In this document: positions 1 to 64,000 of the stretch, piece by piece
Layout: each line of letters starts with the position of its first letter
Numbering within the stretch: the stretch's first letter is position 1
Assembly (NCBI GenBank): GCA_016218545.1
Contig: JACRDQ010000038.1
Span: 66,986 to 130,985, forward strand
DNA from: Elusimicrobiota bacterium
GTDB taxonomy: Bacteria; Elusimicrobiota; Elusimicrobia; UBA1565; UBA9628
DNA length: 64,000 nucleotides
Direction: 5' to 3'
Made by a program: the position numbers and the translations under genes
Notes under the pieces: generated by a model
Seen by the model: only the letters and a program-made list of their open reading frames with translations
The model's database searches: none
What the model was told of the DNA's origin: nothing

Positions 1-75
1 AGCGGGGCCCATGAAGCCGGGACGAAGCTCTCTGACGCCGTCATCGGCGTCCGCGCGGCGCCGGCCTCGGGCGAC

Positions 76-2670
76 GTGGAGGGGGCCGCGGTCTCCGCGG
101 CGCCCCGGACGGGCTTGCAGCCCGCCCAGCTCAAGAAGATCGACCCGGCCACGCGCCCCTATTCCCCGTGGCGGCTCTCGACCTTCCTCCAGGACCCCGA
201 GAAGTACGCCATGCTCTTCATCTTCGGCGCGGACGACCAGGCTTTCCGCGAGGTGCGGGGCTACGAGCTCCTCGTGGGCGACGCCGTGCACCAGGCCTTC
301 GAATCCGTCTACAAGAGGGTCCAGGCCGGGACCCCGGGCAAGGACATCAAGCTTGACGAGGCCCTCGCGGTCTACGCCAAGGTCTTCGACGAAGGGCACA
401 AGTCCGGCGGCTACACCGAGCGCTCCGGCTGGAAGGCTTCGGAGTACAAGCGCCGCGGCACGGACTACATCAAGACCCGCTTCGGGCGGCTGGCTCCGTT
501 CGAGAGCCAGGGCAAGGTCCTCGCCATCGAGGAGCGCGTGTTCTGGACCATGAAGGACCCGGCCACGGGCAAGTCCTACGACTTCAAGGGCCGCATCGAC
601 CGCCTCATGCTCAAGGGCGACACGGTCTACATCCGCGACTGGAAGACCCACTTCGCGCCCCCGACCCTGACCCAGCTCGAGCGCGACGACTTCCAGCTGG
701 GGCTCTACGCCTTGGGCCTGGTCCGCACCCGGCCGGACCTGGTGAAGGGCCGCAAGCTCGTCATCGCCTGGGACTTCAAGGAGTTCACCCAGGAGATCGT
801 GGTGGACGAGGCCTATCTGGCCCGGACCGAGGCCCAGGTCCTCGACATCCTGCGCCGCATCGAGGTCTTCACCGCCCGCGTCGAGGCGGAGAAGCCCGAG
901 TGGTTGAAGCGCCTCGGCCCCGACTCCAACCCGGCGGGCGCGGCCCGCGCCCGCGCCGCGGTCGACGAGCTGGGGAAGATGCGCGATGGGATGGACGCCA
1001 AGGCCTCGGAGCTGCGCGCCTTGCGGCGCGAGTACAAGAACAAAGAGGAGGGCGTGACGCGCTACGCTCTGAGGATGAAGCAGTCCCAGGTCAAGGGCAA
1101 GCGTTATACCCTCGACGTCGCCAAGACCAAGGAAGAGGCGGCCCTGCCGACCAAGACCGACGACCTCGAAGGCTATGAGGAGGTCGTGCGCATCTTAAAG
1201 GAAGGCGGGGCCTGGGACAGCCTCTCCAGTCTGGACGCGGCCTCGGTCCGGAAGGCCGTGGAAGCCCTGGGCGGCGACGACCACCAGGCTTTCGAGAAGC
1301 TCAAGGCCCTCATCAAGTCCGGGCATCTCAACGAGGTCGAGACCTATCTCAAGAACGCCAAGGCCTCGGGCGGCGGCGTGGTCAGGCCCAAGATCGAGCG
1401 CGACGCGATCGCTCCCGATTCCCAGCCCGGCGTGCTCTCCCCGACCCAGCTCGACGTCTTCCTTCGGGACGAGACCGAGTACGCCGAGCGCTACATCGTG
1501 CGCATGCGCGAGGAAGGCCCCAAGGCCATGGGCACCCTGGCCGGCTCCGTCATCCACGGGACCATGGAGCAGCTCTACGTCTGGATCAAGGGCGGCCGCG
1601 AAGTCGCGGACATCCACTACAACGACCTCATGAAGTTCTTCGACGCCCGGTGGGAAGAGGAGAAGGCCCAGGGCGCGTACGTCCCGGACAAGGGCGTCTC
1701 CGAGGCCGATTACATCAAGGGCTCCAAGGAGTATGTGAAGGCCAAGTGGGACAAGCTCTACCCCTTCGACCTGGGCCGGCCCGTGTTCCTCGAGAAGAGG
1801 ATGTTCTTCACCCTCACGGACCCCAAGACCGGCAGGACCTACAAGTTCCAGGGCATCCCGGACCGTGTCATGATCGAGGGCGACACCGTGGTCATCCGCG
1901 ACTGGAAGTCCCATTATAAGGAGCCGACCGCGGCAGAGGTCAAGGCCAAGGACTACCAGCTCGGCCTCTACGTCCTGGCCCTCAGGCAGCTCTACCCGGA
2001 CCTCATGAAAGGCCGCAAGGCGCGGCTCGTCTGGGACTTCAAGAGCAAGGAGGTCGTCATCGACGTGGACGACCAGTACCTCCAGGGCCTGGAGAAGAGG
2101 CTCTTCGCGGTCCTGCGCAGGATGGACTCCTTCAAGGCCAAGGTCGAGTCCCAGCGCGAGAAATGGGAGGAGGAGCTTGGCCTCGTCACCGTGCCCAGGA
2201 CCAAGAAAGCCGCGGCCGACGCCGTAGACGGCCTGGGCAGGCTGGCGGACAAGATCGTGGCCCTTGAGGACGCTCTGGCCCCCCTCAAGGAGAAGGAGGC
2301 CGCCCTGGAGACCGAGGTCGCCGCCTTCAGCAGCCAGACCGGCTGGGTCCGGGTCCACGGTTCCGAGTACAGTTCCAAGCTGGTCAAGCGCGGCAATGTC
2401 GCGGTCCCGACCAAGGGACGCGAGCGCCAGGCCTACGACCAGGTGACCGCCATCCTCAAGGCCGCCGGGGTCTGGGAAAAGTACTCGAGCCTGGACTACT
2501 CGGCGCTCAGGAAGGCCCTGGCCGACCCCGATCACCCTGACCGGGCCGTGCTCGAGAAGCTCGAGCCGCTCCTCAAGGACATCGACAACGTCAAGGTCAA
2601 GCTCAGCAAGACCCTGAAGAAGGACAAGCCCAGGAAGAAGAAAGCATCAGGCAGGAAAGCCTCGAAGTAG
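76..2670 (+). CDS. Tandem-duplicated PD-(D/E)XK (RecB-like) nuclease-domain protein, about 864 aa. The reading frame is open back to base 1, so the gene may be 5'-partial.
   Basis: Two repeated modules each carry a GDAVHQAFE-like motif, an acidic residue, then hhDWKT/S (YIRDWKTH, VIRDWKSH) and QLGLY. This matches the RecB-family PD-(D/E)XK motifs II-III and QhxxY. Each module is followed by a coiled-coil linker and a repeated 'ILKxxGxWxxxSSLD..RKA' segment. The C-terminus is Lys-rich. No stop codon in frame between position 1 and 76. Confidence 0.55.
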   Translation: MEGAAVSAAPRTGLQPAQLKKIDPATRPYSPWRLSTFLQDPEKYAMLFIFGADDQAFREVRGYELLVGDAVHQAFESVYKRVQAGTPGKDIKLDEALAVYAKVFDEGHKSGGYTERSGWKASEYKRRGTDYIKTRFGRLAPFESQGKVLAIEERVFWTMKDPATGKSYDFKGRIDRLMLKGDTVYIRDWKTHFAPPTLTQLERDDFQLGLYALGLVRTRPDLVKGRKLVIAWDFKEFTQEIVVDEAYLARTEAQVLDILRRIEVFTARVEAEKPEWLKRLGPDSNPAGAARARAAVDELGKMRDGMDAKASELRALRREYKNKEEGVTRYALRMKQSQVKGKRYTLDVAKTKEEAALPTKTDDLEGYEEVVRILKEGGAWDSLSSLDAASVRKAVEALGGDDHQAFEKLKALIKSGHLNEVETYLKNAKASGGGVVRPKIERDAIAPDSQPGVLSPTQLDVFLRDETEYAERYIVRMREEGPKAMGTLAGSVIHGTMEQLYVWIKGGREVADIHYNDLMKFFDARWEEEKAQGAYVPDKGVSEADYIKGSKEYVKAKWDKLYPFDLGRPVFLEKRMFFTLTDPKTGRTYKFQGIPDRVMIEGDTVVIRDWKSHYKEPTAAEVKAKDYQLGLYVLALRQLYPDLMKGRKARLVWDFKSKEVVIDVDDQYLQGLEKRLFAVLRRMDSFKAKVESQREKWEEELGLVTVPRTKKAAADAVDGLGRLADKIVALEDALAPLKEKEAALETEVAAFSSQTGWVRVHGSEYSSKLVKRGNVAVPTKGRERQAYDQVTAILKAAGVWEKYSSLDYSALRKALADPDHPDRAVLEKLEPLLKDIDNVKVKLSKTLKKDKPRKKKASGRKASK

Positions 2671-2691
2671 GCGCGGGCGCGTCGCAGTCAT

Positions 2692-2721
2692 CCCCGGATC
2701 CCTGTTGACCAGGCTCCGGGG
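2692..2721 (+). terminator. Candidate stem-loop after the nuclease gene (CCCCGGA ... TCCGGGG, 16-nt loop)
   Basis: A 7-bp inverted repeat lies 22 nt after the stop codon at 2670 and is followed by gctgcgtttcggg. No strong U-tract. Confidence 0.25.
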
Positions 2722-2801
2722 ATGCTGCGTTTCGGGTGGGCAAGGCTGTTTCATGACTCTCGTCATACTTTCCCCTGGCGTTTGTGGTCTACTATAAAGG
2801 A

Positions 2802-3707
2802 ATGGTGCCAAGACCCTGGTCCCTGCTCCTCATCCTCGGCCTTGCCGGGTGCGGGAAGGATGAGGCCATTCCCACGGTCATCCTCTCGGACAAGGCTGTA
2901 GTGGAGAAGCCCGCCTTGCCTAGGGGAGAGGAACTGCGCTTCTCCGCGCCGGCCAGGCTCTCTCCCAAGAAGGCTTACAGCGAATACCAGGCGCTCTTCA
3001 GTCATGTGGCCAGGAGCCTGGGCAAGCGCGGTCACACCGTGACCCGCGAGACCTACGCGGAGAGCCTTTCCCTGCTGGAGCACCGCGAGATCGACGTTGC
3101 CTATCTCTGCGCCGCCAGTTATGTGATCGGCAAGTCCAAGTTCGGGGCCGAGATCCTTGCCGTGCCCGTGGTCAAAGGCAGGGCAGCGGACGCCTCCTGC
3201 CTCATCGTCCATAAGGAAAGTCCGGTCATGCGCTGGGAAGACCTCAAAGGGAGGTCCTTCGCGTTCACCGACCCCGACTCCAACGCAGGGTGGCTCGTGC
3301 CCGTGGACTTGCTCGCCTCCAAGGGCGTCTCCCCCCAGGTCTTCTTTTCCAAGACCATCTACACGCGCGCCCATGACAACTCGGTCAAGGCCGTGGCGAG
3401 CGGCCTGGTGGACGCCGCGGCCATTCATTGCAACGTGCTCGACGAGGTCCTAGAGGAGGCTCCATCGGCGGCGTCCCGGGTGCGGGTGGTCTGGAAGTCG
3501 GCGCATTTCGCCATGCCGCCCATCGCGGTCCATCCCGGGCTCGACCCTGCCTTGAAGGCGCGCCTGCGCGAGGCCTTCCTCGCCCTGCATCGGGCCCCGG
3601 AAGGCGCCAGGCTCCTGCGCAAGGCCGGAATCGAGCGCTTCACGGTGATAGACGACTCCGCCTACGAACCGATCCGCAGGATGCGCGCTGCCGTGGACCG
3701 GAGATGA
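2802..3707 (+). CDS. PhnD-like (phosphonate-type) ABC substrate-binding lipoprotein, with no cognate permease or ATPase nearby; a likely sensory co-receptor
   Basis: Start at the second Met. It is preceded by an aaagga RBS and gives the lipoprotein signal MVPRPWSLLLILGLAGCG. The body resembles the PhnD/SsuA periplasmic-binding fold (VAYLCAASYV, FAFTDPDSNAGW, RVVWKS). The stop overlaps the start of the downstream kinase gene. Confidence 0.65.
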   Translation: MVPRPWSLLLILGLAGCGKDEAIPTVILSDKAVVEKPALPRGEELRFSAPARLSPKKAYSEYQALFSHVARSLGKRGHTVTRETYAESLSLLEHREIDVAYLCAASYVIGKSKFGAEILAVPVVKGRAADASCLIVHKESPVMRWEDLKGRSFAFTDPDSNAGWLVPVDLLASKGVSPQVFFSKTIYTRAHDNSVKAVASGLVDAAAIHCNVLDEVLEEAPSAASRVRVVWKSAHFAMPPIAVHPGLDPALKARLREAFLALHRAPEGARLLRKAGIERFTVIDDSAYEPIRRMRAAVDRR

Positions 3708-5131
3708 TGGCTGCGCGGCGCGCAGGGGGGCTGAGCATCAGGGGCAGGCTCCTCCTGGGGTCCGCCGGGGTCATCCTGCTCTTCGGAGGTCTTGTGCTGG
3801 CAGGGCTCTACCGGGCTATGCTCGGCTTGTTCATGGAGGAGCTGGTCCGCAGGGGGTACGCCATCGCGGACACCCTGCTGGAGCCGTCCCAGAATCTCCT
3901 CCTGACGGAGGACTCCTTCGCGCTCCAGCAGGTCCTCCAGTCCTCGCTCAGCCGCCACCATGACGTGCGCTACGCGTTCGTGGCTGATGCCGAAGGCAGG
4001 GTCGTGTCTCATACGTTCATGGGAGGCTTCCCCAAAGGGCTTGACCGGGCGGTGCTGCTGGACCCCGGAGAGGCATCCCGCTCCCGTCCCGTGCGCACCG
4101 AGGAGGGCTTGATCTACGACGTGGGCGTGCCCTTGCAGGGCCTGGGGAGCATCCATGTGGGGATGCGGTCCGCCGAGGTCGCCCGCCGCGTCGTCAGGGA
4201 CACCATGGGCTGGGGCAGCACCGCCGCAGGGGCGCTCATGCTGGGCGCGGTGGTCATCTGGTGGCTGACCGGCCGCCTGGCCGCGCGCCTGAAGGATCTG
4301 GTGGGAGCGGCGGAGGAGGTGGGCGCGGGCAGGCTCGACGCGGTCGTGCAGGACCGCGGGGAGGACGAGGTGGGGCGCCTGGCCAGGGCCTTCAATGCCA
4401 TGACGCGGGACCTCAAGGAATACCAGGCCCGGGCCCTGAGGGCCGGGAAGCTCGCCGCCATCGGCGAGCTCGCCTCTTGCGTGGCCCATGAGATCAACAA
4501 CCCCCTCAATACGATGGGGGTTTGCGCCCAGGCCCTTCTTGAGCGGGCATCGAGCCCGGAGCTGCGCGCGTCCGCCGAGTTCTCCGACTTCCCGGAATAT
4601 CTCAAGACCATCGACAGCGAGGTGAGCCGCTGCAAAAGGATCACGTCCGAGCTCCTGCTCTTCGGACATCCGCGCGAGCCCCGCCTGGAGCCCGTGGACC
4701 TCAATGAGCTCGTCTCGGAGTCCCTCGGACTGCTCGAGCACAGGCTCCGGGGCGCGGAGGCGGCGGTGGAGACGGTCCTGGCCCCGGGGTTGCCGAGGCT
4801 CCATGCCGACTCGGACCAGCTCAAGCAGGTCCTCCTCAATCTCGTGGGAAACGCCCTCGATCACATCAGACCCGGCGGTCAGGTCCGGATCGCGACGGCC
4901 AAGCATGGCCGGGAGCTGGCCTTGAGCGTCACCGACGACGGGCCGGGCATCCCGCCCGAGCATCGCGACAAGGTCTTCGACCTCTTCTTCACCACGAAGA
5001 AGGCCGGCGCGGGCTCGGGGCTCGGCTTGGCGATCTGCCAGAGGATCGTCGACAGCCACGGGGGCCGCATCGCGGTCGAGAGCCGGCCGGGCCGGGGCGC
5101 TGTCTTCACCGTTTCCCTTCCCATCCGCTGA
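3704..5131 (+). CDS. Sensor histidine kinase with TM, HAMP, HisKA and HATPase domains
   Basis: The ATG at 3704 overlaps the upstream stop codon (gagATGAtgg). There is a TM region and a HAMP-like segment. The H-box is ELASCVAHEINNPLN. The ATPase N, G1 and G2 boxes are present (NLVGNALDHI, DDGPGIP, GSGLGLAICQ). The longer ORF given in the track (from 3428) is an out-of-context upstream extension. Confidence 0.8.
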   Translation: MMAARRAGGLSIRGRLLLGSAGVILLFGGLVLAGLYRAMLGLFMEELVRRGYAIADTLLEPSQNLLLTEDSFALQQVLQSSLSRHHDVRYAFVADAEGRVVSHTFMGGFPKGLDRAVLLDPGEASRSRPVRTEEGLIYDVGVPLQGLGSIHVGMRSAEVARRVVRDTMGWGSTAAGALMLGAVVIWWLTGRLAARLKDLVGAAEEVGAGRLDAVVQDRGEDEVGRLARAFNAMTRDLKEYQARALRAGKLAAIGELASCVAHEINNPLNTMGVCAQALLERASSPELRASAEFSDFPEYLKTIDSEVSRCKRITSELLLFGHPREPRLEPVDLNELVSESLGLLEHRLRGAEAAVETVLAPGLPRLHADSDQLKQVLLNLVGNALDHIRPGGQVRIATAKHGRELALSVTDDGPGIPPEHRDKVFDLFFTTKKAGAGSGLGLAICQRIVDSHGGRIAVESRPGRGAVFTVSLPIR

Positions 5132-5262
5132 GGGGCGTTCCGCCCAAGTCGGATTCAAGTCATCTTCTTTCCTTGAGGGCCGTCATTCTTATCATCCATG
5201 GCGTTTGGGACAATGTGCTCAATCGGAGCGGCGCCGGGAAGGCCGCTGGGATGGGAGGAGCG

Positions 5263-6165
5263 ATGAACGTGATGTCGACGCGCATGAGGATGTCAGGCTC
5301 GATCGTCATTTTGGGATTGGCGCTGGGGGTCGTGCCGGTGGCCTTCGGCGCGGAGGCTCCGGCTGCCGCCGGGACCGAGAAGTGCCAGTCATGCCACGCG
5401 GACGTCGCCAAGGCGTTCGGGTCGACCAAGCACGGCAAGGCCGCCTACTACGGCGTGCAGGGAGCCGGCTGCGTGTCGTGCCACGGCGAAAGCGAGAAGC
5501 ACGCGGGCTCCGGGGATAAGGCGGACGCCTTCAACCCCGCGAAGGCCGACCCCGAGAAGGTCAACGAGACCTGCCTGGAGTGCCACAGCAAGACCAAGGC
5601 CCTGATGTTCTGGAATGGGAGCGCCCACTCGAACAACGAGCTCGGCTGCGTCGCCTGCCATTCGGTCCACGGCGGGAAGGACAAGCTCCTCAAGGCCGCG
5701 GACGACAAGGCCGTGTGCTTCACCTGCCACAAGAACGTCCGGGCCGCGATGTTCGCCCGCTCCAAGCATCCGATGCGGGATTCCTCCAATCCCAAGGGCG
5801 AGGGCAAGATGACGTGCGCCTCCTGCCACAACCCGCACGGCTCCGAGTCCGAGAAGCTCATCAGCGCGAAGTCCGTCAACGACAAGTGCTATGAGTGCCA
5901 CACGGAGAAGAAGGCCCCGCTCCTCTGGGAGCACTCCCCGGTCAAGGAGGACTGCCTCACCTGCCACGCCGCTCACGGCGCGGCCAATGACAAGCTCCTC
6001 ACGGTCCGCCCTCCCAGGCTCTGCCAGTCGTGCCACATGCAGGGGCGCCACCAGAGCGGCACCTTGGACGTCAACTCCGTGTACGCGATCGGCAGGTCCT
6101 GCTTGAACTGCCATCCGATGGTGCACGGCTCCAACAGCCCGTCGGGCCCCGTCCTTCAGCGGTGA
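5263..6165 (+). CDS. Periplasmic decaheme c-type cytochrome of the MtrA/MtoA/PioA family
   Basis: Ten CXXCH motifs are present: CQSCH, CVSCH, CLECH, CVACH, CFTCH, CASCH, CYECH, CLTCH, CQSCH and CLNCH. The mature part is about 300 aa, which is MtrA/MtoA size. An N-terminal signal peptide is present (MNVMSTRMRMSGSIVILGLALGVVPVAFGA). The start could equally be 5248. Confidence 0.85.
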   Translation: MNVMSTRMRMSGSIVILGLALGVVPVAFGAEAPAAAGTEKCQSCHADVAKAFGSTKHGKAAYYGVQGAGCVSCHGESEKHAGSGDKADAFNPAKADPEKVNETCLECHSKTKALMFWNGSAHSNNELGCVACHSVHGGKDKLLKAADDKAVCFTCHKNVRAAMFARSKHPMRDSSNPKGEGKMTCASCHNPHGSESEKLISAKSVNDKCYECHTEKKAPLLWEHSPVKEDCLTCHAAHGAANDKLLTVRPPRLCQSCHMQGRHQSGTLDVNSVYAIGRSCLNCHPMVHGSNSPSGPVLQR

Positions 6166-6217
6166 CCGGGGTCGACGCTGAAAGATCATGACCTATAGAA
6201 AAGGAAGGGTGGATACC

Positions 6218-8656
6218 ATGGAGGCTACAATGAGAGGTAAGGGCATGAGCCGCAAGACATTCCTTGGGGCCCTGCTGGCCGTCGCGCTCGCCACGGGTGC
6301 CCAGGCGGCCAATGACGTCATGGACGGCAAGCTCACGGTCGCAGTCGACGCCCAGGTGGGCGTCCAGGCACGGCAGACCGACGACTCCGTCGAGAAGTTC
6401 AACGAGTACCGCGACGTCCAGACGGGCTTCTTCCTCGACGACTTCCGCTTCTCCGCCGATGGGACCGATAGCCCGTACTATGTCGGGTTCAGGGCAAGGC
6501 ATGCGCTCCGGGCCGACGAGACCTATAAGCTCGGTTTCGGCCGGCACGGGCAATACGGCGTGCGCTTCTCCTATGACAGCCTGCCGCACAACTTCGCGCA
6601 AGGCAAGCTGCTCTACAGCGGCGTGGGGACCGGGGACCTGGTCATCGCGGACCAGCTCCAGGCGGACCTGCAGGCTCTCGAGCAGACCGAGAACGACCGC
6701 GACGCCGCGGCCAACAAGGTCAATCCCCTCGTGGACGTCACGGGTGAGGACGCCCTGACCAAGGGCATCGTGGACGGCCTCTACTCGACCAGGGACTTCA
6801 CGGTCCTCAAGCTCAAGAGGGAGAAGGCCAGCCTGGCCTTCGACTACGACGTCGCCAACGACGTCAAGACCTGGATGAAGGTCTCCCACGAGAAGCGCGA
6901 CGGGGCCAGGACCATCAATGCCGGCTCCTACGAGCGGTGGGATCAGGGCGCTGCCGGCTTGACCCACCTCAAGGACCTCTTCACCATCTCGGGCGCGGAG
7001 CTGGCTGAGCCGGTGGACTACAGGACCATCGTGTTCGCGGTCGGAGCCGGCGTCTATAAGAAGGCTTGGCTCGCGGACGCGGAATACTCGTTCACGGACT
7101 TCAACAACGACTACTCGGCCTTGCGCTGGGACAATGCCCTGAGGAGCACGGACGAGATCGGCAGGACCGCGGCGGCGGGCGGGGCCACGCTCGGCAACAA
7201 CTACAACAGGGGCCGGTTCGTCCGGGGCCAGCTCGGCCTTCCGCCGGACAGCCAGTCCCACCAGGTGAACTTCAACGGCTCGGTGGAGCTTCCCCTGCAC
7301 AGCAGGTTCGCGGCCAGCCTGGGTTACGGACTGATCGAGCAGAACCAGGCCTTCAACCCGTTCTCGCTCAACACGGCGATCTCTCCCAGGGCCGGCCTGG
7401 ACGTGACCAACCCGGCCGCGCTCCCGGAGAGCGGTCTCCACGGCGCGGTCACGACCCTGACCCAGAGCTACGTGCTCTCGAGCAAGCCGATCGAGAGCCT
7501 TTCTCTCGCGGCGAAGTACCGCTTCTACAAGTACAAGAACGACACCAGGAGGATCTCGCTGCCCGGCTACGCGGCCTGGGGAGAGAGCGATTGGCGCACC
7601 GTCAGGAGCGACGCGGGCACGGCCGTGCAGAACGACACGCTCGGGTTCACGAAGCACACTGTGGACTTCTCGGCCGACTACAAGGTCGCCAAGCCCCTGA
7701 CCGTGGGCGTGGAGACCGGCGTCGAGTACTGGGATCGCGACGAGGTTCGGGTGGACAAGACCAAGGAGTTCAGCGTGGGCGGCAGCTTCATCTACAGGCC
7801 CGCGGACTTCGCGAGCTTCAAGGCCGCCTACAAGTTCGCCAAGCGCACGGACACGGGCTATATCGAGGGAGCGGTCAAGAAGAACCCGGAGGCCGCCGGC
7901 TTGCGGAACTTCGACTGGGCCGAGCGCACGCGCAACAAGGCCGACGGCAGGCTCCTGCTCTACCCGTCCGACTCCGTTTCCGTGGGCTTCTCCGGCCAGT
8001 TCCAGCGCGACCAGTTCGCCAAGGACACCCGGTTCGGGCTCAAGTCGGTCGAGGCGTCGAACGGGTCCGTGGACGTCTCCTACAGCCCGTCCGAGACGCT
8101 GAACATGTTCGCGAGCTATACCCGGGAGCACCGGCGGAGCAAGATCAAGAATGGGGCCAAGGACGATGCCTTCAACGCGGCCGGGCCTCTAGACGACAGC
8201 TTCACGACCAGCAACTTCAATCCGTACAACGAGTGGAACAGCAACATCTCCGAGGACGTGGACACCCTGGGGTTCGGGGCCAACGTGGCGGTCATCCCGG
8301 AGAAGCTCGAGCTCGACGCGAGCTACAACTTCTCCCACTCGAGGACCGACACCTATACATATAATCCGAACGGCCAGGCGAAGCTCGGCAACGGCGAGGC
8401 CAAGGACTGGCCGCTCGTCAAGAACAGCCTGCACGAGATCAAGGCCGACCTGGGGTACAAGTTCACCAAGAGCATCAAGGCAGGGACTCGCTACATGTAC
8501 GAGGGGTTCCACCTGACGGACTTCGCTTGGGAGAACCTCCAGCCTTACATGCCCGGCTACAGCGCGGAGAACTCGACCCGCTATCTCTTCGCGGACGCGA
8601 CCTACCGGAATTACGACTCGCACGTCGGGATGGTGTACCTGAACTATTCGTTCTGA
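6218..8656 (+). CDS. MtrB/PioB/MtoB-family outer-membrane beta-barrel, about 810 aa. It would be the porin partner of the upstream decaheme cytochrome.
   Basis: The gene follows the decaheme gene after about 50 nt. Signal peptide ...FLGALLAVALATGAQA. The body is Tyr/Gly/Asp-rich with alternating amphipathic strands and ends in ...YLNYSF, the C-terminal Phe typical of outer-membrane proteins. The size matches PioB/MtoB. Start is ambiguous between 6188, 6218 and 6230. Confidence 0.6.
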   Translation: MEATMRGKGMSRKTFLGALLAVALATGAQAANDVMDGKLTVAVDAQVGVQARQTDDSVEKFNEYRDVQTGFFLDDFRFSADGTDSPYYVGFRARHALRADETYKLGFGRHGQYGVRFSYDSLPHNFAQGKLLYSGVGTGDLVIADQLQADLQALEQTENDRDAAANKVNPLVDVTGEDALTKGIVDGLYSTRDFTVLKLKREKASLAFDYDVANDVKTWMKVSHEKRDGARTINAGSYERWDQGAAGLTHLKDLFTISGAELAEPVDYRTIVFAVGAGVYKKAWLADAEYSFTDFNNDYSALRWDNALRSTDEIGRTAAAGGATLGNNYNRGRFVRGQLGLPPDSQSHQVNFNGSVELPLHSRFAASLGYGLIEQNQAFNPFSLNTAISPRAGLDVTNPAALPESGLHGAVTTLTQSYVLSSKPIESLSLAAKYRFYKYKNDTRRISLPGYAAWGESDWRTVRSDAGTAVQNDTLGFTKHTVDFSADYKVAKPLTVGVETGVEYWDRDEVRVDKTKEFSVGGSFIYRPADFASFKAAYKFAKRTDTGYIEGAVKKNPEAAGLRNFDWAERTRNKADGRLLLYPSDSVSVGFSGQFQRDQFAKDTRFGLKSVEASNGSVDVSYSPSETLNMFASYTREHRRSKIKNGAKDDAFNAAGPLDDSFTTSNFNPYNEWNSNISEDVDTLGFGANVAVIPEKLELDASYNFSHSRTDTYTYNPNGQAKLGNGEAKDWPLVKNSLHEIKADLGYKFTKSIKAGTRYMYEGFHLTDFAWENLQPYMPGYSAENSTRYLFADATYRNYDSHVGMVYLNYSF

Positions 8657-8826
8657 GCCCGCCCAGGCGGGCAGATTCGCCGGTGCGGCCTGGGGCTCGC
8701 GAGAGCGGGCCCCAGGCTCCGGGGTCCCCCAGGAGCGCCCGTCTTCCGAATCCGGAAGAGCCGGCTCCTCTCTTTTCCAGCCGCGGCCGGACTCGGGATT
8801 TGCCGTCCGGCCTCTGAACGGGTATA

Positions 8827-10191
8827 GTGTCCATGGATGAAGAGCGCGGGTGGTACGGCGTGAGGAAGCTCTCGGTCCTCGTCGTCGACGACGAGGAGGG
8901 CTTCTGCCGCTGCCTCGGCAAGGAGTTCGGCCGCAAGGGCTACGCTGTCTCAGCCGCGCATGACGGCAAGGCCGCCTTGGAGGCCCTCGCGAAGGCCCAG
9001 GCGGACGTCATGCTGCTCGACGTCGTCCTTCCCCGGTTGAGCGGCACGGAGGTCCTCAAGAGGGTCCGGCGGGACCATCCGCGCACCCAGGTCATCATGC
9101 TGACCGGAAACGCCACGGTCGAGACCGCCATCGAGTCCATGAAGCAGGGCGCCTTCGACTACCTGACCAAGCCCGTGAACCTCGCGGAGCTCTGCCTGGT
9201 GGTGGAGAGGGCCTTCGAGGCGACGCGGGTCCGCGCGGAGAACGAGGCCTTGCGCTGGGAGCTGGGCCGGAGGACGAGGTTCGACGAGTTCGTGGGCAAG
9301 CACGCCTCCGTCGTGGAGATCAGGAAGATGGTCTCCAGGGTCGCGGAGACCGACTCTCCGGTCCTCATCTGCGGCGAGACCGGCACGGGCAAGGAGCTGG
9401 TGGCCCGGATGCTCCATCACGAGAGCAGGCGGTCCAAGGCCCGCTTCCTCGCGGTCAACTGCGCCGCGTTCCAGGAGAACCTGCTCGAGACCGAGCTTTT
9501 CGGCCACGAGAAGGGCGCGTTCACGGACGCCGGGGCGCGCAAGCCCGGCCTGGTGGAGCTGGCGGACGGCGGGACCCTTTTCCTCGATGAGATCGGGAAC
9601 ATGAGCCCCGCGGTCCAGGCCAAGGTCCTGCGCCTGCTCGACGCCGGGGAGTACCGCAGGGTGGGCGGCACCGACGACCTGAAGAGCGCCTGCCGCGTGG
9701 TCAGCGCCACCAACCAGGACCTCGGCAAGGCCATCAAGGACGGCCGTTTCCGGGAGGACCTCTACTACAGGCTCAACGTCGTGATGATCAAGACCCCGCC
9801 CCTGCGCGAGCGCAGGGAGGACGTGCCCCTGCTCGTGGAGCACTTCCTCGACAAGGTGCATGCCTTGCAGACCCGGGGCCGCAAGACCATGAGCCGTCCT
9901 GCCCTGGACCTGATCCTGGGCCATCCCTGGCCGGGGAACGTCCGGGAGCTCGAGAACGCGGTGGAGCGGGCCGTCATCCTGTCCGAGGGCTCGGTCATCG
10001 AGCCCTCGGCCCTGTGCCTGCCGTGCCTGGAGGCGGGGCGCAGCGTGGGCGACGCTCTGGCCGATGTCGAGAAAGCCCACATCCTCGCTGTGCTCGGCCG
10101 CACCGGGGGGAACAAGAGCCAGGCGGCGGCCATCCTCAAGGTCGACGTCAAGACGGTCTACAACAAGCTCAAGGAATTCGGGATCGCGTAG
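8827..10191 (+). CDS. Sigma54-dependent response regulator of the NtrC family (REC, AAA+ and Fis-type HTH domains)
   Basis: A receiver domain is present (VLVVDDEEGF..., D in LLDVVLP). The Walker A motif is GETGTGKE. GAFTGA-type and ESELFGHEKGAFTDA segments are present. The C-terminal HTH is AAILKVDVKTVYNKLKEFGI. Confidence 0.85.
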   Translation: MSMDEERGWYGVRKLSVLVVDDEEGFCRCLGKEFGRKGYAVSAAHDGKAALEALAKAQADVMLLDVVLPRLSGTEVLKRVRRDHPRTQVIMLTGNATVETAIESMKQGAFDYLTKPVNLAELCLVVERAFEATRVRAENEALRWELGRRTRFDEFVGKHASVVEIRKMVSRVAETDSPVLICGETGTGKELVARMLHHESRRSKARFLAVNCAAFQENLLETELFGHEKGAFTDAGARKPGLVELADGGTLFLDEIGNMSPAVQAKVLRLLDAGEYRRVGGTDDLKSACRVVSATNQDLGKAIKDGRFREDLYYRLNVVMIKTPPLRERREDVPLLVEHFLDKVHALQTRGRKTMSRPALDLILGHPWPGNVRELENAVERAVILSEGSVIEPSALCLPCLEAGRSVGDALADVEKAHILAVLGRTGGNKSQAAAILKVDVKTVYNKLKEFGIA

Positions 10192-10223
10192 GGAATATTT
10201 CCACTGTCCGTGGAAATATTCCC
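10191..10223. promoter_or_regulatory. Perfect 14-bp inverted repeat GGGAATATTTCCAC-N5-GTGGAAATATTCCC. It is a candidate enhancer (UAS) for the adjacent sigma54 activator and/or a terminator.
   Basis: Read directly. It begins at the stop codon of the NtrC-like gene. It lies about 100-130 bp upstream of the candidate -24/-12 promoter at 10323-10338. Confidence 0.45.
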
Positions 10224-10322
10224 GGCCGCTTGGGCGCGCCAGCGCCGGGCCTCCCCTTCGTTCCGCCGGTTTCTCGTCGGAGACCGGGCCAGCCCGGTCT
10301 CCCCGGTCTTCGGTCATCCCAT

Positions 10323-10338
10323 TGGCAGGATTGATGCC
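10323..10338 (+). promoter_or_regulatory. Candidate sigma54 (-24/-12) promoter TGGCAG-gattg-ATGC upstream of the FNR-like gene
   Basis: The sequence ttGGcaggattgaTGCca has GG and GC spaced exactly as in the TGGCAC-N5-TTGC consensus. A GGAGG RBS lies at 10355-10359 and the ATG is at 10371. Confidence 0.35.
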
Positions 10339-10370
10339 AGTATCGAAGATGACCGGAGGCATCATCAACC

Positions 10371-11138
10371 ATGGGATACGACAGGACTGCCGCGCCTAAA
10401 TTCGTCTGCCCTCAGCCCGCTTCAGCCGGCTGCGCGGCCTGCACCTGCGAGAAGCGCTGTTTCCTCGGCCTTCTGGACCCGGACCAGCGCCGACGCTTCA
10501 GGGCCGAGAGGATCCACCGGCTCTACCGGTCCAGGCAGATCATCTTCAGCCCAGGGGACGCGCCGCAGGGCCTCATGATCCTCTGCCGCGGCTCGGTCCG
10601 GATCGCCTTCACCACGGAGCAGGGCCGCCAGGTCACGGTGGGCTACGCTTCCTGCGGGGAACTGCTGGGCGAGGCGGCCTATGTGGCAGGCAAGCCGCAC
10701 GCCTTCACGGCCGAGGCTCTGGGGGACTCCTTCGTGAGCTTCCTTCCCAAGGCCCTCTCGGACGAGCTCCTGGCGGAATCTCCCAAGCTGGCCCGCCGCG
10801 TGGCCGAGGACTCCTGCGGAAGGTACTGCGCGACCGCCAAGCTCGCGTCCAACTGGATCCTCAAGTCCGCCGACGCCAAGCTGGCCGAGTTCCTCCTTTC
10901 GGATGAGGCTGGAGCGGTCCCGGACATGCCCTGCAAGCCCCATCAGCGCCTGAGCCGGAAAAGCCTTTCCGAGCACGTGGGACTTGCGCCTGAGACCGTG
11001 ATCCGGAGGCTCAGCGACTTCAAGAGGCGCGGCCTGGTCCGGTTCGCGGGCAAGGCCGTGGAGATCGTTGACCGCGGAGCGCTCGCTGCCGTGGCCTCGG
11101 ACCACGGCCAGGCCGCCGCCTCGGCGATCTGGACCTAG
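10371..11138 (+). CDS. CRP/FNR-family transcription factor with an N-terminal Cys cluster (FNR-like redox sensor)
   Basis: The N-terminus is CPQPASAGCAACTCEKRC, with five Cys in a C-x7-C-x2-C-x-C-x3-C arrangement. A cNMP-binding beta-roll follows (IIFSPGDAPQGLMILCRGSVRI). The C-terminal HTH is SRKSLSEHVGLAPETVIRRLSDF. Confidence 0.8.
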   Translation: MGYDRTAAPKFVCPQPASAGCAACTCEKRCFLGLLDPDQRRRFRAERIHRLYRSRQIIFSPGDAPQGLMILCRGSVRIAFTTEQGRQVTVGYASCGELLGEAAYVAGKPHAFTAEALGDSFVSFLPKALSDELLAESPKLARRVAEDSCGRYCATAKLASNWILKSADAKLAEFLLSDEAGAVPDMPCKPHQRLSRKSLSEHVGLAPETVIRRLSDFKRRGLVRFAGKAVEIVDRGALAAVASDHGQAAASAIWT

Positions 11139-11259
11139 CGGGGCCTTTTGAGCCGGCTCAGCCTCTCCAGAACCTCGGTCCAGGCCGGCCGGACTCCCTC
11201 GTCCTGGAACCTCAAGCACCCGGTCTGCGTGAAGCGCGGCAGCAAGGTGCCGGACTTAT

Positions 11260-11300
11260 CCACAAACTCTTCTTACGAGGAGTTTGTGGCTGACTTTCTG
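11260..11300. terminator. Bidirectional rho-independent terminator candidate between the convergent FNR-like and PLD genes
   Basis: CCACAAACTC-(10-nt loop)-GAGTTTGTGG is a perfect 10-bp stem. It is followed by ctgactttctg and sits in a locally AT-richer patch. Confidence 0.45.
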
Positions 11301-11373
11301 CGGGCGTCTTGGCCGGGGTGGCGGTGGCAGGGTCCTCAGGGACCCTTTGGCCCGTCCTCGCCAAGCCATCCCG

Positions 11374-14300
11374 CTATCGGGAGGCTCCCACGGGGACGGC
11401 GGGGCTCGCGGATTCCAGCGGCGAGCCTGAATCGTTGTGAGGGGGCGCCCGGGCCGCGATGCCGCGGGGCTTGGGCTTGCGCTTGGGGGGCGCCGGCTTC
11501 CAGCCCTGGAGCCAGAGGCGCTGGAAGTAGACGGTGTAGCCCGCCAGGGTGGCGTCGTCGTCGAAGAAGTTGGCGTTCTCGAAGGAGTTGTTCTCGGCGT
11601 TGGGGGAGTAGTTGAAGGAGCCGGTCTCGAGGAACTTCCCGTCGACCATCATGAGCTTGTTGTGCATCTTCTCGAACATGGGGTCGCCGTCTTCCCCGCG
11701 CGGGCCCTGGATGAGGCGGGTGTCGAAGCCGTGCCAGGCGAACCAGTCGTCGATCTTGGAGACCTTGGACTGGGAGTAGTCCATCACGATGCGGATGGCG
11801 ACCTCGGGCCGGTTGTTCTTGACCTCGAGGAGGGCGTCCGCGATGGCCTGGGAATAGAAGCTGAACATCGCGATCTCGATGGAGACCTTGGCGGCCTTGA
11901 TGGCCCGGATGAGGGCGGCCTCGATCGCGCCCTGCGGGGAGAAGAGCTGGCGCGGGAAGGCCTCATTGCCCAGCTTGATGGGCTGGTCCGTGTCCTGGGG
12001 CGGGGGAGGGTACTCGGGCCTGCGCAAGTGCGTGCCCGAGGCCTCGCCGGCGTCCTGGGCCTCCTGCATGGACCGCAGGGTCCGGGCCAGGATCTCGTCG
12101 AGCTTGGCCATGTCGATGTCCTCGGCCAGGCCGCGCATGTACTGGAAATACTTCAGGTGGGCCGCCACCCGGCCCGCGTCCTTGGTGAAGATGAAGTTCT
12201 CGAAGTGGCTCTGCTCGGCCACGTCGGTCAGGTTGTAGGAGCCGAAGCCGACGAGCCCGTCGTCGACCACCATGATCTTGTTGTGCATGACCCCGCTGCG
12301 CTTGCCGCGCAGGATCTTGACGTCGAATCCCTCCTTGATGAGGGCCACGACCTGGGGCTTGGGCTTCCTGGGCTGGTCCTCGTGGTTGATGCCCGAGGTG
12401 TAGACATGGTTGCGGTCGAGCACGAGCTCGACCTTGACCCCGCGGGTCTTGGCCCGGCGCAGGGCCTCGAGGATGGACTCGGAGGTGAACTCGTAGAGGG
12501 CCAGGCGGATGGTCTTCTTGGCCGCGTCGATGGCCTTGATGATGTTGGGGGCGATGGGGTGGTCCGGCAGGAGCGCGTAGGAGGGCAGTTGGGCGCCGTT
12601 GAAATCCACGATGGGCGCGGCCGGGAGGTCCGGGAGGTCCGGCGCCGGCGGGGTGGGCTTGGGCGGCGGAGGGTTGAGGATGTCGTGCAGGAGCTCCTCA
12701 TCCGTGGGGAGGACGGGCAGCTGCGCGGGCTTGGCGAACGCCTGCGCGATCTTGAACATGTGCTCGAAGGCGAAGGAGAAGGCCGCGGCGTCGGTCTTGT
12801 CGTCGAGGAAGTGCGCGTTCTCGTAGTTGTCCACCGAGGCGCGCTTCGTCCAGTTGGCCGAGCCGGTCTCGACGATCCTGCCGTCGAGGATCATGAACTT
12901 GTGGTGCGTCTTCTCCGCCATGGGGAAGTCGCTGTCCGGGTTGGGGCCGGCCAGGGTCTTGACCGCGATGCCCTTGCTCGCCAGCCACTGGACGAACGGG
13001 CCGAAGTACTCCGAGGTGGACTGGCTCTCGTCCATCACCATGCGGACCTTCACCCCGCGCTCATGGGCGCGGACCAGGGCGTCCGTGATCCTGCGCGAGC
13101 GCAGGGCGAACATGGCCACGTCCACGGACTTCTTGGCCGCGTCCAAGCCCTTGACCACCGCGTCCTCGAACGCGGTGCCGTCGGGCATGAAGAGGATGGC
13201 GGGCAGGGCCGTGCCGTTCAAGTCCACGGTCCCGGCCTGGGTCCCGGCCGGGGGCTTGGCCGGGGTCTGCGGCCAGGAGTGCTCCCTGGCCTGGGCGAAG
13301 GGCACGCTGATGCCCAGGAGGTAGTCGTAGTACTCTTTGAGGGCCCAGACCCGGCTCTTCTGCGTGGTGAAGAGGGCGTTCTCGTAGTGGCTGTTCTCTG
13401 AGGTGAAGGAGTAGTTGTAGGAGCCGAACTGCGCGAGCCTGCCGTCGAAGATGGCGAACTTGTTGTGGTTGATGCCGTAGGCCGTCACCCCGCGCAGGAC
13501 GCGCAGGTCGTAGCCGTCGCGGATGAGGCTCCAGAGCTCGTTGGAGCGGCGCATGCGGTAGGCCGCGTCCGGGTCGTTCTTGGGGAAGACGTTGGAGTAA
13601 TCGACGATGAGTTGGATCTTGACCCCGCGGCGCTTGGCCCGGGCCAGGGCGTCCATGACGGCCCGGTTCTTGAACTCGTAGAGGGCCAGGCGGATGGTCT
13701 TGCGGGAGGCCTTGATGGCCTTGACGATCTCGTCTTCGACCGGGACATTGGGCCGCAGGGCCACGGAGGGGAACTCTTTGTTGTTGAAGGTGACCGTGCG
13801 GACCGGATAGTCCGCGCCGCCGCCGTCGTCCGAGTTGGAGGCAGGCTCCTCGGCCTTGGCCCTGCCCCTGCCCGCGGTCTCGTAGTCGAGCCCGGCGGAC
13901 TCGTAGTCGAGCCCTGCGGCCTCGTAGTCGATGGGGCTGGCGGCCAGGTCCGCGCCGGCGACCGCGCCTGCGGCCGCGCTCTCGGCGCCGAGCTTGAAAT
14001 CGAAGCTGCGGTCCGCGTACTCCTTCTGGCCCTGCAGGTCCGCGGCCTTGGGCTCGGCGAAGGGGACCTCGGCCGAGAGGCGCTCGAAGGCGCCGCGTCC
14101 CGCCTCCTCGGAGCCGGCCGCTTCCTGGGTCTTGACCGGGGTCTTGGAGACCGACAGGACGGAGGACGGCAGCGAGGTCTCGGGAGTCGCGAAGCTTCGG
14201 CCTGCCTCCGGTGCCGCGGGGAGGGCGGGCTGGGCCAGGACGGGCAGGCCCGGCTGCGCGGTGTCGGAGAGAGCGGGAGCGGCCACGCTGTTGACGCTCG

Positions 14301-14493
14301 GGGCGAGGAAGCCCGAGCCGCCGGTGAGCCGGTCGAGCCGCAGGTCCATGGCCGGGGCCGACATGGACACCGGGACCGCGGGGATGGCGTTGTTGCCGGA
14401 CGGCAGGCTCACGGCTCGGATCTGCTGGGCCAGCCCCGACGAGGGCGTGGTCCAGAGGATGATGGCGAGCGCCCAGAGCGCTGCGCGAGGCAT
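11374..14493 (-). CDS. Secreted PLD-superfamily protein with four HKD motifs (two complete catalytic units), 1039 aa
   Basis: Signal peptide MPRAALWALAIILWTTPSSGLAQQ, then a Pro/Ala/Leu-rich low-complexity leader. Four HxK(x4)D(x6)GSxN motifs are present: HNKFAIFDG..GSYNYS, HHKFMILDG..GSANWT, HNKIMVVDD..GSYNLT and HNKLMMVDG..GSFNYS. Confidence 0.8.
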   Translation of the reverse strand: MPRAALWALAIILWTTPSSGLAQQIRAVSLPSGNNAIPAVPVSMSAPAMDLRLDRLTGGSGFLAPSVNSVAAPALSDTAQPGLPVLAQPALPAAPEAGRSFATPETSLPSSVLSVSKTPVKTQEAAGSEEAGRGAFERLSAEVPFAEPKAADLQGQKEYADRSFDFKLGAESAAAGAVAGADLAASPIDYEAAGLDYESAGLDYETAGRGRAKAEEPASNSDDGGGADYPVRTVTFNNKEFPSVALRPNVPVEDEIVKAIKASRKTIRLALYEFKNRAVMDALARAKRRGVKIQLIVDYSNVFPKNDPDAAYRMRRSNELWSLIRDGYDLRVLRGVTAYGINHNKFAIFDGRLAQFGSYNYSFTSENSHYENALFTTQKSRVWALKEYYDYLLGISVPFAQAREHSWPQTPAKPPAGTQAGTVDLNGTALPAILFMPDGTAFEDAVVKGLDAAKKSVDVAMFALRSRRITDALVRAHERGVKVRMVMDESQSTSEYFGPFVQWLASKGIAVKTLAGPNPDSDFPMAEKTHHKFMILDGRIVETGSANWTKRASVDNYENAHFLDDKTDAAAFSFAFEHMFKIAQAFAKPAQLPVLPTDEELLHDILNPPPPKPTPPAPDLPDLPAAPIVDFNGAQLPSYALLPDHPIAPNIIKAIDAAKKTIRLALYEFTSESILEALRRAKTRGVKVELVLDRNHVYTSGINHEDQPRKPKPQVVALIKEGFDVKILRGKRSGVMHNKIMVVDDGLVGFGSYNLTDVAEQSHFENFIFTKDAGRVAAHLKYFQYMRGLAEDIDMAKLDEILARTLRSMQEAQDAGEASGTHLRRPEYPPPPQDTDQPIKLGNEAFPRQLFSPQGAIEAALIRAIKAAKVSIEIAMFSFYSQAIADALLEVKNNRPEVAIRIVMDYSQSKVSKIDDWFAWHGFDTRLIQGPRGEDGDPMFEKMHNKLMMVDGKFLETGSFNYSPNAENNSFENANFFDDDATLAGYTVYFQRLWLQGWKPAPPKRKPKPRGIAARAPPHNDSGSPLESASPAVPVGASR

Positions 14494-14670
14494 ACTATAG
14501 GATAGGCCCGAGACGGGGGTCCGGGTGAGGGCATTCAGGCCCAGGAAAGGGGAGGCATCGGGCCCCTCCCGGCCTGGGGCCTAGGGCCTAGTGAGGGTGT
14601 AGCCCCGGGCCGTGACCTCGGTGCAGGTCCTGCGGCATTTGATACCATGAGAGGACGCGAGGAGGCATGA

Positions 14671-15240
14671 ATGGGACTCTTTGATCTGCTGAAGGGACTG
14701 CTGGGCGGCGGGAGCGACAAGGGCAAGGTCGAGCCCGCCTTCATCCAAGGCGAGAGCGGCCAGGTCATCGTGCACCGGCATTCAGGCTTCCGGTTTCCGC
14801 AGGACGTGAGCGAGTATGTGGGCGTGGGCCCCACCCAATACGACGAGAAGGGCCTCGACGTCTCGGTGGGCTATAACCATGCCAAGCTCATGGGCCTGGC
14901 CGTGACCGTCTATGTCTATCCCGATTCCGGGGGGCCTGGGTCCCTGGCCGGACAGTACGAGGGGTGCAAGGCCGAGGTCAGCGGAGCGCACGCGAGCGTC
15001 AAGGTCCTTTCCGAGGAGGTCCTCTCCGGGGCTCCGAACGGGACCCAGACCGAGGGGCGCAAGGCCTTGTTCTCCTTTGAGGACGAGCTCGGTGGCATCA
15101 ATCTCTCCTCCCTGTCGGAGCTCTGGCTCTTCTCCCACAAAGGCTTCTTCATCAAGTTCCGCGCCAGCTACCCGGATTCGATGAAGCCGCACGCGCCGCA
15201 GGCCGTGGTCGGTCTTATTAAGGAACTTAGTTGGCCCTGA
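14671..15240 (+). CDS. Hypothetical protein, 189 aa
   Basis: ORF with a plausible start and no recognisable motifs. It is convergent with the giant CPBP fusion gene. Moderate GC, about 62%. Confidence 0.35.
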   Translation: MGLFDLLKGLLGGGSDKGKVEPAFIQGESGQVIVHRHSGFRFPQDVSEYVGVGPTQYDEKGLDVSVGYNHAKLMGLAVTVYVYPDSGGPGSLAGQYEGCKAEVSGAHASVKVLSEEVLSGAPNGTQTEGRKALFSFEDELGGINLSSLSELWLFSHKGFFIKFRASYPDSMKPHAPQAVVGLIKELSWP

Positions 15241-15286
15241 GTGCCGTCGCCTATCTGCCGCCAGGGCCCGAGGCTCTCAAGTCCTC

Positions 15287-18200
15287 TTACAGCGGACCAG
15301 CGTCTTCAAAAGTGCCTTTTCGTATTTTGTCTTCCTGATCCAGGTAGTCCAACAAGGTCTTGTGAGTCTCTATCCAAGGATGGGCCACCCGCTGTTCGGA
15401 CAAATCTCTTCTGGCAGCGATGTTCGCGATCGTACTTTTCCGCAATCCAGCCCTGAGCAGGCGGCGTAGGAGTGGAGAGTTGTCGCGACCATGCACGTAT
15501 TCTTTTCTCAGACCCGCGAAGAATGCCTCATCCAAACAGCCGAAGACAGCATCGAAATATGCCTTCTTCAGGCCGCACCGGGCGCTCAAGATTTCCAATT
15601 GATTCCATATGTATTCTTCCGCTTTTTCCAATTCCAGCTGGCTCAGGCTTCCCGCGGCGATGCCTTGCAGGGCGGCATGGAGGGTCTGCTTGGCCTTTCT
15701 TTCCGAAGTCTGCCACTCCACGAGTTGTTGGATATGGCCGCTGATGGTATCGCTACGGAGGATCTGGGTCCGTTTGCGTGCATATTCAGGCAGCGGCTTG
15801 GCGTAAGAAAAAGCCAACGCCACGGTTCGGTCCACCCGCCTTCGATTCACTCCTGCCAGCCGCAGAAGCCCCAGATCGAACTCATGAAATGCGTCGTCCC
15901 CATAGGGGCCGATCTTGCCGCCCTTGACCTCGCCTCCCTGGGTGGCGTAGTGAACCAAAGCCGTGGTCAAGGAATGGGTCAGATAACTCGCCTGATTATT
16001 GTCGTTCTCCGCGCTGCCTCGATAGGCGCTTAGCAGAAGGTCGAACACCGCGGGGATGACGAGGATTTTTGAGCCGACGTTCCAAAACCTGAATCCCGCT
16101 TCTTTCAAGGCCCCAGGCATGATCTGTGGATCCAAGCCCAGGGCCCGCCACAAACGCGCCACATCCCTTTTTGTGAATGAGACTTCTCCTATCTTGCGTC
16201 TTAGGGGAACCATCCCCTTGAGCACCGTGTCCCGGCCGGCATAGGTCAACAGCAACTCCGTGTTCTGCGAAATGATCGCATTCTGATGATTCCACAAGAT
16301 GGCCCGCATGATGGTCGCGGGATCTGCCTGTTCCTGCTGGATCCGATCGTACTGCTCCGTTTGTAGCCAGTATCTGATGCGGATAAGATCCGGGGCGGCC
16401 TGATAGCGGAAGAACATCCCCGGATTGATGTCTCGGATGGAGCGGCTATACAGGTTGCGGGTATAGTCGTCCGCGCGCAGGATTTCGGCCATCGCCTCAT
16501 AGGGCAGGCGGCGGGTCAAGTCTTCGGGGAGGTTGAGATAGAAGTTCAGATGTTCGAAATCCAATTGTTCGTCGTTGGAGGAGATCGCCTTGGCGATAGG
16601 TGAGAGGCCGGCGGGCTGGTTCAGCATCCTGTGAGCTTGGCGGAAATCAGGCATCTGCATCAAGCCCTTGATCACATGATCCGACATGCTGCCGCTGACG
16701 CCCGCAGCCTTCATGGATTTGATCGCCGCACCCAGGAGCCGCGACAAGCCCGCGTGAAACCAGAAATCAGCTCGTTGGTCGGCATCGGGAGCGGCCGAAA
16801 GCATGTCCAAAAGGGAATCGGGGGAATCCCGCGGCAAGCCCGCCTTGAACAAAGAGGGACCTAGCTTGAGGAACGCAGCGACGGCCGTTGGAGGATCGTG
16901 ATGTTTCGCCAAATGAAAGACGAGGTAGATGCCGTCGCCGTACAAGCTGCTCCCCCATCGGGCCTTGGCCGAGATCAGGGTATGAAGGGCTGTGGCGCTG
17001 GCCGCGGCATCAGGACGTCGACTGAGCGAGACCAAGGCATCGGACATATGGGGGTCATGAGAGACTACACTCAAGGAAACCATGAGTTCGCGCAGGGCCG
17101 CAGCGTCAGACTTGGGATCAGGCCCGGCGGCCACGGACGAGAGCATGTCGATCGCGGTTTGTTGCGACACGTCGGTAGCGACCCGATACATGGCCGCTAA
17201 AGGCTCAGCGGCGCCGTCGTGAAGGAGTCGCCTCAAATCGATCTGAGGCTGGCCGGCCAATGCGCGCAGAGCCGCCCCTGTTTGGCCGTTATCGAGGCCG
17301 GCTTGTCTAAGGATGGCGGCGACTTGCCCCACGGCCTGGGTTGGGGCGATGTCGCCCAGAACCAGCGGGGCGCCGCCATCCGTGGGCATCATGTCGTTGA
17401 TTGCGGAATCAAGGAAGCGGCTGCTCGCAGCGTCCTCGTTGCCCGTACGGCGGGATTCCGTGACGCGAGCATCGAGCAGCCGGAGAGAATCTACGGCCAC
17501 AGGCGCGTCCGCAGCTTGCGCTTGCTCAGGCGGGACAACGGCTTGACGTCCGCCGCCAGCGTATGGTCTTAGGAGGGCGTAGAGCGTCAGGCTGAAGGCC
17601 AGCGGCAGGCTGACGGCCATGGCGGCGGGCCAGAGCACCAGGGGGCCGAAGACCAGCCCCGCTGCTGCGAGGAGGGCCCATCCGGACACGGGGTTGGCCG
17701 GCCGTTCCTTGCCGAGCATGCTCCTCAGGGACGCCGCCGCGGCGGCGAGCCCCACCGCGGCGATGCCCAGGGTCGCGGCCCTCCCCGCCGGGGCGAAGAG
17801 CAGGCCCGCCATGGCCATGGCGAACCACATGCCGTTGTAGAAGGCGTGGTGCGTGATGGAGCCCGCCAGCCCGTGCTTCTCGAAGACCCATGAGAGCATC
17901 AGGGAGCCCGCGAGCCTCAGGCCGAAGAGGAGGGGGTCGGAGGTCTCGTGCAGGGCCACGAAAACGAGCGAGCTCGCCAGGGCCGCGACCCCGAAGGCGC
18001 CCCGGCTCCAGAACTTCGAGACGACCTTCTTGAGGCCGCCCTGCAGGAACTGCCGGAACAGGAGCTCCTCGAGGACCGGGGCCATGACCGACACGGAGAA
18101 GAGGAGGCTGGCGATCTCGCTGATTCCCATGCCTGGGCCGAACACCGGGCCCTGGTAGTTCGAATGCGGGACGTAGCCCAGGGCGCCTGCGAGGGCCTTG

Positions 18201-18913
18201 GTGCCCATGATGAAGGCCACGGTCAGGAACGCGGTGACGTAGCCGACCTTGGCCGCCTTGGAGAACCCCTGGCCGCGGTGGAGGTCCTCGATGGGGTCTT
18301 TCTCGTTGCTCACGGCCGAGAAGAGGGGGCGGTCGAGTCCAGGTCCGGCCGCGCGCGCAGACGCCTGGCTGCCCTGGACCGGGACGCCGGGCTCGGCGAG
18401 TCCGGGGAGGACGGGCTGGCCGTCGAAAACCGCGGCTAGGCCGCCTGTCAAGGACTCCGACGGAAGGGCCTTGGCCCGTACAGGAAGGACCTCAACGGCC
18501 GCTTCCGCCAGGCCTTTCGCGATGCCTCTCTCGATGCCCGGGACCGGGCTTGCCAGGCCGAGCTGGGATGCCGGGCCAGGCAAGGCTGAAGGGAGTGCCT
18601 GAGGGAGGTCGGGCAGCGGCAGGAGCGGGGCCACGGGCAGGTCCGGTGCCGGGGCCTGGAGGAGCGTTCCGCCTGGCAGGTCCGGCCTGATGGCCGGGGC
18701 TGGGGGCAGGCCAGCCTGGACCTGGAAAGAGGACGGCTGGCCGGCCTGTCCGAGGTCGGCTCGGGCCGTGGTCCTGGGAAGGATGACGGGAAAGGCGGAG
18801 GACGCGGCTCCGGCCGCGGTCACGGCCCTGACCTGGGCCAGGACGGCCGGGGGAAGGACCAGGCCGTGCAGGAGAGCCGCGCATAGCAAGACGGCGGCGG
18901 CTCGCCGGATCAC
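15287..18913 (-). CDS. Giant fusion protein of 1208 aa. It has a signal peptide, an LP-rich leader, a CPBP (CAAX/Abi) intramembrane metalloprotease domain, and a C-terminal domain of about 750 aa with unknown function and anomalously low GC.
   Basis: The CPBP motifs are present: EELLFRQ (the EExxxR motif), FVALHE (the FxxxH motif) and ITHHAFYNG (the HxxxN motif), together with multiple TM helices. The C-terminal domain occupies coordinates 15287 to about 17540. Its GC is about 50-62% against about 70% in the flanks, as counted in 60-nt windows. It has no recognisable motifs. Confidence 0.7.
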   Translation of the reverse strand: MIRRAAAVLLCAALLHGLVLPPAVLAQVRAVTAAGAASSAFPVILPRTTARADLGQAGQPSSFQVQAGLPPAPAIRPDLPGGTLLQAPAPDLPVAPLLPLPDLPQALPSALPGPASQLGLASPVPGIERGIAKGLAEAAVEVLPVRAKALPSESLTGGLAAVFDGQPVLPGLAEPGVPVQGSQASARAAGPGLDRPLFSAVSNEKDPIEDLHRGQGFSKAAKVGYVTAFLTVAFIMGTKALAGALGYVPHSNYQGPVFGPGMGISEIASLLFSVSVMAPVLEELLFRQFLQGGLKKVVSKFWSRGAFGVAALASSLVFVALHETSDPLLFGLRLAGSLMLSWVFEKHGLAGSITHHAFYNGMWFAMAMAGLLFAPAGRAATLGIAAVGLAAAAASLRSMLGKERPANPVSGWALLAAAGLVFGPLVLWPAAMAVSLPLAFSLTLYALLRPYAGGGRQAVVPPEQAQAADAPVAVDSLRLLDARVTESRRTGNEDAASSRFLDSAINDMMPTDGGAPLVLGDIAPTQAVGQVAAILRQAGLDNGQTGAALRALAGQPQIDLRRLLHDGAAEPLAAMYRVATDVSQQTAIDMLSSVAAGPDPKSDAAALRELMVSLSVVSHDPHMSDALVSLSRRPDAAASATALHTLISAKARWGSSLYGDGIYLVFHLAKHHDPPTAVAAFLKLGPSLFKAGLPRDSPDSLLDMLSAAPDADQRADFWFHAGLSRLLGAAIKSMKAAGVSGSMSDHVIKGLMQMPDFRQAHRMLNQPAGLSPIAKAISSNDEQLDFEHLNFYLNLPEDLTRRLPYEAMAEILRADDYTRNLYSRSIRDINPGMFFRYQAAPDLIRIRYWLQTEQYDRIQQEQADPATIMRAILWNHQNAIISQNTELLLTYAGRDTVLKGMVPLRRKIGEVSFTKRDVARLWRALGLDPQIMPGALKEAGFRFWNVGSKILVIPAVFDLLLSAYRGSAENDNNQASYLTHSLTTALVHYATQGGEVKGGKIGPYGDDAFHEFDLGLLRLAGVNRRRVDRTVALAFSYAKPLPEYARKRTQILRSDTISGHIQQLVEWQTSERKAKQTLHAALQGIAAGSLSQLELEKAEEYIWNQLEILSARCGLKKAYFDAVFGCLDEAFFAGLRKEYVHGRDNSPLLRRLLRAGLRKSTIANIAARRDLSEQRVAHPWIETHKTLLDYLDQEDKIRKGTFEDAGPL

Positions 18914-18920
18914 GTTCAGG

Positions 18921-21900
18921 TCACTCCTTCGCGGCCTTCTCGACGGCGTTCTCAGGCAGTCCGGGCATGCGCTTGGGCGCGTTCCAGAAGGCCAGGGCCG
19001 CGATGCCGTAGGCGATGCCGATGGGCACCAGGAGCGCGGGGAAGGCCGTGGTCAGCATCCCGGCTCCGAGGGAGAGCAGGCCGTAGCCCATGGAGGTCGA
19101 GGTGTTGACGAAGGAGCCGGAGGTCCCGAAGACCTTGCCGAGGTCGGACTTCTTGGTGCTCGTCTGCATGTAGGTGTTGAAGGACACGATGGCAGGGCCG
19201 CTGAACATGCCGTAGATCAGCATGGTCAGGAAGAGCGCGGTCTGCACGCTCATGAAGGGGATGAGGCCCGGCATGGTCCAGACGAGGAAGGGCAGCCACA
19301 CGGCCAGGAGGCCCAGGCCGAGGAACTTGATCCAGCCCTTCTGGGTGATGTGGTTGGCGAGCCACATGAGCCCGGCTGCCGCGGCCACCGCGGCCGCTGC
19401 GGCGAGGATGCTGCCGGGCACCAGGCCCGTGTAGACCCAGGTGGCGGCCAGGGCGAGGACTCCGCCCTGGATGAGGCGCTGGGCCGGGAACTTGCCGATC
19501 AAGGGGATGCGGATGTCCGGCAGCTTGACCTGCGAGGAGTTGGCGATGAGGGTGCCGAAGAAGACCGCGCCGGTGAGCTTGCCCAGGAGCATGGCCTTGC
19601 CTGCCTGGCCCACCAGGGTCACGGCCATGAGGGGCAGGGCGAAGTTCTGGAACGGGTAGGTCACCGCGGCCTGGAGCGAGGAGAAGAGGATGGTCGAGAA
19701 CTGGCGCAGGGTCCAGCGCTTGCCCTCGGACGAGAGAGCCTTGGTCTGCTCGGCTCGCTTGGCCAGGACCGCTTCGAGCTCCGCGGCGCGGGCTTCCCAG
19801 CCTTGGGCCTTCTCCGCCTTCACGCGCTCGAGCTCGGCGCGGTCCACAAGGTCTGCCGCCGCGTTCTCCTTGAGGGTGAGCGCGAGCTCCTTCTCGCGCT
19901 CTGAGACCTCGCGGGTGTCGCCGCGCCGCACCGCGCGCACCGTGTCCGTGTTCCAGACCCAGTAGAAGAGGGCCAGGGCGATGGGGATGGGAGAGTGCAG
20001 GAAGGAATAGGCCGCGATCGAGGCTCCGAAGAGGAGGGCTTCCTTCCAGTATTTGCGGAGGAAATCCGGGATCAGGGCCTTGAGCGCGGGCTTGCCGCCC
20101 TGCTTGACCGAGTCGAGCCAGGCCTTGACCCGGGACTTAAGGGTCTGGGGGGTCCCGGCGGCCGCGTTCGTGGGCGGCGTGTCGTTGGGCATGGAGAACC
20201 AGAGGTAGGGGGCCAGGAGCAGGCCGTGCACCCCGGCGGAGATGAGGAAGGCGATCATCGGGTTCCACTTGTCGATGATGGAGCCGATGCCCAGGATCAG
20301 GCCCAGGATCGCCTGCATGGACACGTAGTGGACCGAGCCCAGAGCCATCACGGTGCCCTGGTGCTTGCCCGCCAGCCTCCTTATGTAGGCGTTCTCCGTG
20401 GTCATGATGGCGGAGAGCACCCAGCCGTTGGCGATGGAAGACAGCAGCAGGGTCCAGAAGTTGAGGATGCCGAAGTAGGCGAAGGCAGGCAGCATCAGGG
20501 TCAGGACCGCGCGCACCACCATGTTGATGACCATGGAGTTCCGGGCCGAGAGCTTGTCCGCGAGGTTGCCGTTCAAGGGGCCGGTGGCGATGGCGGCCAG
20601 GGGGCCGAGGGCCATGAGCACGCCGTAGACGGTCCAGCCCACGGCCGGGGCGGCGAGGAAGGGGTAGGCGATGGAGGTCAGGATGAAGCTCGCGATGGAG
20701 AAGGTGCGCGAGATGAAGAGCGCCTTGACCGCGCCTTTGTTGAAGTCCGAGACTGGAGCCGCGGCCGCGCCTTTGAGGATCTCGGTGGAGGCAGGGCCGC
20801 CCTCGGTCGGCCAGACGAAGGTGTTGTCGAGCCTGGGGTCCGCCTTGCCGCCCACGGAGATGGCGAGCGCGCCCTGGGCGGCCTTGAGCATGTTGCGGTC
20901 CGTCACGCGGGAGCCGAAGAACTGGTCGCCCACGATGAGCAGCTTGGAGACCGGGGTTTCCTTGCCGTTGAAGCGTCCCAGCCAGCCTGCGAGCTTGGAG
21001 AAGAGCTTGCCCCTGATCCCCATGCCGGCCAGGTCGCGCATCCTGCCGATGTAGCCCAGGTGGGTCCTCAGCCATTCGACTCCGATGGCCTTGTCGACCT
21101 TGGAGAGCGAGATGTAAGGAGGGAGGGTCGGGTCCTTGGCCATGCGGCCGATGACCTCGACGTCCACGCCCCGCGCCTTGAGCTCGGCCTGCATGAGCTC
21201 GGCCGCGGCCCTGACCTCGGCCTCGGCCGTCCCGACTGGAAGGGGCCGGAAGTAGCCGTCCTTGGAGAGCTCCTCCTCCCTGCCGTTGAAGATCACGCTG
21301 CCGTACTTCTCCTTCACGGCCTGGCCCGCGGCCTTGATGGCGTCGGTCTCCGAGGCCTGCCAGGAGACGGACACGTCGCGCACGAGGCTGGGCTCGGCCT
21401 TGGCGTCATAGAGGACGGCGCGGGTGCCTTTGGAGGAGACGACGCCCAGGACTCCCTTTTGCTCCGGCGTCATGCCGGATAAAGACTGGAGGATGGTGAC
21501 CTCCTTGGGGTTCTCGGAGGCGTCCGGCCGGTCCGTGAGGATGACGGGCTGGATGCCCGCGTCAGCCGCGGTCTTGAGGGCTTCTGCGGTCTCGGGCGCG
21601 ATGGGCTTGGTCCAGGGAGCCAGGGTGTCGTCGTAGTCGAAGATGGCCAGGGAGGGCTTGTTCTGGGAGAGCTTGGCCAAGATCTGCTGCGCGTGGCCGG
21701 GGCTTACGGGCCGCAGGCTCAGGATCACGCCCCGGCCGGCCAGGGCGCGGAGGGCCTGACGGTGGACCTCGTAGTCCGAGGCTCCGCCCCGGGGATTGGA
21801 GTCCGCGATGCGGCGCAGGGACGCTTCGGTCTCGGCGCCGGGCTGGGAAGCGATGGAGTCCACGGCCTTCTTGCGGTCGTTCTCCGCCTTGGCGGAGTCC

Positions 21901-22526
21901 ACGGCCACGGCCTCGAGCTCCGGGACCGAGACGGTCCGGGGTTGGCTCGCGGCCAGGGAGCCCTGGCTGGCGTCGGCAGGGGAGAAGACCGGGGCAGGGC
22001 CGGAGACGTCGCCCACGGCAGCGGTCTTGCCTGAGAAGAGGTCGGAGAGGACGGTCTGGCGCTCGCCCGCGTCCTTGGCTTGCGTGAGCTTCTCGACGCC
22101 CTGGTCGAGGACCTCGCGGGTCGAGGCAGGCAGGCCGTCCTGGGCCTGGGGCGCCGCGGTGAGGCCCATGACCGGGAGCGGCAGAGCGGGGACCTCGGCG
22201 AAAGGCGCGGCTACGGGGGCTGAGAACGGGACCGCGCTGTCCGGAGCGCCGGAAGGGAGGACCGAGCCGACGGAAGGGGTGACGGCAGGAGAGCCCAGGG
22301 TGGGCAGTCCAAGGCCGGAGGGGAGGCTGGGATTGAACTGCAGGGGGAGATTGCCGATCCGGGAGGGGACCACGCCGATGGGCACGGCCACAGGAGCCTT
22401 GCCCGTCTGTCCGGCGGAGATGGTCTGGCCGAAGGCGCGATAGCCCTCGAAGCCCGGAGACAAAGCGATGAGCGCGGCGCTGAGGATGCCGGCCGTGACC
22501 CGTTTCATGAATCCCCCTTGCGTCAT
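18921..22526 (-). CDS. Giant fusion protein of 1201 aa. It has a signal peptide, an LP-rich leader, a HAD-superfamily phosphatase domain, and a 12-TM MFS transporter domain carrying an internal coiled-coil insertion.
   Basis: HAD motif I is FDYDDTL and motif IV is IVGDQFFGSRVTD. Two blocks of 6 TM helices are present with MFS-like loops (LNGNLADKLSARNS..., ...FSGPAIVSFNTYMQT). GGGGGA RBS + ATG at 22526, with a TACAAT -10 box about 25 nt upstream. Confidence 0.65.
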   Translation of the reverse strand: MTQGGFMKRVTAGILSAALIALSPGFEGYRAFGQTISAGQTGKAPVAVPIGVVPSRIGNLPLQFNPSLPSGLGLPTLGSPAVTPSVGSVLPSGAPDSAVPFSAPVAAPFAEVPALPLPVMGLTAAPQAQDGLPASTREVLDQGVEKLTQAKDAGERQTVLSDLFSGKTAAVGDVSGPAPVFSPADASQGSLAASQPRTVSVPELEAVAVDSAKAENDRKKAVDSIASQPGAETEASLRRIADSNPRGGASDYEVHRQALRALAGRGVILSLRPVSPGHAQQILAKLSQNKPSLAIFDYDDTLAPWTKPIAPETAEALKTAADAGIQPVILTDRPDASENPKEVTILQSLSGMTPEQKGVLGVVSSKGTRAVLYDAKAEPSLVRDVSVSWQASETDAIKAAGQAVKEKYGSVIFNGREEELSKDGYFRPLPVGTAEAEVRAAAELMQAELKARGVDVEVIGRMAKDPTLPPYISLSKVDKAIGVEWLRTHLGYIGRMRDLAGMGIRGKLFSKLAGWLGRFNGKETPVSKLLIVGDQFFGSRVTDRNMLKAAQGALAISVGGKADPRLDNTFVWPTEGGPASTEILKGAAAAPVSDFNKGAVKALFISRTFSIASFILTSIAYPFLAAPAVGWTVYGVLMALGPLAAIATGPLNGNLADKLSARNSMVINMVVRAVLTLMLPAFAYFGILNFWTLLLSSIANGWVLSAIMTTENAYIRRLAGKHQGTVMALGSVHYVSMQAILGLILGIGSIIDKWNPMIAFLISAGVHGLLLAPYLWFSMPNDTPPTNAAAGTPQTLKSRVKAWLDSVKQGGKPALKALIPDFLRKYWKEALLFGASIAAYSFLHSPIPIALALFYWVWNTDTVRAVRRGDTREVSEREKELALTLKENAAADLVDRAELERVKAEKAQGWEARAAELEAVLAKRAEQTKALSSEGKRWTLRQFSTILFSSLQAAVTYPFQNFALPLMAVTLVGQAGKAMLLGKLTGAVFFGTLIANSSQVKLPDIRIPLIGKFPAQRLIQGGVLALAATWVYTGLVPGSILAAAAAVAAAAGLMWLANHITQKGWIKFLGLGLLAVWLPFLVWTMPGLIPFMSVQTALFLTMLIYGMFSGPAIVSFNTYMQTSTKKSDLGKVFGTSGSFVNTSTSMGYGLLSLGAGMLTTAFPALLVPIGIAYGIAALAFWNAPKRMPGLPENAVEKAAKE

Positions 22527-22574
22527 GCCTATATTGTATAGGACGACCCATGGAAGGGGGTTGGGCCTTCGGGG

Positions 22575-22595
22575 TTGTTCGGAGCGGTTATTGGA
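22575..22595 (-). terminator. Candidate terminator hairpin GGACCCAG-gcgct-CTGGGTCC after the gene for the lipoprotein with HEAT repeats
   Basis: An 8-bp perfect stem lies about 25 nt downstream of the stop at 22621. No clear U-tract. Confidence 0.3.
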
Positions 22596-22620
22596 CCCAG
22601 GCGCTCTGGGTCCAGGCGGC

Positions 22621-25600
22621 CTACTTGGGTAGCTGCGCTGCCGCGTAGGCTGCCGCGGCTCGGACGGAGGGAGACGGGTCGGTCGTGGAGAGCTTGGACA
22701 GGACTCCTCTGAACCGCTTCTTGCTCTCCGAGAGCGCGCCTTGCACGGCGAACATCGCGGCGCAGCCCGCTCCCCGGACTTCGGGAGCGCGGTCTTTCAG
22801 GCAACGGGCAAGGAGCGCTACGGTCTCCGGGTCCCAGGAAAGGGCTGAGGCTTTGCAGGCCGCGGAACGCACGCGGCGCTCCGGAGACGAGAGCGCGGAG
22901 GCCACGGCTTGCAAGGCTCCAGGGCCCATGCGGCCAAGGCCGCTGGCAGCAGCGTCCCTCCTCTTGGCGTCCTTGGCCTTGAGATGGGAGGTCAGGAAAG
23001 AGGAGTCCTCGGGCCTGCCCACGGCTCCAAGGGAGGCCAGGCCTGCGTCGGCCACGTCCGGGTCCGGGTCCGCGGAAACGACCTTCAAAAGCTCGGCTGC
23101 CCGGTCTCGGAGCCGCCTTGCGGACTCGAGCTCGGCCTTCAGGCCTGAGGAGCGCTCCGGCTGGGCTTCGAGCAGGTCCAGGAACAGGGTCAGCGCTTCC
23201 TTGGGAAGGGGCTCGTTGGGGCCTGGGAAGCGGTGGACCAGGAGGCCGCGCTCGTCCGCGGTGAGCTGGCCCGCGAGCGACAGGGCGGACATCACGTCCG
23301 CGGCCCTCTTCCAGCCCATGCGCTTGATGAGCTCTTCGGCGGCGTCTGAGGAGACCGCGACCTCGAAGAAGCGGAGCCTGCCCGGCTCATCCCCCTGCTC
23401 CTGGCTGAAGAGGTGGCCCAGGGCTCCGGCCGCTTCCCTGCGCACGCGCCAATCCTCGTCCTTGAGCGCGGCCTCCAGCATAGGAAGAGCGTCTTGCGCC
23501 TTGGCGTACCTGGCGCTCTGGAGGATGAGGCTCCGGAGGGTGCCGCCGGTCTTGTCGAAGCTCCCCTTCGCCCAATCCAGGACCTGGGGACCGAAGCCCG
23601 CGAGCAGGACCCTCAGCCAGAGGTACTCGTCGAAGCGCTCCGCTGACAGGGCGGCCTCGAGGTGCGCAAGGTCCTGATCAGGGGTGCGGAAGAGCTCGGC
23701 TAAGGCCATCCTCGGGACGCCGCTCTCGAGGCTGAACGAGGAGGTCACGTGGAGGAGCCCGGCCACGCGCTCCGCTCCGGTTTTCTGGAGCGCGGCTTCG
23801 AACATGCGGCTGAGTTCCGCTCTCTCTTTCTCCACCGCTGCTGCGTGGTCTATGGCCGGCCAGTCCGCTGAGGCCAGGGTGAGCTTGGGGTCCAGGATGA
23901 GCCCGGACCTGGACACGACCGCGCCCCAGGGGCTCAGGGCCAGGCCGTGCGCCCGGGTCTCGGCAGGGAGCGCGGAGAGGCCCAGCCTGTTGTCCTTGCC
24001 CTCGACCGAGGCCAAGCCGTAGCCTGGAGCAGCCCGCTTGTGGAAGCCTGTGCCGAACTCGGGCAGGAGGAGCTTGTTGCGGTCTCCGGTGACCGCGGCC
24101 AGGCCGTGGCCGTTGGCGTCTCCCCGTCCCGTGCCCCAGTCCGCGCGGGCGGTGTTGTCGTCGCCGTGGAGCTCCCAGAAGCCCGCGCCGTAGTCCCAGC
24201 CGAACGCCGGTCCCACGCCCCAATTGACGAGAGCGTTCGAGCTGCCTGCCACGCTCAGGACCCCGACCGCCGCGTGGATGCCCGAGCCCTGAGCGTAGCG
24301 CCTGGCCTTGAGGCGGTTCCGGTCTCCGCGGACGAAGAGCGCTCCGATGCCGTGCCAGTAGCCGCTGCCCTGGCCGAAATAGTTGGCGACGATGCTCCCG
24401 TCCTCGGTCGCCACATGGGCCAGCCCGGCGCCCCCGCCTGCGAAGGCTCGGCGGCCGTAAGCCGCGCCTTGGCACATGCTGAGCGCTGCTTGAGCCTCCC
24501 TCGGGTCCGGATAGCGCAGTCCGCACTGGAGGTCCGCCCTCGCGCCTTGGTGGCGGAAGACTCCCGCGCCCTGGGTGAACCCGTAGCCCTGGGCTGAGAG
24601 GTCCGCCTCGAACGACGCGTCCTCTCCTTTGGACCAGAGCACCCCTGCTCCGAAGGCTCCGGCGGCCTGGCTGAAGCGGCCGCCTCGGAGCACGTTCGCT
24701 TTCCCCTCGATGGTGAGCCCGCCCACGCCGAAGAGCCCGGAGCCCAGGGAGAAGTCTCCGCCCGAGAGCTTCTTGGCGCCCGCGGGGTTGGGAAGGAAGA
24801 GCAGGCCCACGCCGAAGATGCCGCTGCCTCCGGTGGGTCCTCCGCTTGGGTCCTGGACCGTCACGTCCTCAGCCAGGTCGATGACCACCTTGACCTCGCC
24901 CTCTCCTGCGGCGGCGACCGGGCCCTGGTAGACGCTCTTCCTGCCGAGGTGGATGAGGAGAGCCACGCCCTTGAGCTCGCCTGCGGTGAAGGTGCGCTCT
25001 CCGGGGCCGACCAGGAGGGCCTCTCCGAAGGGGAGCTTCCAGCGCTTCTCCGCCACGCTGGACCTGGCCGCCGCCTTGCGCAGGGCAGGCAGGTGGGAGC
25101 CGGACACCGCGCAGAGCAGGAAGCTCCCGGCCTCGAGCAGCTGGCTGAGGCGGAACCGCGCCATGGCGGCGTAGACCGCGGGCTCGGAGCGCGGCCCGTT
25201 CTCGCTGGTGACCGCGGCCTTGACCTCCTGGAGGGCGGCGAGCCTCTCGGGTCCTGTCAGGGAGTCCGCCGCCTCCAGCACCGCGGCGCGCGCGATGTCC
25301 ATGTCCCAGAGGATGCGCGCGATGGCCACGCGGAGGTCCGGGGCCAGGCCCAGGCTCTCCGGCGCCATGGAGTGGCGGAACTCCCTGGCCAGGGTCCCGG
25401 CCGGGGCGCCCAGGACCTGCCGGCCCACGCCGAGGAGTCCGCAGGCGTCCTCGGAGCGGCGCAAGCCCTCCTTCCAGCGGCCGGCCGAGGCAGGCAGGGA
25501 GAGCGGGTCCTTGAGGAGCCCTTCGGCTTCGGGCAGGGCCATGGCCGTGTCCCAGCGGGAAGGACGGAGGTCGAGGTCCGAAGCCGAGGCTTCCGCGGCC

Positions 25601-25713
25601 TTGGCCGCGGCCGAGAGCGCTGCGGTGACCGGGCGGGGCTTGGGCCGGGCGGTCTCGCCGCAGAGGGCGAGGGAGGGGAGGAGGAGCGTCAGGCAGAGAG
25701 CGGCCCGGCGCAT
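22621..25713 (-). CDS. Large lipoprotein of about 1030 aa with a central Gly-rich repeat region (beta-helix-like) and C-terminal HEAT/PBS-lyase-type repeats
   Basis: The internal Met at 25713 gives a lipobox LLLPSLALCGE. The longer ORF from 26022 is an Arg-rich extension that overlaps tolB and is not used. Repeats of the form xGxGxFG / YAQGSG are present. The C-terminus shows ...PEVRGAGCAAMFA..., ...PSVRAAAAYAAAQL (HEAT-like). The gene starts 11 nt after the tolB stop. Confidence 0.55.
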   Translation of the reverse strand: MRRAALCLTLLLPSLALCGETARPKPRPVTAALSAAAKAAEASASDLDLRPSRWDTAMALPEAEGLLKDPLSLPASAGRWKEGLRRSEDACGLLGVGRQVLGAPAGTLAREFRHSMAPESLGLAPDLRVAIARILWDMDIARAAVLEAADSLTGPERLAALQEVKAAVTSENGPRSEPAVYAAMARFRLSQLLEAGSFLLCAVSGSHLPALRKAAARSSVAEKRWKLPFGEALLVGPGERTFTAGELKGVALLIHLGRKSVYQGPVAAAGEGEVKVVIDLAEDVTVQDPSGGPTGGSGIFGVGLLFLPNPAGAKKLSGGDFSLGSGLFGVGGLTIEGKANVLRGGRFSQAAGAFGAGVLWSKGEDASFEADLSAQGYGFTQGAGVFRHQGARADLQCGLRYPDPREAQAALSMCQGAAYGRRAFAGGGAGLAHVATEDGSIVANYFGQGSGYWHGIGALFVRGDRNRLKARRYAQGSGIHAAVGVLSVAGSSNALVNWGVGPAFGWDYGAGFWELHGDDNTARADWGTGRGDANGHGLAAVTGDRNKLLLPEFGTGFHKRAAPGYGLASVEGKDNRLGLSALPAETRAHGLALSPWGAVVSRSGLILDPKLTLASADWPAIDHAAAVEKERAELSRMFEAALQKTGAERVAGLLHVTSSFSLESGVPRMALAELFRTPDQDLAHLEAALSAERFDEYLWLRVLLAGFGPQVLDWAKGSFDKTGGTLRSLILQSARYAKAQDALPMLEAALKDEDWRVRREAAGALGHLFSQEQGDEPGRLRFFEVAVSSDAAEELIKRMGWKRAADVMSALSLAGQLTADERGLLVHRFPGPNEPLPKEALTLFLDLLEAQPERSSGLKAELESARRLRDRAAELLKVVSADPDPDVADAGLASLGAVGRPEDSSFLTSHLKAKDAKRRDAAASGLGRMGPGALQAVASALSSPERRVRSAACKASALSWDPETVALLARCLKDRAPEVRGAGCAAMFAVQGALSESKKRFRGVLSKLSTTDPSPSVRAAAAYAAAQLPK

Positions 25714-25724
25714 GGGACGCCCCG

Positions 25725-27023
25725 CTAGCGCGACCAGTCCGGGGTCGAGCTGGCTCCCGGAGCGTCGAGGAGCCGGTGCGGGGCCGAGCCGTCCGCGTCC
25801 ATGACGTAGACCTCGGGCCTTCCGCCGCGCGTGGTCACGAAGGTCAGGAAGCGGCCGTCGGGCGACCAGGAGGGGTCCTCGTTGGACCCTTCGCCGTGGG
25901 TGAGCTGGCGGACCTGGTTGCCGGTGACGTCCACGAGGAAGATGTCGATGGGGTCCTTGGGCCGGCTGCGGCCGGCGAAGGCGATCCACTCGCCGGTCGG
26001 AGACCACGAGGGGGAGTCGCACCAGTTCATGCGCGTGAGCTTCTTGGCGCGCTGGGTGGTCATGTCCAGGATGTAGACCTGCGGGTTGCCGGAGCGGTCG
26101 GACACGAAGGCGACTTGGCTTGCGTCCGGGGAGAAGGTCGGCGAGGTGTCCACCCCGGTGTGGTTGGTGAGCCTCGTGATGGAGCCGTCCGCGATGCCTT
26201 TGACGTAGATGTTCGGATGCTTCTGGCGCGAGAGGGTCATGAGCATCTGGTTGCCGTCGGGGGAGAAGCCGCCCGCCACGTTGAGGCCCTGCTCGTTGGA
26301 AAGGACCCGGGACTTGCCGGTCGCCAGGTCCAGCAGGAAGAGGTCGGGGTTGCCGTCCCTGTAGGAGGTGTAAGCCACGGTCTTGCGGTCAGGGCTCAGG
26401 CGCGGCAGCAGCGAGATGGCGCGGTGGTTCGTCAGGCGGCGGAGGTTGGCGCCGTCGTAGTCGGCCAGGTAGATCTCCTTGTTCCCGGTCTGACGGTTGG
26501 CGAAGGCGAGCTGGGAGTGCGCGATGCCGATCTTGCCGGTCAGGGCTTTGACGAGGTCGTCGGAGACGCGGTGCGCCAGGGAACGCCAGAACTGGGCGTC
26601 CTGCTGGTAGTAGCGGTCGAAGACCTGCTCTCCGGAGTTGAGGTCGGTCAGGGAGACCGTGAGGCTCACCTTCGGAGCCGCGCTGCCGGCTCCGGGGGCC
26701 GCGGCCTTGGCCGTCAGGATCCACCCGGCGCCGCGCAGCTTCCACTCCCGGCTGACCGCGGAGACCTGGCCGCCGTCGGGCGTGGGGCCGTCCTCGACGA
26801 TCCTGAAGTAGCGCGAGAACATGAGGTCCGCGCGGATGACCTCGCGCGTCTGCTGGGCCATGGCAGCGTCCTGGACCGAGCCCGGGTCATTGGCCGTGAA
26901 GGGGGGCAGCCCCAGGGGCAGGGCCTGGCCCGCCGAGGAGCCGGCGAGGCTGATGTAGACGTCCGCGGCCGAGGCCGGGACCGCGAGCAGGCCGGCGCAG
27001 AGCAGGGAGGCCAGGCCCGTCAT
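25725..27023 (-). CDS. tolB: TolB periplasmic beta-propeller protein
   Basis: The N-terminal TolB domain is followed by repeated SPDG blades (FSPDGNQML, FSPDASQVAFVSDRSGNPQVYI, WSPDGRFLTFVTTRGGRPEVYVMDADGS). Confidence 0.85.
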   Translation of the reverse strand: MTGLASLLCAGLLAVPASAADVYISLAGSSAGQALPLGLPPFTANDPGSVQDAAMAQQTREVIRADLMFSRYFRIVEDGPTPDGGQVSAVSREWKLRGAGWILTAKAAAPGAGSAAPKVSLTVSLTDLNSGEQVFDRYYQQDAQFWRSLAHRVSDDLVKALTGKIGIAHSQLAFANRQTGNKEIYLADYDGANLRRLTNHRAISLLPRLSPDRKTVAYTSYRDGNPDLFLLDLATGKSRVLSNEQGLNVAGGFSPDGNQMLMTLSRQKHPNIYVKGIADGSITRLTNHTGVDTSPTFSPDASQVAFVSDRSGNPQVYILDMTTQRAKKLTRMNWCDSPSWSPTGEWIAFAGRSRPKDPIDIFLVDVTGNQVRQLTHGEGSNEDPSWSPDGRFLTFVTTRGGRPEVYVMDADGSAPHRLLDAPGASSTPDWSR

Positions 27024-27835
27024 GAGCGGCCCTTGCGCTGGGGCCGCTCGGCGGGAAGCTTGCGCAGGTGCTCGGCCGCGGCCTTGGCCTCGGGGCTCTT
27101 GGGGAAGTCCAGGGGGATGGATTCGAGGTACTGCTTGGCCTCCGAGATGTTCCTCCTGAGCCGGATGAGGCAGAGCGCGTACATGAGGCGCGTGGACGGC
27201 GTCATCTTGCTGTTGGGGAAGCGCTCCAGGGCGGTCGCGAACTGCCGGCCCGCGGCCTCCCAGCGGCCCATCCCGAAGTAGGCCTCGCCGAGGTTGTAGA
27301 CCGCGACGTCGATGAGCGAGCCCGTGGGAAAGCGCGCCGCGTACTCCTCGAAGCCCTTGGCGGCGAGCTCGTAGTCCTTCTTGGCGAGCCGCACCTCGGC
27401 GGTGAGGAAGAGCTCGGTGGGGGAGGTGCCGGCGCCGACCTGGGCCACCTTGCGCTCCATCTTCTGCATGTCCTTCTTCTGCTGCTCGACGTCCTCCTTG
27501 AGGGACTCGCCCAGGGCGGAGACCTTCGTGGAGATGCCGGTGCCGACGTTGGCGACGCCGGAGCTCACGTCGTCGATCTTGGAGCCGAGGCGCTCCATGT
27601 CGCCGCGCAGGTCCTTGACGGTCTCGGTGAAGACGCCGAGGTCGGTGTGGAGCTGCTTCATCTCGACGATCATGTCGGCCTGGTTGGTCTGCATGGAGCC
27701 GATCGTCTTCTTGAGCTCGAGGACCTGGAACTTGAGCTCGTCGGCCTGGTTCTCAAGCGAGATCACGTCCCGCTGGGTCGCGACGCATCCGGTGAGGAAG
27801 GAGACCGCGGCCGCCAGGAAGAGGGCGCGCCTCAT
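27020..27835 (-). CDS. cpoB: CpoB/YbgF Tol-Pal-associated TPR/coiled-coil protein
   Basis: Begins at the internal Met MRRALFLAAAVSFLTGC. A coiled-coil region is followed by TPR repeats (AVYNLGEAYFGMGRWEAAGRQF). The 472-aa ORF in the track is a fusion artefact with the pal frame. Confidence 0.7.
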   Translation of the reverse strand: MRRALFLAAAVSFLTGCVATQRDVISLENQADELKFQVLELKKTIGSMQTNQADMIVEMKQLHTDLGVFTETVKDLRGDMERLGSKIDDVSSGVANVGTGISTKVSALGESLKEDVEQQKKDMQKMERKVAQVGAGTSPTELFLTAEVRLAKKDYELAAKGFEEYAARFPTGSLIDVAVYNLGEAYFGMGRWEAAGRQFATALERFPNSKMTPSTRLMYALCLIRLRRNISEAKQYLESIPLDFPKSPEAKAAAEHLRKLPAERPQRKGRS

Positions 27836-28389
27836 CGGTTCTCTCCGGCCTTGGCCGCGCGCCTGCGAACCTGGGTCTCGCCCCGGCGGTTCTTGGACCA
27901 GCAGTCCTCGGAGGACTCGTCGCAGACCGGCGACTCCTCGCCGTAGGAGATGGTGGCCAGGGACCCGCCGGACACGCCCAGACGGATGTAGTACTCGCGC
28001 ACGCCCTTGGCCCGGTTCTGGCCCAGGGAAAGGTTGTATTCGATGGTGCCGCGCTGGTCGCAGTGTCCCGCCACGAGCACCTCGAGCTCCGGGTGCTCCT
28101 TGATATACTCCGCGTTCTTCTTGAGGGCCTCGAGGGAAGCGTCCGTGAGGGCGTAGCTGTCGTAGTCGAAGTAGACGACGGCGAGCTCCGGGGTGGACAC
28201 GAACTCGGTGCCGCGGATGCTGGCCTCGGTCACGTCCACGCCCGGGGTGTAGGCCGGAGACTCCAGCCCGGAGCCCGCCCCGGCCGCATCGCCGGACTTG
28301 GAGCCTTTCTTGCGCTTGGCCGTGGAGCAGGAGCAGAGCCCTCCGCAGACGACCGCCAAGGCCAGACCGATGGTGAGAATCCGCTTCAT
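27832..28389 (-). CDS. pal: Peptidoglycan-associated lipoprotein Pal (OmpA-like)
   Basis: The lipobox is LAVVCGGLCSCS. The OmpA-C domain is present (VLVAGHCDQRGTIEYNLSLGQNRAKGVREYY). The stop overlaps the cpoB start (ATGA). Confidence 0.85.
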   Translation of the reverse strand: MKRILTIGLALAVVCGGLCSCSTAKRKKGSKSGDAAGAGSGLESPAYTPGVDVTEASIRGTEFVSTPELAVVYFDYDSYALTDASLEALKKNAEYIKEHPELEVLVAGHCDQRGTIEYNLSLGQNRAKGVREYYIRLGVSGGSLATISYGEESPVCDESSEDCWSKNRRGETQVRRRAAKAGENR

Positions 28390-28541
28390 ATGAGTCGACC
28401 TCCAGGAAATTGCGCCTTACGCGCGAATTAGGCGACATATGATAGCAAAATCTTGGAAGAGCCTTGGGTCCTTGGACCTAGGCCCGGCTGGGCCCTCCGT
28501 CGCTGTCCGCCGGGGATCTCCGCGGCTAGACTTATAGATAG

Positions 28542-29855
28542 ATGAACATCATGCTGGCCGCGGCGGTCCTGGCCCTGAACCTCGTCTGCGTCCGCATGGC
28601 ATCTGCGGACGAGGGACGCTGGGCGCAGGCCATGGCCGCGGCCGCAGGGGCGGCGGCCCTGCCCGGGTCATTCGACGGCATCCGGATCCCGGGCGGAGCG
28701 GCCCCCATGCTCCCCTTGCCGCGGTTGCCGGTCTTCCGGGCCGCTCCTCCGGCGGGGACCGTTCCGACGGAGGTCGCGTTCAACGGGATCACGCTTCCCC
28801 GGAGCGCGTTCACCAGCAGGGAGTCGCTCAGCGGGCACCTCGTCCGGGCCATCGACGCCGCGAAAGGCAGCCTCAAGCTCCTGCTCTACGACCTCAGCCT
28901 CGAGGACGTGGCCGCCGCGCTCCAGCGCGCCGCTTCGCGCTCTCCGTCGGTCGAGATCATGGTCGTGCTCGACCAGGGACACGTCTTCCCCAGGCGGGGC
29001 CGCAAGGCCAATGCCGTCATCACCAGGCTCCTGGCCGACCCCCGGATCCAGGCCAGGATCGTGGCGGGCTTAGGCGACTTCGGCCTCATGCACAACAAGA
29101 TCGCCGTGTTCGACGGGGTCCTGGTCAAGACGGGCTCGTTCAACTGGACGAAGTCCGCGGAGAAGTCGAACTACGAGAACGCGGTCTTCTTCGACGACGC
29201 CGAGCGCGTGGCGGCCTTCAGCGCCTATTTCGACTGGGTCTGGGCCTTGTCCGGCCCTCCCGACGCGCCCCGGCCTCCGCCCACGGTCGAGGGCGCCCCG
29301 CCCGAGGACGCCTCCCCCGGCGTGGAGTTCCACGGCGCCCGCCTGCCCGCCGCGGCCTTCTCGCCCAAGGGCGGCACGGCCGGCCGCCTGCTCGACGCCA
29401 TCGCTATCTCGAGGGAGTCCATCGACGTCGCGATGTTCAGCTTCACGAGCAAGACGCTCGCCGAGGCCCTGGCCGAGCGCAAGGCCGCGGGCGTGCGCGT
29501 GCGGGTGGTCCTGGACCGCAAGCAGTCGCGCAACGCCAACAGCGTGCTGGCCTACCTCCGCTCGCGGGGCGTCGACGTCGCGGTCATGGACGGCAAGACC
29601 AAGGCGGGCGTCCAGCACAGCAAGTACGCGGTCTTCGACGGCGCGGTCGTCGAGACGGGCTCTTACAACTGGACGGTCAACGGCGAGTCCTACAGCTTCG
29701 AGAACGCGGCCTTCCTCTCCGACCCGGGCTGCGTGGCGGGCTTCCAGGCGGACTTCGAGACGCTCTGGAGCCTGGGCCGCAAGGAGCTCCCGGCCTCCCT
29801 GGCTGCCTCGGATGGTCCTCAAGAGGACCCGTCTGAAGGCGCCGGAACCGACTAG
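28542..29855 (+). CDS. Secreted PLD-superfamily protein with two HKD motifs
   Basis: A signal peptide is present, together with an LPLPRLP leader. The two motifs are HNKIAVFDGVLVKTGSFNWT and HSKYAVFDGAVVETGSYNWT. Confidence 0.8.
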   Translation: MNIMLAAAVLALNLVCVRMASADEGRWAQAMAAAAGAAALPGSFDGIRIPGGAAPMLPLPRLPVFRAAPPAGTVPTEVAFNGITLPRSAFTSRESLSGHLVRAIDAAKGSLKLLLYDLSLEDVAAALQRAASRSPSVEIMVVLDQGHVFPRRGRKANAVITRLLADPRIQARIVAGLGDFGLMHNKIAVFDGVLVKTGSFNWTKSAEKSNYENAVFFDDAERVAAFSAYFDWVWALSGPPDAPRPPPTVEGAPPEDASPGVEFHGARLPAAAFSPKGGTAGRLLDAIAISRESIDVAMFSFTSKTLAEALAERKAAGVRVRVVLDRKQSRNANSVLAYLRSRGVDVAVMDGKTKAGVQHSKYAVFDGAVVETGSYNWTVNGESYSFENAAFLSDPGCVAGFQADFETLWSLGRKELPASLAASDGPQEDPSEGAGTD

Positions 29856-30268
29856 GCCGGCTCTTCCGGCTTGCCGGTCTCGAGGCTCCCGTCGCTCTTC
29901 TCCCCCGAGAGCATCGCCTTGACGGTCTTCCTGAAGGCGTCGAGGTGGATGGGCTTGGGCAGGAAGCGGGAATCGGTGGAGTCCGTGATCTCCGCCATGA
30001 TGGTCTCGGGCGAGGCCTCGCCGCTCATGAAGAGAATGGGGGTCGTCCTGCTGGCCTCGTTGCGGCGCAGGGACTCGTAGAGGTGCGCGCCCGTGGTCTG
30101 CGGCATGTGGTAGTCGAGGATCACGAGGTCGGGCTTGAGCTGACGGACCTTCTTCATCCCCTCCACCGGGTCTCCGGCGGAGTCGGCCTCATGGCCGTCG
30201 TGCCGGAGGACCTCCAGCAGGAGGGAAACGATCTCGAAATCGTCGTCGATGATGAGGATCTTGGCCAC
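29852..30268 (-). CDS. Stand-alone CheY-like receiver protein
   Basis: The receiver signature is MAKILIIDDD...DLVILDYHMP...FLPKP, with conserved D/D/K residues. Confidence 0.8.
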   Translation of the reverse strand: MAKILIIDDDFEIVSLLLEVLRHDGHEADSAGDPVEGMKKVRQLKPDLVILDYHMPQTTGAHLYESLRRNEASRTTPILFMSGEASPETIMAEITDSTDSRFLPKPIHLDAFRKTVKAMLSGEKSDGSLETGKPEEPA

Positions 30269-30280
30269 GAGTGGTGCGTA

Positions 30281-31303
30281 TTATACTAACCCGGCAGGAC
30301 GAAGGGAAGCGTCTGTATGGGATGAGGCGCGGTTCCAGATGAGGGCCAGGGGGCGGCCCGAGGAGAGGACCGTGGAGAGCTCGCGTGGGGCTGCCCCGCG
30401 GGACGCGCCCTTCTTCTTGGCGGCTTTCATGCGGAACATCCGGGTGTCGGCCTCGTTGATGAAGTCCGAGACGGACTGGTCGTGTCCGAGGGTCGCGACG
30501 CCGAAGCTGAAATCGAGCCCGTCGAGTTCGGGGTTGGCGCGGGCCCCTGCCACGATCCTCTCGGCCACGCGGCGCGCTTTCTCCGCGGGCAGGCCGGGCA
30601 GGAGGATGACGAACTCGTCGCCGCCGTAGCGGTAGGCCGAGTCCACGCCCCGCCGCACCTTCTCCATGATCGCGCCTGCGAAGACCTTGAGGACGCGGTC
30701 GCCTTCGAGGTGGCCCTTGAGGTCGTTGAGTGCCTTGAACCCGTCGAGGTCGATGACCACGATGGAGAGCTTGTAGCGCTGGCGTCTGGCGCGGCCCGCT
30801 TCCTGGACGATCCGTTCCTGGAAATGGCGCTGGTTGTGCAGACCGGTCAGGTTGTCCGTGATGGAGAGCTCGCGCAGGCGCCGCTCGAGCTCGATGCGGT
30901 CCGTGATGTCCTTGGAGATCCCCAGGGTCCCGATGACGCGGCCTGAACGGTCCTTGAGCAGGGAGGCCGACATGCTCACGTGGATGAGCCCGCCCGCCTT
31001 GGTCTTGAGGGCCATCTCGTAGTTGGCGACGCTGCCCTGCTTCCTCAGGACGCCCATGATGGCCTTGGCCTCGGTCAGGCCTCCGGCATAAAAGGAATGG
31101 GCGGGCTGGCCCATGGCCTCCCGCGCCGGGACTCCCAGCATCCTCTCCGCCCCGGGGCTGAAATAGATGATGCGGCCGTTGGTGTCCGTGGTGCAGATGG
31201 CGTCGGAGGTGGAGGTGACGATGGCCTCGAGGTATTCCTTGGCGCGCACGAAATCCGCGGACAAGTGGACCAGGGGCGTCGGCTCCATGTCGCGGATCGG
31301 CAT
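30281..31303 (-). CDS. PAS-GGDEF diguanylate cyclase
   Basis: A PAS fold is at the N-terminus. The GGDEF domain has active site RYGGDEF and the upstream DNLTGLHNQRHF motif. Confidence 0.85.
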   Translation of the reverse strand: MPIRDMEPTPLVHLSADFVRAKEYLEAIVTSTSDAICTTDTNGRIIYFSPGAERMLGVPAREAMGQPAHSFYAGGLTEAKAIMGVLRKQGSVANYEMALKTKAGGLIHVSMSASLLKDRSGRVIGTLGISKDITDRIELERRLRELSITDNLTGLHNQRHFQERIVQEAGRARRQRYKLSIVVIDLDGFKALNDLKGHLEGDRVLKVFAGAIMEKVRRGVDSAYRYGGDEFVILLPGLPAEKARRVAERIVAGARANPELDGLDFSFGVATLGHDQSVSDFINEADTRMFRMKAAKKKGASRGAAPRELSTVLSSGRPLALIWNRASSHTDASLRPAGLV

Positions 31304-31382
31304 ACAGAGAGTTTAACGGTCGGGGGGGAGGGAGGCCAGGGGCCTAGGGCCTTGGCACCCCGTAGGTCCTTTGACCCTGTAT

Positions 31383-31475
31383 GGGGTCAGACCCTGACAT
31401 TGGAAAATCTGACATTGACGTTGGGATGTCGAGCGTGTCCCAATGTCAGATTTTCCAATGTCAGGGTCTGACCCC
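31383..31475. repeat. 93-bp perfect palindrome (35-bp arms, 23-nt spacer) containing four TGACATTG half-sites. It would serve as a terminator for the upstream receiver gene and/or an operator upstream of the PAS-GGDEF gene.
   Basis: Left arm GGGGTCAGACCCTGACATTGGAAAATCTGACATTG (31383-31417) is the exact reverse complement of 31441-31475. Each arm carries a direct repeat CTGACATTG..(N6)..CTGACATTG. Confidence 0.9.
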
Positions 31476-31488
31476 TATCTACGGCGAC

Positions 31489-31872
31489 CTATTTCTTTCG
31501 GTGCTCTTCGAGGGCGAAGATGTGCTCGATCTTCGCCTTGAGGTCCTCGACGCTCACGGGCTTGGCCAGGTAGTCCACCGCGCCGAAGAGGAGCGCGTCG
31601 TTGACCGTGGCCGCGTCGGCCAGGGCGCTGACGATGAGGATGGGGATGTGGCCGGTCTTGGCGTTGGTGCGGATCTCCCGGGTCAGGCTGATGCCGTCCA
31701 CCCCGGGCATCATGACGTCCATGAGGATGAGGTCGGGCAGGTGTTCCGTGAGGCTCGCCCGGGCGGATTCGGCGTCTTCGACGGTGGCGATCTTGTACCC
31801 GAAGATGGGCAGCCCCTGTTCGTAGAAGTCCCGCATGGACGGGTCGTCGTCGATGGCGAGGATCGTCTTCAC
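31489..31872 (-). CDS. Stand-alone CheY-like receiver protein (GTG start)
   Basis: The protein reads VKTILAIDDDPSMRD...LILMDVMMPGVDG...YLAKP. A GGAGGG RBS precedes the GTG at 31872. The longer ORF in the track is an out-of-context extension. Confidence 0.7.
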   Translation of the reverse strand: MKTILAIDDDPSMRDFYEQGLPIFGYKIATVEDAESARASLTEHLPDLILMDVMMPGVDGISLTREIRTNAKTGHIPILIVSALADAATVNDALLFGAVDYLAKPVSVEDLKAKIEHIFALEEHRKK

Positions 31873-32360
31873 GAGCCCTCCGTGATCCAAGAGTCCAGGC
31901 TGAGCGGGGTCCGCGGCCGCAGGAGGAGCCAGAGGCAGCATCCAGCCAGGGCGGCGTCCAGGAAGATGGTCTGGCCGGGGGCCAGGTGCAGGCCAAAGCC
32001 GAAGCAGCCGCAGTCGGCCAGTTCGAAGCCCCGGCTGAAGGTGGAGAGCAGGGCCGTGATGAACGCGCTGAAAAGGGCCAGGCCGGCCGCGGCGGACCAG
32101 CGGGTGAGCCAGCCGAAGACGAGGGCGAAGCCCGCGAGGACCTCGGCCCACGGCAGGAGGGTCGCCAAGGGCGGGACCAGGGCCTGGGGCAGGAGGGCGT
32201 AGGCCTCGATGGCCGCGGCGAACTCCTGCGCAGGGGCCGATGCCTTGGCCGCGCCGGAGAAGGCCAGGGTCGCGCCCACGAGGACCCGGGCAGTCAGGCC
32301 CAGCCAGTCGGTCCAGGGCCGGCCTTGAGGCAGAGGAGGGGGGGAGAGTCTGCGGGTCAT
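31869..32360 (-). CDS. DoxX/MauE-like polytopic membrane protein (probable thiol-oxidoreductase partner of the upstream DsbA-like protein)
   Basis: Begins at internal Met MTRRLSPP. It is about 160 aa with 4 TM helices and a CGCFG motif (ELADCGCFGFG). There is an ATGA overlap with the DsbA-like gene. Confidence 0.5.
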   Translation of the reverse strand: MTRRLSPPPLPQGRPWTDWLGLTARVLVGATLAFSGAAKASAPAQEFAAAIEAYALLPQALVPPLATLLPWAEVLAGFALVFGWLTRWSAAAGLALFSAFITALLSTFSRGFELADCGCFGFGLHLAPGQTIFLDAALAGCCLWLLLRPRTPLSLDSWITEGS

Positions 32361-33004
32361 CGGTCCTTGCGCTTCCTCTCGATCCACATGGAGCCCAGGG
32401 TGGAGAGCTGGCGCGAGCCCACGAAGCGCCTGCCGGCCACGAAGAAGGTCGGAGTGGCGGAGACGTTCCTGGACTTGGCTTCGGCCATGTCCAAGACCAC
32501 GGCCGCGTCCACGGCCGGGTCCTGGATGCAGGCTTCGAAGGTCTTGGCGTCCAGGCTCAGGTCCGCGGCGTACTTGAGGAACCAGGACTTGGGCGGCGCT
32601 CCGTTCCCGCGAGGGACCCATTCACCCTGCCGTTCGAAGAGCCGGTCATGGTACTGCCAGAAGGCGCCTTGGCGGCCGGCGCACTCCGCGGCCGCTGCCG
32701 CGGCCCTGGCCGAGTGGTGCATCCGTTCCAGGGGGAAGTGCTTGAACTGCAGGCGGACGTCCTTGCCGTAGGCGGCAAGCATGGACTTCACGGTCCCGTG
32801 CGCCGCGCTGCAGGCCGGGCACTCGAAATCCGAGAACTCGACGATGAGGATGGAGGCTCCCGGGTCGCCGGTCTGCCTGTAAGGCGGGGGCTCGGAGGAA
32901 GCGGATTTGACGGTCTTGGACGCGGCCAGCACGCAAAGGGCCGAGACGGCCGCGATCGCGGCTCCGCTCAGCAGGGTGCGCCCCTTTCTGGAGGCCGGCA
33001 GCAT
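32357..33004 (-). CDS. DsbA-like thioredoxin-fold thiol:disulfide oxidoreductase (CPAC active site), possibly leaderless
   Basis: Start at Met14 (MLPASRKG...), because the first 13 codons of the track ORF lie inside the 57-bp hairpin at 33035-33091. A signal peptide is present and the active site is FECPACSA. The start codon is immediately preceded by the -10 sequence TTATAAT. Confidence 0.65.
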   Translation of the reverse strand: MLPASRKGRTLLSGAAIAAVSALCVLAASKTVKSASSEPPPYRQTGDPGASILIVEFSDFECPACSAAHGTVKSMLAAYGKDVRLQFKHFPLERMHHSARAAAAAAECAGRQGAFWQYHDRLFERQGEWVPRGNGAPPKSWFLKYAADLSLDAKTFEACIQDPAVDAAVVLDMAEAKSRNVSATPTFFVAGRRFVGSRQLSTLGSMWIERKRKDR

Positions 33005-33010
33005 GCCGCT

Positions 33011-33039
33011 ATTATAACAGTTGATGACGCCGGTGTCAG
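33011..33039 (-). promoter_or_regulatory. Sigma70-like promoter CTGACA-N17-TATAAT (extended TGtTATAAT) placed for a leaderless DsbA-like transcript
   Basis: On the minus strand the sequence reads CCTGACACCGGCGTCATCAACTGTTATAATAGCGGCATG. The -10 ends 6 nt before the ATG. The -35 lies within the right arm of the 57-bp palindrome. Confidence 0.4.
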
Positions 33040-33091
33040 GCATTCGAAAGATCCGAAAACCTTTGGTTTTCGGATCTTTCGAATGCCTGAC
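33035..33091. repeat. 57-bp perfect hairpin (27-bp arms, 3-nt loop). It would serve as a terminator for the subtilisin gene and overlaps the -35 of the DsbA-like promoter.
   Basis: GTCAGGCATTCGAAAGATCCGAAAACC-ttt-GGTTTTCGGATCTTTCGAATGCCTGAC, read directly. It lies immediately downstream, on the minus strand, of the S8 protease stop at 33100. Confidence 0.9.
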
Positions 33092-33099
33092 GCCAGCAA

Positions 33100-34329
33100 T
33101 CAGCGGACCAGCTTGGCCGCGTCCACGAGGCCGGCGCCCTGCTCTTCCGCGGGAACGTCCGGGAAGGGGGTCGCGCCGGCCTTGAACAGGGCTCGGACCT
33201 TCTCCGGCCCGTCTGCGGCCTTGGCAGCCACGGCCAGGGCGGCGAGCCCGGCTGCGTGAGGGCAGGCCATGGAGGTGCCGGAGAGCGACCGGTAGAGCCC
33301 GCCCGGGAAGGTGGATGGGATGGCCACGCCCGGGGCGATGAAGTCGACTTCAGGCCCCCGGCTGGAGAAGTACGCGACCTTGTCTCCCGCGTCCGAGGCC
33401 GCGATGGCGATGGCCTGCGGGTAGGCGGCGGGGTATCCCACCGCTCCCCCGGAGTTCCCGGCCGCGGCCACGAGGATGAGGCCCGCCTTGGCCATGGCTT
33501 CCACCGCCGCCTGGAGCGCCTCGTTGCCCCGGGAGGCGCCGAGGCTCATGTTGACGACCTGCATCTTGTTCGTCACCGTCCATTCCATGCCCGCGATGAC
33601 GTCGCTGAAATTGCCGCTGCCGTCCTTGTCGAGCACCTTGACCCCGTAGAGGGCCGCCTCCGGGGCGACGCCGACCACGCCGGCCGCGTCGTCTCGGGCC
33701 GCGATGGTGCCGGATACGTGGGTGCCGTGTCCGTTGTCGTCCTTGAAGTTCTTCGGGTCCTCCTTGTCGATGGCGCTCCAGCCCCCGGCCACCGCCCCCT
33801 TGAGGTCCGGGTGGTCGAAGTCGATCCCGGTGTCGATGACCGCCACCTTGACGCCCTTGCCCTTGGTGACGGACCAGGAGGCCGGAGCGTTGACGCGGAT
33901 GACGCCCCACGGCGCGTCCTGCCCGGCGGTCGGGGCGGGTGCCGCAGGGGAGGTCTCCAGCCTTCCTTTGAGGAACTCCGTCATGGCCGGCCAGGGGACC
34001 TCGTTGACCGCGGCAGGGGCTCCTTTGAGCCAATCGATGCGCGGGTCGTCCACGACGTTGAGGACGTCGCCCCGGGACTTGAGCCTGGCCTCGGCGGACT
34101 GCAGGAGGCTTGAGCCCGCGCGGATGACCACCGCGTTGATGAGGCGCAACTCCCGCACCACGACCCCTCCTGACTGCGAGGCGATGGCGACGCGCGCGCT
34201 GGGCGCGACGCTCCCCTTGAAGACCACGATGCGCTGGGAGGCCGACCCCATGGCATCGGCGGCGAGAGCGGGTCCGCGGAACCCCATGAAAACGGCTGCG
34301 ACGACGAGCCAGCGTGCGGCTCGTACCAT
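33100..34329 (-). CDS. Secreted subtilisin-like serine protease (peptidase S8) with an N-terminal propeptide
   Basis: The catalytic triad motifs are VAVIDTGID (Asp), HGTHVSGTIAA (His) and GTSMACPHAAGLAAL (Ser). A signal peptide is present (MVRAARWLVVAAVFMGFRGPALA). Confidence 0.9.
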   Translation of the reverse strand: MVRAARWLVVAAVFMGFRGPALAADAMGSASQRIVVFKGSVAPSARVAIASQSGGVVVRELRLINAVVIRAGSSLLQSAEARLKSRGDVLNVVDDPRIDWLKGAPAAVNEVPWPAMTEFLKGRLETSPAAPAPTAGQDAPWGVIRVNAPASWSVTKGKGVKVAVIDTGIDFDHPDLKGAVAGGWSAIDKEDPKNFKDDNGHGTHVSGTIAARDDAAGVVGVAPEAALYGVKVLDKDGSGNFSDVIAGMEWTVTNKMQVVNMSLGASRGNEALQAAVEAMAKAGLILVAAAGNSGGAVGYPAAYPQAIAIAASDAGDKVAYFSSRGPEVDFIAPGVAIPSTFPGGLYRSLSGTSMACPHAAGLAALAVAAKAADGPEKVRALFKAGATPFPDVPAEEQGAGLVDAAKLVR

Positions 34330-34451
34330 AGAAACCTCCTGTGTGACCCGCGCTCGGGCGCGGGGGAGACTCGGCGCTACATGGATGATGGCCGAGAGTA
34401 TAGCACAAAAGGAGGGAAGAAAGACCTACACGCGGCTAGGTCTTTTGGCCC

Positions 34452-35123
34452 CTAGAAGAGCCCCAGGAAGCGGTCTTCGTACTCCTCGAAGAGGCCGTAC
34501 TCGCGCAGCTTGTCCCCAAGCCGTTCCCTGGCCGCCGGGTCGGCCGAGGCCGCGGCGAAGAGCCCCGAGATCTCGCGCCGCCGGGCCTCGGCGGCCTTGC
34601 CTTCCGGGTCGAAGAGGCCGCGGCGCTCGAGGTCGCGGACGTGGACCGGGAAGGACCGCGCCGCCTCCTCGAGGGTCAGCTTCATGAGCGCCAGGGCCCA
34701 CCCCTTGTCCGGGCAGCGCAGCACCGCGGCGTGCGGGTCCTCGGAGCGCTCGACCTCGGCCAGGACGCGCTCGAGGACCGCGGGCAGCCTCTCGGAGACC
34801 ACGGTGGCGGCGAAGCCATCGTTCTTGAAGTTGTACTCGAGGACCCTGAGGAGGTCGCGGTAGGCGGCGTTCACCCAGCCCTCGAACTCGGCGGCCGTGT
34901 CGCCGAAGCCCTGGAACCGCTCCTTGAAGGAATCGGGCGTCACGATCTGCGGCCTCTCGGACACGACCGAGCCGCGGCGCACGCGCGTGCGGCCGGGCGC
35001 GTCCTCCAGAGGCGAGACCAGCCTGTAGGAGATGCGGGTGGCGCCGAAGGTCGAGAGCAGCCTGCGCGGGGAGCGCAGGACCTCGGTCCGCCGCAGGAGG
35101 GACTGGATGGCCGAGGGGTCCAT
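34452..35123 (-). CDS. Hypothetical protein, 223 aa
   Basis: ORF with an ATG start, divergent from the radical SAM gene. No recognisable motifs. Confidence 0.35.
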   Translation of the reverse strand: MDPSAIQSLLRRTEVLRSPRRLLSTFGATRISYRLVSPLEDAPGRTRVRRGSVVSERPQIVTPDSFKERFQGFGDTAAEFEGWVNAAYRDLLRVLEYNFKNDGFAATVVSERLPAVLERVLAEVERSEDPHAAVLRCPDKGWALALMKLTLEEAARSFPVHVRDLERRGLFDPEGKAAEARRREISGLFAAASADPAARERLGDKLREYGLFEEYEDRFLGLF

Positions 35124-35162
35124 GGGTTTGGTATGATGTGCTCCGACGGAGGATTATACAAC

Positions 35163-36137
35163 ATGGGCGTGGACCTTAGATTCGTGGCGACGGGGGCCAA
35201 GAGGGTCGTGGACTCGCGGCCTTTCTACGTGCAGATGATGGTGACGGACGACTGCAACCTCCGCTGCGCTTATTGCGACGAATACAACGCCGGCTCCCCG
35301 CTGCCTCCCCTCTCCGAGCTCATGGCGCGCGTCGACAAGCTCGACGCTCTGGGCGCGCTGGTCTACGACCTGCTCGGGGGCGAGCCCCTCCTGCACCCCG
35401 GCGTCGCCGAGCTCGTGGGCCGCGTCAAGTCCAAGCGGGGCGGTTCCAACCTCTGCACCATCATCACCAACGGGTTCCTCCTGACGCGCGACAACATCCG
35501 CGCCCTCAACGACGCTGGCCTGGATTTCATGCAGGTCTCGGTGGACTCGGTCGCGCCCACCGCGGCGTCGCAGAAATCCCTCAAGACCGTCATGCCGCGC
35601 CTGCGCCTGCTGGCGGAGGAGGCGAAGTTCACGGTGGAGGTCCAGACCGTGCTCTGCGAGTCCACCGCGGACTCCTACGACGAGTTCCGCTCCCTGATGA
35701 AGGACCTCCCCTTCTCCTTCGGGTTCTCGGTCCAGCACGGCCCCGGGGGCCGCATCGCCATCCAGGGGAAGAAGTACCTCGACCTCCTCGGGCGCTACGG
35801 CGTCTTCGAAGGCGTCAACTTCTACGGCAGGCACATCGAAGAGATGCTCCAGGGGGACTTCTCCCGGCCCTGGAAGTGCCTGGCCGGGTTCAAGTTCCTC
35901 TACGTGAACGCCGCGGGCGAGGTCCAGTGGTGCGGCCAGCAGCGGGCCGAGAAGCGGCCCTTGGCCGCGCTGGCCCCCGCGGACCTCAGGACCAACGACC
36001 GGCACAAGCCTTGCGAGCCCGGCTGCTCGCTCGGCTGCGTGCGCCTGGTCTCCCACACCCTGGGCCAGCCCGTGAAGACCTTCGGCGCGAGCGTGCGCCT
36101 CCTGCTGGCCGCGGTCCTGCCGAAGAAGAAGGAGTAG
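35163..36137 (+). CDS. Radical SAM enzyme with a C-terminal Cys-rich (SPASM/twitch-like) region; possible peptide or protein maturase
   Basis: The CxxxCxxC cluster is TDDCNLRCAYCDE, located about 30 residues from the N-terminus. The glycine-rich SAM motif is LLGGEPLL. Further Cys residues sit in the C-terminal third (WKCLAGF..., VQWCGQQ, KPCEPGCSLGC). The upstream 170 codons of the track ORF are rejected. Confidence 0.7.
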   Translation: MGVDLRFVATGAKRVVDSRPFYVQMMVTDDCNLRCAYCDEYNAGSPLPPLSELMARVDKLDALGALVYDLLGGEPLLHPGVAELVGRVKSKRGGSNLCTIITNGFLLTRDNIRALNDAGLDFMQVSVDSVAPTAASQKSLKTVMPRLRLLAEEAKFTVEVQTVLCESTADSYDEFRSLMKDLPFSFGFSVQHGPGGRIAIQGKKYLDLLGRYGVFEGVNFYGRHIEEMLQGDFSRPWKCLAGFKFLYVNAAGEVQWCGQQRAEKRPLAALAPADLRTNDRHKPCEPGCSLGCVRLVSHTLGQPVKTFGASVRLLLAAVLPKKKE

Positions 36138-36250
36138 TCTCCGGGGCGGCGGTCCCGGCCCGCGGAAGAATCCTCGTCCATCCGGGCGCGTTCTGTGGTA
36201 TGATAGACCTAGTCGCAGACTAGGCCCAAAGGCCCAGGAGGTACCCCTCG

Positions 36251-37159
36251 ATGAGAAGAGCCGCACTCGTCATCCCGGCCGCAGTCATGGCGTTCGCCCT
36301 GCTGGCGGCCACGGTCCGCGCCGAAGCCCCTGCGTTGGATTTCGACCAGGGCGTCAACGCCTCGGACGTCCTGAAGGCGGCCAAGGCGGCGGCGGCTGAC
36401 TCGAAGGTCGGCAAGGACGTGGTCGTCCGGCCGCTCTACCGCCGCTACGACCGCGACTGCGTCAACTTCACGATCGGCGCCGACGACGCGCCTCAGACCG
36501 AGGCCGTGTGGCTGCGCAGCACCGAGTGGGTGCAGGAGTGCCACCCGACGGGTCCCAACGGCGCTCAGACCTGCTATGACCGGCCGGGCTATACCTACAG
36601 GGAGCGCGCCTCCGTGGCCATCCGCGACCGCGGCCGGCTCTTCCCGTGGGAGTACGACAGCTTCGACGTCTGCCTCGAGGGCCCGTGGCTCAACATCTGG
36701 TCCCGCGAGACCGCCTACGAGTACAAGACCGTGCGGGGCGGGACGTACAACGGCGGCTTCGTGCTCTCCCCGGTCAAGAAGCTCCGCATGAAGCCCGACC
36801 CCGCCGGCATCCGCGTCCAGGCTCTGAGCCCGCAGCTGGCCGCGCTCTTCCGCGACAAGTGGGCCTCCTACTACGCGGGCGAGACCGTCGTGCTCTCGCT
36901 CAAGCTGCGCAAGTCCGTGCCGGGCTGGTTCGACGCGACTTTGCTCGAGCGTGAGCTCTCGTTCGCCGCCGCCGAGACCTACGGGGTGGACTTCATGGCC
37001 TTCGCCGGCGAGTTCTCGCAGAAGCTCGAGGCGGGCAAGCCCTACTACGTCGAGTACTCCTTCAAGAGGCTCAGCAAGATCTCGACGGACAAGCTCCAGA
37101 AGGCGGGGGAGTCCGACAAGGTCGTCTATCAGCCGGCCGCCGCGGCCCTGGGCCGTTAG
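36251..37159 (+). CDS. Secreted hypothetical protein, 302 aa, with 4 Cys
   Basis: The signal peptide is MRRAALVIPAAVMAFALLAATVRAEA. There is no homology recognisable by eye. Confidence 0.4.
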   Translation: MRRAALVIPAAVMAFALLAATVRAEAPALDFDQGVNASDVLKAAKAAAADSKVGKDVVVRPLYRRYDRDCVNFTIGADDAPQTEAVWLRSTEWVQECHPTGPNGAQTCYDRPGYTYRERASVAIRDRGRLFPWEYDSFDVCLEGPWLNIWSRETAYEYKTVRGGTYNGGFVLSPVKKLRMKPDPAGIRVQALSPQLAALFRDKWASYYAGETVVLSLKLRKSVPGWFDATLLERELSFAAAETYGVDFMAFAGEFSQKLEAGKPYYVEYSFKRLSKISTDKLQKAGESDKVVYQPAAAALGR

Positions 37160-37229
37160 CTCCGGCGGGAAGGCCGCAAAACGAAAGGCCCCTCCGGGCC
37201 GAGCCCGGAGGGGCCTTCCCGTCCCCGCC

Positions 37230-37553
37230 TCAGAGCAGGGGCGCGAAGAAGGTCCCGAGCCGGATGCTGATGATCTTGGTCTTCTCTCCGAGGTCCCTGC
37301 AGTAGGCGATGCTCACCAGGTCCGCCATGGGGGGCAGTCCGCCCGTGAGCCCGGCCTCGTATTGCCTGACCGCGATCAGGTAGCGCCGCGTGGCCACGCA
37401 CTCGTTCCAGAGCCCGCCGCCCCTGACCTTGGCCACGCAGAAGGAAAGCTCTTCCTTAGGTAGGTCCTTGGCCGGGTCGAGGGACGAGGCGGCCAGGGCC
37501 GCGGCCGGCAGGAGCAAGGCTGAGACCAGGAAGATCGAGAGGAATCGGTTCAT
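37230..37553 (-). CDS. Small secreted 3-Cys protein (about 107 aa). Paralog of the 40168-40452 gene. Divergently paired with TPR-STK #1.
   Basis: Start at internal Met MNRFLSIFLVSALLLPAAALA (signal peptide), preceded by a GGAGGTG RBS. The shared pattern with the paralog is F-C-x-x-K-V...GG...E-C...(about 22)...C. Confidence 0.5.
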   Translation of the reverse strand: MNRFLSIFLVSALLLPAAALAASSLDPAKDLPKEELSFCVAKVRGGGLWNECVATRRYLIAVRQYEAGLTGGLPPMADLVSIAYCRDLGEKTKIISIRLGTFFAPLL

Positions 37554-37576
37554 GATGCCACCTCCGTCGTTCCACA

Positions 37577-37624
37577 CCAGTATAACAGGGGTTTCTTGAC
37601 TTTTCAAGGGTGAGGGGATACACT
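37577..37624. promoter_or_regulatory. Back-to-back promoter module, copy 1. On the minus strand it gives an extended -10 TGTTATACT for the small gene. On the plus strand it gives TTGACT-N17-TACACT for TPR-STK #1.
   Basis: CCAGTATAACAGG at 37577-37589. TTGACT at 37596-37601 and TACACT at 37619-37624, with an exact 17-nt spacer. ATG at 37641. Near-identical modules occur at 40491-40539 and 42940-42968. Confidence 0.6.
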
Positions 37625-37640
37625 TCTCGTAGAGGCCCCT

Positions 37641-40100
37641 ATGACCACCCCGCTGCCGCTCGTCCTCGCCGCTCTCATCGGACTCTCCGGCCCGTGCGCG
37701 GCGCAGGGCGGGTCTTCTCCGGGTCCGGGCGACATCCCCGAGGACGTCCTGGAGTTGGTCGGCGGAGACGTCCCGGCGGAGACCACGGTCGAGCTCCCGG
37801 AGGAGGCCAAGGACCTCCCTCCTGAGCAGGACGTGACCTTCGATCCGAAGGAGAGGGAATCCTGGCAGGGCTGGGTGGCCTTCGAGACCTCGGCCAAGGA
37901 GAAGCTCAAGCGCCTGGAGTCTTTGAGCGACGAAGAGCTCTCCGGCCTGGAAGCCGAGATCATCAGGTTCACGGGCCAGGGCGTCAAGGACAAGGTCCTT
38001 TCCGGAGCGATCAACAAGCTCAACGAGCGCATCATCCAGCTGAGGAACACGCGGGCGCAGGAGGTCGCCGCCAAGCCGCCGACGACCCAGGCGGAGGCGG
38101 AGCAGCGCAACCGGCTGGACCGCGTCAGCGGGATGTTCGGCGAGATGTACAAGGGCATGGCCGTCCAGGAGATGAGGACGGACCCCCAGAGCCCTGAAGG
38201 CTTCTCCAGGTACGGTTTTGCGCTCGTCATGGAGGGGAAATACCGGCAGGCCGCGCCGGTGCTCGAGCGCGCCGTGCGGCTGGGGGCCAAGGACAGCCGG
38301 ACCTTCTCATCCTACGGCACCGCGGCCTTCCACCTCGGCGACTTCGCCCTGGCGCGCAGCGCAGCCGGCCGCGCGTTGAAGATCGACCCGCAGAACGACG
38401 CGGCCTTCGCGGTGATGCGGCTCTCCGAGGGCAAGAACCCGGCGGTGACCCTGCCCTCGGTCCTGACCGGAGGAGGGAGCGGGGAGGGGGTCTTCTCCGC
38501 GGCCGCCGGGAACGAGGCCGTGTCCGGAGCTCCTTCGGTGCAGGCCGGGGCTCAGCCGGCAGCGGCCGGCCGGGCTCCCATGGTCCTGAGGTCCCCGGAA
38601 GCGGGAAAGTCCTCCGCGTTCGCCAAGGAGGCTGCCGCGGCCCTGGCGGTCAAGGATTATCTCAGGGCCATCGAATCCGCGACCAGGGCCATCGAGGCCA
38701 ACGACGGCAATGCCCAGGCATGGAACTACCGCGCCATCGCGAACAGCAAGCTCGGCCGCTACGATGCCGCGGTCAGGGACGCGAGCCACGCCCTGGCCCT
38801 GGCGCCCAAGAATCCCGCGGCTCTCCACACCCGGTCCTGGGCCTTGAACAAGCTGGGCCGCTTCCAGGAGGGGCTGACGGACGCCGATGAGGTCCTGGCG
38901 CGGGAGCCGGACAACGCCTTCGCCCTGCAGAACCGCGCCTTCTCCCTGGCCGGGCTCGGGGACCGCAGGGGCATGCTCGCCGCGCTCAAGCGCGCGGCCG
39001 AGATCGAAAAGCGCTTCCAGGCCCGCTACGAGAAGGCCGTCCAGGTCCCCGAGAACGCGGACGTGCTCTTCCTCTTCGACCAGGACCCCGGGCTCAAGCC
39101 CGGGACCGCCCCTGAGGCCGAGGCCGGAGCCAAGGCCGGGCGGGGCCTCCTCATCCCGATCCTGGCCGGGGCCGGATTCCTGGCCGCCCTGGCCGCGGCG
39201 CTCTCCCTGGCCCGGTGGTGGAAGACCTCCTCTTCGGGCCTCGGCGCGTCCGGGAACGGCGGGGGCGCGGTCCTGCGGGCCAGGGGCGAGGCCGGTGCGT
39301 TCTGGAAGAAATACAAGCTGGTGCGCGAGGTCGGCAACGGCGGCATGGGCGTGGTCTACGAGGCCGAGGACACCTCCCTGGGACGGCGCGTGGCGATCAA
39401 GAAGATGCGCGACGAGATCCGGCTCGACCGCAAGGAGCGCGAGCGCTTCCTCCAGGAGGCCCGGACCGTGGCCTCGCTCCGGCACCCGAACATCGTGGAG
39501 ATCTACTCCATCGTCGAGGACGCAGGAGAGGTCTACCTCGTCTTCGAGTTTGCGGAAGGCAAGACCCTCCACGAGGTCCTCTCCGACGGCGCTCCGCTCC
39601 CCTTCGACGCGGCCCTGCGCGTGCTCAAGGACGCGTGCGAGGCCGTGGACTGCGCCCATCGCGCCAGGATCGTTCACCGGGACATCAAGCCCTCGAACAT
39701 CATGGTCACGGACAGCGGGCCGGCCAAGGTCATGGATTTCGGGGTGGCGCGGCAGGCCAAGGACGCGGCCACCAGGAGCACCGCGACCTCGGTGGCGGGC
39801 ACGCCTCCGTACATGGCTCCCGAGTCCGAGCAGGGCACGGTCGGGCCCCGGGGGGACGTCTACGGCCTGGCCGTGGTGTTCTACGAGATGCTGACCGGAA
39901 AGCTGCCTTTCGCCGGGACCGGGGCCGGCATGCTGCTCAACAAGATGAACCGCAAGTTCGACGCGCTCTCCCAGGCTGCGCCGGGCCTGCCCGCGGGCAT
40001 CGACGCGGTGATGTCGCGGGCCCTGGCTCCGGAGCCTGGCGAGAGGTTCAAGACCGCGGGAGAGTTCCTCGCCGCGGTCCAAGGGCTCAAGGCGTCCTGA
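37641..40100 (+). CDS. Receptor-type Ser/Thr protein kinase #1: signal peptide, extracytoplasmic TPR domain, TM helix, cytoplasmic Hanks-type kinase domain
   Basis: TPR repeats are present (AWNYRAIANSKLGRYDAAVRDASHALALAP...). The TM helix is LLIPILAGAGFLAALAAALSLA. Kinase motifs: VGNGGMGVVYEA, AIKKM, HRDIKPSN, DFGVAR, PPYMAPE. Confidence 0.85.
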   Translation: MTTPLPLVLAALIGLSGPCAAQGGSSPGPGDIPEDVLELVGGDVPAETTVELPEEAKDLPPEQDVTFDPKERESWQGWVAFETSAKEKLKRLESLSDEELSGLEAEIIRFTGQGVKDKVLSGAINKLNERIIQLRNTRAQEVAAKPPTTQAEAEQRNRLDRVSGMFGEMYKGMAVQEMRTDPQSPEGFSRYGFALVMEGKYRQAAPVLERAVRLGAKDSRTFSSYGTAAFHLGDFALARSAAGRALKIDPQNDAAFAVMRLSEGKNPAVTLPSVLTGGGSGEGVFSAAAGNEAVSGAPSVQAGAQPAAAGRAPMVLRSPEAGKSSAFAKEAAAALAVKDYLRAIESATRAIEANDGNAQAWNYRAIANSKLGRYDAAVRDASHALALAPKNPAALHTRSWALNKLGRFQEGLTDADEVLAREPDNAFALQNRAFSLAGLGDRRGMLAALKRAAEIEKRFQARYEKAVQVPENADVLFLFDQDPGLKPGTAPEAEAGAKAGRGLLIPILAGAGFLAALAAALSLARWWKTSSSGLGASGNGGGAVLRARGEAGAFWKKYKLVREVGNGGMGVVYEAEDTSLGRRVAIKKMRDEIRLDRKERERFLQEARTVASLRHPNIVEIYSIVEDAGEVYLVFEFAEGKTLHEVLSDGAPLPFDAALRVLKDACEAVDCAHRARIVHRDIKPSNIMVTDSGPAKVMDFGVARQAKDAATRSTATSVAGTPPYMAPESEQGTVGPRGDVYGLAVVFYEMLTGKLPFAGTGAGMLLNKMNRKFDALSQAAPGLPAGIDAVMSRALAPEPGERFKTAGEFLAAVQGLKAS

Positions 40101-40167
40101 CCGGGCTCGAGACAAAGAGGAAGCCCCCGGCGCGAGCCGGGGGCTTCCTCTTCGGCGCGGACCCGGG

Positions 40168-40452
40168 CTAGTTCTTCAGCACGATCTTCATCAAGGCTTG
40201 GCGGGCCTTGCCCGACTCAGCCTCGTTCTGGCAGAAGTCCCACCTGAAACCCTTGGGGAGGTTGCCTTGGTCGAGCAGGAAGCGCTCCGTGTCCATGCAT
40301 GCCTCGATGAGCGTCTGCTTCTTCGCGGCGTCTCCTCCGGCGAGGCGCTCTGCGACCTTGGGACAGAAGGTGTTTCCCGGCTCCCTTTGGCCCTGGGCGT
40401 AGACGATGCCGACGGTCACGGTCGTCAAAATGAGCGCGATGAGTTTTCTCAT
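40168..40452 (-). CDS. Small secreted 3-Cys protein (94 aa). Paralog of 37230-37553. Divergently paired with TPR-STK #2.
   Basis: The signal peptide is MRKLIALILTTVTVGIVYAQG. Cys residues are at FCPKV, EACMD and DFCQN. GGAGAGGAGGG RBS. Confidence 0.5.
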   Translation of the reverse strand: MRKLIALILTTVTVGIVYAQGQREPGNTFCPKVAERLAGGDAAKKQTLIEACMDTERFLLDQGNLPKGFRWDFCQNEAESGKARQALMKIVLKN

Positions 40453-40490
40453 AATCCCTCCTCTCCCAAGCAGGGAGTCAGCATTTCAAT

Positions 40491-40539
40491 CCCAGTATAA
40501 CAGGACCTCCTTGACAAATCAAGGGGGGGGCTGTACACT
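40491..40539. promoter_or_regulatory. Back-to-back promoter module, copy 2 (CCCAGTATAACAGG; TTGACA-N17-TACACT)
   Basis: TTGACA at 40511-40516 and TACACT at 40534-40539. ATG at 40555. The same architecture as copy 1. Confidence 0.6.
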
Positions 40540-40554
40540 AGGGATGGAGCGACC

Positions 40555-42906
40555 ATGAACCGCCTGAAGGCCTCGGCGCTTGCGCTGGCCTTGACCTCCT
40601 CTCTCTGGCTTCCCTCGGTCGTCCTCGTCGCCGAGGAGGACGCCGCGGGCGAGGATGAAGGCGACGTGGTGCGCGCGGTCCGCATCCGCGAGCTCATCTG
40701 GGGCGAGGTGCAGATCGAGGGCGACGTGACGCAGTACGTCACCCAGCTGCGCACGGAAATCAAGAGTTTGGAGGACAAGCAGCTCCGCGAGGACCTCCTG
40801 GTCGAGCTCGGCAAGAAGTTCGGCATGCCCGGCGACACCAGCCCCAGGCCCGAGGGAGGGGGGCCCAAGCCGGGCGAGTCAGGGTTCTCCGAGACCGTGG
40901 TGCTGGGGCTCAGGCGGAACATGCTGCCCGAATGGCGGCAGAACTCGCCCAACAACCCGGTGGCCTGGGCGGAGAACGGCTACCTCGACTGCTCGCTCCA
41001 GAACTACCGGGCCTGCCTGGCGAACCTCGGCCGGGCCATCGACCTCGGCATCAAGGACCCCAAGGCCTACGCGACCTACGGGAGCGCGGCCCACAATCTC
41101 GGCGACTACAAACTCGCCTTGAAGGCGGCCTCCGCGGCCTTGAAGCTCGACCCCGGGCACGAGGGCGCGCACGCGGTCTACAAACTCTCCGAGGGCAGGG
41201 TCTCCACGGTCGAGCTCCCGTCCTCCCTGCACGGCGACATCTTCGGAGGAGCTCCGGCCCTCCCGGCCGAGCCGGCCGCGGTGGACGCGCCTCCGCCGGC
41301 GCAGGCCGCGGGGGCCGTGGTGCCCGGGCGCGAGGCGGGCCCGGCTCCGGTCGTGCCCCAGGAGACCCAGCGCCGCATGACCGCGGCCGAGGTCGAGCGC
41401 TCCGCGGTCTTCACCCGCCAGGCCGCGGCGTCGCTGGCCGTGCGCGACTACGTGCAGGCCCACGAGGCGGCCAGCCGCGCCATCCAGATCAACCTTCGCA
41501 ACGCGCAGGCCTGGAACTACCGAGCCATCGCGAACAACAAGCTGGACCGCTACCAGGACGCGGTCTACGACGCGAGCTTCGCCTTGAACCTCGCTCCCGG
41601 GAACGCGGCGGCGCTCCAGAGCCGTTCGTGGGCCCACAACAAGTCCGGCAAATACCAGGAGGCGCTGGCGGACGCCAACTTCACCCTGGAGCGCGAGCCC
41701 GGCAACGCCTTCGCCTTCCAGAACCGGGCCTTCGCTCAGGCCGGGCTCAAGGACCGCGTGGGCATGCTGGAGTCCCTCAAGCGCTCCGCCGAGCTCGACC
41801 CCAGGTTCAAGCAGCGCTACGACGCGGCGCTCCAGGCGCCCGCGAGCGGCGACATCCTCTACCTCTTCGACGAGGAGTCCTCGGCCGGCAAGGCGGCTCC
41901 TCCGGCCTCGCCCGAGCGCATGCGCAAGCGCTTCCTCACCCTCTCGGCCGCGGTCGTCTCAGGGGGCCTGCTCATGGCCTTGGGCCTGCTGCACATCGTG
42001 TCCTCCGCCTGGAGGGAGAAGGTCCGCTCCACGGTCCGCCGGGTGCTCGGCGTGCCCACGCCCTCCTCCGGCCCCTCGGACCCGGCGACCGGGTCTCCTG
42101 CGAGCGGGGGCTTCTGGGGGCAGTACCGCCTCATCCGGGAGGTGGGCTTGGGAGGCATGGGCGTGGTCTACGAGGCGGTGGACACCGCACTCGACCGCCG
42201 GGTGGCCATCAAGAAGATGCGCGACGAGATCCGTCTCGACCGCAGGGAGCGCGAGCGCTTCCTCCAGGAGGCGCGGACCGTGGCCTCGCTCAAGCACCCC
42301 AACATCGTGGAGATCTTCTCGATCGTGGAGGACGGCGGGGACGTCTACCTCGTCTTCGAGTTCGCGGACGGCCGCACGCTATCAGCCCTGCTCGAGGAGG
42401 CCGGGAAGCTCCCCTTCGAGAAGGCCAAGGCCGTGCTCAAGGACGCGTGCGAGGCCGTGGACTGCGCCCACCGGCACAAGGTCGTGCACCGGGACATCAA
42501 GCCCTCGAACATCATGGTGACCGAGAGCGGAGCCGTGAAGGTCATGGACTTCGGTGTGGCGCGGCAGGCCAAGGAAGCGGCCACCAAGGTGATGACGAAC
42601 ACCGTGGCGGGCACCCCGCCTTACATGGCGCCTGAGGCGGAGCAGGGGACGGTCGGGCCCCAGTCGGACGTCTACGGGCTCGGGGTCGTGTTCTATGAGC
42701 TCCTCAGCGGGGAACTCCCGTTCGCAGGGCACGGGGCGGGCATGCTCCTCAACAAGCTCAACGGCAAGTTCATTCCCCTGTCCCAGGCGGCGTCCGGCCT
42801 GCCGACAGGCATCGACGCTGTGATGGCCCGGGTCCTGTCTCCGGACCCTGCCAAGCGCTATAAGAGCCCTACGGAGTTCTTCCAAGCTGTCCAAGGCCTT
42901 TCCTGA
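40555..42906 (+). CDS. Receptor-type TPR Ser/Thr protein kinase #2
   Basis: Same architecture as #1. The kinase domain is about 85% identical by eye (IKKMRDEIRLDRRERERFLQEARTVASLKHPNIVEIFSIVEDGGDVYLVFEFADG...). Confidence 0.85.
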   Translation: MNRLKASALALALTSSLWLPSVVLVAEEDAAGEDEGDVVRAVRIRELIWGEVQIEGDVTQYVTQLRTEIKSLEDKQLREDLLVELGKKFGMPGDTSPRPEGGGPKPGESGFSETVVLGLRRNMLPEWRQNSPNNPVAWAENGYLDCSLQNYRACLANLGRAIDLGIKDPKAYATYGSAAHNLGDYKLALKAASAALKLDPGHEGAHAVYKLSEGRVSTVELPSSLHGDIFGGAPALPAEPAAVDAPPPAQAAGAVVPGREAGPAPVVPQETQRRMTAAEVERSAVFTRQAAASLAVRDYVQAHEAASRAIQINLRNAQAWNYRAIANNKLDRYQDAVYDASFALNLAPGNAAALQSRSWAHNKSGKYQEALADANFTLEREPGNAFAFQNRAFAQAGLKDRVGMLESLKRSAELDPRFKQRYDAALQAPASGDILYLFDEESSAGKAAPPASPERMRKRFLTLSAAVVSGGLLMALGLLHIVSSAWREKVRSTVRRVLGVPTPSSGPSDPATGSPASGGFWGQYRLIREVGLGGMGVVYEAVDTALDRRVAIKKMRDEIRLDRRERERFLQEARTVASLKHPNIVEIFSIVEDGGDVYLVFEFADGRTLSALLEEAGKLPFEKAKAVLKDACEAVDCAHRHKVVHRDIKPSNIMVTESGAVKVMDFGVARQAKEAATKVMTNTVAGTPPYMAPEAEQGTVGPQSDVYGLGVVFYELLSGELPFAGHGAGMLLNKLNGKFIPLSQAASGLPTGIDAVMARVLSPDPAKRYKSPTEFFQAVQGLS

Positions 42907-42939
42907 ACCCTAATTTTCGGTAAAGAATGTTGTTCCAGC

Positions 42940-42968
42940 TTGACAAACCAGCCACCTCCCTATACACT
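42940..42968 (+). promoter_or_regulatory. Promoter copy 3, TTGACA-N17-TACACT, upstream of TPR-STK #3
   Basis: TTGACA at 42940-42945 and TACACT at 42963-42968. ATG at 43018. There is no divergent small gene here. Confidence 0.55.
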
Positions 42969-43017
42969 TATCACAGGGCGTGACCCGAGTTTTTGCCGGG
43001 TAGGAAGAGGAACTGCC

Positions 43018-45831
43018 ATGAACTTGAGAAATGCTTCGTTTTGCATGATTTTCATCGTTTGCCAGGCAGCGACGTTTAGCCTGGCCCAGGAAACTGCGTC
43101 CAAACAGGAGAGCGCGTCTCCCCAGAGTCTTCAGCTTGCCATGGAAGCCGCCTTCCCTCCTGCTCCGCACCGGGTGGTGGAAAGTCCGGATGGAGACACG
43201 GCGGCGGCCCTCCTGGCTACGGCTCCGAGCGGGGCCACCCTGGCCGAGGCCAACTTGCAGGTCCAACAGGCGAACAAGAAGGAGGGCAGGCGAGGGCGCA
43301 ACCCGGATCTGCCGCAGGTCATCGACGGCTTCTTCAAGAGAGGCACCTACGCGGAATTCGACAACATCCTCCAGAATTCCGACGATACAGGGGTCAAGTT
43401 CGGGATCTGGCAGCTGGTGCGCGGGTCCTACGGCTTCGCCAAGACCGAGAACGCGGTCAAGGACGGGGAGCTGGAGAAGGGCTCTGCCGAGTATGAGGGC
43501 GCGATCACCAGAGTCCATGGGCAATTCCGCACAGGGCTTGACGCTATCGACGGCAAACCCGTGCCCCAACTCGAAGGGACGCAGGGGCATGGCGGGGTGG
43601 ACAGGCGCAGGAGCCCGGAGTCTCGTCACGAGTACGGCCAGGCGCTGGGCAAGCTCCCGGACGGCCTTCAGCCGAGCAGTGAGTCTCTGGGAGCAGTGAC
43701 CACCAAGGACAAGAATGGGACGGACCAGATCGCCGGCTCCATCGAGGCGGCCAAGGCCTTGGTGGACACGACCGTGTCCGGAGTCCGCCAGGCGCTCGAG
43801 ACCAAGCTCGACTACGTGTTCGTGAGGGTCTGCGGAGGCCTTCCCAGCGCAGGGCAGGCGTGCGGCGGCAGTGAGACGCCCAAGCCCCCCACGCCTCCTG
43901 TCCCCGGCCCCGGCCCTGTTCCTGACCCGGTCCCCACCCCCACTCCTGGCCCTGTCGAGGATGGCCAGGGACAGCTCGACCAGGGGAACCCCCGGCAGGC
44001 TGCCGAGACCTTCGACCGGGCCATCGAGCGCGATCCATGGGACGTGCGAGCCATCGCGGGCAGGGCCCAGGCCAGCTATATGATGGGCGACTACCGCTTG
44101 GCGACAGGATTCTCCAAGGCCGCGCTGTCGCACGAGCCGGGCAACCAGGCCGCCTTCGCCACCTTGCGGCTTTCCGAGAACCGCTCTCCGAAGGCGTCGG
44201 CCTCCGCCGCGAGCGCTGCCGCGGCTGCTGGAGGAGGGAACGCCGAGCTTTTCGCCGCGAGCGCGGTCACCGGGGCGGGCGCTTCCTCGGGCTTCAAGCT
44301 GGATGCGACCCGGCCTGAGGCGGTCCAATCAGCGGCCCAGGTCAAGCTTGCCGAGAAGGCCCTGCGGGTCGGGGATTTCGCCGCTGCGCGGTCCTACTCG
44401 ACCCGCGCCCTGGAGCTCAACCCGAAGAACGGGCAAGCCCTCTTCTACCGCTCCGTGGTCAATGCCAATGGCCGCGACTATGCCGGTGCCCTGGCGGATG
44501 CCGAGGCCGGGCTCGCCCTGGTGCCGAACAATGCAGCGCTTCTCAATTCCAAGGCCTTCGCCCTCAACCGGATGGGAAAGTACAAGGACGCCTTGGCCGC
44601 TTCCGAGGCCGCCCTGCTCGTCAACCCCAGGGACGCCTCGGCCCTGGCCAACCGCGCCTACGCGGTGGGCGGGCTGGGGGACAGGGCCGCCATGCTTGAG
44701 AACCTGCGCGCCGCGGCCTCCATCGACCCGAGGTTCCAGTCCAGCCTCGAGTCCGCCCTGCAGATGCCCGATGACTCGGACCTGCTCTTCCTCTTCCCCG
44801 GCGAGGCCGGGCCGGCCCACGCCCGTTCGGGCGCGGTGCCCGAGCGCGGCAAGAGCCGGAGCCTGCGCACCCTCGGCTTGGCCGTGGTGGGCGTGCTGCT
44901 CGCGGCCGGTCTCTTCGCCTTCGCCACCGGAGGCCGCAGGGACGCGGCCCTCCCGGCCGCGGCCGGCAACGTCCCGGCCCCGGCCGACGGGCCCGTCCCG
45001 CAGCAGGGCGTGAGCACCCTGCTGCGCAACCAGTACGAGATCATCCGCCAGATCGGGGCCGGAGGCATGGGCGTGGTCTTCGAGGGCCTCGACCGCGCCC
45101 TCAGGCGCAAGGTGGCCATCAAGAAGATGCGCGAGGAGATCCGGCTCAACGCCAAGGAGCGGGAGCGCTTCCTCACCGAGGCCAAGACCGTGGCCTCCCT
45201 GCACCACCCCAACGTGGTCGACATCTACTCCATCGTGGAGGACGACGACGTCTACCTGGTCTTCGAGCACGTCTCCGGCGCCACGCTCCACGAGCGCATC
45301 CACCGCGACGGGCCCCTGCCCCTGGCCGAGGCCGTGGCCGTGTTCCAGGGCATCGCCGCGGCCCTGGACGCGGCTCATGGCCGCGGCATCATCCACCGCG
45401 ACCTCAAGCCCTCCAACGTCATGATCGACGAGGAGGGCAGCGCGAAGGTGATGGACTTCGGGGTGGCCCGGGTCGCCAAGGACGCGGCGGGCAGGTACTC
45501 GATGACCAACACCGTGATGGGGACGCCGCCCTACATGGCGCCGGAGCAGGAGACCGGGGTCGTGCGCAAGGAGGGAGACGTCTACTCCATGGCGATCTGC
45601 CTCTACGAGACCCTGACCGGGCAGCAGCCCTTCGCGGGCATGGGCGCGGGCATGCTCCTCAACAAGATGAACGCGTCCTTCGCTCCGGCGACCAAGACGA
45701 ATCCTGTCCTGCCCCAAGGCATCGACGCTGTCTTCTCCAAGGCGTTCGCGGCCGACCCGGATAAGCGCTACGCCTCGGCGGGCGAGTTCATGAAGGCCGT
45801 AGAAGCCGCGGCCGGGGTCCCGAAGGCGTGA
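43018..45831 (+). CDS. Receptor-type TPR Ser/Thr protein kinase #3
   Basis: Signal peptide MNLRNASFCMIFIVCQAATFSLAQE. A longer extracytoplasmic region with a Pro-rich stretch and TPRs is followed by a TM helix and a kinase domain (IGAGGMGVVFEG, HRDLKPSN, DFGVAR, PPYMAPE). The 42940 TTG start given in the track is rejected. Confidence 0.8.
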   Translation: MNLRNASFCMIFIVCQAATFSLAQETASKQESASPQSLQLAMEAAFPPAPHRVVESPDGDTAAALLATAPSGATLAEANLQVQQANKKEGRRGRNPDLPQVIDGFFKRGTYAEFDNILQNSDDTGVKFGIWQLVRGSYGFAKTENAVKDGELEKGSAEYEGAITRVHGQFRTGLDAIDGKPVPQLEGTQGHGGVDRRRSPESRHEYGQALGKLPDGLQPSSESLGAVTTKDKNGTDQIAGSIEAAKALVDTTVSGVRQALETKLDYVFVRVCGGLPSAGQACGGSETPKPPTPPVPGPGPVPDPVPTPTPGPVEDGQGQLDQGNPRQAAETFDRAIERDPWDVRAIAGRAQASYMMGDYRLATGFSKAALSHEPGNQAAFATLRLSENRSPKASASAASAAAAAGGGNAELFAASAVTGAGASSGFKLDATRPEAVQSAAQVKLAEKALRVGDFAAARSYSTRALELNPKNGQALFYRSVVNANGRDYAGALADAEAGLALVPNNAALLNSKAFALNRMGKYKDALAASEAALLVNPRDASALANRAYAVGGLGDRAAMLENLRAAASIDPRFQSSLESALQMPDDSDLLFLFPGEAGPAHARSGAVPERGKSRSLRTLGLAVVGVLLAAGLFAFATGGRRDAALPAAAGNVPAPADGPVPQQGVSTLLRNQYEIIRQIGAGGMGVVFEGLDRALRRKVAIKKMREEIRLNAKERERFLTEAKTVASLHHPNVVDIYSIVEDDDVYLVFEHVSGATLHERIHRDGPLPLAEAVAVFQGIAAALDAAHGRGIIHRDLKPSNVMIDEEGSAKVMDFGVARVAKDAAGRYSMTNTVMGTPPYMAPEQETGVVRKEGDVYSMAICLYETLTGQQPFAGMGAGMLLNKMNASFAPATKTNPVLPQGIDAVFSKAFAADPDKRYASAGEFMKAVEAAAGVPKA

Positions 45832-45885
45832 ACAGGTTCGGGGCCTGGGGGAAGGGAGGGGCGCAGATTTTGTACAATAGCAGTA

Positions 45886-45935
45886 GGAAATCCTGATGAA
45901 AAGGATTTCCTTCCTGAACGCTCTGCGTTCAGGAA
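45886..45935 (+). terminator. Two adjacent hairpins between the STK #3 gene and ssrA
   Basis: GGAAATCCT-gatgaaa-AGGATTTCC (45886-45910) and TTCCTGAACG-ctctg-CGTTCAGGAA (45911-45935). No U-tract. Confidence 0.35.
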
Positions 45936-45942
45936 GGCATAT

Positions 45943-46293
45943 GGGGGTGAATAGGTTCGACAGCTGCCTCTAGGTCGTTGGCAGCAGGCCCTGGTTGGTC
46001 AGCGCCAGGATAAAAGCCGACCAAAACAACAAAAGCCAACTCACAGTTGGCCTGGGCCACCGCCTAATAAGCGCGTAGCCTACGCCGGTCCCTGACACCT
46101 GCTGGGGGAGCGCCGGCGTCATGAGCAGGCTGGACGGCCGCACCGCGCGTTTCGTCGGGGCGGACGTCGAGAACAAAACGGAACAACTCGGGAGCACCTG
46201 TCCGCCGGTTTTCCCGGGTCGTGCCGGCGGACTAAGCCTGTAGCGGCCGCGGCGGGAGACGGTTGGACTCGAGTGCGATTCTCGACACCTCCA
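45943..46293 (+). ncRNA. ssrA: tmRNA (transfer-messenger RNA, ssrA). Predicted tag ORF GCC AAC TCA CAG TTG GCC TGG GCC ACC GCC TAA TAA (ANSQLAWATA**).
   Basis: The 5' end is GGGGGUGAAUAGGUUCGACAG. The 3' end is GGACUCGAGUGCGAUUCUCGACACCUCCA. The acceptor stem GGGGGUG pairs with CACCUCC and includes a G3:U70 wobble. A 5-bp T-stem (UCGAG/CUCGA) with a 7-nt loop abuts the acceptor strand. The discriminator is A and CCA is not encoded. The A-rich tract ACCAAAACAACAAAA precedes the resume codon, and there is a double stop UAAUAA. Total length is about 351 nt. Confidence 0.85.
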
Positions 46294-46297
46294 AGAT

Positions 46298-46336
46298 TTC
46301 CGCGGGAGCCCGAAAGGGCTCCCGCGGAGCTATTTG
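46298..46336 (+). terminator. Rho-independent terminator of ssrA (GNRA-looped hairpin followed by a T-rich tract)
   Basis: TTCCGCGGGAGCCC-gaaa-GGGCTCCCGCGGAG then CTATTTG, starting 5 nt after the tmRNA discriminator. Confidence 0.6.
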
Positions 46337-46351
46337 ATACAATGAACATCG

Positions 46352-47668
46352 GTGTTTGACTACCGCTTCGTCACCCTGCTCGGCGCGACCCTGGTCTTCG
46401 CCCCGCTGTCGGTCCTCTTCATCTTCATCTCCGGCATGGGTCCGGGCCTCTTCCCTCTCTACGGGCTCATCTTCCTCTGGTGCGACTACCGCAGGGAGGC
46501 CGAGGCGCACGTCATCTTCCTCTTCATGGTGACCACCGCCGGGGTCGTGCTCGCGGCCTCCGCCGCAGCGCAGCGGAACGTGCTCGGAGCCGAGATCCTC
46601 GGGATGTGGATCCTGGTATGGGCCCTGGGCCTCCATCACCGGCGGGGCGCCGATGTCCTGCACGAGGCCCGGGAGGAGATGGCCAAGCTGGCCGGGTCCC
46701 TGCGGGACGACGAGTCCGAGTTGACGCGACTCAACGCCTATCAGGCGAGCGCCGCGGTCCAGATCGGCCTGCGCCAGGACCTCACCGAGAGCGCGCGCAG
46801 CCTGGGCTCGACGCTCGACGGCCGCGAGGTCCACGTCCGATTGAACGGCATCCTCTGCGCGCGCTTTGCGGGCAGCAGGGTGCGCATCCAGGCCTGGGCT
46901 TCGGGGGACCCCCTGCTCGAGTTGGCGATGAAGGCCGGGACCGTGGCCCTGGTCAAGGACACGGCCACGGACGCGCGCTTTTCCTCGGGCGGGGCGGGCT
47001 TCCGCTCCGGGATGGCGGCCCCGCTGAAGGTCATGCGCCAGTCCGCGGGCTTCGTCAAGGTCGAGTCGGACCAGGCCGGCGCGTTCGGCACGCAGGAGGT
47101 CCAGTCCCTGGACCTCATCACCACCATGGCGTCCCTGAGCCTGGAGAACATCCGGCTCTACGAGACCGTGCAGGAGCAGGCCACGCACGATCCGCTGACC
47201 GGGCTCTTCAGCCACCGGGCCTTCCAGGCCAGGCTGCACGAGGAGCTCCTCCGCGCCGGACGCAGCCAGACCCCGGTGTCCTTCATCCTCTGCGACGTGG
47301 ACCACTTCAAGACCTACAACGACCGCTACGGCCACCAGGCCGGAGACTCCCTGCTCAGGTCCGTGGCGTCCATGCTCGCGTCCTTCGCCCGGCCGGTGGA
47401 CTTCCCGGCCCGCTACGGCGGAGAGGAGTTCTGCCTCGTGCTGCCGAGCGTCCCGCTCGCCGAGGCCCTGGACCTGGCCGAGCGCCTGCGCGCCCGCGTC
47501 GAGGCCGAATCTTTCGTTTTCCAGGGCGTCAAGACCGGGGCCACGATGAGCCTGGGCGTGTCCGCTTTCCCCCAGGACGCCACCACCGCCAGCCAGATCG
47601 TGCGCGTGGCCGATGAGCGGCTCTACCGCGCCAAAGCCGGGGGCCGCAACAGGGTGGCGGGGGTCTGA
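46352..47668 (+). CDS. Membrane GAF-GGDEF diguanylate cyclase #1 (GTG start)
   Basis: It has 3-4 N-terminal TM helices, a GAF-like region and a GGDEF domain with RYGGEEF and DPLTGLFSHRAF. Its stop overlaps the start of the next GGDEF gene. Confidence 0.75.
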   Translation: MFDYRFVTLLGATLVFAPLSVLFIFISGMGPGLFPLYGLIFLWCDYRREAEAHVIFLFMVTTAGVVLAASAAAQRNVLGAEILGMWILVWALGLHHRRGADVLHEAREEMAKLAGSLRDDESELTRLNAYQASAAVQIGLRQDLTESARSLGSTLDGREVHVRLNGILCARFAGSRVRIQAWASGDPLLELAMKAGTVALVKDTATDARFSSGGAGFRSGMAAPLKVMRQSAGFVKVESDQAGAFGTQEVQSLDLITTMASLSLENIRLYETVQEQATHDPLTGLFSHRAFQARLHEELLRAGRSQTPVSFILCDVDHFKTYNDRYGHQAGDSLLRSVASMLASFARPVDFPARYGGEEFCLVLPSVPLAEALDLAERLRARVEAESFVFQGVKTGATMSLGVSAFPQDATTASQIVRVADERLYRAKAGGRNRVAGV

Positions 47669-48945
47669 TGCTGGAGCTCGCCTTCCTTTCCTTGGCTCCG
47701 GCCGCGGGCCTGCTGGCCGCCTATCCCCGCCGGGTCTCGGGCGCGGTCTTCGCGGCCGCGGTCGCCCTGGCGGGTTCGGCCGCCGCTTTCGTCCTCTACG
47801 CGCCCGGCGACCGGCCCCTCGCACTCGGGGTCGGGCTCTGGAGCGTGGCGGGCTCGCTCTACGCCATCCACCTCTCCCGCAGGGAGCTGCGCGAGCACGG
47901 CCACGTCAGGGACAAGGTCGCCCAGCTCCGGGCCCGCCGCGTGGACACGGCCAAGGCCGTGGCCGAGGCCCGGTCCCGCAGCGAGGAGACCCAGCGCAAC
48001 CACAAGGAATCCACCGCCCTCTACGCCATGGTCAAGGGCCTCTCCGCGGCCATCTCCTGGGACGAGATCAAGCCGAGGCTCGAGGCCGCGGTGGACCAGT
48101 ATCTCGGGGTGTCGGGCTTCGCCCTGTACGTGGCCGGGATGCGCGGCGAGGACGATTTCCAGCCCCTGGCCGGCCGCAACCTGGCGGGCTCGCCCGGGAG
48201 CGCCTGGGCGACCCTGGGCCGCCGCCTGCAGGAGGCGGCCCTGAGCCCCTGGCAGGCCCACATCCTCGACCGGCCGGAGAAGGCCCTGTGCGTCCCGGTG
48301 CTCGACAACGCCGAGCTCCTCGGCGTCCTCTACCTGCGCCTGCCCGACGCCGCGGACCCTCGCGCCCTGCTGGGCAAGGCCTCCGCTTTCGCCGGAGAGG
48401 TGGCGTTCGCCTTCCGCAGGGTGAAGCTCTTCCAGGAGATGGAGCGGCTCTCCCAGATCGACGGCCTCACCGGCGTCCACCGCCGCGGGAGCTTCGACGA
48501 GCGCCTCCGCGACGAGACCGTGCGCTCCAGGACCTTCAAGACGACCTTCTGTCTGCTCATCCTCGACATCGACCATTTCAAGAGCCTCAATGACCGCTAC
48601 GGCCACCCCTTCGGCGACCAGGTCCTCCGGCGCATCGGCGAGGTCCTCAACCACTCCTTCTACGAGACAGATTTCGTCGCGCGCTACGGCGGAGAGGAGT
48701 TCGCGGTCATCCTGCCCCGGGCCCAATACGACGGGGCCCGCCGCAAAGCGGAGGCCGTGCGCACCGCCATCGAGTCCGAGTCGTTTGCGATCGCCCTGGA
48801 TACGGTCCGGGTGACGGTCTCGATCGGCGTGGCGCACTTTCCGAGGGACGCGGCGACCCCTGAGGAGCTCGTCTCCCAGGCGGACCAAGCGCTCTACCGG
48901 GCCAAGAGCCTGGGGCGCAATAGGGTGGTGGAGTTCACACGATGA
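47668..48945 (+). CDS. Membrane GAF-GGDEF diguanylate cyclase #2 (paralog)
   Basis: Same architecture as #1, with RYGGEEF and IDGLTGVHRRGSF. There is an ATGA overlap with sppA. Confidence 0.75.
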   Translation: MLELAFLSLAPAAGLLAAYPRRVSGAVFAAAVALAGSAAAFVLYAPGDRPLALGVGLWSVAGSLYAIHLSRRELREHGHVRDKVAQLRARRVDTAKAVAEARSRSEETQRNHKESTALYAMVKGLSAAISWDEIKPRLEAAVDQYLGVSGFALYVAGMRGEDDFQPLAGRNLAGSPGSAWATLGRRLQEAALSPWQAHILDRPEKALCVPVLDNAELLGVLYLRLPDAADPRALLGKASAFAGEVAFAFRRVKLFQEMERLSQIDGLTGVHRRGSFDERLRDETVRSRTFKTTFCLLILDIDHFKSLNDRYGHPFGDQVLRRIGEVLNHSFYETDFVARYGGEEFAVILPRAQYDGARRKAEAVRTAIESESFAIALDTVRVTVSIGVAHFPRDAATPEELVSQADQALYRAKSLGRNRVVEFTR

Positions 48946-49979
48946 CCGAGAATAACGACTCAGGACCGCAGCCGCAACACCCGGAGCACCCGACGGATCA
49001 TCACGTCGCCGGCTCCAGGCGCGTCAAAAGGCGCCTCATGCTCGCCGTCGTCGGGCTCTACGTCCTGTCCCTGGCCGCGGCCGCCGTGGTCGCGGTCCGG
49101 GCGCCGCTGGGCAAGAAGGGCGCCAAGGACGGGGATGATTCCGTGCTCGGGCTCACCTCCAAGGAGACGGTGGGCTGGGTCTCCATCCACGGCGCCATCT
49201 ACAACGACGGTCCCCGCACCTGGGACCGGGGCGCCTACCAGTGGGCGCGCCGCATCCGCCTGATGGCCGAGACCAAGGGGGTCAAGGCCATCGTCCTCGA
49301 CATCAACTCCCCGGGCGGGAGCGTGGGCGCTGTCCAGGAGCTCTACAGCCAGATCAAGCGCGTGCGCAAGGAGTTCAACATCCCCGTCGTGGCGCTCTTC
49401 GGAGACATCGCGGCCTCGGGCGGGTACTACATCGCGGCGGCCTGCGACCGCATCGTCGCCCACCCCGGGTCGCTGACGGGCTCGATCGGCGTCATCTTCA
49501 GCGTCGACAACGTGGAGGGCCTCTTCAGCAAGATCGGCTACAAGAGCGAGCCCATCAAGTCCGGCCAGCACAAGGACATCGGGTCCTGGTCCCGGACCAT
49601 GACCAAGGAGGAGCGCGAGATCCTCCAGAGCATCATCATGGACGCCTACGACCAGTTCCTCACCGCCATCAGCACGGGCAGGAACATGCCCATGGAGAAG
49701 CTCCGGCCCCTGGCCGACGGCAGGATCTACACCGGCAACCAGGCCCTGGAGGCGGGGCTCGTGGACGTCATCGGCGACGCCGAAGACGCGGTGGAGCTGG
49801 CGGCCAAGCTCGGCCACATCGTGGGCAAGCCCAAGGTCAAGCGCGAGCCCGACACCCGGCAGATGTTCATGGACCTCTTCGAGTCGCGCGCCGGAGCCGG
49901 CGTCAAGAGTCCGATCGAGTGGCTGACCGGCCTCGGGGTCCGGGCCGGGCTCGAGTACCGCTGGACGGGCGGGCTATGA
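48942..49979 (+). CDS. sppA: Signal peptide peptidase SppA (S49, 36K type)
   Basis: TM anchor is present. The S49 core is IVLDINSPGGSVGA...GDIAASGGYYIAAACDRIVAHPGSLTGSIGV. Confidence 0.8.
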   Translation: MTENNDSGPQPQHPEHPTDHHVAGSRRVKRRLMLAVVGLYVLSLAAAAVVAVRAPLGKKGAKDGDDSVLGLTSKETVGWVSIHGAIYNDGPRTWDRGAYQWARRIRLMAETKGVKAIVLDINSPGGSVGAVQELYSQIKRVRKEFNIPVVALFGDIAASGGYYIAAACDRIVAHPGSLTGSIGVIFSVDNVEGLFSKIGYKSEPIKSGQHKDIGSWSRTMTKEEREILQSIIMDAYDQFLTAISTGRNMPMEKLRPLADGRIYTGNQALEAGLVDVIGDAEDAVELAAKLGHIVGKPKVKREPDTRQMFMDLFESRAGAGVKSPIEWLTGLGVRAGLEYRWTGGL

Positions 49980-50557
49980 TGAGCGCGGCCGAGGTCGTCT
50001 TCGACTACTTCGAGGACCATACCCGGAGCGCGGACAGCGTCAGGCACTCCCGGCCCGCGGCCCTGGGCCTGCTGTGCTTCGCGCTCACCGGGGTGAGCGT
50101 CTTCATGGCCCAGGCCGTCCTGGGCAGGCTCGCCCCGTTCTCGCTCTCCGTGACCTCCATGGTCCTCATGGCCATCTGGGAGATCGTGCTGGGCCTGGCC
50201 TTCACGGCCATGCTCCACCTCGTCATGGAGTTCGAGGGCATCCAGGGCAGCGCGGCCTCCCTTTTCGCGCTCATGGGTCTGGCGAGCCTGGTGTGGGCAC
50301 TGACCGTGCCCCTGGCCCTGATCCTGAGGCTCGTGGCCCCGGGCAACGGCTGGCTGGCCACGGCGGCCTTCACCCTGGTGGGGCTGCTCAGCCTGGGCTA
50401 CAAGGCGCGGAGCATCCAGGACAACTACCAGGTGGGCGCGGCCCGGGCGTGGATCACCCTCTTCGTGCCCTACGCCGCCGTGGTCGTGGCGGCCCTGCTG
50501 GTCTTCGCCGTGGCCATGGTGACCATGTTCCGGCAGATCCTCCAGTGGGTGTCATGA
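49976..50557 (+). CDS. Polytopic membrane protein (Yip1-like, 5 TM)
   Basis: The ATG overlaps the sppA stop. It is hydrophobic throughout. The domain assignment is tentative. Confidence 0.4.
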   Translation: MMSAAEVVFDYFEDHTRSADSVRHSRPAALGLLCFALTGVSVFMAQAVLGRLAPFSLSVTSMVLMAIWEIVLGLAFTAMLHLVMEFEGIQGSAASLFALMGLASLVWALTVPLALILRLVAPGNGWLATAAFTLVGLLSLGYKARSIQDNYQVGAARAWITLFVPYAAVVVAALLVFAVAMVTMFRQILQWVS

Positions 50558-51288
50558 GGGAACCTCTCCCCAAGACCTTCCAGGGACTCCCCGTGGTCAG
50601 CGCCGGGGTCATGCGCCTGCTCGACCGCGCCGCGACCGAGCGCTTCAAGATCGCGGAGCTCGCGCTCATGGAGAACGCGGGCAAGGGCGTGGCCCTGCGC
50701 GCCCTCGAGTTCCTCCAAGGGCCCCTGGCCAAGGCTCCGGACCAGGCCTCGGTGGTGGTCTGCTGCGGCCGGGGAGCCAACGGCGGCGACGGCCTCGTGG
50801 CCGCGCGCTTCCTCAAGGAGGCCGGGGCCAAGGTGCGCGTCTTCATCTGCCCTGCCAAGGACGGCGGCTATCCGGTCTCGGTGGCGGCCAACCTCGAGCG
50901 GCTCAAGGCCGCAGGCGTCTCGGCCGAGCCCGTGGAGACGACCGAGCCCCTGGCCGCGGCGCTCAAGGACGCGCACCTGCTGCTCGACGCCCTTCTGGGG
51001 ACCGGGGCCAGCGGCAAGCCCACCGGCACGATCCGGCAGATCATCCAGGCCGTGACGCGCTCCAAGGTCCCTGTCCTGGCCGTGGACGTGCCCTCCGGCA
51101 TCCATCCCGACACCGGCTACCACAGCGGCGTGTACGTGACCGCCGCGGTGACGCTGACCCTCGGCCTGGCCAAGAGGGGCCTGGTGGCCCCGCACGCCAA
51201 GAAGTACGTGGGCGGCCTGGAGGTCCTCGATATCGGCTACCCGCCGGAGCTCATCCGGGAGGTGGCTCGTGCCCAGGAGATCCCTTAG
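50554..51288 (+). CDS. nnrE: NAD(P)H-hydrate epimerase (YjeF N-terminal domain protein)
   Basis: The diagnostic segment is VVVCCGRGANGGDGLVAARFL...LLDALLGTGASGKP...VLAVDVPSG. The ATG overlaps the upstream stop. Confidence 0.65.
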   Translation: MREPLPKTFQGLPVVSAGVMRLLDRAATERFKIAELALMENAGKGVALRALEFLQGPLAKAPDQASVVVCCGRGANGGDGLVAARFLKEAGAKVRVFICPAKDGGYPVSVAANLERLKAAGVSAEPVETTEPLAAALKDAHLLLDALLGTGASGKPTGTIRQIIQAVTRSKVPVLAVDVPSGIHPDTGYHSGVYVTAAVTLTLGLAKRGLVAPHAKKYVGGLEVLDIGYPPELIREVARAQEIP

Positions 51289-51943
51289 AGCGCCAAGGCC
51301 CTCCCAGGTTTCTTTAGGCGCTCTTAGCCTCCTTCTGGCCGCGGGCCTGCTCGCCGCCTGCGGCAAGTCCCCTGCCCCGGCCGGAGACGGCAAGACCCCC
51401 TTCAAGCCCCGACCGGGCGCGCGCTTCGCGGTCTTGAAGACCTCCAAGGGCACGATCAAGGCCATGCTCTACGCCAGGGAGGTCCCGGCCACGGTCGCCG
51501 TGTTCACCGGGTTGGCCGAGGGGACCAGGGTCTGGACCGACCCGAAGACCGGCAGGAAGGTCTCGGGAAAGCGCTACTACGACGGCTTGACCTTCCACCG
51601 CGTCGTCCCCGGCTTCATGATCCAGACCGGAGACCCCACGGCCAAGGGCGGCGGTGGGGCGGGCTTCACCTTCAAGGACGAGTTCCGCAAGGACCTCAAG
51701 TTCGACCGGCCCGGCATGCTGGGCATGGCCAACTGGGGTCCTGACACCGGCAACGGGCAGTTCTTCATCACCCTGGCCTCCAGACCGGACCTCAACGGCA
51801 TGCATACCGTCTTCGGCGAGGTCATCAGCGGGCTCTCGGCGGCCCATGCCATCGCCGAGGTCCCGCGGGACGAGTTCGACAGCAAGGACAAGCCCTTAAA
51901 GCCCGTGTACCTGGAGTCGGTGACGGTCAAGGACAAGCCATGA
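51269..51943 (+). CDS. Cyclophilin-type peptidyl-prolyl cis-trans isomerase, lipoprotein
   Basis: The lipobox is LLAACG. The cyclophilin core is GLTFHRVVPGFMIQTGDP...MANWGPDTGNGQFFITL. Confidence 0.8.
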   Translation: MPRRSLRAPRPSQVSLGALSLLLAAGLLAACGKSPAPAGDGKTPFKPRPGARFAVLKTSKGTIKAMLYAREVPATVAVFTGLAEGTRVWTDPKTGRKVSGKRYYDGLTFHRVVPGFMIQTGDPTAKGGGGAGFTFKDEFRKDLKFDRPGMLGMANWGPDTGNGQFFITLASRPDLNGMHTVFGEVISGLSAAHAIAEVPRDEFDSKDKPLKPVYLESVTVKDKP

Positions 51944-52536
51944 TCAAGACCCTGCGCTTTTGTTTCCCCGCGTCCCTCCTGCTCCCGTTCTGCGGCTGCC
52001 TGGGGGTGGAGAGCTACACCCTGACCCTGGATTGGGGCGCCCTGCAGGGGGAGTTCGTCTACCACGACATCGTCTCCACCGAGTCCGCGGAGGGCAAGGT
52101 CGCGGAGGATTTCGCGGAGCTCAAGAAGATGCTGGCTGAACCGAACATCCCGTTCGAGATTTCCGAGACCTCCGGCGTCCTGAAGGTCACGGACAAGGAG
52201 CTGTTCCGGGAGGGGGATGCCCTCTCCGGCCGGGTCCGCTTCCAGCTCCTCTGCGCGTCATGGGGGTGCGCCAAGGAGGCGGTGCTGAGGGCGATTCTCG
52301 ATGAGTCGTGCTCGGCCGGAAACGGCGAGGTCTTCCTCGTGCTGGACCGGAAGGGGAGTCTGCGGACCGACGGCAGCGTGCTCGACACCAAGAAGAGCCG
52401 CGTCGTGGTCTGGCCGGAGGACGCCAAGGTCTTCACCCTGACCGTGAAGAGCGCCGACTCCTCGTGCCGCGGCAAGTGCCGTTCTCTCCTCCATCTCTGG
52501 CTCAAGGACCCTGCGGGGGCAGGTTCGTTGCATTGA
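51940..52536 (+). CDS. Hypothetical lipoprotein, 198 aa
   Basis: The lipobox is LPFCGC. Start overlaps the upstream stop. No other motifs. Confidence 0.4.
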   Translation: MIKTLRFCFPASLLLPFCGCLGVESYTLTLDWGALQGEFVYHDIVSTESAEGKVAEDFAELKKMLAEPNIPFEISETSGVLKVTDKELFREGDALSGRVRFQLLCASWGCAKEAVLRAILDESCSAGNGEVFLVLDRKGSLRTDGSVLDTKKSRVVVWPEDAKVFTLTVKSADSSCRGKCRSLLHLWLKDPAGAGSLH

Positions 52537-52570
52537 CCCATAGAAGAAGGGACGATTTGGAGGTCTAGTC

Positions 52571-53932
52571 ATGCAGGTTCTCTGCCTCAATTGCGGAAGC
52601 TCCTCTTTGAAGTACCGCCTCTACGACTGGGACAAGAAGGAGACCAAGGCGACCGGTCTGGTGGAGCGCGTGACGGTCGGGGGCTCCTACATCGTGCATC
52701 AGGTCCCCGGCAGGGACGACCTCAAGATCGCGCAGGAGTGCCCTGACCACAAGGTGGCCATCAAGCTCATCATGGACACCCTGGTCCATAAGGAGCACGG
52801 CGTCCTCGACGACGTCAAGAACATCACGGCCGTGGGGCACCGGGTCGTGCACGGGGGAGAGAAGTTCGCCAAGTCGGTCCGGATCGATCGTGAGACCCTC
52901 GACACCTTCCGCAAGCTCTCGGACCTGGCCCCCCTCCACAATCCGCCGAACATCCTCGGCATCGAAGCCGCGCAGGCGCTGATGCCCAAGATCCCGCACA
53001 CCGCCATCATGGATACGGCCTGGCACCAGACCATGCCCAGGCAGGCCTTCATGTACGCCCTGCCCTACACCTGGTACGAGAAGTACGGGGTGCGCCGGTA
53101 CGGCTTCCACGGCACCTCGTTCCTCTTCAACGCCAAGCGCGCCGCGGTCCTCCTCAAGAAGGACCCCTTCAAGTGCAACCTCATCATCGCGCACATCGGC
53201 AACGGCGCTTCCATCAACGCGGTCAAGGACGGCGTCTCCTTCGACACCAGCATGGGCCTGACCCCGCTCGAGGGCCTGGTCATGGGGACCAGGGCCGGGG
53301 ACCACGACGCGGCCATCGACTTCTACATCATGGGCAAGGAGAATCTCGGCCCCCGCGAGCTCGACAGCATGCTCAACAAGAAGTCGGGCGTGCTGGGCAT
53401 CACCGGCAAACTCACGGACCGCCGGGACGTCGAGGAGGCCGCGGCCAAGGGCGACGAGCGGGCCAAGCTCGCCATCGAGGTGGAGTCCTACCGCGTCCGC
53501 AAGTACGTGGGCGCCTACGCCGCGGCCATCGGCGGCGTCGACGCCGTGGTCTTCACGGCCGGGGTCGGCGAGATGGGCGACGTCCTGCGCGGCCGCGCCA
53601 TGGAGGGCCTCGAGTACATGGGGGTCAAGCTCGACCCGGAGAGGAACAAGGCCGCCAAGACCCGCAACGCCGAGTGCGAGATCTCGGCCAGGGACTCGAA
53701 GGTGAAGGTCTTCGTCATCCCCACCGACGAGGAGCGCGTCTTCATCGAGGACACCGTGGCCCTCTGCGAGGACAGGTACGACATCCACACCAAGTTCACC
53801 TACAGGTTCCAGAACCCGGCCTACCGCAACACCCTGCGCGACCTCGCGTTCGCCAAGGAGCTGGTCAAGAAGCCCTGGCTCCTGGAGACGGCCTGCCTGC
53901 CCCCGCCCGAGACGGCGAAGGTCAAGGTCTAG
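52571..53932 (+). CDS. ackA: Acetate kinase with a C-terminal extension of about 50 aa
   Basis: The N-terminus is MQVLCLNCGSSSLKYRLYD. Acetokinase motifs are spread throughout (RVVHGGEKF, GFHGTSF, IIAHIGNGAS). The AGGtctAGtcATG RBS. No pta is adjacent. Confidence 0.8.
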   Translation: MQVLCLNCGSSSLKYRLYDWDKKETKATGLVERVTVGGSYIVHQVPGRDDLKIAQECPDHKVAIKLIMDTLVHKEHGVLDDVKNITAVGHRVVHGGEKFAKSVRIDRETLDTFRKLSDLAPLHNPPNILGIEAAQALMPKIPHTAIMDTAWHQTMPRQAFMYALPYTWYEKYGVRRYGFHGTSFLFNAKRAAVLLKKDPFKCNLIIAHIGNGASINAVKDGVSFDTSMGLTPLEGLVMGTRAGDHDAAIDFYIMGKENLGPRELDSMLNKKSGVLGITGKLTDRRDVEEAAAKGDERAKLAIEVESYRVRKYVGAYAAAIGGVDAVVFTAGVGEMGDVLRGRAMEGLEYMGVKLDPERNKAAKTRNAECEISARDSKVKVFVIPTDEERVFIEDTVALCEDRYDIHTKFTYRFQNPAYRNTLRDLAFAKELVKKPWLLETACLPPPETAKVKV

Positions 53933-54001
53933 CCTCCTGCTCGTGTCCTAGAGCTCTTCGCAAGAGCTTGCAGGAATCATCGCCAGGCTGAGCCGGGCCG
54001 G

Positions 54002-54991
54002 TCAGTCGCTGGAAGGCCTGCCGCCGCGGGACGCCGTCGGCCGCAGCTTCCTGTTCAGCAGTTCGGGGAGAATATGGTCGGCGATCGTCTGCGCAAAAAG
54101 CCGCCGGCCAGCCGCGTTTGGATGTCCATCTCCTGGGATCTGATAGGCGCTCCGACGATAAGCTTTGAGGGACAGGCCGCTGCCCATCATCCCCCATTTC
54201 AAGCCCTCCGGCAGGACGTCCTTGATGTCGTGGCGCGGGGCCCAAGGAGGGAAAGTCTCCTCATAGAAGTTGAAAAACCATATGCTCGTGCCGTTCTTTC
54301 GCTGATCGGCGAGCAACTGTCGCGCCCCCGCCCTCAATCCCGCGTCACCCTCGGGCGAGAACCTGAAGAAGGAGAGCAGCTTGAACACTTCGACCTGATA
54401 ATAGTTGATGAGCCAGCGGCCCAGGGGGTGGGCGAGCATCGACGTCAGGAACGGAGACGCCTTGATCTGGAGGACTCGGTAGTTCATGTCCCACGGCAGC
54501 GTCCGCGGTTGTCCGAAGATGACGACATCCGGGCCGTATCGGCGGCCGTATCTCGCATAGGTCTTGAAGTTCGAAAGGGTGTAGTTGCCGGGCAAGCCGA
54601 AATTGAAGACCTCGACTTTCCCGCCGGGCAGTCTTTCCTGAAGTATCCTCTCGAGGTTCTCGGCCAGGGAGTCTCCCGCCGGGGCGCCGATCCCGAAGAC
54701 GTTGGAATCGCCGAACAGCTGCACCCGGACCACGGAGGGATGGGAGCGCTCGACGGGGTGCTCCCTCCCGCGAAAACCCAAAGAGTTCATGACGATCTCA
54801 AGCGGTCGTTCATCGTCAAGGTTGGTTTTTTGCAGATACCTATAATGTCTGCGAAAGCGGCAGACCTCCTGGTCGGAGCAGTCGAAAGAGTCGAATCTCT
54901 CCGCCACGTGCCATTGCCACCTTTTGACCGGCGCGAGGAGCCAGATGACGAGGATGCCGATGGAGATGAACACGATCCGTCGGAGGACCAT
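54002..54991 (-). CDS. SGNH/GDSL-family hydrolase, membrane-anchored
   Basis: An N-terminal TM helix is present. Block I is FGDSNVFG and block V is GDGHPN. Confidence 0.55.
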   Translation of the reverse strand: MVLRRIVFISIGILVIWLLAPVKRWQWHVAERFDSFDCSDQEVCRFRRHYRYLQKTNLDDERPLEIVMNSLGFRGREHPVERSHPSVVRVQLFGDSNVFGIGAPAGDSLAENLERILQERLPGGKVEVFNFGLPGNYTLSNFKTYARYGRRYGPDVVIFGQPRTLPWDMNYRVLQIKASPFLTSMLAHPLGRWLINYYQVEVFKLLSFFRFSPEGDAGLRAGARQLLADQRKNGTSIWFFNFYEETFPPWAPRHDIKDVLPEGLKWGMMGSGLSLKAYRRSAYQIPGDGHPNAAGRRLFAQTIADHILPELLNRKLRPTASRGGRPSSD

Positions 54992-55099
54992 GCCCTATGA
55001 TACCATGAGTCCGCGACGCCCTGCACGACTGACCGCCTCGGGCCCGACATGCGTCGCAGCCGAGTATGACGCACCCTCCGTATTGTTATAATCCGGTCC

Positions 55100-56143
55100 A
55101 TGAAGGCAAGAATCGCTCTCGTCGTGCTCTCCTGCGTCCTGAGCCTCGCGACCGGCTGGGTCCTCAGCCGGGGCGGGACCGCGGAAAGCAAGAGCCCGGG
55201 CCGCAAGGTCCTCATCGGCTTCTCCATGGACACGCTCAAGGAGGAGCGCTGGCAGCACGACCGCGATTACCTGGTCGCCAAGGCCAGGGAGCTCGGGGCC
55301 GACGTCCTGGTGCAGGCCGCCAACTCCGACGACACCCGGCAGATCGCGGACGTCCAGGCCCTGCTCTCGCGCAAGGTCGACGTGCTCATCATCGCCCCGC
55401 ACAACGGCGCGGCCATGGCCAAGGCCGTGGACATGGCCCACGAGGCCGGGGTCCCCGTGATCTCCTACGACCGGCTCATCACGGGGAGCGACCCGGACCT
55501 CTACATCTCCCACGACGCCGTCAAGGTCGGGGCGGAGCAGGCGCGCTTCATCACCGCCAAGGTCAAGCCCGGCCGCCCCATGCGGATCATCCGCATCTTC
55601 GGCGCCAAGACGGACAACAACGCTCACCTCCTCAAGCGCGGGCAGGACGAGGTCCTCGCGCCCTGCCTGGAGAAGGGGAGCGTGAGGATCGTGCACGAGG
55701 ACTGGGCCGAGAACTGGAAGCCCGAGAACGCCAAGAAGATCGTCAACGCGGCCATCACGCGCTTCGGCGGCGGCTTCGACGCCGTGATCGCGGCCAACGA
55801 CGGCACGGCCGGGGGCGCCATCCAAGCCCTGACCGAGGAGGGCCTGGCCGGCAAGGTCATCGTGACCGGCCAGGATGCCGAGCTCTCCGCCTGCCAGCGG
55901 GTGGCGCGGGGCGCACAGGCCATGACCATCTACAAGTCCATCTCGGCCCTGGCCGGCCGCACCGCCCAGACCGCGGTGGCCATGGCGACGGGCAGGCCCG
56001 TCATCGCGGGCGCAAGCGTAGACAACGGCAAGATCCAGGTGCCCGCCGTCCTGCTCGACGTGGTCACGGTCACCAAGGACAACATCGAGGAGACCGTGGT
56101 CAAGGACGGCTTCCACAAGCGCGAAGAGGTCTTCGGCCGCTGA
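55100..56143 (+). CDS. xylF: Sugar (D-xylose-type) ABC transporter substrate-binding protein
   Basis: Signal peptide is present. It has a periplasmic-binding-protein type I fold with XylF-like segments (VDVLIIAPHNGAA, VISYDRLI, DAVIAANDGTAGGAIQAL). Confidence 0.75.
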   Translation: MKARIALVVLSCVLSLATGWVLSRGGTAESKSPGRKVLIGFSMDTLKEERWQHDRDYLVAKARELGADVLVQAANSDDTRQIADVQALLSRKVDVLIIAPHNGAAMAKAVDMAHEAGVPVISYDRLITGSDPDLYISHDAVKVGAEQARFITAKVKPGRPMRIIRIFGAKTDNNAHLLKRGQDEVLAPCLEKGSVRIVHEDWAENWKPENAKKIVNAAITRFGGGFDAVIAANDGTAGGAIQALTEEGLAGKVIVTGQDAELSACQRVARGAQAMTIYKSISALAGRTAQTAVAMATGRPVIAGASVDNGKIQVPAVLLDVVTVTKDNIEETVVKDGFHKREEVFGR

Positions 56144-57678
56144 TGGCGCCCCCGAGGCTCTCGGCACGGTCCATCACCAAGAGGTTCCCCGGGGTCACGG
56201 CTCTGAGGGAGGTGAGCTTCGATCTCAAGGCCGGCGAGATCCACGCCCTCTGCGGCGAGAACGGGGCGGGCAAGTCCACGCTCATCAAGGTCCTCTCCGG
56301 CATCCACCCGGCGGGGTCCTACGAGGGAGAGCTCGGCATCGACGGCGCCCCGGCCGCCTTCGAGTCCGTGGCCGACGCCGAGGCGGCCGGCATCGCGGTC
56401 ATCTACCAGGAGCTGGCCCTGGTCCCGGAGATGACCGTGGCCGAGAACATCTTCCTGGGGGCCGAGCCGGTCTCGGGCCTGCTCATCGACTGGGACCGGG
56501 TCTACCGCGACTCCAAGGCCCTGCTTGAGCGCTTCGGGCTCGAGCTGGACTGCTCGGCGCCGACCAAGTCCCTGGGCATGGGGCGCCGCCAGCTCATCGA
56601 GATCCTCAAGGCCCTGCGCAAGGAGACCCGCATCCTCATCCTCGACGAGCCCACGGCGGCGTTGAGCGAGGCCGAGGTGGCCTCGCTCCTGGACATCCTG
56701 CGCGACCTGAGGAGCCGCGGCATCTCCTGCGTCTACATCTCCCACCGCCTCGACGAGGTCTTCGCCCTGGCGGACCGGGTCACGGTCCTGCGGGACGGCT
56801 CGAGCGTGACCACCCTCGACGTCGCGGCCGCGGACAAGGCCTCGGTCATCCGGCACATGGTGGGCCGCGAGATCACGGACCTCTACCCCAGGCGCGCCCC
56901 GGCCCCGGGCGAGACCCTGCTCCGGGTCGAGGACTTGAGCGTCTCGGGCCCGGAGGGGGAGGGCGCGCTGGAGGGTGTGAGCTTCTCGGCTGCCGCGGGC
57001 GAGGTCCTCGGCATCGGCGGGCTCATGGGCTCGGGCCGCAGCGAGCTCCTCATGCACATCTTCGGCGCCTGGGGCCGCCGCACGGCCGGGACGGTGGAGC
57101 TCTCGGGCCGGCCCCTCGCGGCCGGGCCGCGGGCCTGCCTCGACCGGGGCCTGGCCCTGGTGACCGAGGACCGCAAGCGCTGCGGCCTCTTCCTGGACCA
57201 GGAGGTGGGCTTCAACCTCTCGCTCTCGGCCGTGGGCGGCTTGACCCGCCACGGCCTCATCGACGAGCAGGCCGAGCACCGGGCCAACGAGAGCGCGGCC
57301 GCCTCCCTGCGGGTGAAGGCCCCCAGCCTTGAGACCAGGGTGGGGACCCTCTCGGGCGGCAACCAGCAGAAGGTCGTCATCGGCAAGGCGCTCATGACCT
57401 CCCCCAGGGTGGTATTCCTCGACGAGCCCACCCGGGGCATCGACGTGGGCGCCAAGATCGAGGTCTACGAGATCGTCAACCGGCTCACCGCCGAGGGCAA
57501 GGCCGTGGTCCTCGTCTCCAGCGAGCTCCCCGAGCTCATGGGCATGAGCGACCGCATCGTGATGCTGCACGAGGGCAGAGTGGGCGGCGTCTTCAAGAGG
57601 GGCGAGGCGGACCAGGAGCGTCTCCTGGCCGCGGCCATGGGACACGCGGGCTCGCCCGCGCAGGGGGGGAAGGGATGA
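56143..57678 (+). CDS. xylG: Sugar ABC transporter ATP-binding protein (duplicated ABC domains)
   Basis: The ATG overlaps the xylF stop. Walker A is GENGAGKST. The ABC signature LSGGNQQKV and a second NBD are present. Confidence 0.8.
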   Translation: MAPPRLSARSITKRFPGVTALREVSFDLKAGEIHALCGENGAGKSTLIKVLSGIHPAGSYEGELGIDGAPAAFESVADAEAAGIAVIYQELALVPEMTVAENIFLGAEPVSGLLIDWDRVYRDSKALLERFGLELDCSAPTKSLGMGRRQLIEILKALRKETRILILDEPTAALSEAEVASLLDILRDLRSRGISCVYISHRLDEVFALADRVTVLRDGSSVTTLDVAAADKASVIRHMVGREITDLYPRRAPAPGETLLRVEDLSVSGPEGEGALEGVSFSAAAGEVLGIGGLMGSGRSELLMHIFGAWGRRTAGTVELSGRPLAAGPRACLDRGLALVTEDRKRCGLFLDQEVGFNLSLSAVGGLTRHGLIDEQAEHRANESAAASLRVKAPSLETRVGTLSGGNQQKVVIGKALMTSPRVVFLDEPTRGIDVGAKIEVYEIVNRLTAEGKAVVLVSSELPELMGMSDRIVMLHEGRVGGVFKRGEADQERLLAAAMGHAGSPAQGGKG

Positions 57679-58802
57679 ACGGAAAGGTCGAATTGAGGGA
57701 TTTCTCCCTGCTCATCGCCCTGGTCCTCATCGGCGGCTTCTTCGCGCTCATGTCGCCGCAGTTCCTGAGCGCCAGGAACATGGCCATGCTGACCATCGAG
57801 CTCTCCATCACCGCGGTCCTGGCCCTGGGGATGCTCCTCGTCATCCTTCCCGGGCACATCGACCTCTCGGTCGGCAGCGGGGTGGGCCTGGTCGGCGGCA
57901 TCGCGAGCGTCCTGGTCTTCCAGGCGCAGTGGCCGGCCGCCCCGGCCATGGGCCTGGCCCTGGCCGTGGGCGCCCTGCTCTGGCTCCTCATGGGCTTCGT
58001 CATCGTGCGGGAGAAGATGCCCGCCTTCATCATCACCCTGGGCGGCCTCCTCGTGTTCAAGGGCGCCTTCTGGCTGGTCATCAGGAACGCCACGGTGCCG
58101 GTGGCCCCGGGCGGCGAGACCAACCTCTACGCGGCGCTGACCACCTACTACCTGCCGCCCTGGGCCGGGGGCCTGCTCATGCTGGCTTGCTTCGCCGGCC
58201 TGGCAGGGGCCAAGGTGCGCTCGAACCTGCGGCGCAAGGCCTTCGGCTTCGAGGCCGAGGACTGGGAGATGGCCTTCCTCAAGCTCTTCGTCACTGGCCA
58301 GCTCATGCTCCTCTTCACCGTGGTGATGAACCAGTTCCGCGGCATCCCGCTCACCGCCGTCATCCTGGGGGCCGTGGCCCTGGCCGTGACCGTGGTGACC
58401 GAGCACACGCCCTTCGGCCGCTACCTCTACGCCATCGGCGGCAACGAGGAGGCGGCCGTCATCTCGGGCGTGCCCGTCAACCGCGTCATCATCGCGGCCT
58501 ACGGCATCCTGGGCGCCATCGTGGCCCTGACCGGCTTCATGCAGACCGCCTACTCCGGAGCCTCGACCACGACGGTGGGCGACCTTATGGAGCTCGACGC
58601 CATCGCGGCCTGCGTCATCGGCGGCACCAGCCTCAAGGGAGGCAGGGGCTCGACTTCGGGCGTGCTCTTCGGGGCGCTCATCATGGCCGTGCTCTTGAAC
58701 GGGATGACCCTCCTGGCCGTCTCGCCGGAGTTCAAGTTCATCGCCCGCGGCGCGGTCCTGGCCCTGGCGGTGTGGATGGACGTGCGCCTCTCCCGGGACT
58801 GA
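57675..58802 (+). CDS. xylH: Sugar ABC transporter permease
   Basis: The start overlaps the xylG stop. It is 10-TM hydrophobic, with branched-chain/monosaccharide permease-like loops (IGGTSLKGGRGS). Confidence 0.75.
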   Translation: MNGKVELRDFSLLIALVLIGGFFALMSPQFLSARNMAMLTIELSITAVLALGMLLVILPGHIDLSVGSGVGLVGGIASVLVFQAQWPAAPAMGLALAVGALLWLLMGFVIVREKMPAFIITLGGLLVFKGAFWLVIRNATVPVAPGGETNLYAALTTYYLPPWAGGLLMLACFAGLAGAKVRSNLRRKAFGFEAEDWEMAFLKLFVTGQLMLLFTVVMNQFRGIPLTAVILGAVALAVTVVTEHTPFGRYLYAIGGNEEAAVISGVPVNRVIIAAYGILGAIVALTGFMQTAYSGASTTTVGDLMELDAIAACVIGGTSLKGGRGSTSGVLFGALIMAVLLNGMTLLAVSPEFKFIARGAVLALAVWMDVRLSRD

Positions 58803-58902
58803 AAGTCCGGCCGAGCCGCCGCGCTTCTCCAGTCTGAACTAGAGAGGGTATGCCAGCCAGGCATGGAAGCCTGACCGCTGTCTTGACGGCGGATCGAATC
58901 CG

Positions 58903-61074
58903 TCAGCGGTCGACCCGCGCCGGGAGAGGCCCGGCTTCAAGGCGATAGACCTGGACCCAGGAACGGTCATTCGGCAGGTCGTGCGCGTGGTTGAAGATCA
59001 ACTCCGCCTTGCGCTTGAGCAAGTCCTCATACGTTCGCCTGGGCTCCGGGCCCAGACCCTCCAGCCATCGCTGGTAATGCTCCGAGCCCGCGTTGACCAA
59101 CAGATGCGTGATGCCTGTCCGGCTGAGACCGGCCAGAAGCTCGTCCGCGTCCGCGGAAGAGGCGGCCAGGTCCGCCGCCGGATTGACGTCGAACATCGAG
59201 GCGGTGACGAACTTCCGCTCGCAATAGAATCCGCGTTCCTCTCCGATGAACAGGACGGTCGCGTCCCGAGGGAGGTTCTCATTGACGAAGCGCGCTCCCG
59301 CGTAGTACGGCGCCTTGTATGACGGGTGCTCATGGAGCAAGTAGTCGGTTTTGGCGGCGCGGCTGAAAGTGACCTTCCATGTGCCGGGCTGCGCCAGCAT
59401 CAAGAAGGCCCTGGTCATCGAGATCGTGATGGCGCAGTAGAAGACCCCGGCGGTCAGGAGCCGAAGGGGACGCGGCAGGTCGATGAGCCAGATCGCGCTG
59501 GCCACGAGGATGCAATAGATCGGAACGGCCGGAAGGACGAATCTGGACAGGGTGCTGTGGAGCGCCCAGGCCAGCCAGATGCCGGCCAGGAGCATCAGCA
59601 GGGCACGGTGCCGCGTCGACCTCCACCGGGCCAGGAGGAGCCACGGCAATCCGATCTCCAGCACCGGGCCGACATAGCCGTCCATGGCGTGCGCGGCGGG
59701 ATCCCATAGGCCGGCGATCAGCTCCTTGAAGCCGGGCCACGTGGTGAAGGCGAGGACGATGTCCCGGGCATGAGCGTCCGCCTTCAACCCGGCCACGTCC
59801 GCGGAGACGCTGGCGTTGAAGAGCGCGCCGAGGAACGGGTAGGTGGGATCATGATAGAAGAACCAGTTCTTGATGAGCCACGGACTGGACGCCAATGCGG
59901 CGCTTCCAAAGAAGATTCCAAGCTCCTTGCCCAGGGCTCTCAGCTCGAATCTTTCCGTCCGCAGGCGCCTGTAGGCCAGGGGCAAGGCCAAGACCGGCAC
60001 ATAGAGGCCCGCGTTGTACTTCGCGCCGAAGGCCGATCCCGCAAGCAAGCCCGACAAGAGCAGCAGGCCCGCATCGCCGGCATGATCGTCCCGCTGCGCC
60101 ACCTCGACATTGAGAAGGCCGGCAAGGAGGAGATAGAACGTCATGGACAACTCGACCTTCGCCACCGAGCTCGCGAAACAGACCAGCGGGGCCGAATAGA
60201 ACAACAGGGCAGCCAGGAGCGCCACCCTCCGGTCCCCGAACTTCCTGCACCATGAGTAGATCGCCGCCGCGATCGAAACCCCGAACCCGTAGTGGATCAG
60301 TTTCGCTAGCGTCTCCGTGCCCAAGGCGAGTCCCAGCCCGTAGAGCATCTCGGTCCCGAAAGGGACGCCCGAGTAGACCATGTTCGGGGTCGGTACGATC
60401 CGGTGATGGAGCAGATAGAGCTTGGGCAGCGCCAGGTGGTAGACGAGACTGTCGTAGAAGTATTCCGGACCCAGAGCGAAGATGAGATTCAGTAGGACGA
60501 ATGACGCCAACAGGAAGAAGCCGGCCAAGTCCCACGCAGTGACCTCGTTGAGCCGCTCCAAGACATGAACGTCCTTGACCCGGCCGATCATGGCGCGGCC
60601 ATGCAGCATCGTCCCTATCGCGAGCGGGAGGAGGAGCAGAGCGATCATGACCGGCTTCGTCCAGAACCCTCCCAACCCAAGGAACAGAAGGGCCAGGGAA
60701 AGCAGGCCGAAACCCAGTCCCAACGCCCTCAGGTCCCTGCCCCAAGCCTCTCCCTGGTCGATCCTCGCCGAATCGAGGACCATCCGCCCCAGAGCCAGGG
60801 CGGAAGCGAAGATGACGACAGCCCAGGCCATATCATGCAGGTTCGCCGGCAGGGCCTTTGAAGGGAACGAACCCAGCAACCCATAGAAGATCTTGACGAC
60901 CTGGATGTCATCCCCGAAGCGCGTGGTGTAGAAGGAGAACAGGAAGCCCTTGGACCAAGTCAGCATCCAGCCGTACACTCCCGCGAGCACCGCGAGCGTG
61001 AGCGGCAGGGAAAACCTTCGCGCAGGAGGATCGGCGCCTGGAAGAGCAGCCCCAGCCGGGCTTGCGGCTGTCAT
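58903..61074 (-). CDS. GT-C fold polytopic membrane glycosyltransferase (ArnT/PMT-like)
   Basis: It has more than 12 TM helices and a conserved first-loop acidic motif (TRFGDD), followed by a large C-terminal soluble domain. Start chosen at Met27 (MTAASP...) because it forms an ATGA overlap with the upstream caspase-like ORF. Confidence 0.5.
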   Translation of the reverse strand: MTAASPAGAALPGADPPARRFSLPLTLAVLAGVYGWMLTWSKGFLFSFYTTRFGDDIQVVKIFYGLLGSFPSKALPANLHDMAWAVVIFASALALGRMVLDSARIDQGEAWGRDLRALGLGFGLLSLALLFLGLGGFWTKPVMIALLLLPLAIGTMLHGRAMIGRVKDVHVLERLNEVTAWDLAGFFLLASFVLLNLIFALGPEYFYDSLVYHLALPKLYLLHHRIVPTPNMVYSGVPFGTEMLYGLGLALGTETLAKLIHYGFGVSIAAAIYSWCRKFGDRRVALLAALLFYSAPLVCFASSVAKVELSMTFYLLLAGLLNVEVAQRDDHAGDAGLLLLSGLLAGSAFGAKYNAGLYVPVLALPLAYRRLRTERFELRALGKELGIFFGSAALASSPWLIKNWFFYHDPTYPFLGALFNASVSADVAGLKADAHARDIVLAFTTWPGFKELIAGLWDPAAHAMDGYVGPVLEIGLPWLLLARWRSTRHRALLMLLAGIWLAWALHSTLSRFVLPAVPIYCILVASAIWLIDLPRPLRLLTAGVFYCAITISMTRAFLMLAQPGTWKVTFSRAAKTDYLLHEHPSYKAPYYAGARFVNENLPRDATVLFIGEERGFYCERKFVTASMFDVNPAADLAASSADADELLAGLSRTGITHLLVNAGSEHYQRWLEGLGPEPRRTYEDLLKRKAELIFNHAHDLPNDRSWVQVYRLEAGPLPARVDR

Positions 61075-61791
61075 GCCGTCGCCAGGCCGGTTCTTTTCCC
61101 GCCAGCGTTTCTTGCCCATTGATGATGGAAAGGCCAGAAGATCCCTGGCCATGTCGCGGATTCGACCGCCATCTCAGCGACGCGGGCACCGAGACCATTG
61201 GAGGAGTCTCTCTCCACGATGATCTTCTTCGCGCGGCAACCATGCATTATATCACGAAGCAACGGCATCCGAGGCACAGTGCTCTCGGGAAAAGGTCTTC
61301 GGCCGGGATAACCCTGCTTCAGGCGGATCCAGACCTGGCCGGCCTTGGGGCCCAGAGCGTCCCGCGAGGGCGAGATGGCGGGCGTCTGCTCCACGTTGAG
61401 CTTGCGCGCCTCGCGCTCCATGGAGGAGAGGACGAAGTCGTATATCTCCCTGGTCGTCACCCGGCCGTCCTTGTCCGCGTCAGCCCCGCCTCGCAGGGCC
61501 TTGAGGAGGAAGTAGGTCAGCATCCCGTGCTCCGCGTCCGGGAAGTGGGTCGAGAGCTGGTCGGAGCCCGTGGCCGCGAGGACCATGGTGTTCGAGCCCG
61601 CTGCCGCGGCCCGAGAAGCAGGCGTCGAGCAAGACCGTGACGTCCTTGGTCGGGAGGCCGTCGAGGTGGGCGTAGAGCTTCTTCAAGGGGAAGGCGGTCT
61701 CGTCGGTGTAGGCCGGGTCGCCGCTGTAGGGCAGGATGAAGCCTTCGCCGGTCTCGGGGTTGGGCGCGCCGTAGCCCGCGAAGTACACCAT
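61071..61791 (-). pseudogene. Degraded caspase-like (peptidase C14) gene. It is split by a frameshift near 61580-61600. The p20 N-terminal half is missing and the catalytic His position is Tyr.
   Basis: Frame A reads MVYFAGYGAPN...KDVTVLLDACFSGRGSG. That contains the caspase Cys box DACxSG, but the segment corresponding to FYFSGHG reads YFAGYG. Frame B continues MVLAATGSDQLSTHFPDAEHGMLTYFLLKAL..., a typical caspase p10-side segment. It ends with an ATGA overlap onto the GT-C gene. There are no caspase-like residues upstream in any frame. Confidence 0.45.
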
Positions 61792-62126
61792 GACGCGGCT
61801 GTCCCTGAAGGGTTGATGTCCTCCTTCCCCGGAAGGGGCTGAAAGGCCCGGCGCACCCGGGCTTTGCCCTAGCCACCTGACCGCCCTCGGAAAACCAGCC
61901 CTCCACTTCCCTAATCCCGGCCCCCAGGGGGCTTTTCTCATGGTCAACCGCAACCCAAGAACACGCACTGCGGAGAAGGCCGGCGCCGCGCACGCCGAGA
62001 TCCTGGCCCGCCACGGCATCCCCTCGGGCCGCTCGCCGGACCTGGGCTGAGCCGGCCCGTCGCCTTCGCGGCGCGCCCGGCCCATCGCGCTTGACGGGGG
62101 TCGGCCGCGCTGGCTATACTTTCGCC

Positions 62127-62513
62127 ATGAGCCCCCCCGAGAAGGAGAAGGCCAGGGTCCTGGTCATCGACGACGACAAGAACCAGCGGAACATGCTGTC
62201 CTTCGCCCTGCGGGACCGGGGCTACCAGATCGTGGCGGTCGAGTCCGGCGAGCGGGCCCTCCAAGAGGCCGCCTCCGGGACGTTCGACCTGGCCATCTGC
62301 GACATCATGATGCCGGGCCTCGGCGGGGTCGAGACCTTGAAGCGCCTCCGGGAGCTCCAGCCGGGCCTGAAAGTCGTCATGGCCACGGGCTACGCGACCG
62401 CGGAGACGGCCCTCAAGTCCATGAGGCTGGGCGCCGTCAACTACCTGGCCAAGCCCTACGAGCTCAAGGACCTCCTCTCGGTGCTCGAGGCCGCGCTCGC
62501 GCGCGGTCCATGA
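62127..62513 (+). CDS. CheY-like receiver protein
   Basis: The signature is ARVLVIDDDKNQ...DLAICDIMMPGLGG...YLAKP. The stop overlaps the kinase start. Confidence 0.8.
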   Translation: MSPPEKEKARVLVIDDDKNQRNMLSFALRDRGYQIVAVESGERALQEAASGTFDLAICDIMMPGLGGVETLKRLRELQPGLKVVMATGYATAETALKSMRLGAVNYLAKPYELKDLLSVLEAALARGP

Positions 62514-63820
62514 GGCTCGGCCGCAAGAGCTTCCTCCTCTTCCTCGCGGTGGTGCTCCCTCTGGGCTGGCTGATCCACCGCCACACGCTCGAGGCCGTGC
62601 GCGCGGCCATGCTTCGGAACATCTCGGCCCCGGCGAGGTCCGGCGCCGGGCAGGCGGGCCGGTCGGCCGCCATCGGCCTGGCAGCGGCCGACCGCAAGGT
62701 CCTGCGCGAGTACCTCAAGGGCTGCCTGGAGGGGTTCGGGGCGGACTATGCCGCGGCGGTCGACGCGGAGGGACGCGTCGTCGCCAGGACCTCCGGGGAA
62801 TTCCCGCTCGCCTTCGAGGGCGAGTTCCACCGGGGCCCGGCCGCCCCGGTCCAGGGCGTCGCCTCGCGTCAGGTCGCGGCCGGGGGCGCCGGCTACCTGG
62901 AACTGGCCCTCCCCGCGCCGGCCGGCCGCGGGCCGGGCGGCTCCCTGATCCTGGGCTTCTCCCTCAAGGAAGTCGCGGCCACCGAGGCGCGCGTCTCCGA
63001 GAGCTTCCTCGCCTTCGCCGCGGCCGCGGTGGGGGCGGCCGCGGCCGTCTACGGGGTCCTGCTGACCATGCTCAGCAGGCGCGAGGACGAGCTCGTCAGG
63101 AAGGACCGCATACTCCTGCAGTCCGAGAAGCTCTCCGCGCTGGGCAGGCTCGCGGCCGGGATCGCGCACGAGATCAACAACCCGCTCGGAAGCATCCTCG
63201 TCTTCGCCCAGGCCGCGGAGGAGAAGGTTCCCGCGGACCACCCCCTGTCCGAGCCCCTGAAGGCCATCGCGGAGGAGGCCCTGCGCGCCAAGAAGCTGGT
63301 CGCCGACCTCCTCGCATTCTCGCGCCGCGGCGGGCCGGAGCCTGAGTCCTTCCTCCTAGACGAAGCCCTGAAGGCGGCCCTGACCATGGTGGAGGCCCAG
63401 GCGCGGCTCAAGGGCGTCGAGCTCCGGCTCGAGCCCGGGTTCGGCGGGGAGCTCCGAGGTCACCGCGGACAGGTCCAGCAGGCCGTCGTCAACCTCGGCA
63501 ACAACTCCCTCGACGCCATGCCCAAGGGCGGCGCCCTCACGGTGCGCACGAGACGTTCGGCGGACGGCCGGAGCGCGGTCGTGGAGGTGGAGGACACCGG
63601 GTGCGGCATCCCGCCCGAGCTCCATCAGTGGGTCTTCGAGCCTTTCTTCACCACCAAGGAGGTCGGCCAGGGGACGGGGCTCGGGCTGGCGCTCGTCCAC
63701 GAGATCGCTTCCCGCCACGGCGGGTCCGTCGATTTCAAGAGCGCCCCCGGCCGGGGGACGGTCTTCAGGATGACCTTGCCGCTGGCTCCCCCGTCCTCCG
63801 GGGGCGGCGCCTGGGCATAG
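62510..63820 (+). CDS. Sensor histidine kinase
   Basis: N-terminal TM helix. A second hydrophobic segment (FLAFAAAAVGAAAAVYGVLL) follows the sensor region. The H-box is IAHEINNPLGSIL. The HATPase boxes are NLGNNSLDAM, DTGCGIP and GTGLGLALV. Confidence 0.8.
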   Translation: MRLGRKSFLLFLAVVLPLGWLIHRHTLEAVRAAMLRNISAPARSGAGQAGRSAAIGLAAADRKVLREYLKGCLEGFGADYAAAVDAEGRVVARTSGEFPLAFEGEFHRGPAAPVQGVASRQVAAGGAGYLELALPAPAGRGPGGSLILGFSLKEVAATEARVSESFLAFAAAAVGAAAAVYGVLLTMLSRREDELVRKDRILLQSEKLSALGRLAAGIAHEINNPLGSILVFAQAAEEKVPADHPLSEPLKAIAEEALRAKKLVADLLAFSRRGGPEPESFLLDEALKAALTMVEAQARLKGVELRLEPGFGGELRGHRGQVQQAVVNLGNNSLDAMPKGGALTVRTRRSADGRSAVVEVEDTGCGIPPELHQWVFEPFFTTKEVGQGTGLGLALVHEIASRHGGSVDFKSAPGRGTVFRMTLPLAPPSSGGGAWA

Positions 63821-64000
63821 TCTTCCGGCTGGAAGCTCCCTGCCCAAGCGTTGCTCCAAGCGCTCCGCCGGCTCCCGCAGGGGTGTCCCCGCGGGAGCCG
63901 GCGGCAGGGTGCGGCCGCAACTCCCCACAGTGCCATGCCGAAGTCGTCTTCTGGCTGAGCACCTTCCATATGAGCGGGTCGACGCCCTCGACCTTCGAGC

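Follow-up and report, generated by a model that had tools for sequence, protein, structure and literature searches.

Are small exported proteins that are encoded back-to-back with receptor-like kinases partners of those kinases, or only their neighbours? This question is raised by a 64-kb window (the whole stretch of DNA analyzed here), in which two of three paralogous TPR-kinase genes, K1 and K2, are each faced by a small gene on the opposite strand (SP1 and SP2, respectively), while the third, K3, stands alone (Table 1). To our knowledge, little is known about the activators of bacterial Hanks-type receptor kinases apart from the PASTA/muropeptide case; an exported partner that is genetically linked to a TPR-ectodomain kinase would be a candidate input open to direct testing. 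A literature search retrieved no paper on TPR-kinase cassettes of Elusimicrobia.

Table 1. Features of the SP/kinase locus, in window coordinates.
Feature	Position	Strand	Description
S8 peptidase gene	33100-34329		secreted
Radical SAM gene	~35166-36137		
SP1 intrinsic terminator	37175..37217	-	hairpin 37185-37217, then T-rich tail on the minus strand
Terminator-like site (SP1)	37200..37187	-	GGCCCGGAGGGGCC + TTTCGTTTTG
SP1	37230..37553	-	107 aa, predicted exported; locus tag HY924_12995
Cassette 1 interdigitated divergent promoter	37577..37624		SP1 and K1 promoters
SP1 promoter	37607-37579	-	TTGAAA-17-TG-n-TATACT; -10 37579-37584, TG 37586-37587, -35 37602-37607
Cassette 1 palindrome	37595-37608		CTTGA-N4-TCAAG
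K1 promoter	37596-37624	+	TTGACT-17-TACACT; -35 37596-37601, -10 37619-37624
Kinase 1 (K1)	37641..40100	+	signal peptide, variable N-terminal ectodomain, two TPR blocks, one TM, C-terminal Hanks-type kinase
GC-rich hairpin	40120..40147		between K1 stop and SP2 stop; likely bidirectional terminator
Terminator-like site (K1/SP2)	40138..40122	-	inside the K1/SP2 hairpin region
SP2	40168..40452	-	94 aa, predicted exported; locus tag HY924_13005
Cassette 2 interdigitated divergent promoter	40492..40539		SP2 and K2 promoters
SP2 promoter	40522-40494	-	TTGATT-17-TATACT; -10 40494-40499, -35 40517-40522
Cassette 2 palindrome	40510-40523		
K2 promoter	40511-40539	+	TTGACA-17-TACACT; -35 40511-40516, -10 40534-40539
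Kinase 2 (K2)	40555..42906	+	architecture as K1; 51% identical to K1
K3 promoter	42940-42968	+	TTGACA-17-TACACT; no leftward partner promoter; half palindrome only
Kinase 3 (K3)	43018..45831	+	paralogue, longer N-terminal ectodomain; no divergent small gene

Results

SP1 and SP2 are genuine genes of the exported type

Spurious open reading frames (ORFs) are numerous in high-GC DNA and the SPs carry no family annotation, which would fit SP1 and SP2 being chance frames rather than genes. This explanation is effectively refuted by several features of the locus. Both genes have a promoter, a terminator (Table 1) and a ribosome-binding site (GGAGGT and GGAGGG ahead of the SP1 and SP2 ATG, respectively); a longer SP1 starting at TTG, which was also among the listed ORFs, is unlikely. 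Their GC3 values (0.91 for SP1 and 0.85 for SP2) resemble those of the flanking genes (0.87–0.94), homologues are present on at least seven independent contigs, and the orthologues differ by in-frame indels and show an overall dN/dS of 0.2–0.7, that is, purifying selection. By inspection, both proteins start with a signal peptide of the n/h/c type, MNR-FLSIFLVSALLL-PAAALA/AS in SP1 and MRK-LIALILTTVTVGIV-YA/QG in SP2 (the slash marks the predicted cleavage site), with the positive n-region, the hydrophobic h-region of 10–15 residues, the small residues at -3 and -1 and the absence of a lipobox Cys expected of Sec substrates; both are thus predicted to be exported. In line with the initial annotation, K1 and K2 are therefore each divergent from a small gene of the secreted type.

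The terminator region of SP1 also lies directly 3' of a convergent gene encoding a 302-aa protein.

The small proteins probably form one orphan family

SP1 and SP2 had been connected through a shared cysteine pattern. BLASTP did not detect similarity between them (E = 5.3), and the homology call therefore needed relatives from other loci. An hhalign comparison of two sequences against three was marginal (P = 0.0076), and the window-type SP2 alone (three sequences) matched the SP1 family weakly (P = 0.0015, probability 17%). The SP1-family profile aligned to five sequences from the SP2 position with a probability of 94%, P = 9e-8 and a score of 42.4, compared with a mean of 9.3 and a maximum of 18.9 in 200 column shuffles. 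Further, in reciprocal HMM searches of 11,812 ORFs, each group ranked the other first. Profile comparison thus points to SP1 and SP2 probably being members of one family, with SP2 a probable distant paralogue of SP1, and a common core (L..E..FC...V / C..TR.YL / lP....[YF]C.N..E) is detectable at this level. The proposed shared pattern is accordingly backed by profiles only. Its spacing differs from that originally drawn, with FCxxKV, EC and a 32-residue gap in SP1, and FCxKV, EAC and a 21-residue gap in SP2.

Three cysteines, the label first given to these proteins, are not a defining trait. Only Cys1 and Cys2 are conserved, while Cys3 is missing in several orthologues and present in 8 of the 14 domains aligned. 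The first two covary, being C/C in 11 domains and Y/F in the remaining three, suggesting a helical hairpin core stapled by a Cys1–Cys2 disulfide. The sole invariant residue across the family is a Glu. Two segments stand out as most conserved among kinase-linked SP1 orthologues, one of them the C-terminal tail RLGxFFxx[LI][LM]; the SP2 subfamily has a different tail, whose extreme end is not conserved.

An exhaustive search of 1.84 billion representative proteins yielded six family members, and word-indexed searches of 5.8e9 proteins returned only the SPs themselves and one orthologue of each. Searches of Pfam, NCBIfam and PDB sequences found no relative of the SPs (none in Pfam at E ≤ 1 for SP1, SP2 or the 14 family domains, and none among PDB sequences at E ≤ 10), nor any family for the 302-aa neighbour. 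As judged from these searches, the SP family is a previously undescribed orphan. The SP HMMs matched no kinase ORF at E < 10, and thus gave no case of a kinase with an SP-like N-terminal domain. AlphaFold2 monomer models of SP1 (single sequence, pLDDT 51) and SP2 (two sequences, pLDDT 52) were unusable.

Each cassette carries an interdigitated divergent promoter

A promoter scan of positions 36000–46500 found six sigma-70-like sites where 0.5 were expected, five of which fall in the three gaps upstream of the kinases. In both cassettes, the small gene and the kinase have near-consensus sigma-70 promoters that are interdigitated: the two -35 boxes directly adjoin each other, and 59 bp separate the predicted start sites; the compact back-to-back promoter described previously was thus confirmed. 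At K3, as at kinase 3 of the related locus L098, there is neither a leftward partner promoter nor more than half of the palindrome. The promoters had also been described as perfectly conserved. This description holds for the -10 boxes, which do not differ between cassettes, but not for the -35 boxes, where 1–2 nt are changed. Between orthologous loci, the cassette 1 block has 2 changes in 46 nt relative to those of L002, L098 and L102, and the cassette 2 block is identical to that of L001 at 46 of 46 nt (47 with the next base), with synonymous sites about 50% different.

In the window, the word CCAGTATAACAGG has two occurrences and no more (37577 and 40492), against a chance expectation of 0.18 when two mismatches are allowed; it lies 6 bp from the kinase -35 box rather than the approximately 10 bp reported before. 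At 14 metagenomic loci, an unrelated noncoding RNA is transcribed from the promoter type to which this word belongs. The group-A loci, which share the promoter, gave no Rfam match, either at the gathering threshold or at E ≤ 1, and contained neither a tRNA nor a tmRNA. As part of a general promoter, CCAGTATAACAGG was therefore rejected as a cassette-specific regulatory word; likewise, sharing the promoter block does not imply specific co-regulation.

Divergent pairs on one short segment are also known from the symmetric bidirectional promoters of E. coli, where RNA polymerase engages a pseudo-symmetric sequence either way (PMC12825309). There, it is the -10 elements that overlap, with a typical distance of 18 bp between start sites, whereas in the SP/kinase cassettes the -35 boxes meet, around CTTGA-N4-TCAAG.

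K1–K3 are Hanks-type kinases with a TPR ectodomain

All three kinases matched Pfam PF00069 (Pkinase; E = 6e-51, 5e-54 and 2e-50 for K1, K2 and K3, respectively) and contain the Gly-loop, VAIK Lys, HRD...N, DFG and APE elements of Hanks-type (eukaryote-like) Ser/Thr kinases, with K587, H679-R680-D681, N686, D699-F700-G701 and A726-P727-E728 invariant among them. In K1, which also matches TPR families, the TPR matches span residues ~180–470, the TM segment ~499–525 and the kinase domain 558–819. Residues 499–525 form the sole internal hydrophobic segment, and the TPR domain, located between signal peptide and TM segment, is therefore extracytoplasmic; these are the features of a TPR receptor kinase of type-I topology, the topology being read from hydropathy alone. 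The gap upstream of K3 comprises only 111 bp; K3 has no small gene, as the initial annotation had stated.

The pairing is conserved in relatives and reaches two distant loci

Orthologues of SP1 were found in L002, L098, L099 and L102 (dN/dS 0.3–0.74), and those of SP2 in P0003/L001 (72–73% identity, dN/dS 0.21) and L002 (53%). Divergent SP/TPR-kinase pairs occur twice each in the window, L002 and L098, once each in L001 and L102, and in the distant loci L085 and L090; pairing and compact promoter are kept in L001, L002, L098/L099 and L102 and are seen again in both distant loci, the pairing as a whole being present in at least five related contigs and two distant ones. The two cassettes of the window are products of one duplication and therefore not independent, the syntenic loci come mostly from close relatives, and the synteny with L002 and L098 spans the whole neighbourhood and thus partly reflects relatedness. 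In the second slot of L098 there are two tandem SP genes.

The small proteins of L085 and L090 have lost the cysteines; the former is recognized by the SP1-family profile (E = 6e-4) and the latter is linked through L085 only (BLASTP E = 0.013). The right-hand gene in both cassettes is a TPR-ectodomain homologue (E = 8e-10). Next to the kinases of L004 and L010 there are divergent small or mid-sized secreted ORFs, which neither HMMs nor a motif regex detected as family members. The predicted co-occurrence across genomes thus holds for the related contigs and for L085 and L090, but not for the more distant Elusimicrobia TPR-kinases (L003, L005, L008, L009, L011 and L012), which lack the small gene in all cases examined, nor for L100 and L101, short contigs with tandem two-domain family members (P0005 and P0008, respectively) and no kinase in view.

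Small proteins and kinase ectodomains both evolve fast

In the same genome pairs, SP1 orthologues share 38–49% identity and the N-terminal ectodomains of K1 16–20%, compared with 74–78% for the TPR and kinase regions and about 80% for the neighbouring 302-aa gene. Unusually fast evolution is thus common to the SPs and the N-terminal 185 ectodomain residues of the kinase.

Discussion

TPR domains serve to bind proteins and peptides, and the conserved back-to-back arrangement suggests that each SP is a periplasmic partner or ligand of its kinase. The reading we favour, with a confidence somewhat short of even, is that the SPs are a lineage-restricted periplasmic family acting as dedicated accessories (inhibitor, co-sensor or ligand) of the neighbouring kinases. 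An SP would be exported via Sec to the periplasm, where its mature domain of approximately 75–90 residues, with a helical-hairpin core probably held by the Cys1–Cys2 bond, would bind the ectodomain of the adjacent type-I-topology kinase and set or report its activity, both proteins being expressed from the strong interdigitated promoters. Periplasmic location, disulfide, SP–kinase contact and the sign of regulation are what we infer in this scheme.

The logic would be that of CpxP–CpxA and ZraP–ZraS, in which cpxP and zraP are likewise transcribed divergently from their kinase operons. CpxP inhibits CpxA through the CpxA periplasmic domain, and ZraP is a periplasmic accessory protein of ZraSR (PMC6737893). 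In both systems, as proposed here, a small, mostly helical, Sec-exported protein is encoded beside a membrane sensor kinase; they bind the extracytoplasmic domain of their kinase, whereas SP binding is predicted. The SPs, however, have no sequence relation to CpxP, Spy or ZraP and fall outside the LTXXQ/Metal_resist family, K1–K3 are Hanks-type Ser/Thr kinases with a TPR ectodomain rather than histidine kinases such as CpxA and ZraS, and no response regulator feeding back onto the SP genes was seen.

It is rather unlikely, in our estimation, that the SPs are merely neighbours, i.e., lineage-specific periplasmic or envelope proteins with a function of their own and a standard strong promoter, whose pairing results from relatedness and block duplication. 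The use of the promoter block by an unrelated noncoding RNA, the frequency of TPR-kinases without an SP (K3 and the six distant loci), the SP-family genes without a visible kinase in L100 and L101, and the extent of the L002/L098 synteny would all be consistent with it. It accounts less readily for a pairing that persists in L085 and L090 although sequence divergence has left the small protein hardly recognizable, for the second SP copy gained in the same slot of L098, or for the strong constraint on spacer sequences within the shared promoter block. Doubtful to a slightly greater degree is a more far-reaching form of partnership, in which the pairs would be ligand–receptor systems of an undescribed kind. 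In this form, the TPR ectodomain of the eukaryote-like, type-I-topology receptor kinase would sense, in the periplasm, the fast-evolving SP of its cassette or a fragment that an extracytoplasmic subtilase releases from it. Tandem duplication would generate the cognate specificities, as in rap-phr or plant SRK-SCR, and the ratio of ligand to receptor would be controlled by the interdigitated promoters or by a regulator binding the CCTTGA-N4-TCAAGG palindrome.

We regard it as improbable that the SP is a pro-signal of the Rap-Phr type sensed outside the cytoplasm, from which an extracytoplasmic protease (the S8 subtilase, encoded at a distance of 3 kb, is a possible candidate) would, after export, cut out a TPR ligand such as the conserved SP1 tail, with cognate pairs diversifying by duplication. 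The mature peptide of RRNPP systems has 5–10 aa. In Rap-Phr and other RRNPP(A) systems of Bacillota, a TPR receptor is likewise encoded beside a small Sec-exported product in fast-diverging, duplicated cassettes; TPR receptors there bind short peptides, Phr propeptides are cut by extracellular proteases of the subtilisin family (PMC3601957, PMC11343458, PMC5199041), and duplication with divergence diversifies rap-phr (PMC5199041). The two-domain proteins P0005 and P0008 also resemble tandemly duplicated pheromone propeptides (PMC11343458). However, RRNPP receptors reside in the cytoplasm and sense a re-imported peptide, whereas the TPR domain of K1–K3 is extracytoplasmic and part of a kinase; the SP genes are divergent, unlike phr, which follows the receptor gene in the same orientation; and the SPs are 2–3 times longer than Phr precursors (about 40 aa) and predicted to fold, with the conserved core far from the C-terminus. 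The SP2-subfamily tail does not follow that of SP1, and the S8 gene is not adjacent, so its linkage may be mere synteny. Very improbable is a QhpC-like role, in which the radical SAM enzyme and the S8 protease, both encoded within 4 kb, would modify Cys and Glu residues of the SPs. The prominence of Cys, the invariant Glu and a sub-threshold QhpE match of the peptidase (108 bits vs. a cut-off of 165) are set against classical Sec signal peptides where a leader for a cytoplasmic maturase with ABC export would be expected, Tyr/Phe in place of Cys in three members, a radical SAM protein whose only matches are to generic models, with scores far short of the cut-offs, rather than an adjacent QhpD-type SPASM maturase, and the absence of a visible transporter gene.

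The cassette is compact, consisting of two genes and a 90-bp control region, and two diverged copies with a partner-less paralogue at one locus provide natural cognate, non-cognate and no-partner controls. The cassettes also define a new orphan family, as far as the searches reach, and a promoter architecture in the Elusimicrobiota, an uncultivated phylum that has received little study. At the plant S-locus, the SRK receptor kinase gene is tightly linked to that of the small secreted cysteine-containing ligand SCR/SP11, and both evolve fast; the likeness is an analogy only, with eukaryotic proteins of unrelated folds and families. Among bacterial kinases, Xanthomonas PknS also has a single transmembrane helix that separates an external TPR sensor from an internal Hanks kinase, and its ectodomain presumably modulates activation; the report on PknS (PMC13147305), as read here, names no small secreted protein dedicated to it. 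PknS has the usual bacterial order, with an N-terminal cytoplasmic kinase and a C-terminal periplasmic TPR domain, whereas K1–K3 show the opposite, rare and eukaryote-like orientation of signal peptide, external TPR sensor, TM segment and C-terminal kinase.

Small signal-peptide genes divergent from tandem receptor kinases

Ribosome-binding sites, signal peptides, GC3, dN/dS and syntenic loci agreed in showing that SP1 and SP2, which the initial annotation had placed divergently from the TPR receptor Ser/Thr kinase genes K1 and K2 of an uncultivated Elusimicrobia bacterium, are two real genes for proteins with predicted Sec-type signal peptides. By inspection, the N-termini were read as MNR / FLSIFLVSALLL / ALA↓A in SP1 and MRK / LIALILTTVTVGIV / VYA↓Q in SP2, and both proteins would be periplasmic. 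GC3 values of 0.91 (SP1) and 0.85 (SP2) were like those of the neighbouring genes (0.87–0.94); opposite-strand ORFs did not match. Estimates of dN/dS ranged from 0.30 to 0.74 for SP1 and from 0.19 to 0.41 for SP2, and orthologues differed in length by whole codons. Directly 3' of each small gene lies a GC-rich hairpin, which could also serve the convergent upstream gene as a terminator. The third paralogue, K3, lacks a small gene, as had been noted, its upstream gap being only 111 bp.

Coordinates of the features described in the text (L-numbers denote related or metagenomic loci; all other positions refer to the window)
Feature	Position	Strand	Remarks
MauE/DoxX-like membrane protein	31869-32621	minus	
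Thioredoxin/DsbA-like exported protein	32357-33043	minus	
Secreted S8 subtilase	33100-34329	minus	QhpE and mycosin matches, sub-threshold
Unannotated protein	34452-35123	minus	223 aa
Radical SAM protein	~35166-36137	plus	
Secreted protein	36251-37159	plus	302 aa; convergent with SP1; no Pfam or NCBIfam match
SP1	37230-37553	minus	107 aa; ATG after GGAGGT; NCBI locus tag HY924_12995
Extended palindrome, cassette 1	37594-37609		
K1	37641-40100	plus	~800 aa; divergent from SP1
SP2	40168-40452	minus	94 aa; ATG after GGAGGG; NCBI locus tag HY924_13005
Extended palindrome, cassette 2	40509-40524		
K2	40555-42906	plus	~800 aa; divergent from SP2
K3	43018-45831	plus	
c-di-GMP signalling genes, upstream	29852-31303		PAS-GGDEF protein, response regulators
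c-di-GMP signalling genes, downstream	46352-48945		two membrane GGDEF diguanylate cyclases
Doubled palindrome, cassette 2	L098:2660-2740		
P0005	L100:116-730		
P0008	L101:648-1310		
Group-A RNA	L082:7950-8266	minus	
Group-A RNA	L084:4296-4716	plus	
Group-A RNA	L086:185-564	minus	
Group-A RNA	L088:66-462	minus	
Group-A RNA	L089:25-434	minus	
Group-A RNA	L091:3500-3908	plus	
Group-A RNA	L092:1940-2308	minus	
Group-A RNA	L093:178-560	plus	
Group-A RNA	L094:2263-2696	plus	
Group-A RNA	L095:10684-10953	minus	
Group-A RNA	L097:3159-3546	plus	
DUF3800-V RNA	L089:1505-1601	plus	RF02964; 56 bits, E=9e-11

K1–K3 are three tandem paralogues (37641-45831) built alike: after a signal peptide come a variable N-terminal region and two TPR blocks, followed by a single transmembrane helix and, at the C-terminus, a Hanks-type kinase domain in which all catalytic motifs are intact. 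With this domain order, the sensor at the N-terminus would lie outside and the kinase at the C-terminus inside. Such a eukaryote-like type-I receptor topology inverts the arrangement common in bacteria, of which PknS is an example (PMC13147305). Of the 80 top-ranking loci in the genome scan, only those on Elusimicrobia contigs included relatives matched over the TPR region. The kinase array is flanked on both sides by c-di-GMP signalling genes.

Interdigitated promoters

A consensus scan of positions 36000-46500 returned six sigma-70-like sites vs. 0.5 expected, five of them in the three kinase-upstream gaps. In each cassette (a small gene and its kinase), TTGAC[T/A]-17-TACACT precedes the kinase and TTGA[AA/TT]-17-TGnTATACT the small gene; the two promoters interdigitate, their -35 hexamers abutting to form the palindrome CTTGA-N4-TCAAG, and in both cassettes 59 bp separate the predicted start sites. 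This differs from the bidirectional promoters of E. coli, where the -10 elements overlap and start sites lie approximately 18 bp apart (PMC12825309). The back-to-back architecture initially described was essentially right, but 6 bp, rather than about 10 bp, separate the end of the conserved word from the kinase -35, and the two cassettes, whose promoters had been taken as perfectly conserved, differ in their -35 boxes. The word itself, CCAGTATAACAGG, is present in exactly two copies in the 64 kb vs. 0.18 expected, even with two mismatches allowed.

The 46-nt promoter block of cassette 2 is identical in the window and the related locus L001, and cassette-1 orthologues differ at two positions, in the same comparisons where synonymous sites differ by approximately 50%. 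A conserved, tightly constrained and, as predicted from sequence, interdigitated divergent promoter was shown to tie each small gene to a type-I TPR receptor kinase. Since the -35 boxes abut, RNA polymerases engaging the two promoters may compete with each other, or the palindrome may be a binding site for a dimeric regulator.

In its extended form, CCTTGA-N4-TCAAGG, the palindrome has its centre where the -35 boxes abut. It is doubled in cassette 2 of the related locus L098, with one copy per promoter, and becomes a perfect inverted repeat in the promoters of the group-A noncoding RNA loci, where no rightward -10 is evident; the K3 promoters retain one half only. Besides comprising two -35 boxes, it might serve a dimeric regulator as its operator.

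Orthologous loci and evolutionary rates

Syntenic loci were collected from a kinase-anchored scan of species-representative genomes, exact-protein look-ups and a search of metagenomes for the promoter block. Both cassettes are present in L002, cassette 1 in L102 and cassette 2 in L001; in L098, cassette 1 is followed by a tandem pair of small secreted genes occupying the SP2 slot and then by K2 and K3. Identity between orthologues was 38–49% for SP1, approximately 60% for K1 and approximately 80% for the 302-aa secreted protein next to SP1. In K1, the N-terminal 185 residues of the ectodomain were 16–20% identical, and the TPR and kinase regions mostly 74–78%, with the exception of TPR block A (57% in the L098 comparison). 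In the aligned sequences, the SP and the outermost kinase ectodomain were shown to diverge rapidly in parallel.

A new family of small proteins

No BLASTP similarity was detected between SP1 and SP2. HMMER, run exhaustively with the SP1 profile against 1.84 billion representative proteins, returned six proteins only, two of which (P0005 and P0008) are tandem two-domain versions. Comparison of the SP1-family profile with five SP2-slot proteins by hhalign gave a probability of 94% (P=9e-8) and a score of 42.4, against a mean of 9.3 and a maximum of 18.9 in 200 column shuffles employed as control. The L098 SP2-slot proteins alone yielded P=2e-6, and the three window-type SP2 sequences alone only P=0.0015. 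Further, the best foreign match of the window-type SP2 HMM among 11,812 ORFs was P0005, at a non-significant E=0.34, with P0007, also of the SP1 family, ranking third. Taken together, the hhalign P values and the HMM ranking make SP1–SP2 homology probable, albeit not proven.

The family core in a 14-domain alignment reads L..E..FC...V / C..TR.YL / lP....[YF]C.N..E. Exactly those cysteines paired in the '3-Cys' pattern of the initial annotation are superposed; however, Cys3 is found in 8 of the 14 domains only, and the pattern is not a defining feature. Cys1 and Cys2 are jointly replaced by Tyr and Phe in three domains, which suggests that the two positions are in contact, most simply through a Cys1–Cys2 disulfide stapling two helices. 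AF2 models (pLDDT 51–52) were too poor for use. No relatives were found in Pfam, NCBIfam or PDB sequences, and on these searches the family is new.

Specificity of the pairing and proposed function

We infer that each SP would bind the ectodomain of its neighbouring kinase, as an accessory protein or ligand. CpxP–CpxA and ZraP–ZraSR follow the same logic (PMC6737893), although the SPs are unrelated to those families in sequence; the arrangement is a variant, not seen before, on the established theme of a sensor kinase with a periplasmic accessory protein. In a bolder version, modelled on Rap–Phr logic (PMC3601957, PMC11343458, PMC5199041), an extracytoplasmic protease would free an SP fragment, for which the strongly conserved SP1 tail RLGxFFxx[LI][LM] is a candidate, and the TPR domain would read it.

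The main rival to such binding takes the SPs for envelope proteins unrelated to the kinases, with which they merely share a strong promoter region typical of the lineage. The idea of ligand/receptor cassettes draws part of its comparative support from L085 and L090, two distant cassettes of metagenomic origin, which have an interdigitated promoter as in the window and, as left gene, a small secreted protein with an F[LI]ATRA[YF] core and 0–1 Cys. The L085 small protein matched the SP1-family profile at E=6e-4, and that of L090 is weakly linked, via L085 alone (BLASTP E=0.013). The right gene of L090 encodes a secreted protein homologous to the kinase TPR ectodomain (E=8e-10); that of L085 also encodes a secreted protein, known from 85 N-terminal residues only. 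Against this, no SP-family gene was found beside K3 or beside more distant Elusimicrobia TPR-kinases (L003, L005, L008, L009, L011 and L012), and no kinase is in view near P0005 and P0008 on their short, low-GC-looking contigs, where the neighbours are secreted ankyrin-repeat proteins and one TPR protein. Despite this wholly different gene context, the P0005 domains are 52–54% identical to the window SP1; horizontal transfer is one possible explanation, a wider role of the domain another. Nor could the signature word be upheld as a defining feature, since the promoter block (CCTTGACAAGTCAA-N6-CCTGTTATACT) precedes an unrelated GC-rich noncoding RNA at 14 other metagenomic loci and is not cassette-specific. 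Overall, binding of the SPs to the adjacent kinases is plausible, partly supported and unproven.

Noncoding RNA loci and gene neighbourhood

The group-A set (n=14, all outside the window) comprises the 11 loci with coordinates plus L083, L087 and L096. At those 11, the promoter is followed by a GC-rich noncoding unit of 270–434 nt and a conserved terminator, GAAGAGCCCCCG...CGGGGGCTCTCAATTTTT, which was not found in L083 and L087; L096 ends at the contig edge. RNAalifold predicted 84 base pairs, and 18 of these show compensatory changes. The unit matched neither tmRNA nor tRNA, nor any Rfam family down to a cut-off of E<=1, and is a candidate undescribed structured RNA. One group-A contig, L089, also carries a DUF3800-V RNA.

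The 302-aa secreted protein is syntenic in L002, L098 and L102 with 79–81% identity, and its gene is possibly in one operon with the radical SAM gene lying upstream of it. The neighbourhood at 31869-36137 is conserved and also present in L098; its genes are together suggestive of a periplasmic toolkit for oxidative folding or peptide maturation, with the Cys-containing small proteins as possible substrates.

Follow-up and report, generated by a model that had tools for sequence, protein, structure and literature searches.

The 64,000-nucleotide stretch of Elusimicrobiota DNA analysed here (the window; 64 kb) contains a structurally intact tmRNA whose helices covary, whose acceptor stem has the alanine identity pair, and whose tag frame is conserved. 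The encoded tag, ANSQLAWATA, ends in Thr-Ala in place of the common Ala-Ala. With a probability of about 0.8, the gene represents the functional ssrA of an uncultivated, GC-rich member of the Elusimicrobiota in which the ending W-A-(T/V)-A serves as a clade-fixed degradation signal, most likely still read by an AAA+ protease, with ClpXP as the default candidate. The terminal Ala-Ala of ssrA tags is among the most conserved short bacterial signals and the main handle for ClpXP, and a clade fixed for Thr-Ala or Val-Ala would constitute a natural experiment on the co-evolution of a degron and its receptor. This reading is directly testable, as a closed clade genome exists (CP096137.1, with the tag ANTQLAWATA) and a sister lineage still ends its tag in Ala-Ala.

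Identity and structure of the tmRNA gene

A single tmRNA was identified in the window, in agreement with an earlier note that had recognized the gene from the sequence alone. ARAGORN reported a one-piece gene on the forward strand with the tag coded at gene positions 93-128, and the Rfam model RF00023, the sole family above threshold within the 64 kb, matched over its full length (45943-46294, model 1-374 of 374) with 109.2 bits against a gathering score of 47 (E 9.1e-42). The features on which the earlier call was based, including a G3:U70 acceptor stem, a T-arm, an A-rich resume context, and a double UAA stop, are all read directly in the sequence (Table 1). The acceptor stem is GGGGGUG/CACCUCC, and the G:U at pair 3:70 is present in 21 of 21 relatives. 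The A-rich stretch CAAAACAACAAAA immediately precedes the resume codon GCC, which sits 12 nt past pseudoknot PK1, and the TAATAA double stop (46065-46070) lies in the loop of helix 5.

The structure was tested on an alignment of 21 distinct sequences in which the acceptor stem, both PK1 stems, the resume hairpin, helix 5, and the T-arm were named. Across the 38 named pairs, 93.7% of cells were paired, compared with 31-53% when the partners were slid by 1-3 columns, and 13 pairs had changed on both sides; the observed values were reached by no shuffle. Both PK1 stems were 95-100% paired, each with three pairs changed on both sides, and RNAalifold, applied to 13 sequences, found compensatory changes in 41 of 88 pairs. 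For PK2-PK4, the evidence consists of their alignment to the covariance model and a partial prediction as nested helices. No 3'-terminal CCA is encoded in the window (46293-46297), where CACCUCCA is followed directly by AGA. CCA is also unencoded in L021 (…CCA followed by GGA) and L088 and imperfect in L048, L089, and L103 (L numbers denote the collected loci); most other clade members encode CCACCA.

Table 1. Features of the tmRNA gene and its surroundings, in window positions.
Feature	Position	Strand	Evidence or remark
Three TPR + Ser/Thr kinase genes	37641-45831		Upstream of the tmRNA
Candidate -10 promoter element TACAAT	45873-45878	+	Inferred from conservation
5' leader, two tandem hairpins (predicted)	45886-45937	+	RNA fold; ends 5 nt before the mature 5' end
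One-piece tmRNA (ssrA) gene	45943-46293	+	ARAGORN, RF00023, covariation in 21 relatives; 3' end is discriminator A46293
Acceptor stem, 5' strand	45943-45949	+	Pairs with 46286-46292; includes G3:U70
Pseudoknot PK1	45990-46024	+	Stems CCUGG/CCAGG and UUGGUC.GC/GC.GACCAA
Tag frame GCC AAC TCA CAG TTG GCC TGG GCC ACC GCC TAA TAA (ANSQLAWATA, two stops)	46035-46070	+	ARAGORN, Rfam, relatives
Predicted resume hairpin GCCAAC(...)GUUGGC, resume codon in stem	46035-46051	+	RNAalifold, single-sequence fold
Helix 5, stop codons in loop	46054-46081	+	5' strand made up of the W, A, T, and A codons; RNAalifold and covariation
T-arm UCGAG-UGCGAUU-CUCGA, variant loop with G at position 55	46269-46285	+	5/5 stem pairs with compensatory changes
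Terminator-like hairpin, 14 bp, GAAA loop	46298-46329	+	T-run (CTATTTG) weak
Two GGDEF genes	46352-48945 (second 47668-48945)		Downstream of the tmRNA
S49 peptidase (SppA)	48942-49979		After the GGDEF pair; matches NCBIfam SppA domain model TIGR00706

Conservation and origin of the tag ending

Relatives were gathered by three tag-independent routes: a 21-nt pattern from the tmRNA 5' end run against one genome per species, a PK1 pattern run against JGI metagenomes, and homologues of the neighbouring SppA. The clade accounted for 7 of the 75 loci in the 5'-end scan, the rest being mostly unrelated matches and tmRNAs of other phyla, and 4 of the 12 metagenome matches to the PK1 motif were rejected as chance matches in coding DNA. 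ARAGORN missed or mis-framed L036, L069, L078, L080-L082, L084, L087, and L089, and their tags were read by hand from alignments. Among the loci of other phyla, those of Omnitrophota (L003-L075) have long tags with the conserved core A(E/D)K(T/L)SWNERAVGP...(P)FA(L)PFAA, and many carry an SmpB homologue within ~1 kb of the tmRNA.

More than 20 distinct clade tmRNAs are 70-95% identical to that of the window, among them those of two Elusimicrobiota groundwater MAGs (L023, 95%; L021, 94%); the flanking DNA is ~81% identical to L023. The SppA of the window is 100% identical to the NCBI entry 'MAG: signal peptide peptidase SppA [Elusimicrobia bacterium]'. The earlier note had described the tag ending as atypical, and comparison with these relatives upholds that description, W-A-(T/V)-A being invariant in the clade (Table 2). 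The residues preceding LAWATA vary (ANSQ-, ANSP-, ANTQ-, ANTP-, ANVNT-, ANTNT-, or ANNMSP-), and indels involve whole codons only, between the A-N start and the L-A-W-A-T-A end. Synonymous changes occur in the Leu codon (TTG/CTG), both Ala codons (GCC/GCT/GCG), and the Thr codon (ACC/ACT), and the sole penultimate replacement is Thr to Val (ACC to GTC), which requires two nucleotide changes and is isosteric.

Table 2. Tags encoded by members of the clade.
Tag	Locus
ANSQLAWATA	Window, L021, L023, L091-93, L103
ANSPLAWATA	L069, L078, L080, L087, L088
ANTQLAWATA	L090, L094, L096/97, L099-102
ANTPLAWATA	L030
ANVNTLAWATA	L036
ANTNTLAWATA	L084
ANNMSPLAWATA	L048 = L083
ANRLNTVAWATA	L082
ANSQLAWAVA	L077
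ANKLSTLDWAVA	L081

The earlier note deduced the tag correctly but allowed that its resume codon might be wrong, a doubt now dispelled: the covariance-model scan keeps GCC at 46035, in the same frame as ARAGORN, and yields no ...LAA tag. Nothing beyond the unusual ending and the unencoded CCA would speak for a mis-assigned resume codon hiding a canonical tag, or for a decaying copy or a remnant of island integration, and such explanations are scarcely credible. The neighbouring frame passes the double stop to a later UGA, no alternative resume codon is conserved, the two tools that agree on the frame are independent, and the upstream resume codon that ARAGORN chose for L087 is out of frame in the window. 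These explanations are further opposed by the full-length covariance-model match, the covarying helices, the presence of no other tmRNA in the window, the lack of a 3'-end repeat, and the position of the gene in conserved clade synteny. Whole-codon indels, synonymous changes, and the out-of-frame alternative in L087 together indicate that the frame is fixed. Since the ending is likewise fixed across the clade, it represents a real lineage-specific variant and not a reading error, and in annotation, -TA or -VA tag endings should not be taken for frame errors.

Two more distant members of the phylum bear on the direction of change. L089 (JACRDN01, GCA_016218575.1) is a more distant Elusimicrobia MAG whose SppA and tmRNA are 61% and 69% identical to those of the window, and its tag, AMNRLTARDWAFAA, ends in ...DWAFAA, thus sharing the W-A core of the clade but retaining Ala-Ala. 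The Endomicrobia MAG L042 carries the tag ANTYAYAA, which likewise ends in Ala-Ala, unlike the clade. Because both end in Ala-Ala, the T/V-A ending is derived within the phylum, and the atypical ending is a real, clade-wide, derived variant of the ssrA tag end. At the codon level, L089 reads TGG GCC TTC GCT GCC TAA and the clade TGG GCC ACT GCC TAA, with one codon fewer after W-A; the T/V-A ending apparently arose through loss of one codon from an ending of the ...x-A-A type.

Genomes labelled Bipolaricaulota or 'uncultured Thermotogae' (L013, L016, L033, L043, L070) encode tags ending in -GAVA, -GALA, -GAFA, or -GTLA, so a hydrophobic residue followed by Ala, instead of Ala-Ala, is not unique to the Elusimicrobiota clade. 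These tags differ from those of the clade in their length of ~30 residues, their unrelated sequence, the canonical UUC T-loop of their tmRNAs, and the lack of Trp. Within the tag-independent sample, a Thr-Ala ending was found only in this clade. Of 432 Elusimicrobiota genomes, 352 are included in a curated collection of 97,179 tmRNA sequences published in 2025 (PMC11915505), and the clade sequences are therefore probably already on file. The literature searched, including the paper describing that database, whose supplements give per-phylum counts, contained no discussion of this ending; searches with motif strings (LAWATA and similar) returned surnames only, and searches combining tmRNA and Elusimicrobia returned nothing on tags.

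RNA helices within the tag frame

The tag-coding region is also predicted to be extensively base-paired. In the resume hairpin, the resume and Asn codons (GCCAAC) would pair with GUUGGC, which spans the Leu-Ala codons; the 6 bp of this stem are 92.9% paired in the 21 sequences, and its loop carries all of the tag length variation. One compensatory double change was found in L096 (GCCAAU/AUUGGC), and both substitutions are synonymous. A base-paired resume codon would be unusual for a tmRNA. In helix 5, the third base of the Thr/Val codon and the base opposite it change together, forming U-A in 14 sequences and C-G in 7. All six terminal codons thus fall within predicted RNA helices, the resume hairpin and helix 5, and part of their nucleotide conservation is accordingly structural and not peptide-driven.

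This overlap raises the possibility that the tag is not a degradation signal at all, that the tmRNA only releases ribosomes, and that the LAWATA codons are held in place by RNA structure. In model bacteria, the indispensable function is the release of ribosomes rather than proteolytic tagging. Nevertheless, synonymous changes at 4 of the 6 codons and the compensated third position of the Thr codon preserve the amino acids, the sole two-nucleotide replacement yields an isosteric residue, and ordinary tmRNAs with proven degron tags show the same overlap between helix and tag end, so that a release-only role is very unlikely. The combination of synonymous and compensated changes shows that the peptide is also under selection.

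The proposed degradation signal and its candidate protease

Judging from the tmRNA family and the features of this gene, the RNA would be transcribed with a structured leader of ~57 nt that RNase P trims, would receive CCA post-transcriptionally given that none is encoded, and would be charged with alanine by AlaRS on account of its G3:U70 pair. Together with SmpB, it would enter stalled ribosomes, restart translation at GCC (46035), and end it at UAA UAA, so that the peptide (A)ANSQLAWATA, of which 10 residues are encoded, would be appended. W-A-(T/V)-A, a short apolar C-terminus with a free carboxylate, may then act as a degradation signal for an AAA+ protease, most likely ClpXP with a binding pocket adapted to a beta-branched penultimate residue. 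In E. coli, engineered tags ending in -LVA turn over about as fast as those ending in -LAA. Three features of the tag (its canonical length, apolar end, and terminal Ala) make ClpXP the default candidate, as does the use of engineered -LVA tags as degradation tags in E. coli (PMC9382460).

The tmRNA belongs to the same RNA family as E. coli ssrA (tag AANDENYALAA), and the two have the G3:U70 pair, the T-arm, and PK1 in common; in both, the resume codon is a GCN triplet preceded by A-rich sequence, and helix 5 holds the stop codon in its loop. Both tags have 10 encoded residues, begin with A-N, carry an aromatic residue close to the C-terminus, and finish with Ala. They differ in the penultimate residue, which is Thr here (Val in some relatives) instead of Ala, and in the aromatic residue, which is Trp at -4 instead of Tyr at -5; further differences are the unencoded CCA, G55 in the T-loop, and the predicted base-pairing of the resume codon. 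A consensus from 708 tags reads A*AN--ALAA (PMC5041485), and degrons ending in Ala-Ala-COO- form a class recognized by ClpXP (PMC7652416). The C-terminal Ala-Ala of ClpXP C-motif-1 degrons is replaced here by Thr-Ala, and clade-wide by Thr-Ala or Val-Ala, with the terminal Ala kept. In E. coli, ClpXP has a higher KM for tags in which the penultimate or last Ala is mutated, and ClpX contacts the tag through pore-1, pore-2 (T199, V202), and RKH-loop residues (PMC7652416); an unadapted ClpX would therefore be expected to bind -TA less well. The engineered E. coli variant LVA combines a penultimate Val with a final Ala, like the -AVA of L077 and L081 (PMC9382460). LVA, AAV, and ASV are laboratory constructs on the E. 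coli tag, and a penultimate Thr was not among the described variants that were found.

Alternatively, W-A-(T/V)-A may send proteins to Lon, FtsH, or a C-terminal processing protease and not to ClpXP. Such a switch is improbable. Free-living bacteria with genomes of ~3.8 Mb, like that of L099, are expected to have ClpXP. In its favour, Ala-Ala, most important for ClpXP (PMC7652416), has been lost in every clade member, and tag and protease have switched together in Mollicutes, another natural lineage without an Ala-Ala end, where tags ending in ...NYAFA are read by Lon (PMC9382460, PMC8403727) and a hydrophobic penultimate residue precedes Ala. Mollicutes, however, lack ClpXP and have long tags (27 residues in M. 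pneumoniae) (PMC8403727, PMC9382460); the tag of the window is short and ends in WATA, not in the ...AFA of Mollicutes-type Lon tags, and its 10-residue length, apolar C-terminus, and retained terminal Ala set it apart from the 27-residue Mycoplasma tag (PMC8403727).

Genes for these factors were sought among the collected loci. Neither the 64-kb window nor any Elusimicrobiota locus collected contains clpX, clpP, lon, ftsH, or smpB. In tblastn searches of all collected loci with approximate sequences of E. coli ClpX, ClpP, and SmpB as queries, SmpB matches were confined to the vicinity of tmRNAs from other phyla (Omnitrophota in most cases), and the Elusimicrobiota loci gave no match to a Clp protein. 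SspB is a proteobacterial adaptor and is not expected in Elusimicrobiota. A more far-reaching proposal, tentative and rather doubtful, is that the change of the tag signal from ...x-A-A to W-A-(T/V)-A in a broad clade of groundwater and soil Elusimicrobiota was accompanied by a matching receptor change, either in the pore-2/RKH loops of ClpX or in another protease or adaptor. If true, this would be a second natural case of tag/protease co-evolution after Mollicutes, and the altered pair could be used as an orthogonal degradation tag in the manner of the Mesoplasma Lon system.

The T-loop variant

The T-loop UGCGAUU (46274-46280) has G in place of the U55 of tRNAs and most tmRNAs. This variant is common to the clade and to Omnitrophota tmRNAs, the latter with canonical tags. 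In a set of ~40 tmRNAs with an identical 5' 21-mer, a D-loop analogue (window 45951-45956) that reads AGG always accompanies UGC(R)AUU, in the Elusimicrobiota clade and Omnitrophota, and GGG always accompanies UUC(R)AUU, in Bipolaricaulota/'Thermotogae', Endomicrobia, and others. This pattern resembles the concerted change of a tertiary pair, with G18:U55 replaced by A18:G55. As G55 always co-occurs with AGG, also where tags are canonical, it appears to be a tolerated covarying variant.

More aberrant T-loops still occur in L081 (2325-2687), L082 (280-641), and L084 (719-1057), where GGCAGUG is borne on a GCCGG/CCGGC stem and the equivalents of U54 and A58 have both become G. The L069 tmRNA (1-440, minus strand) is nearly identical to that of L078 until the two diverge within the T-loop (…GGGUGCGAU, then CAGGUUGG…), and it is truncated by the end of the contig. 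An interrupting intron such as those documented in PMC11915505 could account for this, as could a misassembly.

Flanking sequences and gene neighbourhood

Upstream of the tmRNA, the segment TTTT(G)GTACAATA is kept in the window, L023, L021, and L068, and the surrounding sequence diverges. A consensus sigma-70 scan found no full promoter upstream of the tmRNA, so the candidate -10 element is proposed from conservation. The interval that follows possibly forms a structured precursor leader: its predicted fold has an energy of -30.3 kcal/mol (z = -5.7 relative to shuffles), and both stems are kept through compensatory changes in L023, L021, and L068. The leader matched no Rfam family, even at E up to 1. 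A hammerhead-like reading of its CUGAUGA was dropped because the remaining core is absent and no Rfam family matches. On the 3' side, the GNRA-loop terminator proposed in the earlier note corresponds to the hairpin of Table 1, with its weak T-run, and a similar hairpin lies 3' of the tmRNA gene in L021.

The tmRNA lies between the kinase array and the GGDEF genes, as first described. Throughout the clade, the genes follow the order kinase(s)-tmRNA-[two GGDEF]-SppA-192-aa protein-YjeF_N-cyclophilin (window 37641-52536; L088-L103), and L081, L082, L089, and L094 lack the GGDEF pair directly 3' of the tmRNA. The tmRNA-SppA neighbourhood is common to L089 and the window. Acquisition of the GGDEF pair as an island at the tmRNA 3' end was considered and rejected, as neither an integrase nor an att-like repeat is present and SppA begins within the second GGDEF gene. 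In line with the initial reading, no integrase domain was detected among the 40 larger ORFs of the window, and a search of the whole window for the final 21 nt of the tmRNA, allowing up to 3 mismatches, found no further copy. The S49 peptidase, which scores below the cutoff of full-length SppA models, was also discarded as a candidate tag protease: by eye, it seems to be anchored in the membrane by a hydrophobic stretch at its N-terminus, and its adjacency to the tmRNA is thus most simply inherited gene order.

Elsewhere in the window, three consecutive very large ORFs (15287-26022, minus strand; 1208, 1201, and 1133 aa) are recognizable only in small parts: HEAT repeats and two domains, one of the MFS type and one resembling the Rce1 CAAX protease. 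At 5173-8656, a multihaem c-type cytochrome (paired CXXCH, NrfB/MtrC-like matches) adjoins an MtrB/PioB-type outer-membrane porin (E 2.6e-114); by its sequence matches, this is a predicted MtrAB-like module for extracellular electron transfer, and it is flanked by a HAMP histidine kinase and a sigma-54 activator.
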